Source: Bugula neritina
Taxonomy: Eukaryota; Animalia; Bryozoa
Assembly (NCBI GenBank): GCA_964035545.1
Contig: CAXIUT010000022.1
Location: 1 to 36,239, forward strand
Reading direction: 5' to 3'
Length of the DNA stretch: 36,239 nt
Position numbers and translations under genes: made by a program. Position 1 is the first letter of the stretch, and every line of letters starts with the position of its first letter. The notes under the pieces were generated by a model. That model searched no databases. It was not told the origin of the DNA and saw only the letters and a list, made by a program, of their open reading frames with translations. Below, one piece after another: positions 1 to 36,239 of this stretch.

Positions 1-117
1 CCCAACCCCAACCCCAACCCCAACCCAACCCCAAACCCCAACCCCAACCCCAACCCCAACCCCAACCCCAACCCCAACCCCAACCCCAACCCCAACCCCA
101 ACCCCAACCCCAACCCC
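1..117 (+). repeat. Left telomere, (CCCCAA)n
   Basis: Tandem C4A2 from base 1, with two slightly variant units near 21-40. This is the Tetrahymena-type ciliate telomere repeat. Confidence 0.98.
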
Positions 118-124
118 TCTATTT

Positions 125-1539
125 TAATAATAAATATCGAATTATTGTCCATAAAATTTGCTACTGAAGATATCAAATATCATCATCACTATAAGCATAA
201 TCTGGACTCTTTGGCTATCATATGGTTTTTAGGGCTATTCTTGATCTTTTGGCTATTCTTTCTTCATCTTTTACTCCTGTTTCATTTCTACATCCAATTC
301 TACATCCATTTCTGTTCTTTTTTGTCCAGTTTCATATTTCTACCTTTGCTGTGCTTCATACAAGCTCAATTTTTCGGCCTCACTGATATTTCTTCGAAAA
401 GCTTCAGAATCTTCAGAATAATAATTCATCATAGGATCCATTAAAAGATTTATGTCAAGATATTATTCAGAAAAAAAAAATTACCCTTATTGAGATATAT
501 CATCTCTTTCGACTATTTCTTCTCTGCAATCATCATCCACATCAATCACATTCACAGACTGAGGACGTTTTGTAGGCTTTTTGATAGGTATTTGCTTACT
601 TTTCTCCAAATTTATTTAGTTTGGAGCACCATTTTAAAGAATTATTTCATTTAAACCATAGGAGTCAAAGATACTCGAGATGCTCTTTTGTTCATGACCT
701 GTCCTCCAGCTTGCTTGTCTGAATCACTATTTTCAGATAGATTCTTCTTATTTTTTTGTATTGTTTTGACATATTACACAGATTGAGAGGAACTTTCAAT
801 ATTTATAACTCTTTTTTCACTAGATTTCGATGAAGGAGTTTTCTGTTTTTCTTTTTCTTGATGTTATTAGTTGATATTAGGAGTTTAATATTGCTAAAGC
901 TACTTGTTTTAATCTTTGACAATTGTTTTTGAATTGAATTTATCATTAGATATTTTCTTATTTTTCTACTAGTACTCTCTAGGCCCAATATTACTTCTTT
1001 CTAATGAATTCAAAAGGTAATTTTTATTTTTCGGTTCTGGTAGCAGACTCGATAAACTATTTTCTTTTTGATGGATCTTGAAGTTCTTCTTAAATTTTTG
1101 ATAGCTACATCATTTATTACTAAGACATATCCTCCAAAATATTAGTTCCTTTTTTTTAGATGATTTGGTTGTTATTTTCCTTGAAATCTTAGAACTAAAT
1201 ATGTGTTTAATTGAGGTTCTAAGGATTTTGGTTCCTTACATGGTCAACTTAGTCAATCATTTGTTCAATTTTGCGACTACCAGTGACATCCATAGACTAA
1301 TTTAGGGCATTCTGCATGATTTGGTTATCTATTTCTTGCAGTTCTTCCTCTTTTTCGATATTTTCTACGATTTAAAGGAGGTTATCAGGATCATCATATG
1401 CGCCTATTCTTAATTCTAACAGTTCATACCTTTGGCTGCCGTTTTCTTGAAGAGGTGCATCATGTTCGTTGTCTGTCACTCGTGAGGCTATCAGAGATGA
1501 ACTACTGCTGTTGCTTCTTTGTTCATTAGGTTGACTCAT
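125..1539 (-). CDS. Hypothetical acidic low-complexity protein; frameshifted, 3' end uncertain
   Basis: ATG at 1539 ([15 protein letters not shown]...). E/K/Q-rich frames run toward the telomere with TAR=Glu. Apparent homopolymer indels and possible 21-nt introns blur the exact structure. Confidence 0.5.
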
Positions 1540-1720
1540 TGCAATTATAAAATGCTAAATAGAGTGTTATATAATTTGCACTTCTATTATATTGACAACA
1601 TTCTAATAATTATTTAAGAGATGTTAAAGAAGAGTCAGCTATTTATTAAGAGTCTCTATCAGTATAAATAGAATAGGTCTTTAATATGTTATAATAGTTG
1701 ATAATTGATTTATGATTGTA

Positions 1721-2927
1721 TCATTAATTCAGATGTGAGAAGGGAATGATGATCTTTCTCCATCCTTGATGATTCTTTGGTAAATGTCTAGATATCATCT
1801 AAGCTAACCAAACTATATTTCTGATTTCCTTAATCAATAAAAAGTACTTGCTACTTTAATTTTATGTAGGCATAAAATACTGCCACTTGGTTGCATTGGT
1901 CAAAAGCCAAAGCATATCTCTTGCATTCCTCATCATACATGATATCATCCAATGATTTTCTGGTTTACTGAAAAGTCTTCCTTCTTTGAAGGGTCAGGTG
2001 ACTCGTTAATCAACTCGGCATAGCCCTGGCACTCCCTTTATAGCTTCTTTCAATGATCTAAGGTTGTAGCATTGAGGAGTGATGTTTTGCAGTCAGGATA
2101 TAAATATCCCAAAGCTGGACATAGTTTTTTACGGGCCTAAAGAATCTTAGCAGTTGTGTTGAGTTCCCTGTTTCCAATGGAGTTATAGATAACTTGAATG
2201 GTTTTGAAGTCTGCCTCGAAATTGATGAGGTCTAACATCATCTCAGTTGAAGTTGGATTGAGATACTTTGTAGTGAATTGAGCAAAGTCTTCAAGCCACA
2301 ACTTTTTTAGTGATGTTCTGATGTATTCAGGTTTTAGTTCTTTGAATAAGTTTTGAACTTCATTCATTGTTCTTGAATCACCTCCTTCTTTAGTCATTTC
2401 TTCTTCCAAGAACCTCATGAAGTAAGGTCCAACAGGAGTATCAATAAGGACATCTCTGTATAGTCCTGAGTAGTCATCTCCTTCAAGCACTTTGATATTT
2501 CTCATTTAAGGGAAGTATCCTAGAGGATCAATATTATTCATGAGTAGTTCGATATCAACTTTATTCTTCAAGCCTTCGATGATGTTGACGACATTGTCAA
2601 GTTGGTAGCGAATGGCGATCATATCCAAGAAATCAACTAACATTCCTGTTGAATTTGACTCGATATATTCAATTTCGTCAGCCAATTTCTTTTTCAATTT
2701 TGACCGCATTAAGGAGACGGAAATGTTGGGATTATCTAGCAATAGATAGGCACCATAATCTGTGTCTTAGAGGAACTGGGTAAGCAATAAGGTACGGATT
2801 TAAGTTAGTCGAGGGTACTGCAATTTTTTATTTGGGTGTATTGCTGTTCATTAAAGAATGAGGAACGGAAACCGCGGACGATACCTTCGGCGTATCCGTT
2901 CTAAATGGCGAATGTTGACATCTACAT
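1721..2927 (-). CDS. VMA6: V-type proton ATPase V0 subunit d
   Basis: MEMSTFAIENGYAEGIVRG...LDELKSFLEDTDYG...IDPLGYFP...VLIDTP...FEADFKTIQVIYNS...LGYLYP...[22 protein letters not shown]. Introns at 2776-2795 and 1829-1847. About 3 single-base indels in 1955-2060. Confidence 0.95.
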
Positions 2928-3053
2928 CGCAGATATTATGGTCAGAAAATGAATTATCTAATTACAATCTCATTATTTATCAACTCATATCAATTGAATC
3001 CTAATATTCAAAATAAGAAACTTCTTAAATGATAAATCATTAAAAACTTAAAA

Positions 3054-4890
3054 TCAGGTGTTGAGAATTAGAAATGATACCATGTTCATGTTATCAGTGC
3101 CGACTCCTAAAACTTTTTATTTTCATCACCTAAACAGCTACTTTACCACTTTGCTCAGGATCGAATTATTTCATTGCCATATCTGTGAAATATTCCTGTA
3201 GTTCTTGTTCTTCTTGGTCAAACAATTTATGTAAACTATTGCCTATCATCAAAGATATTTGGTGTTTAGAAAGAAAACCATTATCAAAAGAACTGATTCC
3301 TTTCAGAATAGCTGTTAGCTTCTATTACGGAGTTTTTCTTAAACTGATACTTATAATTTTAATGAATTGCTACCAACTGATAAAATCTCCAAAATGACAT
3401 ATACCTTTAATTAGTTCATCACCTGGATTCATATCAAGACCCTTAAGACCTACTTAGAAAGTCTATCTATCGATGCCTTTTTAACGAATTTCTGAAAGGG
3501 TTTTATTTGTTGGATCACGCATGACTGCTATTTTTTCAAAAGATTTGTAGAGGTTGTAAAGGTTATATAACTAAAATCGATTTAAACCGTATTTTTATAT
3601 CAAATAAGGTATATTTTGAGTCGCTAATAGAGTATTTTTTTGTTGAAGATGATTTAACATATCTTTTTTAGTTCTAGGAGCATCTAATACATGGCTAACT
3701 TTTGTTTATTTACCTTATTATCTGCGAACTTGTTCCATCATTAATTCTATTCTTTGAGGAATGTATTTATGACGATTGTTAGTGATAGGTAGTTATTCTA
3801 CTTTATCGCTTGCCATTGCTAATAACCTTTTATTGATAATTTATTTTGGGTAATGAGATTTAGATTAGAATAAAAGGTTTTTATCGGTTGTTTTTTGAGG
3901 ACTAGATGGTATAAATTTTTATTGATACCAGTTTATTAATTAAGGTTAGTTGTCTTAGCGAGTATTTAGTTTAAATTAAGGATTTGTTGATATTTTTTAT
4001 ACATATTCTTTTACATTTTTTATCCTTTGGTGATCATATTCTTAATAATCTTCATTTCCATTTTATTTCTGTAAAATACGATCTCTATTAACTGAACTTT
4101 GTAGGTTTTAAACCATTCTTTCATGTTTTTTAAGTATACTTTATATTTTTTATCCAAGATCGACGATTTTTCTTTCCAAATCTTGAGAATACTGCAATCT
4201 TGGAGAACTATCAACTACAATAACATTAATTTTCTCTAATCCAATATTTTTATATCCATTCAAAGCAGTACCTTTAGTAGTAAAATAATACAAATCTTTT
4301 TAATTTCTTTGATACTCTTTCATATCTTTTTTAACTTTACAACTAATTTCTTTAAAGTCATGTTCATGTATACTTTTACAATTTCTACAATATTCGACAA
4401 ACATATGATTAAATCGAAATCTTAATCCTAATCTTCTAACACTAACGACAGCAATGATTCTTTGTCCTTTTTTATAGGCCTATCCTATCTTTTTTATCAA
4501 TTCTGGAGTATCTATGCCGAAATTATTGGCTGGAATTTACATTTGTTGTTGATTGGAGTTGATATAAACGAAGGGTTGTAATTTTTTATCTGTTTGAAGA
4601 GTACTACAACTGGCAGTCGATATTGCTCGTCCTTTTTATTTACAATTGAATCCGTTTTTTATTTTGAAATTTGATGAGGATCGGGATTTGCACTACAGTC
4701 CTGTTAGGATACGTTTTTTTTAGCTATAAGATAGACTAGGACGAGAGTTTTATTATTAATATTGTGAAATTCTCAGATTTCTTTGGGTTAGCCACTACCA
4801 TTTGGTGACTTGTTCTTACTTGGATGGTCCATGGATGAGAACAAAACCTGTTTGGCTTTTATAGTGGGAATCATTCTTTTGATTTGTCAT
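3054..4890 (-). CDS. Coiled-coil protein with a C-terminal calcineurin-B/recoverin-like EF-hand region
   Basis: ATG at 4890. C-terminus reads ...ISWEQFIKIISISLRKTPEEKLTAILKGISSFDNGFLSKHQI...MKEFDPEQSGKVAVE... then TGA at 3054-3056. The middle was not fully frame-checked. Confidence 0.6.
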
Positions 4891-5047
4891 GATGAGTAAG
4901 TTAAAATTATTATTATTAGGTTGATTTAATGAAATAGAAAATAATATAAGTGATTATCTTTTAAGATTTATATTAAGTTGTATATTTTGAGGAGATTAAG
5001 TAGGTTTTGAATTTGAATAGATATATAACAATAAATTATATAACTTC

Positions 5048-5816
5048 ATGTCATTCAATAATGAAAGTAGCAACAGTACACCATTTAATATAAAGCTTCA
5101 CCTTTTTCACTGATAAAATATGAAGCAGAAATAGAAATCAGTGATAATGTAGAATAATATGAAAAAGCTAAACATAATCAAAAAGTATTAGATTCAAAAC
5201 CCAGTCCTGAAGGTATCTATCTTCTCAAATAGATGTACTCAATAACATGATCATCCCCAGAGATTGGAAATCAAGTGATTCCAAACATTATATGCAGTAT
5301 GTCTCTCACCAAAAAGCATAAAGAGATGATGTTGTTCGCCTTAAAGATTCTCTTGATAAAGCTTTATAGCATAGACAAGCCAGAACTGAAGGAATCTGTC
5401 CAATTAGAGAAGAATTATTCAGTCAATCTTTTGATTAAATTGTTAGACAAGTCACTATTAACTGTCCAGAAAGAGGACTGCTTCTCATGAGAGTTAGAGA
5501 TTAACATAAAATGACCTTAGCAGCCTATCAGACACTCTATCAGTCTTCAGTCAGTTATGGTATGTTGAAGTTACAATAATCTGAAGAAGGAATGGAAGAA
5601 TTGAATGACTATTTAAGTCAATGTAAGGAAGAAAGAGATCAGCTTGATATAAAAAAGACTGAGCTGATATCTAAAAAAGAATCTTTATAGAAGAAAATAA
5701 AAGAGAGGATGGACCAATAGGCTTTGGAAAGATAGGAAAATTTGATTCAAATTCAAGAACAATAAGCAGCATTAGGAAAGTTTCTAAGTTCTTTAAAAGA
5801 GTCCAAACCAGAATGA
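5048..5816 (+). CDS. DNALI1: Axonemal inner-arm dynein light chain p28
   Basis: RQARTEGICPIREELFSQSFDEIVRQVTINCPERGLLLMRVRDEHKMTLAAYQTLYQSSVSYGM, the p28 signature. 20-nt introns at 5076-5095 and 5213-5232. Confidence 0.95.
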
Positions 5817-5887
5817 TTATGATTTTATAACAATTGATATTATTCCATATTCAAATGGTTTCTAAGGAATTTACTAAAGCAGACCTA

Positions 5888-8800
5888 TCAGTTTCTGAAT
5901 GGTGCCAGGCTCGATCTTCTCACATCCTCTACTTCTCTCTCCTTGTCTTTGACTCTTTTGCGTAGAGATTCAATCTCAGCGAATAATACAACAAACAAAG
6001 ATAAATGTTCTTGGATTCGTTTAACCAGGGCAGCTTCATCACTAAATCTTAGTTTGATTTCTCCTAAATCTTCTTCTTTCTGTTCAACTAAAACACTCAA
6101 ACGATCAATTTCTTCATTAAGTACTTTAATCTTCATTTTATGATAGTTACCTTGTCTTAAGTGAAAGTGCTTCCTTTAACTTTCATTTCAAGTTCATAGG
6201 TGGATTGTTTAAGCATTTGATTTTATCTTCTGAGTTCTTGAATAATATTGTTGAGTTTATCGAATTATGACGATATTTTAGTGAATCTATATAAATGATG
6301 ATGTACTTAGTTTCATATTCAAGAAGTTTCTTTTTAGTTCCTTCGTTTTCAGTTTAAGAGCTGTTTGAAACATTTCTTAATCTTTGAATTTAAGCAGATA
6401 AAAGAATTATCTTCTCTTCATAATCTTGGCATTTAACTTTAAATAAGAGAGTTTCTTCAATTTTCTTTTTCAAATCTTAATTTTCATTGCAAGTAATTTT
6501 GAGTTCATTTGTTAGCTTGTTGATAGTACCTGATGATAATCTAAGATTTTATTGAACTCCTCTCATTTCATCTCCAAGAGCTACATTTTCAGATGTTAAT
6601 TTCTTTATTTTAAGGATATATGTTTCAGAATCTTTATTGCTTTCAATCATTTTGTTTTTAAATTCATTGAGTTATCTTTGTAATTTAGATTGAGTAGCAC
6701 TTGATAGTCTCAAAGACTATTGAGCTACTTTAACTTCTTCTCCAAGATTCATATTTTATGAAGACAATCGATTAATCTTTCCTTTTAGCGATTCGTTTTC
6801 TTGATTATTTTGATCGATTCTTTGTTTATATTCATTGATTTATTTAATCATTTTTGCATTTTGATTAGCTGATAGTCTTAAGTTCTATTGAGCTGCTCTC
6901 ATTTCTTCTTCATTAGCATAATTTTCATTCACTACTTTCTTTATTTTCTCTTGAAGAGATCCAATTGTCCTATTCATCTCATCAATATCATGCATTTTTT
7001 TGTTTAATACTGAAACTTCTTGATTTTTCTTTTCTACTACTGAATTAAGCCTTTCAATCTATTGAGAGAACATAGCTATTTTAGATTAGTATTAAGCAAT
7101 CTTTGAAGCACTGTGATCTTGACTAGTTCTTCTTACTTATTCAATTTGATATCTAAATTCATTTACTTATGAAGTTAATTTGCCGATTTGATTCTTAGAT
7201 AATCTCAAGTTCTACTGATGTTATTGAACTTATCCTCCAAGAGCTCTAATCTCACTATTCTTCTTTTAAATGATAGAATTAAATCTTTGAGATTAATCAG
7301 TCATTACTTGGGCTTTATTTTCAGAATCAAGCTTTAATCTTTTCCAAGCATTTTCAGTTTATCCAAGCTTTCTTTTAGTTTAATCGAGTTCTCCACAAAC
7401 TCCTTTGAACTATGCTTGAAGTTTAGAAAGAGTACCAGCTGATAATCTGAGATTTTCTTGAGATGATCTAACTTATTCACCCAAAGCATTGTTTTCTCCT
7501 GTTAATTTTTGTATTTTTTGTTTGTAAGTATCGACTTCTTGAGTAGTTTGACCATATCTGGCTCTGAATTCATTGAGCTCTTGATTTAGTTTATTAGCTT
7601 GAGCAGAAGAGAGTCTGAGATTTTCTTGATATTATTGAACTTATCCTCCAAGAGCTCTGATTTAGTTGTTTCTTTTTTCAACTAAAGTATTAAGTCTTTG
7701 ACATTAATCAGTCATCATTTGCATTTTACCTTCTGTTTAAGATCGATTTCTTTTGTTATTATTTTATGACTCAAGTACTCTTCTCTTTAATTCTTCGTTT
7801 TAAGCACAAACTAGCTTGAATTCGTTTTGAAGTTTGCTCATTTGTCCTGCTGAAAGTCTTAAATTTTCTTGAGCGTTCCTTACTTCATCATTCAAAGAAG
7901 TGTTTTATGAAAGGAGTTTATTGATTCTTTGTTTGTATGTTTCTGAATCTTTGTTGTTAACATCAATTCTGTTTTTGTAGTCATTGAGTTAGGCATTAAG
8001 TTTACTCATTTGATTTGCTGATAATCTCAAGTTTTATTGGGCATTTCTGACTTCTTCATCAAGACCTGCATTTTCTTTCAAAAGATTGTTCATTTTTTGT
8101 TTTATTGCATTATTCTATTGTTAGTTAGAAGCAATTCTATTTTTATACTCATTGAGTTACTGCACTATCTTGGCGTTTTGATTAGCTGAAAGCCTCAAAT
8201 TCTACTGAGCTTTGTTCATTTCATCTCCCATTCCAGTATTTTCATGGACAAGTCTAGTAATTTTCTAGTTAAGATTTCCAATAGTCTTATTCATACTATC
8301 AATTTCTGCTAGCTTTTTATTTAGGTTTCCAAGTTCAATATTTTTCTTTTCAAGAACTCCATTTAATCTTTCGATTTCTTGAGAAAGAATAGCAACTCTG
8401 TTCTCATACTAAGGAACTCTTTTTCCAGCGATTTAGTCTAGTTTCTTTTTCAACTCTTAGTTGTCATGACAAGCTACCTTCAGCTCATTCTGTAACTTAC
8501 CCATAGTCCCTGCTGAAAGTCTTAAGTTTTCTTGTGCAGTTCTGATTTATTCTCCAAGAGCAGTGTTCTCACCAAGTAGTTTTTGAAGCCTTTGTTTATA
8601 GGTTTGTGTCTATTAGTTACTTTGACCAAGTCTGCTTTTGAACTCATTGATTTCAGAAGCCATCTTTGAAGTATGAGCACTTGATAGTCTCATAGCCTAT
8701 TCATGTTATTGAACTTGTCCTCCAAGAGCTCTGATTTCACTGTTCTTTTTTTCTGTTATCGAGTTAAGTCTTTCACACTCCTGAGTTAGAATTTTGATTC

Positions 8801-11800
8801 TGTTTTCGGATTCAGATCCAACTCTCTTTAGTTGATTTTCAAGTTCTTGAATTCTTTTCTTAAACTCTTCATTCTGAGAAGCCATACTCTCATATTCTCC
8901 TCTAAGACGACCTATCTGTCCAGTAGAAAGTCTGAGATTTTATTGAGAAGTTCTCACTTATTATCCAAGACTTGAAGTTTAAGCAAGTAGTTTTTGAATT
9001 CTATTCTTGTAAGCTTCAGATTATTGAGTAGTATTTCCAAGTCTATTTTTATATTCATTGATTTCATTTGATAGTTTAGTAGTTTGAGCAGAAGAAAGTC
9101 TCAAACTCTCTTGATATTATTGAACCTAACCTCCAAGAGCTCTAATCTCATTATTTCTCTTCTAAACTAATCCATTAAGTCTTTCACACTACTGACTCAA
9201 TAAAGCGATCTTACTCTAATGTTAGGCTTTAAGTCTTTTCCAAGCATTTTCAGTCTATCCAAGTTTTCTTTTGGTTTCATCAAGTTCACCACACACTCCT
9301 TTGAATTATCCTTGAAGTTTGTTTAAAGTTCCAGCTGAGAGTCTAAGATTTTCTTGAGATGATCGAACTTACTCACCCAAAGCAGTATTTTAACCAGTTA
9401 ACTTTTGGATTCTTTGTTTATAAGTATCAACTTATTGAGTACTTTGTCCATATCTAGACCTATATTCATTGAGTTAGTTTGATAGTTTAGTAGCTTGAGC
9501 TGCTGATAGTCTTAAGTTTTCTTGATATTCTTGAACTTAACCTCCTAACGATCTGATTTAATTATTTCTCTTCTAAACTAATGTGTTGAGTCTTTCACAC
9601 TCTTGAGCTAACATTGCAATTCTTTCTTCACTTTCAGCTTTCAATCTTTTCCAAGCATTTTCAGTTTATCCAAGCTTTCTTTTAGTTTAATCGAGTTCTC
9701 CACAAACTCCTTTGAACTATGCTTGAAGTTTAGAAAGAGTACCAGCTGATAATCTGAGATTTTCTTGAGATGATCTAACTTATTCACCCAAAGCATTGTT
9801 TTCTCCTGTTAATTTTTGTATTTTTTGTTTGTAAGTATCGACTTCTTGAGTAGTTTGACCATATCTGGCTCTGAATTCATTGAGCTCTTGATTTAGTTTA
9901 TTAGCTTGAGCAGAAGAGAGTCTGAGATTTTCTTGATATTATTGAACTTATCCTCCAAGAGCTCTGATTTAGTTGTTTCTTTTTTCAACTAAAGTATTAA
10001 GTCTTTGACATTAATCAGTCATCATTTGCATTTTACCTTCTGTTTAAGATCGATTTCTTTTGTTATTATTTTATGACTCAAGTACTCTTCTCTTTAATTC
10101 TTCGTTTTAAGCACAAACTAGCTTGAATTCGTTTTGAAGTTTGCTCATTTGTCCTGCTGAAAGTCTTAAATTTTCTTGAGCGTTCCTTACTTCATCATTC
10201 AAAGAAGTGTTTTATGAAAGGAGTTTATTGATTCTTTGTTTGTATGTTTCTGAATCTTTGTTGTTAACATCAATTCTGTTTTTGTAGTCATTGAGTTAGG
10301 CATTAAGTTTACTCATTTGATTTGCTGATAATCTCAAGTTTTATTGGGCATTTCTGACTTCTTCATCAAGACCTGCATTTTCTTTCAAAAGATTGTTCAT
10401 TTTTTGTTTTATTGCATTATTCTATTGTTAGTTAGAAGCAATTCTATTTTTATACTCATTGAGTTACTGCACTATCTTGGCGTTTTGATTAGCTGAAAGC
10501 CTCAAATTCTACTGAGCTTTGTTCATTTCATCTCCCATTCCAGTATTTTCATGGACAAGTCTAGTAATTTTCTAGTTAAGATTTCCAATAGTCTTATTCA
10601 TACTATCAATTTCTGCTAGCTTTTTATTTAGGTTTCCAAGTTCAATATTTTTCTTTTCAAGAACTCCATTTAATCTTTCGATTTCTTGAGAAAGAATAGC
10701 AACTCTGTTCTCATACTAAGGAACTCTTTTTCCAGCGATTTAGTCTAGTTTCTTTTTCAACTCTTAGTTGTCATGACAAGCTACCTTCAGCTCATTCTGT
10801 AACTTACCCATAGTCCCTGCTGAAAGTCTTAAGTTTTCTTGTGCAGTTCTGATTTATTCTCCAAGAGCAGTGTTCTCACCAAGTAGTTTTTGAAGCCTTT
10901 GTTTATAGGTTTGTGTCTATTAGTTACTTTGACCAAGTCTGCTTTTGAACTCATTGATTTCAGAAGCCATCTTTGAAGTATGAGCACTTGATAGTCTCAT
11001 AGCCTATTCATGTTATTGAACTTGTCCTCCAAGAGCTCTGATTTCACTGTTCTTTTTTTCTGTTATCGAGTTAAGTCTTTCACACTCCTGAGTTAGAATT
11101 TTGATTCTGTTTTCGGATTCAGATCCAACTCTCTTTAGTTGATTTTCAAGTTCTTGAATTCTTTTCTTAAACTCTTCATTCTGAGAAGCCATACTCTCAT
11201 ATTCTCCTCTAAGACGACCTATCTGTCCAGTAGAAAGTCTGAGATTTTATTGAGAAGTTCTCACTTATTATCCAAGACTTGAAGTTTAAGCAAGTAGTTT
11301 TTGAATTCTATTCTTGTAAGCTTCAGATTATTGAGTAGTATTTCCAAGTCTATTTTTATATTCATTGATTTCATTTGATAGTTTAGTAGTTTGAGCAGAA
11401 GAAAGTCTCAAACTCTCTTGATATTATTGAACCTAACCTCCAAGAGCTCTAATCTCATTATTTCTCTTCTAAACTAATCCATTAAGTCTTTCACACTACT
11501 GACTCAATAAAGCGATCTTACTCTAATGTTAGGCTTTAAGTCTTTTCCAAGCATTTTCAGTCTATCCAAGTTTTCTTTTGGTTTCATCAAGTTCACCACA
11601 CACTCCTTTGAATTATCCTTGAAGTTTGTTTAAAGTTCCAGCTGAGAGTCTAAGATTTTCTTGAGATGATCGAACTTACTCACCCAAAGCAGTATTTTAA
11701 CCAGTTAACTTTTGGATTCTTTGTTTATAAGTATCAACTTATTGAGTACTTTGTCCATATCTAGACCTATATTCATTGAGTTAGTTTGATAGTTTAGTAG

Positions 11801-14800
11801 CTTGAGCTGCTGATAGTCTTAAGTTTTCTTGATATTCTTGAACTTAACCTCCTAACGATCTGATTTAATTATTTCTCTTCTAAACTAATGTGTTGAGTCT
11901 TTCACACTCTTGAGCTAACATTGCAATTCTTTCTTCACTTTCAGCTTTCAATCTTTTCCAAGCATTTTCAGTTTATCCAAGCTTTCTTTTAGTTTAATCG
12001 AGTTCTCCACAGACACCTTTGAATTATCCTTGAAGTTTGTTTAAAGTTCCAGCTGATAGTCTAAGATTTTCTTGAGATGTTCTGACCTATTATCCTAAGG
12101 CTGTATTTTATCCCATCAGTTTCTGAATTCTCTGTTTGTAGGTATCGACTTCTTGAGTAGTTTGACCATATCTGGCTCTGAATTCATTGAGCTCTTGATT
12201 TAGTTTATTAGCTTGAGCAGAAGAGAGTCTTAAGTTTTCTTGATATTCTTGAACTTATCCTCCAAGTGATCTGATTTAATTATTTTTCTTTTCTATCAAT
12301 GAATTAAGTCTTTCACACTACTGACTCAATAAAGCGATCTTACTCTAATGTTAGGCTTTAAGTCTTTTCCAAGCATTTTCAGTCTACCCAAGCTTATTTT
12401 TGGTTTCATCAAGTTCACCACACACTCCTTTGAATTATCCTTGAAGTTTGTTTAAAGTTCCAGCTGATAGTCTCAGATTTTCTTGAGAAGTTCTTACTTA
12501 TTATCCTAAAGCAGAATTCTCGCCCATAAGTTTCTGTATTCTTTGCTTGTAGGTATCAGCTTATTGAGTACTTTGTCCATATCTAGACCTATATTCATTG
12601 AGTTAGTTTGATAGTTTAGTAGCTTGAGCTGCTGATAGTCTTAAGTTTTCTTGGTATTCTTGAACTTAACCTCCTAAAGATCTTATTTAATTATTTCTTT
12701 TTTCTACCAATGAGTTTAGTCTTTAGCATTATTGAGCAAGCATTGCAATTCTATCTTCATTTTCTGCTTTAAGTCTTTTCCAAGCATTTTCAGTTTATCC
12801 AAGTTTTCTTTTAGTCTAGTCAAGCTATACACAGACACCTTTGAATTATCCTTGAAGTTTGTTTAAAGTTCCAGCAGATAATCTGAGATTCTCTTGAGAT
12901 GTTCTAACTTATTATCCTAAAGCTGTATTTTATCCCATCAGTTTCTGAATTCTCTGTTTGTAGGTATCAACTTCTTGAGTAGTTTGACCATATCTGGCTC
13001 TGAATTCATTGAGCTCTTGATTTAGTTTATTAGCTTGAGCAGAAGAGAGTCTTAAGTTTTCTTGATATTCTTGAACTTATCCTCCAAGTGATCTGATTTA
13101 ATTATTTTTCTTTTCTATCAATGAATTAAGTCTTTCACACTACTGACTCAATAAAGCGATCTTACTCTAATGTTAGGCTTTAAGTCTTTTCCAAGCATTT
13201 TCAGTCTACCCAAGCTTATTTTTGGTTTCATCAAGTTCACCACACACTCCTTTGAATTATCCTTGAAGTTTGTTTAAAGTTCCAGCTGATAGTCTGAGAT
13301 TCTCTTGAGAAGTTCTTACTTATTATCCTAAAGCAGAATTCTCGCCCATAAGTTTCTGTATTCTTTGCTTGTAGGTATCAGCTTATTGAGTACTTTGTCC
13401 ATATCTAGACCTATATTCATTGAGTTAGTTTGATAACTTAGTAGCTTGAGCTGCTGATAGTCTTAAGTTTTCTTGGTATTCTTGAACTTAACCTCCTAAA
13501 GATCTTATTTAATTATTTCTTTTTTCTACCAATGAGTTTAGTCTTTAGCATTATTGAGCAAGCATTGCAATTCTTTCTTCATTTTCTGCTTTAAGTCTTT
13601 TCCAAGCATTTTCAGTTTATCCAAGTTTTCTTTTAGTCTAGTCAAGCTATCCACAGACACCTTTGAATTATCCTTGAAGTTTGTTTAAAGTTCCAGCAGA
13701 TAATCTGAGATTCTCTTGAGATGTTCTGACCTATTAACCTAAAGCAGAATTCTCACCCATAAGCTTTTGTATTCTTTGCTTATATGTGTCAGCTTCTTGA
13801 GAAGTTTGTCCATATCTTGATCTATATTAGTTGAGTTAATTTGAAAATTTGGTAACTTGTGCAGAGGAAAGTCTTAAGTTTTCTTGATATTCTTGAACCT
13901 ATCCTCCTAAAGATCTGATCTCGTTATTTTTCTTTTCTATTAATGAATTTAATCTTTCACACTACTGACTCAGTAAAGCGATCTTACTTTAGTTTTCAGA
14001 TCTATATCTTTTCCAAGCATTTTCAGTCTACCCGAGCCTGCTTTTAGTTTAATCAAGTTCACCACAAACTCCTTTGAATTATCCTTGAAGTTTGTTTAAA
14101 GTTCCAGCTGATAGTCTGAGATTCTCTTGAGAAGTTCTTACTTATTAGCCTAAAGCAGAATTCTCGCCCATAAGTTTCTGTATTCTTTGCTTATATGTGT
14201 CAGCTTATTGAGTACTTTGTCCATATCTTGATCTAAATTCATTGAGTTAGTTTGAAAGTTTCGTAGCCTGGGCAGAGGAGAGTCTTAAGTTTTATTGATA
14301 TTATTGAACTTATCCTCCTAAAGATCTTATTTAATTATTTCTTTTTTCTACCAATAAATTAAGTCTTTGACATTAATCAGTCATCATTTACATTTTTCCT
14401 TCTGTTTCAAATTTATATTTTTTAAAGGCCATTTAAATTTAAGTTTTTAATCTTTTTGATTAATCAAGTTCTCCACTGAAATTTCTGATTTAATCATTTG
14501 AAAGTCTTATTTTTTATTGCCCATTTCTTAACTCTGATTGTAATTCTTTATTTTATTCTATGGAATTTCTTAATTTTTAGCTTAGATTTTTCAATTGTCT
14601 TCCAGCAGTTTATCCTTCAACACTTTTCTCTTGTAGAGATTGAATTTATCTATTTTTATTTACAATAATATTATTAAGTCTTTCAATTTATCTTGTAGCT
14701 ATTTCAACTTTATATTCTAATTAATTAGCTTTAATAGCAGTTTACCCTAATTCTGCAATTTTTCTTTTTATATTTTAATTTTATAATCTTAGACTGTTTT

Positions 14801-15444
14801 AAGTTGAATATTTAATTTCTTCAATTTATCTATTTTTTGCTCTATCTAATGCTTCAAATTTAGCTTTCCAAGTGCTGATATCACTTATGGATTGATTAAG
14901 TTAATTTTTTAAGTCAGTGTTATCTTTATGCATATTTTCAATTTGTTTTAAAGCTTTATGATATTTAGCTTGAACATTAGAATCAATTTCAGATACCTTT
15001 TGTTTGTAATCTTCTAATTCAAAAGTTTGTTTTTGAATGAATCTTTTTAGTTTGTCATTTTCCTTTCTTGAACTCTATCCTTCAAAAGCCTTCTAGGTAA
15101 GTTCCTTTATTTGAATTTAATAACTGTGTCTATCCAAATCTTTTTTTGAAATCTCTTTGAGTCTAAATATCAAAATATATACCTTAACTTATAATCATCA
15201 AGGTTATCAACCAGTCTTTCAATTTAAGCTGCTTGAAGAAGACACACAAGTTCCATATGCTCACCCATAAAAGTTGTGCTTTATCCAGGAAGACGGGCAA
15301 TCATGGATCTTAATGGAATCATAATTACTTTCTGATATCGTAAGGATCCCCGGGCTCAATGGTGTTCCAAGCGTTTTCTCTCTTGGGGATGGTAGCAGAT
15401 AATAGGCCTGTACTCTGATTCTTGTTGTACTGATCAAAGCTCAT
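5888..15444 (-). CDS. Giant (~3158 aa) repetitive coiled-coil protein resembling ciliate cortical/epiplasmic (EPC1-like) proteins
   Basis: ATG at 15444 to TGA at 5888. Removing four 20-nt introns (15309-15328, 15163-15182, 6287-6306, 6131-6150) leaves 9477 nt, a whole number of codons. Recurrent motifs are (K/R)IA(L/M)L(S/A)QE(C/I)ERLN and QENLRLS. Confidence 0.85.
7336..12010. repeat. 2307-bp direct tandem duplication (769 codons) inside the giant CDS
   Basis: The anchor aatcttttccaagcattttcagtttatccaagctttc recurs at 7336, 9643 and 11950. The two copies look identical on inspection. Confidence 0.92.
12010..14400. repeat. 411-bp (137-aa) tandem units forming an 822-bp higher-order dimer repeat
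   Basis: agtcttttccaagc at 12361 and 12772 (411 apart); gaattaagtc at 12301 and 13123 (822 apart). Confidence 0.9.
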
Positions 15445-15548
15445 ATCCTACAATCAATTAAAACAATATGAATCAATATTTTTTATTTGAATTTATGGAT
15501 TAAAAAAAATACGGTAACCAAATTCCATAGACTCCTTGATTGAAATAA

Positions 15549-17167
15549 TCAAGTAAAAAAATTCATAAATATTTATTAACTCATTTTCAGAGTATTTAAA
15601 AGTTATTTTATTTTTTTGAATCATACTCATGAATTTATATGTTTTTCAGCTTTATTTTTCTTTTTTATTTGGATCAATTCAGCTAAAAGATCCTCATCTT
15701 AGTCAGATTATGAATTTTATACTTATTTTTTTGGTTAAACCTTTTTTCTTTGATTTAGCTGATTGCTTATTTTAGATAGAAGTCCTTTTGCACTTTAAAT
15801 TTGCATTTATTTGACAACTTCTTTCTTTTTTTATGGCTATATTTATTCTTATTTTTTCTCTGAAAGTTCATATCTATTTTTTGGCTCTTAGATTATTTTC
15901 TAGGGAGTATAAGAATGATTATCTTGACTTCTACTTGAACTTGATGAATTTCTTTTTGATTTACTTAAGCTTTTATGCTTATGTTTTTTCTTTTTCTTCT
16001 CTTTTTTATCTTTCTTCTACTTTTTATCTTTTTTATCTTTTTTATCTTTTTTCTTTTTCTTTTTGGAATGATTTCTTGATTTATCACTTTTATTTTCCTC
16101 TTATTCTTTAATTTGCATTTGATCAACAGGTTTCTAGTCATTTTAATCAAGCATAGTCTATATAGCTATAACTTTTTTCTTTCTAAGTTCTAGGTTTCTA
16201 TCAAGCATGATTTTTCTATAATAATTTACAGGAAATACATTGACAAGGTCATGTTTATCTCCTATCTAATTGATATGTGAAGCAACTATCTCCAAAGTAT
16301 ACTTTGATGTTTTCGAAAGATCATAAAAAGATGACAGCTATCCAACCAATTCTTCAATATTCTAAATATTTGCTTCTAAGAGAACCCACCAAGGTGCAGT
16401 AGGCATTTTGATATTCAATTTTAAAAGTGACATATAAACTGAAGCAGAAGCAATAATTTGCCCAGGATAGTGTAAACAGACATTAGTTTTGTAGAAATCG
16501 TTGAGATAAGTCCATGCTTTTTGACATATTTTTTTGCATTGAGGATGTCTTTCAAATGATTTGAATAGTCCTCCGATATATCGATGAGGAATATCAAAGA
16601 TACGGTATATTTCGAATCCTAACTCAAAAAGAATCCGTTTCTCTTGCTATAAAACTTTATTTCGCATGTATTAGTATTAATTTGAGTGCAAAATTTGAAT
16701 TTTAATGGGCATTTTTTGTCCTTCAAATATCTACATAATAAGAAAGTTACTTTAAAGATATAATCAAAAACAGCTGATATTTAGAATGATTTTCTTAAAG
16801 TTTATTCTGATTTACAAGCCAGAAAAACAGCTCCCATAGCAATATCTCTAAAATCACATTCTAAATATGAAACTCTTGAATAAAAGAAATGACCTATCGA
16901 TGCTGCAACGATAGATGTAGAGACAGGCAATTTTAGTGATTAGCAAGCTTTGAATATAATTTAACTCATTAGATATCCACAGCATTTTTCTTGTTAAATT
17001 GAAAATCCATCTAGTTGTGATGGACTAGGTGCAAATCTATCGACGAGAAAGTTTTAGTTAGTTTAGTTTGGAGAGTAGATAAACTTTTTAGTGAAATTAT
17101 CTTTGGTGATTCCAACTTCTGTTTCTGCCTGGACAAACTTAGTTCTGAACTCTTATTATTTAATCAT
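15549..17167 (-). CDS. Cyclin L-like transcription/splicing cyclin with a charged low-complexity tail
   Basis: PSPSQLDGFSIEQE...LKLPVSTSIVAASIGHFFYSRVSY...AMGAVFLACKSEETLRK...EKRILFELGFEIY...IPHRY. Intron at 16731-16750. K/E/R-rich C-terminus. Apparent indel near 16650. Confidence 0.85.
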
Positions 17168-17222
17168 ATCGAATGATTGTAAAAGATTAATATATTATCG
17201 ATATTGTTAGGGGAACATGCTT

Positions 17223-17876
17223 ATGTAAAAGTCTCTTAGCTCTGAAAATAGTGTATATGAAAGTAGATATAATTGTATTATCTGTCTTGAAAGAGTTAAA
17301 ATGCCTGTAAGTTGTATCAGATGTAATAAAATTCTGTGTCTTCAGCATGTCAAAAAGATAGATAACAAGTGTCCTTTCTGTAGGTTATCACCTTTCCAAT
17401 ATAAATAAGATAAATTTCTTTAAGAATTAGTTAAATTAGATAGAAAAAAACAGGAATAACATTAAATATCAACTAAAGTATTTAAATGTTTAGTTGAAGG
17501 GTGTAAATTTGAAGGAAGGTTTCATAAAATGGATCTTCATCGACGCAGATAACACCGCAACTAGAACCTAAGAGAGATCTTATTTGAATAAGAGCGGGAA
17601 AACGCCAAAAAGGTTAGAGCTGTAGAGGCATTAATGAAAAAACTTCAAGGAAGATTCTAGAAAAATAACAAATCTTATCAAATTGCTTTGATTTTACGAA
17701 GTAAGTGTGATAAGATGGAGACTAGAGCTCTCTACTAGATGGTATAACATTGTTAGCACTGTCGAAATAAAGATTGTGTTAGGGTTTATACTTAGTAGAC
17801 CATGTGTTTTATTGGAAACGAAGCTAAGGAGTTGTCGGATTGTCCTGAGGCACAAAAGTATATTACATTCTTTTGA
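17223..17876 (+). CDS. RING-finger protein followed by a zinc-finger-like motif (217 aa)
   Basis: CIICLERVKMPVSCIRCNKILCLQHVKKIDNKCPFCR, then CLVEGCKFEGRFHKMDLHRRREH. Open from ATG to TGA with TAR=Glu. Confidence 0.8.
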
Positions 17877-17991
17877 TGCTCAGAGAAAGTGATCATCTCA
17901 TTCTCTTATATTTAAACAATAAAATTAAATTAAAAATAATGCAAATTAAAATATCATAATTATTCTTAAAAGAAAAAATTGATAAAAATAT

Positions 17992-18040
17992 TTGGGGTTG
18001 GGGTTGGGGTTGGGGTTGGGGTTGGGGTTGGGGTTGGGTT
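17992..18040 (+). repeat. Interstitial telomeric tract 1, (TTGGGG)7 TTGGG, intergenic
   Basis: Read directly. Lies between the RING and PARP genes, with the G-strand on +. Confidence 0.97.
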
Positions 18041-18120
18041 TTTATGATTAAAAAACTATATTAAATCTCAATATTTAGCAAATTACTTTAATATTAGTTC
18101 GCATATAATATTGAGAGACA

Positions 18121-21100
18121 ATGTAGAAAGATCTTCCTAAAAAGAAAAAGAAATACGTTCTTGCAACCAATCAATCTCAATCAATTCCTCAAGACAAATC
18201 TCAACAATTCATACAAGATAAAAATGAAGAAAAACCACTAAAGAGGACTAACTTTAACTATTCTTTCGAATAGATCATTAACCTTATTTTGGCAAGGTTG
18301 ATACCTGATAGTAAATTTCCAATAAAATTGGATTAAAAGCTGATATTAGGAGAAGCTAAAGAATTGGATATCTTTATTTCTAAATTAGATGATAATTTGA
18401 CCAATTTTATAGGATTTACTTTGGATTTAAGTGAAAACATAAGTAAAGATGATATAGATTATAAAATGGATTAATCTTTTAAAGCAAAGCTATTTAGTTA
18501 TAAGTCGATCTAGATGTTTGTTAAAAACTATTTTGAGGGGACTTAGTATTAAAGAGATTATCTTGCCTTTTTGGATAAATTTAAAGGATAAGATAAAAAT
18601 AGAATATATGTTAGACTTATAAGAAGTTGTTTTGATTAATTTGCTTAATCTATTGATGGAATGGCTGTTGTCTAGGATTAGGAACTTAAACCTAAAAAAA
18701 GGAGAGGAAATCGAACTGTTTTCAAAAAATAAATAGATAGTATTACTTTGTCATCATAGTATATTACTATCAAAGATATTAGTAAGTTTTTTAGTAAAAG
18801 TAATAAAATGGATTTTCGAGATTTAGTTATCGACAAAAAGAAAGAATATGGAAAAGTATAAAGTTACAGGATAGCTTTGATGAGTTTCTAAGCAGATTCT
18901 TAGATAAAACTATAAGCATTTAACTATTACTTCAGACATGACAACTATATAAACCTTCCACTGAAAGAAACTAAAGGAAAACAAAAAATATGTGAAGAAT
19001 ATGGTAGTATAAACTAGTCCCATATCAAAACAAAGCTATTGAAAGGATATAAATCATCAAAATGGGATGATAAGGATATGATATACAAAATAAGAAATAA
19101 AAAAATAACTGCTAAAAAAACTAACTATACTAATTAATACTTCTAGGCTATACATCTCAGAGGAGTACTGCCGATAGTTCGATAGCATATATAGTAGTTG
19201 TAGAATTTGATTAATGAGATGCCATTGGATGATATTAAGACTGAATTATATGTCGATTTCGATGAGAAGATAAAAGATTATATTCGCAATAATAAAGAGG
19301 TATAAAAGTTTATATAAAAATTCATAAGAAAGTATTTGAAGTAGTATAGTGAGATTTTTGAAATATAGAAGATAAAATTTCCATTGAGAGCAGTAAAATT
19401 GAATCTTTCGATAAAGACCAACCAGGAAATCGAATTTAAGTAGATCTAGAAGAACATAACAGCGATTATGCCTAAATATATAGCATAGCAGAAGATAATA
19501 ACAAATTTTATAATAGATGATTAGTTTTTGGATAAATTGTAGGAAAATGATATTCTTGTGGTCGATAGTAAGGAGAAGGAGTTGATATATTTGACTAGTA
19601 CGTAGGAATTGAGTATTTGTGCGGGTATTATTCAAAAAATAATCCAGGAGTTTTAAATGATTGGAGAGCAGTCGATTTAAGTGGTTGGGTTGACTAGAAA
19701 AATGAAGTATTATTAGATTATTCATTAAATTAGAAAATAGAATGAGGAATATAATAAGTTGTTTATTGCTGAACCTACTACATAAGACAAAGTACATTAT
19801 AAGATAACTTTTTATGGTCCTAGAAAGAAAAATGATAAATTTTTATAATAAATAAAAAAAGCTATCCAAAAATTATAAAAATAAACAGGATAGTATTCCT
19901 AACACATAAGCTAGAAGATATCAAAAATAATAATATAAGATCAAACTCTCCAACAAAAAATATAAGACCAATTCAAGATATCTCTGATCAATGGTAGTAC
20001 TAAAATCGATGCCAGATTATAGCTATGCCATAAGAAGAAAAGCTAAATATTGATAGTGAAGGGAAATGGTTTGAATAGCTTTCCTGTAAACAGTTGTGTA
20101 TATTTGAGTGAGAAGAATGTTGTTTAGGGATTGAAATAGAAGTATATGTAGAAGATGAAAATAATGGTAAAAAGATTTAAACAAAATAAGTGGCTGGAAT
20201 AGAATTAGAAAACTAGAGGTTATCTATTTCTTTTTAAATAAAATTATTCAATTGAATAGATGCTAGAATAATCTGTTAAAAGAGTTGATAATTAGATTTG
20301 TCGGGTAGGATTGTTTATGCCGACAAAAGATAAACAAAATTGGATTAGAAAGTTGTTGGATTTGTTGGAAAATAAAAAATAATATTCTTTGTATATTTTT
20401 CAAATTTATATCATCTAGATTACTCCCTAAACAGATATAGAAGCAATAGTTGGTATTCCGCAATACAGATCTTTTACTAGTAATAATCCATAGACTCAAA
20501 TTGAGATCGAATGGGTGTGTGAAGGATCACCTTATTCTAAAAAAGCTAATAATAAGATAAATGATGCAATGGCTAATCGATTGGATGAAGTTATGTTGGA
20601 TAAAGATGATTTTGATGTTAATTCTAGAGTGGCAACTACACATACTCATGTTTGTAGTTTGATTCAGAGAACGATTACTTATCGATCTAAGAAAGGATCG
20701 ATGGTTGATGTTCCTTTTAAGATAGGTATGGGTTAGATATCTTTTACTTATAAAAATTATAATATTAAATTTCCTCAATCTGAGTATAATAAAGTGCTTT
20801 ATCATCAGAGAATTAGTCTTCAACATAGATTTTATCTTAATTTACCGTATTATATCATTAATTTGAAAAAATCCACTCAAATCAATCTTTTTACTGAATA
20901 TGAGCGTCCGATATCTCGAATATAAAGGACAATAACTCTAGAAAAGAACTACTAAGGTCATATCAAGGCATATTATTTAGAAACAACTCCTCAGTTGATA
21001 TATCATTTTTAGTAAAGCAATGCTAAAAATTTACAACCAGCGATAAAAGAGGTAAAAAATTATCTATAATCAAAATGGTTAAAATAGAAAATTGCTATAA

Positions 21101-21912
21101 AATAGATTTAAAATAATTAATTTAGAAGCATTCTTAAGTAAAGATTATAAACTATGGCACAAGAGTATTCATTATAGTATGATTTAGAGCCTAATATGAG
21201 AAGTATTACTGTATAAACTTTTTAACAAAAAGATATTGATAGTTTTAGAAGTTTTATTTAAAATTAGATTGGATATTTGGTTAAATTGAGTTAGAGAGCC
21301 ATAAATCATACTGTTCATTAATAATTTAAATATCCTTAATCATGGCAGCCACAAAATAATTAAATATAAACTTTTTAGGTTCCAAGACAAAGTAATTAAT
21401 TCAAAAATGTTCAACTTAAATTTGGTTCTATTAGACAAATAGTATCAATAGTTAGAATACAAAATAAGCCTTTATATAAAAAATATCAAGATTAGCTTCA
21501 ACATCTTTCACATTTTAATGGAAAACAAACTAAATAACTTTAACTTTTTCACGGAACAGGTAAAACTCCCAGTTAAATTATCTGGTCTAATAAATAAGAT
21601 GGGTTCAATATCAACTATTCTAGTGATTCTAATCTACTTGGTCGAGGAGTCTACTTTGCTTAAAAATCATAATATTCTTATGGATACGCATCAAAAGAGG
21701 GAAATATCAAGGTGATGTTACTTTGTTTGGTTATTGTGGGAGATAGTCAAGAGATGAAAATGACTCCAAGTAACAAATAAGTGAAAGATACTAGCTTTAA
21801 GTCCAATGGAATAAGATATTAATCAATGCTAGGTAAACATTCTGTCTGTGATATATATGTGGTTTACAAGAATAGAAGAGCCTATCCTGAATACCTTATC
21901 AAGTTTGTATGA
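18121..21912 (+). CDS. Multidomain WWE-PARP, probable mono-ADP-ribosyltransferase (1263 aa, no intron needed)
   Basis: Continuous frame. C-terminal PARP motifs PESW...IVRIQN...LFHGT...GFNINYS...GRGVYFA...MLLCLVIVG...IYVVYKNRRAYPEYLIKF. WWE-like YIINLKKSTQINLFTEYERPISR near 20850-20920. Confidence 0.88.
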
Positions 21913-22053
21913 TTCTTCAAATACATTTTAATTCATATTACTTCAATTCTGACTGATATAACTATATTAAATGACATATCTAGGATCTAATTAAATATAT
22001 AAAGTTCACAATCTTAGCTCTTTTTTGTGTTATAAAATTATTTGTTTAAACGC

Positions 22054-22497
22054 ATGAAGGAGTAAGACTAGACCTTACCCAAAAGTTATTCAGAACCTTT
22101 TGATATTATCCATAATTTCAGACATAAAAAACCTGATACTCCTAAACCAAAAAGAAAAACTAGCTAGTGCTAGCATCGTAAACCTATCCCGGAGTTTACA
22201 ATGCGCACCAGAAAGATGACTGCAGATATCTCTTTAGTTAGCTAGATTTCATTTTAATAAAAAATATAAAATTAGGAAGAAGAACTGATGGGACCTGAGC
22301 CTCCTATGAAGCTTTTAGAGTCTTAAGAGTTTTTTTTGAATAATTAGGATGATCTATAAAATGGGATTCCTCTCACACCTGAGATATAGAAAGAGAAGAG
22401 TTATCTTTTGGCTGAAAGTTGTCAGTTTTCTACATATTCTAGACTGGAAAGGACTTTGTTTGGATTTAACAATGAAGAAGACATGAAGCAAGAATGA
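22054..22497 (+). CDS. Hypothetical protein (147 aa)
   Basis: Open from ATG to TGA with TAR=Glu (MKEEDETLPKSYSEPFDIIHNFRHKKP...). No recognisable motif. Confidence 0.55.
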
Positions 22498-22786
22498 AGA
22501 AAATGATAATTTTCAAGTTATTTGATGTTTATTTGCGTTATTTAAAGGTAAATAAACATCAAAATGTCTTATTTTATACAATATCTAATGTGAATTCTTA
22601 TTGTTTTAGATAATAAGTTGGAATATCAAGTAAAATAATAAATCATATCAAAAATGACTTTAAAAATTATAACCCATAAAATTATATATATATTCCTGAA
22701 CTACATTTGTTGTTTATCTTTTGAAGTTGATAATAATAAAGGTTAGATGATATTTTATAAGTATAATTTTTACACATCAAGTCGAT

Positions 22787-23547
22787 TCACTTTTGTTAGT
22801 TGTTGGAACAGTTGCTGTATTCCTTATTTGAGTCAAACGAAAATTGTGAGAAGAGATATTAGCTAGAGAAAAATTGAACTGATGAAGAGAAGAGCTACGA
22901 TTCTTTTATGAGCTGTAAGTACATTTATTTTAAGGTCTATTACCATGACTTTAAGGAGAAATAAGTGCATTTTTTCGAATTTGGCGTTTTGGAGGGTGTC
23001 TTCTAAACATTAAGGGTTGAATAACTTGAGTAGTATGAGGAACATATTCCGAACTATTTTCTAAATAGTTTGAATTAGCTTTCGATTGTAAAAAATTGTT
23101 TGGTTTTTATCTTTTAGTTTTGATAAAACCAATTTGTTAAACACTCATGTCTTTCCTAATATCATTATTTTCTATTTATTGGTTAAGGGAATACTTTGGA
23201 GATAGTATCTCTATAGAGGGTATCATTTCTTACTATTCTTTTTTAAAGCGAGGAGTCTAAAGTTAATGTTCATACTCTTCCTTGATCTAGTTAGGTTGAT
23301 TTTGATTCTCAATATACTCATATGATGGTGAATTAGACTATTTTTATTTCTGAGGTAATTCGTATTGTTTATCTGAGTGATCATAGGTATTTTAAAAAGG
23401 ATTTTTCTTAATTGAAGCATGAGGATATTGATCCGTGTGTTGATGCTAGCTTTTAGAGTGGTTTGATAGCTTGATTTCCTCCTATTACTAGTAAGAATCT
23501 TATAAAGGTGTTTTCCAGAAGTTATCCCAGATGCTTTGATTTGCCAT
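22787..23547 (-). CDS. Hypothetical low-complexity protein; boundaries approximate
   Basis: ATG at 23547 (MANQSIWDNFWKTPLEDSY...) and a long TGA-free frame. The span is not a multiple of 3, so the frame is not fully resolved. Confidence 0.45.
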
Positions 23548-24212
23548 TGTTTGTAGTGTTAATTTTTATAATTGCTCGAATAAGTCACAATATAAAAACC
23601 TAACTTCCTTATTTTATAAATTTTATCTAATAATAACTCAAAAAGGAGATCAATGACAATCTGATAATCTAGTATAAAAAATATTAATATTTGATTATAA
23701 TTGTTTGATGGAATTGTTCATGTAGCTTGAATAGAAAAAAGAATATAAAATAAAATATCATATTCTAGAGAGTTTAATAAACATTATCACTTATGAAAAT
23801 GTTGTCTAATATCAAAAGAATCGGATACCATTGATAATGTAGATAAAAATATTGTAAAAACTTTAGTTAAAGAAGGTAATTTTTATTAATATTGTGAGAA
23901 CAGGAAAGTAAATTTGTTGGAAATAAGATAAATTTGTAACAAGAAGGAACTATTTGATTCTAAACAATGGAAAATCAAAACAAGACAATAAAGAAAATAG
24001 AATTTTATTTTATTGGATTAATTGTTAGAAATAAATTAAAATTAATGATAAAAGTTTTAGATTAATTAGAGGAAGAGTAGCATTGATGATGATAGTGAAA
24101 CATTTCATATTCTTTTATTCTTTTATATTACTCTCTAAAGGAAGAGGAATTGATTAGAATATCAAATTTTAAATATCTAATTATGTACGTGTAAATCAAA
24201 ATTATAAAAATA

Positions 24213-27062
24213 ATGAAAATCTTACTTACAGCACTACTCTTACTCACTCTAGTCTCATCCCAAGTAATTGGTATTGATTTTGGAACTGAGTTCTGGAAGG
24301 CATCACTCATCTCCCCAGGTAAAAATCTTGTAATTGTTTAAAATTCAAGATCAGGAAGAAAAAGTAATAATGGTGTAAATATTTTATCATTTAGATTGCC
24401 TTTCTAGATGGAATTAGACACTTCTAGTACGATGCCCTTATGAAAAGACAAAAAAAACCTAAAATTAGTTACTTCTATCTCAACAAACTTATCTAATCAT
24501 TGGATAGTGAAAAACCAATCGAAGGGTATCACTTCTAAAACGGCACATATCATTTCCAAATTGGTTAAGATAACGTCTGTCTTGAACAATTGGTTGGTAT
24601 GATCCTCAAAAATATAAAAAAATACAGTTCAGAACAGGCTAATTCAGATATAAAGGATTCAGTTTTGACTGTACCAGCACATTGGGGTTTCAAATCAAGA
24701 TTTGCGTTGATAAATGCTGCTCAACTGGCTGATTTGAGTGTCCTTGGGCTGATAAATGAGAATAGTGGAGCTGCTATACATTATGCGATTACTCGAAATG
24801 ACAGTGATCCAGTGAATATTGGCTTCTTTAATATGGGTAGTCATAATCTTCAAATATCGATTGTCCAATTTTATGGAACACTTGATCCGATTCGTTAAAA
24901 AAATATCTAAAGTATGAGAGTGTTATCTCATATATCATTGCCTAACGTTGGAGGACTTCAATTTGACCATCTTCTTGCCTAGTATATAGCTGCATAATTT
25001 AAAAAGAAGCATAAAATAGATGCGCATGACAACTTGAAGGCTTGGACTAAATTATTGCATAAATGTTCTGATTTGAAGTAGACATTGTCTGCGAATAAAG
25101 AGGCTAATGTTTATATTTAGGGATTTATTGATGGAATTGATCTCAATGTTGCTGTCAAGAGATAGATATTGGAGCAATCTGATATTTTTGGTAAATTGGG
25201 TGAGTATTTACAAATGGCTCTTGATAAAGCTGGAGTGACTAAGGATTAAATTCAATCTGTTGAGGTTATTGGAGGTGGTAGTCGTGTGCCTTTGATATCT
25301 AAAATGCTAAAAGATTATTTTGAGCCGGTAGAGGTGGGATCTCATATAAATGGTGATGAGTCGATGGCCTTTGGTGCTGCATTAAGGGCAGCTAATTTGA
25401 GTATTGCCTTTCGAGTGAAGCAACTTCATTTTTATGATGGTTATCCTGATCAAGTTCGAGTAGTTTTGACTAATATTGATGATGGAGTTATCAATTCTAG
25501 TGATCTTTTTGATCGGGATAGTGAACATGGGTTGAAAAAATAAATAGTAGTTGATCAGAATGAAGGAGATGTTAAAGCTGCTGTATATTATGGAGAAGAA
25601 ATAGTGCAAGAATATTTGATTGCTAATTTGTCTCAATGGTAAAATAAATATAATCGATCTTAGGTTAATTTTACTTAATAGCCTAAACTTGTTTTGGTAT
25701 TTAGTGCACATTCGATTAACTTTGCAGAATTGAAGGAAGCGTATATTAATATTACGCTTAATACTACTACGACTAGGGAAGTTTATGAACTTGTGGTTTA
25801 GAATGTTACTATTGAAGATAGTGAGTAAAAGAAAGAAGAAACTTAAAAAGAATAAAAGAAAGAATAAAAGAAAGAAGAAGAGAAAAAATAAGAAGAAAAG
25901 AAAGAAGAAAAGAAAGAAGAAGAGAAAGAAGAAGAAAAGAAATAAGATGAATAAAATAAATCAGGATAGGAGAAAGAATTAAATAAATAAGGTTAGTAAG
26001 ATAAGAACAAATAAGATGAGTCAAATAAAGATAAATAAGATGAGTCAAAAAAAAGCAAATAAGAAGATTCAAACAAAGGCAAAAAGAAAACAAGAGAAAG
26101 AACCAGAAACGTGAAGAAAATGGTTGAATAATCAAAGATATAGAACAAAAAATCTCACATAAAAGCAAATCATACTTATTCCAAGTATCACAGGTACACA
26201 AAAGATGAAACTGATACTCTTAAAGAGATCATTAGAAAATATTAAAAGCATTAAAATTACTTAAAATAGAAAGCAAAAGTCAGAAATGATTTTGAATCAA
26301 CACTCTACACTTTAAAAGAGGATTTCTAACATCCAGGATTTAAAACTTTTAGCAAAGAAGAAGAAATAGAGGCACTTAAAACAGCAGTAGTTGAAGAGAT
26401 AGCTTGGCTTGATGAGAATGCATGGACAGCTGAGAAGAACTAGTTTGAAGATCATTATTATAACATACAAAAAATATATTCGCCTATTGTCAACCGTTCT
26501 AGAGAGTACAATGAAAGGTAATATATCAGTTATGTAGATAACAGTACTATAATAAAACTATCGAGATATTGTCTTTGGTCTATGGAAAGACTAATTAACT
26601 GAATACAACTCATGAGTGGGTTTCGGATAAGGCTGTAGCTCATCTAAAGAAGATAAATGATACAGTTGATTAAATCAGAGCTTAGTTGAAAAAACAGATT
26701 GATAGAAAACTCAATGAAGACATTATCTTCTATGTACAAAGTTGTTTATTAAGAACCAATAAATGATCGATCGGGCTGAAAAATTAAGAGATGAATACTA
26801 TCTTATCAAGATGATACCAAGACCAAAGACAGTTAAAAAGCAAGAAACTCCAAAGCAAGAATCTAATGCTGATGAGACAGCTGACCTGGATGATGATGAG
26901 ACAGATAAAGAGAATAAAGAAGATTAGAACAATGGATAAACAGAAGAGGAAGCTACTGAATAAAAAGTAGAGGAAGAAGTTCCTGATAATGAATCTGAAG
27001 GAGAGAAGGTTGAAGATCAATAAGAAGAAATATAACAATAGGAAAGTAAGTCAGATTTATGA
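24213..27062 (+). CDS. HYOU1: ER-luminal Hsp70-family nucleotide-exchange chaperone GRP170/HYOU1/Lhs1 (929 aa)
   Basis: Signal peptide MKILLTALLLLTLVSS, then VIGIDFGTEFWK, VLTVPAHW, LINENSGAAIHYA, VEVIGGGSRVP, INGDESMAFGAALRAANLS, an EEKK-rich insert and C-terminal KSDL. Introns at 24375-24394, 26518-26537 and 26734-26753. Confidence 0.92.
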
Positions 27063-27205
27063 TAATGATGTCAAATATTATGAATGGTTGATGATATAAT
27101 AGTATGAAGGAGTATTAATCTATAATTATAGTTCATCATAAATATTATTTTTATTTTTTATATAAATTATAATATAGTTTAATAAAACAGGCAGGTTAAA
27201 TTATA

Positions 27206-28975
27206 ATGTAAAATAATTAAGAAATCATAGTTACCATTTAAGACCTTTAATAACTTTAATAGACATCACAAAACATAAAATTTGCTGTCTATCTCTCCTC
27301 AAATACTCGATACAACCTAAAAAGTATTTAAAAATAACTTTTAGCTCAAGATACATATTGTCTACCTCTTATACCACTCAGAAGAACAGCTTGTTTTCAT
27401 TGTTTAACAAAAAACTATTCATGTTAATAATGTAAGTACTGCATTCAATAAGGAAAAGCATGTTGTAGAAATATTGGTTGTATTTATGATTTTAACTTGT
27501 ACAAAAATTAAAAAAAAAATAAGATTTATTAGAAATGTTCATGTATTGAACCATATGAACCATCGAGTACCAACTTCGATATTGATTGGAGATTGTGTGA
27601 GTTGTTAAGTAAAATAAATCGAACTGATAGAATGAAATATAGTTATTATCTTGAATATTTTTATGGAATATTGAAAATAAGAGAGGAAATGATCAATAAA
27701 GATGGGTAAATAGTTATCAATAGAGTTATATTTTAATAAAATTTCGATGAAAATCAATAGATTGAAACTTAAAGTTAAATGATATTTTAGAATAGGGGTT
27801 GGGGTTGGGGTTGGGGTTGGGGTTGGGGTTGGGGTTGGGGTTGGGGTTGGGGTTGGGGTTGGGGTTGGGGTTGGGAGTCAACTTGTCATGAAGTAATAGA
27901 TCATTTTTCTTCTCATAAAGGTTTAAAATAAATAAAATCAAAACTATAATAATAACCTTCCTAAAATGAATATTATCTTTAATAAAAAAACAATCCTTTA
28001 CCTAATATGATTAATATCATTGAGGCATCAGTTTAGGTGGATTAGAATATATTTAATCACTTCAGTAAGGCAGTAAATTAAAGAATTATCTTTCAGTATC
28101 ATCATTAATCAGAAAAAATAGTCATCAAAAATGCTAGTTATTAAAAAGAATAAACAAAGCATGGTTTAAAATTTTATTCAATAACTAAAAGTAAATAAGA
28201 ATATAAATTTGATAAAGCCTTTTGGTTTGTAGATAGAAAAGGAGATCTTTTCGTTATTCATGATGAAATAATATCGATATTCAAATACCATTTAAAGATG
28301 AAAAAGTTCAAACAGATCTAAATTAAACAAGATAAACGTCTTTCTCGAATTAATAGTGAATCAGCAGTTGTTTATATTAAATAGATTGATAGAATATACT
28401 ATTTTGATCCATAAAATGATGAAAAATCTTTTTGCTTTGATCTTTATCGACCTTATCGAGAACAAAAATAATACTCAAACTGCCTATCAGCTAACTCGAT
28501 TAGATAGCTTTAACCAATATAGAAAATAGTGATGAAATGTTCAAGTTATAAAGCTACTTATATGATGGAGAAGAACAAGTAAAATATCGAAATACCAGTG
28601 ATATATTTATTGAGTTAGAGATAAAATAACTTGCCTTTGCCTTTTTGTTTAGATAGAGTTATTCATAAGTAAGGAAGTAAGGTGGAAGTTCAATAGATTC
28701 GTTCGAAAAAATGTTAGTTTTAAGATAAAAAAGTAAAAATAGAGTTTATTGATGGAATATTTATAGCTATAAAAAAAAAGAAAGAGTCAGTTGTTTGTTT
28801 TTATACAAAATTTAATGAATAAATGGCCTTAATTTAGGGAACTATCAAAGAAAATGGATTTAACACTTTTGTTTAATGGAACTTATCTTAAAGATCTTTT
28901 GATATTTAAAAATAATATAAGATGTTTAAATCTCTTCATTGGGATAAAAATAAACAGATTTTAATTGAATCATGA
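27206..28975 (+). CDS. Cys-rich (possibly SP-RING/MIZ-like) protein containing an in-frame telomeric tract encoding (GW)13
   Basis: 1770 nt from ATG to TGA with no internal TGA. N-terminus has QDTYCLPLIPLRRTACFHCL...KCSC...FDIDWRLCELL. The junction reads ...MIFENR(GW)13ESTCHEVIDHF... Confidence 0.7.
27795..27875 (+). repeat. Interstitial telomeric tract 2, (GGGGTT)13 GGG, intragenic
   Basis: Read directly. Flanks are ...tagaata and agtcaac... Confidence 0.97.
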
Positions 28976-29169
28976 TCATTTTATCATCTTTATTCTCTCT
29001 GATTATTTTTAAAATTTAAATTATGATGACTGATAGCGAATCAAAATGTTCTTTATCACAAAAGATAAGCACCTTTTCTAAAAGAATAAATAAAATATAG
29101 ATAAAAGATGAGCTAATTAGCTGCTAATCATGATATTTTTAACTATTTTATTATTTGAATTAACTGATT

Positions 29170-29394
29170 ATGTTCAACGTCAAGCTGATTAAACTCTTTT
29201 ATCTAATTTCAATTAATAGTAGTGGTTCAATCTTATCTAAAGAGGGAATATTGATTGACAAAGATGAAGATTTAGTTGATTTTTAAGTTAAAAAAGGTGA
29301 TAATATTTAAATAAATTAATATAATCGTATATTTAAGTTATCAATAAATATGATAACTCATGAAATTCAAATACCTAAGATAGTTTTTAAGTGA
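29170..29394 (+). CDS. Short ORF or fragment with weak ubiquitin-like similarity
   Basis: ILSKEGILIDKDEDLVDFEVKKGDNIEI loosely resembles the C-terminal half of a Ubl fold. Confidence 0.25.
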
Positions 29395-29452
29395 TTTCTT
29401 GACTATTTTTATTTATTTTTAGATATTTAGTCGTTCTATAGAGTTTAGAGCC

Positions 29453-30502
29453 ATGTTGTTGATGTAAATCTAAATCGAATTTGGAGAATTACCGTATTAA
29501 TTAAATAAATTGTGATTCGAAACCATGGACTGTATGATCAAGCACTAAGATATAGACCTTAAAATGGAAGATAATAGTGATCACTATCTCTTCAATTCAC
29601 TACTATAAATGGGACAAGTTTAACCACAATCATGTGATCATGAAGAACATTTTTATTTTGATAAACTCAGCAAAGATAACCTTTACTCAGAAAAAAACAA
29701 ACAATAAAATTACTAAGAAAATATTCTTATTGATCTTGCCTCAACCTTTAACCTCAGAACAACTCCTATCAGTGAACTAATGACGCATGTTGACCAAGTC
29801 TATCAGCCTTCAAATTAAGTTAAAAAAAAATTGATTAATCTTCTTAAAAAGCATAAACTTTATCTGAAGAGAGACAATGCTAGAAAAAGAAATCCTCAAA
29901 AATAAAAATCTGAAGAATTTCTTGAAGAAGTAAAAATTTAGGATAATGTCCTCTCATCATTTGCTTTTGATGATTAATCACAAGAGACTAAGAAGAAGAA
30001 AAGAAACAGAATGTCTGCTCAGAAATCGAGAGACAGAAAGAAAGAGTATATTAAAGAGATGGAGAAAATCAATAAGTAACTTAAGAAAAAAATGGATTAA
30101 AAGATATGCAAAACTACTCCTAAAGTTAAGAAAGCTTCAAAAGACTTTCTTAAGGTTCTTCTTTGTCTTGGAATTACATGTTTCTTAAATGCTGCTCCAC
30201 CAACAAATACAACTCAAGATACCATTGATGAAGAGCGTCCATCTGAATCATTGACTCCTCTTGAGCCAATAAATATTGACTCAAAGATGGATCTGGAATG
30301 CTACAAGAAACTTTTGCCTTAAAGTCAGCAAATGATGCTGGAAGAAGCATTAATTGCTGTAAATGGGACAAGTGAAGTAATTCACCTGGACAGCTAGCTA
30401 GATGGAAATAGTTAGTCTACCTCAAAGCTGATAAATTATCAGCAAAATAAGAAATCAGGTTACTTAGGAAAGAGATCTGCTTCTTCAATAACAACTCCAT
30501 GA
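29453..30502 (+). CDS. bZIP transcription factor with a hydrophobic segment after the zipper (CREB3/ATF6-like layout)
   Basis: KKKKRNRMSAQKSRDRKKEYIKEMEKINKELKK, followed by FLKVLLCLGITCFL. The start is uncertain (29453 via an imperfect intron, or about 29525). Confidence 0.8.
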
Positions 30503-30543
30503 TTCAGTTCAAATTATCAAATTATTTTAATCAAGATTATCAC

Positions 30544-31461
30544 TCATATTGCTGATTAGATCCAAGTCCAATAGTTTTTTCTTAATGGCTATTTTATTTT
30601 TAATTATTCACAAATATTTTTGGCATAAGGTATTGTTTATTCTTTTTGACTTTGAATATGAACCAATGTTGCTAAAATTTATAGTTAAGCTAAAGAGTTT
30701 AGCTCACTTTTCGGTGCTGCTTTTTATTATGTAAATTATTTCCACCAAACTTGACAGGTTTAAAGAATTTAAGGATGTTCATCAAAAGATGTGAATAGCG
30801 TTGATTTGAGTGTGTTTTTAGATGAAAAAGTCTTTAGTTTTATCGAAGGAAAGAGTCCTCTCAAAAAGTTCCAAACAGCTTTATTTGATTTTTGTTCTTT
30901 CAAAATATTCAGAGAAAATTTAATATAATGATCTAAAATCTTTTTCTTTTCAGGTTCTTAAAGAGATAGAGCAACTTTTTCTAAGGTTAAGAACAGATGA
31001 CTCCAAGCACTGTTATTATATGAATCTTTTTGAATCATTTTTTAAGCAAACTTTAATTATTCTTCATGAATATTGCCAAAATCAGTTAACCATACACGAA
31101 AACTCCAAGCATGATAGTTTTTTTGATCTTTTTAAAGAAGTATTTTTTATATTTTTGAAAGTTCTTTTCTAAAATCACATCCATTTTAAGCCAAAAATCT
31201 TTTATGTTCCCAAACTTGAAATCCTTTGACTTTTGATTTGAGACAAAAATCTGTGAAACCAACTTAATTTTATAACAATTCATTAGTTTTATTATTTTTA
31301 AGAAGGTACATTTTCTTGAGATACCAAGCATTATAATCTCCAGGTTACTCATCTAATATTTACTATGCAAGTTCATTATTATCTGCATCAAAGGCTTAAT
31401 CTTTGATCGCTTTTAGAAGCTTATTCGATTTTATGAGAACTATTTACAGATCTATTTACAT
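30544..31461 (-). CDS. FNTA: Protein farnesyl/geranylgeranyltransferase type-I alpha subunit (305 aa)
   Basis: PFTA repeats PGDYNAWYLK, KGFQVWEHKR, DQKNYHAWSFRVW, DSYNNSAWSH, SNKAVWNFLRGL, and C-terminal EPLRKNYW. Confidence 0.85.
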
Positions 31462-31668
31462 TGTGGGTTATAGACAGGAGCAAATAGTGGCATTATTTAT
31501 TTGATGTTTTTTTAGTCCATACTTTTATGATAGTTTACTTAATATAAATAACTAAATATTAAAAATATCATTCATAAGTAAAATAAGTTTTAATACTTTT
31601 AGTGAAACAATATTCTTTGTTCAAAAAGTTGAGATGTAAACTATTACTAATTTATTAATATTTTAGAT

Positions 31669-32069
31669 ATGAACAAACTTCAAACACCTCAAGCTAAGCT
31701 ACTCTACGCCGTTTCATAACTCTACAGGAAAAGACGCATTGACGAATCTTAAAAGAAAAAACTTAAAGGTATTATTTCTTTGATTAAGAAAAAGTCATAG
31801 GTTAAAATAATGATATCTATGCATTACTTGAAGAAACTTAAAGTGAAGAAGAACTGTATGATAAACTGGTTGGAGTTGTAGCTGTGAAATCTGAAGAGCC
31901 AGTTGAGCCGAGTCCTTAAGCAGCAAAGGTTATTGAAAGTATTGAACAAGAAGAGGCAACTTCTCCTTGGGGATAATTTTTAAGACACAAAAAGAGAGAA
32001 CATGATAACCGACATAAATTGGAGTCAAATGCGATAAAAGGATTAATTAACCCTAAAAAAGCAGATTGA
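31669..32069 (+). CDS. Small hypothetical protein
   Basis: MNKLQTPQAKLLYAVSELYRKRRIDESEKKKLKEKVI... A 20-nt intron at 31769-31788 restores the frame. Confidence 0.65.
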
Positions 32070-32199
32070 TTCATCAATAATTCATTTTTTTTAACTTATT
32101 AGAGCCAATATATTGAAAAAACAGAGATCATTCTCATAGATTTTAAAATTATTTACTAAATCAATAATTGAAATGAATTTAAATGAATGTTGATGATGA

Positions 32200-32919
32200 T
32201 CATAGGTGAATGGTGTGATATTGAGGGTGGTTATTGACTTCGTAGAGGTTTAATCCCATTGATGTAGCAAATTAACTTCTTTTCATTAACATCTGTTCTT
32301 TAATTCTCTTGCTATCGGCACGTTTCTTCATGCATTTGAAAACCAAAATGATTCCAACAACTAAAGTTACAACTGAAGCTATCACCATTGATAACCAAAT
32401 ACCTTCCATCAATTCTTCAAATTCTTGGTCACCTTTTCCATGATGTTTTTTTCCTGAATAGCCTTTATTGTGGCCACTATAATAATCACCAGAGCCATAG
32501 TAACCTGAACCACTTTTATAACCATTACTATAGTAACCTGAGCCTCTATAGCCAGAACTATAATAACCTGAACCGCTCCAAAAATCAGAACCAGACCCAG
32601 AATAGCCACTTCCACTATAGCCTGATCCTGAATAGCCACTACCACTATAACCTGATCCTTAGTAACCGCTACCGCTATAACCTGAACCGGATTCTTAGTA
32701 ACCACTTCCGCTATAGCCTGATCCTGAAGAACCGCTACCACTATATCCTGATCCTGAATAACCGCTACCACTATAACCTGATCCTGAACCTTAATAACCG
32801 CTACCGCTATAACCTGAACCTGATCCTTAGTAACCACTGCCGCTATAGCCTGAGCCACTATTTTGAGAGCTGGCTAATAGAATCAATGCGAATAGGAGTA
32901 TGAATTTTAATGTCCTCAT
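32200..32919 (-). CDS. Type-I membrane protein with a signal peptide and (SGSGY)n ectodomain (239 aa)
   Basis: MRTLKFILLFALILLASS, then SGSGYSGSGYEGSGSGYSGSGY..., then TM GIWLSMVIASVVTLVVGIILVF, then basic KCMKKR. Confidence 0.85.
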
Positions 32920-32992
32920 TAAATAATTAATTATAGAAACATTTAAATTGATAGTAATATGACAATAATCAGAAAGATAATATTTTTTATGA

Positions 32993-35335
32993 TCAAATCC
33001 GGCCATCATCCGAAACAATATCTTCATCATAAGCATAATCCTTATGCTAAATTGGTTGTTAAGCTGCAAGCATATACTGACCCATCTTATCTTACAGCTA
33101 TTATGATGGTTTTCTTGTGTTCTTGCTTTTCTTGACACGACTTGTATTTTTACGTGATTCTTCACTTTCTTCACCTTGTTCTTCAATGGCTTCATTCTCG
33201 TAATCTTCTTCTTCTTCGATATAAAAACGCTAAAAAAAGCCATGGAAGTTCAGATGTTGAAGATCGTCTGAGCAAAGTGATAACTCAGCAATTATGAGTT
33301 AGATATACACTTTCTAGAGCTCTAAATCTTCGAACATTTTGATAAGTTTTTCTTTTTAGACTGTATCTTATCCATTTTTGACATTTTCAAAGGAAGTTTC
33401 CAACTCATAAGGGTATTTACGAGTCATTTCTGCGATACACATAATCATCTATTTTTATTATTCTTCAGGTATCAGTTAGAAATCATCAACTACTTTCTTT
33501 AACTTACTAATGAGTTTTGAGCTCTAAAGCATTTAATTTTGATCTAATGAATCTTTTTCATAGCAATAGCATAGGAAACTCTTTGTATAATTAGAAGTCA
33601 AATAAAAGGGCTAGTTAACCAGCATATTACAAAGATCAGCGTAAGAGAAAGTTGAAGATTAAGCTGATTATATATCTGTTTTTAAATCTTCAAAAGGATA
33701 TCTTTGAGCTTTCATTCTATAAGTCAGTAATTCCTTTATTTATGCTAGTATCTTTTTATCAGGTTTATAACCTTTATTTGTATTCTTTTCTTTCTTTTTC
33801 TTTTTGTCTTTATCTGTTTTCTTATTTTTACGGTCGTGTGATTCTTTGTTATAAAGTTCTTCTTCTTATTAGTTTTACTAGAAATCTTGTTTTAACTTTT
33901 AGATTTGTTAATCTTGTTTGACTATTTGTTTTTTTGGAGATTTTGTTGCTGCAGAGACATCCTAACTCTTTTAGAATTATTGTTAGTAACTATTTTATTC
34001 ATTTTCAAAAGCATTGTTATATGATTCTTCTTCTTTGGAAGGACTATCTTCAAAATCATATTTCTTTTATAATTTTGATGATTCAGATTTATTTTTAACT
34101 GACTATATTTCGAGTTTATTTTTCACAGATTTTTATTAAACCTTTTACATCTTTTATTTAACAATATTTTAATTTTTTTGCTGAATTTTTCTTCTACTAA
34201 GCTCATTTTCTGATTTTTATAATTGAAGTTTAACTGATTGAAGCTATTTTTAAAGTACTTAATTCTTTTGTCTAATTTACTTGGTTTAAAGATCAATAGG
34301 AGCAACATTCAATGTATTCTAATTTGATTTTTGAATATTAGATCGATAGTAATTAGTACTTGGATGCGATGAAGCAGGTCTTACTACAGGTTTAGCTGAC
34401 TTCTTTTTCATATTTATTTGTTAGACATTAGTTTATAGTGCTTTTATTTATCTTTTTAAGTTTTAGATATGTCTGAGTTGATCATTATTTTTTCTTTTTT
34501 AGACAGCAAGATCTCTAACAACTTTTTTTTCTTTATTATGATACTTTTAAGATTAACTTTTGATTTTATCTTATAAACTTTCTACGATTTCTTGATATTT
34601 TTAATTTTCTTAAGCAAGTTCTTTATTTTGTTATATTTATTCTTCTAAATATTTCTTTAATTAATTATTTTACTTCTCTAGCTAATCTTGATTTATTAAT
34701 TGACTATTACAATCTTAAAGTAATAATCCAAGTCGTTTATTTTAACCTAATAAAATTTTCTTCTATATTTATAATTCATTTATCTTGGTATATTTTACTG
34801 TTTTCTTTATTTTTTGATTTTATTGTTTAAGGTAGTCATTTTAATCTTTAGTCTATCTTACTATCTTCTTCAAATTGTGGATAATCATATTTTCTTTCTA
34901 TTTTAAAATATTTAGTACGTCTTGGTTTTTTGATCCATAAATATTGATACGACTGTTTCCTTGCTTACTCATGCCATCAGATCCAGAATCCATGTATCTG
35001 TTCATCTTGTCTTTTTACTTCTAAAGAATAGATATCTTGGTTTTCAGTCGCATGTTATCTTCCATCAACTAGTTAACTGTTTGTTTTAACTGTAAAGTTT
35101 CAGAGTAGAGTCTTTCTTTATCTTGATGGATCTTCTTTGGCATAATACGGGCAAAGTCATGAGTAGTCAGATCTGGTTTCATGATTTTTATTTGCTTACG
35201 ATGACCTGCCTTGCTAGAAACACTCTGATCACCTATCTCGTCTGAACTCGCCTGTCCCCAATAACCCTTATAACCTGGTTTGGCTGACTGTGGTCTTGAT
35301 AAATCTACTTTTACCTCTTCATTTTCCCTGTTTTA
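32993..35335 (-). CDS. IQCE-like coiled-coil protein with a degenerate EF-hand-like C-terminus; start unresolved
   Basis: DKERLYSETLQLKQTVNELMEDNMRLKTKISILEKEK...NLKKIVRETKDENDYLKQENQKIKKTVKYTKINELEIEKK resembles the IQCE coiled coil. Probable 21-nt intron at 34898-34918. Confidence 0.6.
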
Positions 35336-35443
35336 AATAAAATAGTATCAAATTCTATTGCTGAATAATAAATAAAACGATTTTAACCTTAAAATATATC
35401 AAAAAAATTATATAAATAAAAGATATTTACAGCATTAATTTTA

Positions 35444-36082
35444 TCAAAGTTGTTTATCCATTCTAAACTTATTAATCTCTTGTAAAGTAGATCTTCCCAA
35501 TGCATATTTATCTCCTAAAGATTAAAATCTATTTATCAAATACTATACTTCTAAAGGCTATATTGACTCGAACTAATCATTCCATAGAGTAATCCACTTG
35601 ATACACCAACAATAAAACTCAATAAATGTACTTTCATGCCTACCATCATCCTCATCTGATCTATTTTAACATCTTATATACATGAAACCAATGAAGTTAA
35701 ACTAACACTTACGAGTACTCCTTTTATCATTTGACTTTTTGTATGCTTTATTTAAGCTTTTTTACGTCTTTGCACAACCTAATGATATATCTTTCTTCGG
35801 GAGTTGCGTACTCCTTTGTCCAGTATTAGTTATAAAACAATCTGAAAACAGTAAAAGGAGATAGTATTGATCTAAGTGCCATTGTTTTTTGTTAACTACC
35901 ACTTCTTTCTTCATAAGTAGATGGGTACTAACAATAGATGGATCTTATTATGTAGGTTTTTTGTACTATTTGAAGTAAGATTTCAACATATTTTACTCTT
36001 GTTCCATCTCTTGCTTTATTTTTTAGTTGAAATCTTTATCTTTCTTAAAGTATTGCTCTCTGATTTTTCTATCTTCTGTCAT
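35444..36082 (-). CDS. Small hypothetical membrane protein, frameshifted by probable sequencing errors
   Basis: ATG at 36082. 20-nt introns at 35909-35928 and 35529-35548. Hydrophobic segments GVLVSVSLTSLVS and LLSFIVGVSSGLLYGMI. Confidence 0.5.
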
Positions 36083-36145
36083 GATTATTATATTACTAAA
36101 TTTACCTTAACTATCTATATAAAAAATCATATAAAAGCAATATGA

Positions 36146-36239
36146 GGGGTTGGGGTTGGGGTTGGGGTTGGGGTTGGGGTTGGGGTTGGGGTTGGGGTTG
36201 GGGTTGGGGTTGGGGTTGGGGTTGGGGTTGGGGTTGGGG
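36146..36239 (+). repeat. Right telomere, (GGGGTT)n
   Basis: Perfect G4T2 tandem to the end of the window. Confidence 0.98.

Follow-up and report, generated by a model that had tools for sequence, protein, structure and literature searches.

In the macronucleus of Blepharisma stoltei, telomeres are found at a very large number of internal positions, known as alternative telomere addition sites (ATAS); as a rule, a minority of the chromosome copies is affected (PMC9942806). In the current study, we characterized an internal telomere tract within a gene of another ciliate, and the reading that we favor resembles the Blepharisma case in that telomere-bearing molecules end inside longer macronuclear chromosomes. 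The ATAS of Blepharisma, however, are telomere-bearing reads mapped on contigs, whereas the telomere described here lies within the contig sequence. Macronuclear chromosomes of Paramecium also show telomere healing and neotelomeres (PMC13076228). The likeness lies in somatic breakage with de novo telomeres, in and between genes, that is tolerated by virtue of a polyploid macronucleus. In contrast to the present case, where single precise positions and almost pure G4T2 were found, chromosome ends in Paramecium are scattered over kilobases and combine G4T2 with G3T3 repeats. In the spirotrichs Oxytricha and Stylonychia, internal telomere repeats within two-telomere macronuclear contigs are extremely rare, being confined to 36-39 contigs (PMC7285179). 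Alternative fragmentation in spirotrichs recalls the present case in its nested chromosome forms with one common end and in the occasional internal repeats of assembled two-telomere contigs, but the ciliate studied here has hundreds of tracts in its ~300 contigs, and these are strongly biased in direction. Vertebrates, in turn, carry short interstitial telomeric sequences inserted by telomerase during break repair, as Nergadze et al. reportedly described in 2004 and 2007. There, too, perfect repeats are inserted exactly between adjacent bases, with microhomology at the site. Vertebrate interstitial sequences nevertheless belong to the germline, are inherited, occur in both polarities and are found on every molecule, a pattern that the uniform, contig-tied polarity observed here does not fit.

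The window (the whole stretch of DNA analyzed, 36,239 nt) is one contig of a host assembly of 216 Mb in 321 contigs, nine of which (C1-C9) measure 10-36 Mb. HSP70 genes on these nine large contigs contain no in-frame stops, whereas those on small contigs, including the window, contain many in-frame TAA/TAG codons. Many such codons are likewise present in the Cys-rich gene that holds the tract and in the neighboring genes for V-ATPase subunit d, an HSP70-family protein and a coiled-coil protein, which fits the ciliate code. The small contigs start with C4A2, while five of the nine large contigs start with long C4A3 (TTTGGGG-type) arrays; that of C6, the one array followed to such a length, extends for ~10 kb. 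Because of its telomere caps, the contrast in genetic code with the large contigs and the C4A2 starts, we conclude that the window represents an entire macronuclear chromosome, derived from a ciliate cobiont (TAA/TAG = Gln, G4T2 telomeres) in the host assembly. The small ciliate contigs number ~300 and together amount to roughly 16 Mb. C12, C13, and C17 appear to be of bacterial origin. The host part uses the standard code and carries multi-exon as well as tandem intronless HSP70 genes on the nine 10-36 Mb contigs. A Tetrahymena germline assembly had been suspected from the C4A3 ends and was rejected, since the chromosome breakage sequence (Cbs) is not enriched and the large contigs use the standard code. 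Cbs is a 15-nt motif, WAAACCAACCYCNHW, that directs chromosome breakage in Tetrahymena and lies close to the breakage sites in germline DNA (PMC13368176). It occurs 0 times in the window and 35 times in the assembly vs. 68 for the control; a macronuclear genome would, however, be devoid of Cbs in any case, and the assembly contains no germline sequence from a ciliate. Near-identical DNA of the window chromosome was also seen in runs under three organism labels from three studies (shares 0.94, 0.54, and 0.29), and this ciliate apparently accompanies several of the hosts or cultures that have been sequenced.

Table 1. Positions of telomeric and coding features in the window.
Feature	Position	Strand	Description
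Left terminal telomere	1-117	.	C4A2 repeats with two variant units; contig begins 5'-CCCAACCCC
First internal G4T2 tract	17994-18041	+	~8 units; same polarity as the tract at 27795-27875
TGA-free frame, Cys-rich protein of no known family	27095-28975	+	627 codons in the ciliate code; candidate start ATG 27206
Conserved N-terminal part	27338-27706	+	C-x2-C-x6-C-x2-C-x2-C-x6-CC cluster, then FxIDWRL...YYL...EExIxKDG; 44% identical to the homologue (L020) over 149 aa
Internal telomere tract	27795-27875	+	81 nt, 13.5 GGGGTT units; starts GGGG, ends TTGGG
9-mer GAGTCAACT (codons E-S-T)	27875-27883	+	Unique in the window; identical and in frame in L020
Right terminal telomere	36146-36239	+	G4T2 x15.7

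The original prediction, made from the letters of the window, described a telomeric repeat inserted in frame within a gene. The tract was indeed found as described (Table 1), and TRF reported GGGGTT x13 + GGG as 100% perfect. It is flanked by ...TTTTAGAATA on the left and by AGTCAACTTGTCATG... / AGTCAACTTG... on the right, and matches of the GGGGTTGGGGTT type number 50 in the window vs. 0.02 expected from shuffles. The native sequence would be AATAGGGAGTC, and since the GGG of the tract is common to both, the net extra DNA in the contig is 78 nt rather than 81. Removal of these 78 nt yields AATAGGGAGTCA, as had been claimed. The G4T2 strand is the + strand after the left flank, and the identical repeat caps both contig ends. 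As at an alternative telomere addition site, the ciliate's own repeat abuts unique sequence, with its G strand running 5' to 3' away from the retained body, and the tract resembles true chromosome ends in its length, its start and its end phase. The first internal tract of the window lies between two TGA-delimited frames, 16893-17876 (+) and 18115-21912 (+), 118 nt after the TGA of the former, and looks like an ordinary chromosome end 3' of a gene.

The frame that spans the 27795-27875 tract reads ...FQNR(GW)13ESTCHE... and, with TGA as the only stop, is open over 627 codons, from 27095 to the TGA at 28973-28975; it includes the ATG at 27206 and runs through the tract, in agreement with the original prediction. 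Given a TGA frequency of 0.027 per position, the chance of an open frame of this length is ~3e-8. A tract that starts with GGGG and ends with GGG is 6n+3 long and thus divisible by 3. Because telomere phase alone gives this length, in-frame insertion is the default and is no evidence of coding selection. GW is, moreover, one of three possible readings of the repeat. On the reading of the tract that we favor (see below), (GW)13 exists as a conceptual translation only, and Gly-Trp residues encoded by the tract are probably absent from any real protein. An SP-RING-like character had been proposed for the Cys-rich part, yet neither SP-RING/zf-MIZ nor any other family was matched at E <= 1 when the Cys-rich 74 aa and three other pieces were scanned against Pfam, apart from a sub-threshold chance hit. 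The run search found no RNA runs containing the locus, three exact small ORF products near the junction returned nothing on record, and the assembly contains neither a paralogue of the Cys-rich gene nor a second copy of the region, which is single-copy.

Whether the two flanks belong together natively was addressed by comparison with a homologue. Among 1.8 billion representatives, the 58-aa piece left of the tract has one relative, P0001 (E 6.8e-8), which is encoded on L020, a metagenome scaffold of 532 nt. Read in the ciliate code, L020 aligns with the window frame at the identity given in Table 1 (tblastn E 2e-44, in a small database of our own) and crosses the equivalent point uninterrupted (...QIYE-ESTLEES...), with no GW there. 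The 9-mer GAGTCAACT begins at the last G of the tract, where native sequence and homology resume, and occupies the matching place in L020. Since the protein tail alone was not significant against shuffles in the L020 comparison, the case for adjacency is carried by the 9-mer, its position and its frame; by our own estimate, the chance that all three agree is about 1e-3 or less. The claim that the flanks are natively contiguous is thereby upheld: L020 is colinear with the window and shares the 9-mer exactly at the right junction. The repeats are perfect and lie between natively adjacent bases, as would be expected of a break-repair insert. It is also conceivable that the tract replaces an equal length of native sequence instead of being a pure insertion, but this would be less parsimonious; it is disfavored at 27795-27875 by L020, and a second gene, on contig C231, weighs against it as well, its start codon being out of frame with its FAD domain. 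Scans of JGI metagenomes with the right flank and a two-sequence profile gave no further relative, and relatives reached via the neighboring HSP70-family gene (L041-L051) were not syntenic and had neither the Cys-rich gene nor telomere tracts.

The tract is not special to the gene at 27095-28975. We counted distal junctions over the whole assembly, on both strands, as three GGGGTT units plus GGG followed by A or C and then 12 bases, and found 140 internal junctions in forward and 19 in reverse orientation (controls 8 and 2). These represent at least 159 internal junctions from one junction class alone. Polarity was uniform, without any reverse tract, in the six contigs examined (the window, C10, C11, and C14 whole; C15 and C231 in part). 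Each of C10, C11, C14, C15, and C231 carries several internal G4T2 tracts, of one polarity per contig, and all four of them seen from the first base have a C4A2 left end. Internal tracts are 48-94 nt long vs. 56-117 nt for terminal ones; all 11 internal tracts examined start with GGGG, and 7 of the 11 end in TTGGG (two being read as GGG followed by t) vs. 12 of 16 terminal tracts. Because length, start and end phase agree, the internal tracts look like copies of physical chromosome ends. On non-telomeric ends, Tetrahymena telomerase reportedly adds GGGG first by default (work of Wang and Blackburn from 1997). From our reading of the ORF map, most internal sites lie at or between gene ends, and the 27795 site lies inside a gene. 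Similar tracts are found in unrelated genes and in intergenic DNA, and no conserved sequence was seen beside the tracts examined.

The direction bias bears directly on how the tracts came to be in the contigs. Real inserts in randomly oriented contigs would be expected to show polarities at a ratio of about 1:1, and the polarity of a break-repair insert should not depend on contig direction, whereas 140 forward and 19 reverse junctions were counted. Because an assembler ignores telomere polarity, a tract that points along the contig direction is the mark of a directional layout step. Two further contigs are informative. At 26730-27017 of C15, exactly 200 N separate an internal tract from the unique sequence behind it, which looks like a scaffold join after a telomere end; sequence does, therefore, get placed after telomere ends. 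On C231, the only SDHA gene of the ciliate (18120-19485; L052, L053) is interrupted by a 94-nt tract 7 codons past its ATG, so that, in the assembled sequence, the FAD domain is not in frame with the start codon, and there is no later start. Intact SDHA copies must therefore exist in the cell. In the same gene, two HMM segments adjoin at 18664/18670 but are offset by 5 nt; a tiny intron or a frameshift could account for this. We also looked for four sampled right-junction words in runs, as represented by simplified contigs, from which minority variants can be lost. The run with 94% of the words of the region was unlisted and the other run of the same study contained two of the four words, as did runs under seven other organism codes (D-I) in the same four-word sample. 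These two words are probably the nearly pure telomere words.

The data show the tract and the open frame, flanks that are contiguous, and a genome-wide pattern with a direction bias. We favor, at a probability of roughly 0.65, the reading that 27795-27875 marks a real alternative telomere addition site within the gene, used in part of the macronuclear copies and written as an insertion by the contig layout. The original prediction had offered, as its second option, somatic cutting of the gene and telomere capping in some of the macronuclear copies, and it is this option that our evidence favors. We infer the existence of two chromosome forms and of a layout step that combined them. The chromosome would be broken at ...AATAGGG (27794/27797) in part of the polyploid macronuclear copies, and telomerase would heal the break with a de novo telomere of ~80 nt, giving a form 1-27875 with a truncated gene, whose transcripts would meet no stop codon before the telomere. 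The remaining copies would be intact to 36239 and would encode the normal protein without GW, and 1-18041 may be another, shorter form ending 3' of a gene. During assembly, the layout would take a short-form read to its physical end, telomere included, and would then append a long-form read from the point where the alignment had stopped, leaving the telomere as a 78-nt insertion between native neighbors. With such a step, the insertion should be pure, the telomere should be complete and show the terminal end phase, and the right flank should start from the native next base; all three were observed. Few or no molecules or transcripts would then carry the left flank, the tract and the right flank together. 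Suffix-labeled string graphs (FALCON/IPA type) behave in the manner proposed. By our own reasoning, prefix-type layouts (miniasm/hifiasm) would drop the 3' overhang, or would write the opposite polarity while replacing sequence; if an assembler of this type made the contig, its behavior would count against the favored reading. The uninterrupted junction AATAGGGAGTC is absent from the assembly, and we count this against the favored reading as well.

The most serious competitor is a real interstitial insert, in which a break or nick at ...AATAGGG would have been extended by telomerase (GTTGGG x13) and rejoined via GGG microhomology, so that the gene could encode (GW)13. We consider it unlikely, though clearly worth weighing, and attach the same low expectation to its corollary that a substantial share of the molecules carries flank, tract and flank. 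The exact adjacency of the flanks suits such an event, as does the native GGG, an ideal telomerase primer that would also supply the microhomology for rejoining; the tract lies in a gapless contig, its 78 extra nt preserve the frame, and, by our own reasoning, a prefix-type string-graph assembler should need tract-containing reads in order to write a forward pure insertion. Breaks on either strand, or random contig orientation, would nevertheless not produce a polarity that tracks contig direction at 140:19 and is uniform within each of six contigs. Nor do tracts of full telomere length with the terminal end phase, or a single-copy SDHA gene frame-shifted by one of them, agree well with real inserts, and the perfection of the repeats speaks against an old heritable one. 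The junction words point the same way, at most two of the four sampled being present in any listed run, as in unrelated organisms, although four words make this a weak observation. The broader version, in which telomere-length G4T2 inserts occur on real molecules at hundreds of sites including genes, with some genes translated through (GW)n, appears somewhat more doubtful still. Only if the insert is real could the idea apply that telomerase-made DNA gave the Cys-rich protein a GW/WG hook for Argonaute. GW/WG motifs do bind Argonaute/Piwi proteins, and this knowledge, together with the conceptual translation, is what speaks for a functional novelty. L020, however, has no GW at the site, although a hook protein of the GW182, Wag1p, CnjBp, and Nowa1 class would be expected to show GW/WG motifs in relatives and to be expressed. 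The in-frame reading follows telomere phase and GW is one of three readings, no RNA run with the locus and no Pfam or SP-RING match was found in the searches described above, and similar tracts lie in unrelated genes and intergenic DNA. We regard the hook as extremely improbable, and this part of the original prediction is not supported: the tract is a perfect copy of a chromosome end, of telomere length, and one of at least 159 junctions that track contig direction.

The contig could also be a chimera, whether unrelated chromosomes were fused or separate small ones (A, B, and C) were joined end to end, and three telomere-ended segments do follow one another in the window, while C15 demonstrates that sequence can be placed after a telomere. 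Segments B and C, however, are without C4A2 left ends, one TGA-free frame crosses the junction, and the region is single-copy in the assembly. L020, colinear across the junction and sharing the 9-mer unique in the window, shows the flanks to be natively adjacent, so that we do not take the window for a chimera and give this explanation very little weight. A germline (micronuclear) interstitial telomere-like tract seems scarcely credible. Internal telomeric tracts are known in ciliate germlines, and telomere-like tracts lie at the ends of transposon-like elements in the germlines of Tetrahymena or Oxytricha. Against a germline origin, the contig has telomere caps, is dense in genes with long intact frames and shows nothing that resembles eliminated sequences, and the repeats are perfect and telomere-length, with no conserved sequence seen beside them.

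If the favored reading is true, an in-gene telomere tract in ciliate macronuclear assemblies, cobiont contigs included, can be a product of contig layout, and such tracts are not to be translated or annotated as coding novelty. The chromosomes of the ciliate are small (5-100 kb), and its alternative telomere addition sites, each at a precise position, seem to number in the hundreds; some of them lie in essential genes, which would be tolerable only in a polyploid somatic nucleus. Conversely, if molecules with flank, tract and flank were real, they would be the first case, on a large scale, in which telomerase has filled junctions within the genes of a ciliate.

Several other features of the ciliate contigs were observed. 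At 18552-18660 of C14 (L016), a tRNA-like gene starts 1 nt after an internal telomere tract, with acceptor stem GACACTG/CAGTGTC, a GCCGAGCGGTTAAGGC D arm, a long variable arm, a probable intron and a TTTTT terminator; ARAGORN called no tRNA in the window or C14 and left L016 uncalled. Within the window, a Gly/Ser/Tyr-rich repeat protein at 32200-33250 (-) is built of GSGYS units, with DNA periods of 30-96 nt and no Pfam match. A purine-rich AAG-type repeat (Lys/Glu-rich) at 25826-26090 lies inside the HSP70-family (Grp170/HYOU1-like) gene at 24290-26602. Finally, a 9-kb TGA-free frame, 6183-15194 (-), encodes a giant protein of coiled-coil type, whose tandem repeats of 411 nt (137 aa) are ~80% alike; the repeats lie at 9050-10010 and 11236-14372, and pieces of the protein match Rootletin-like coiled-coil families weakly.
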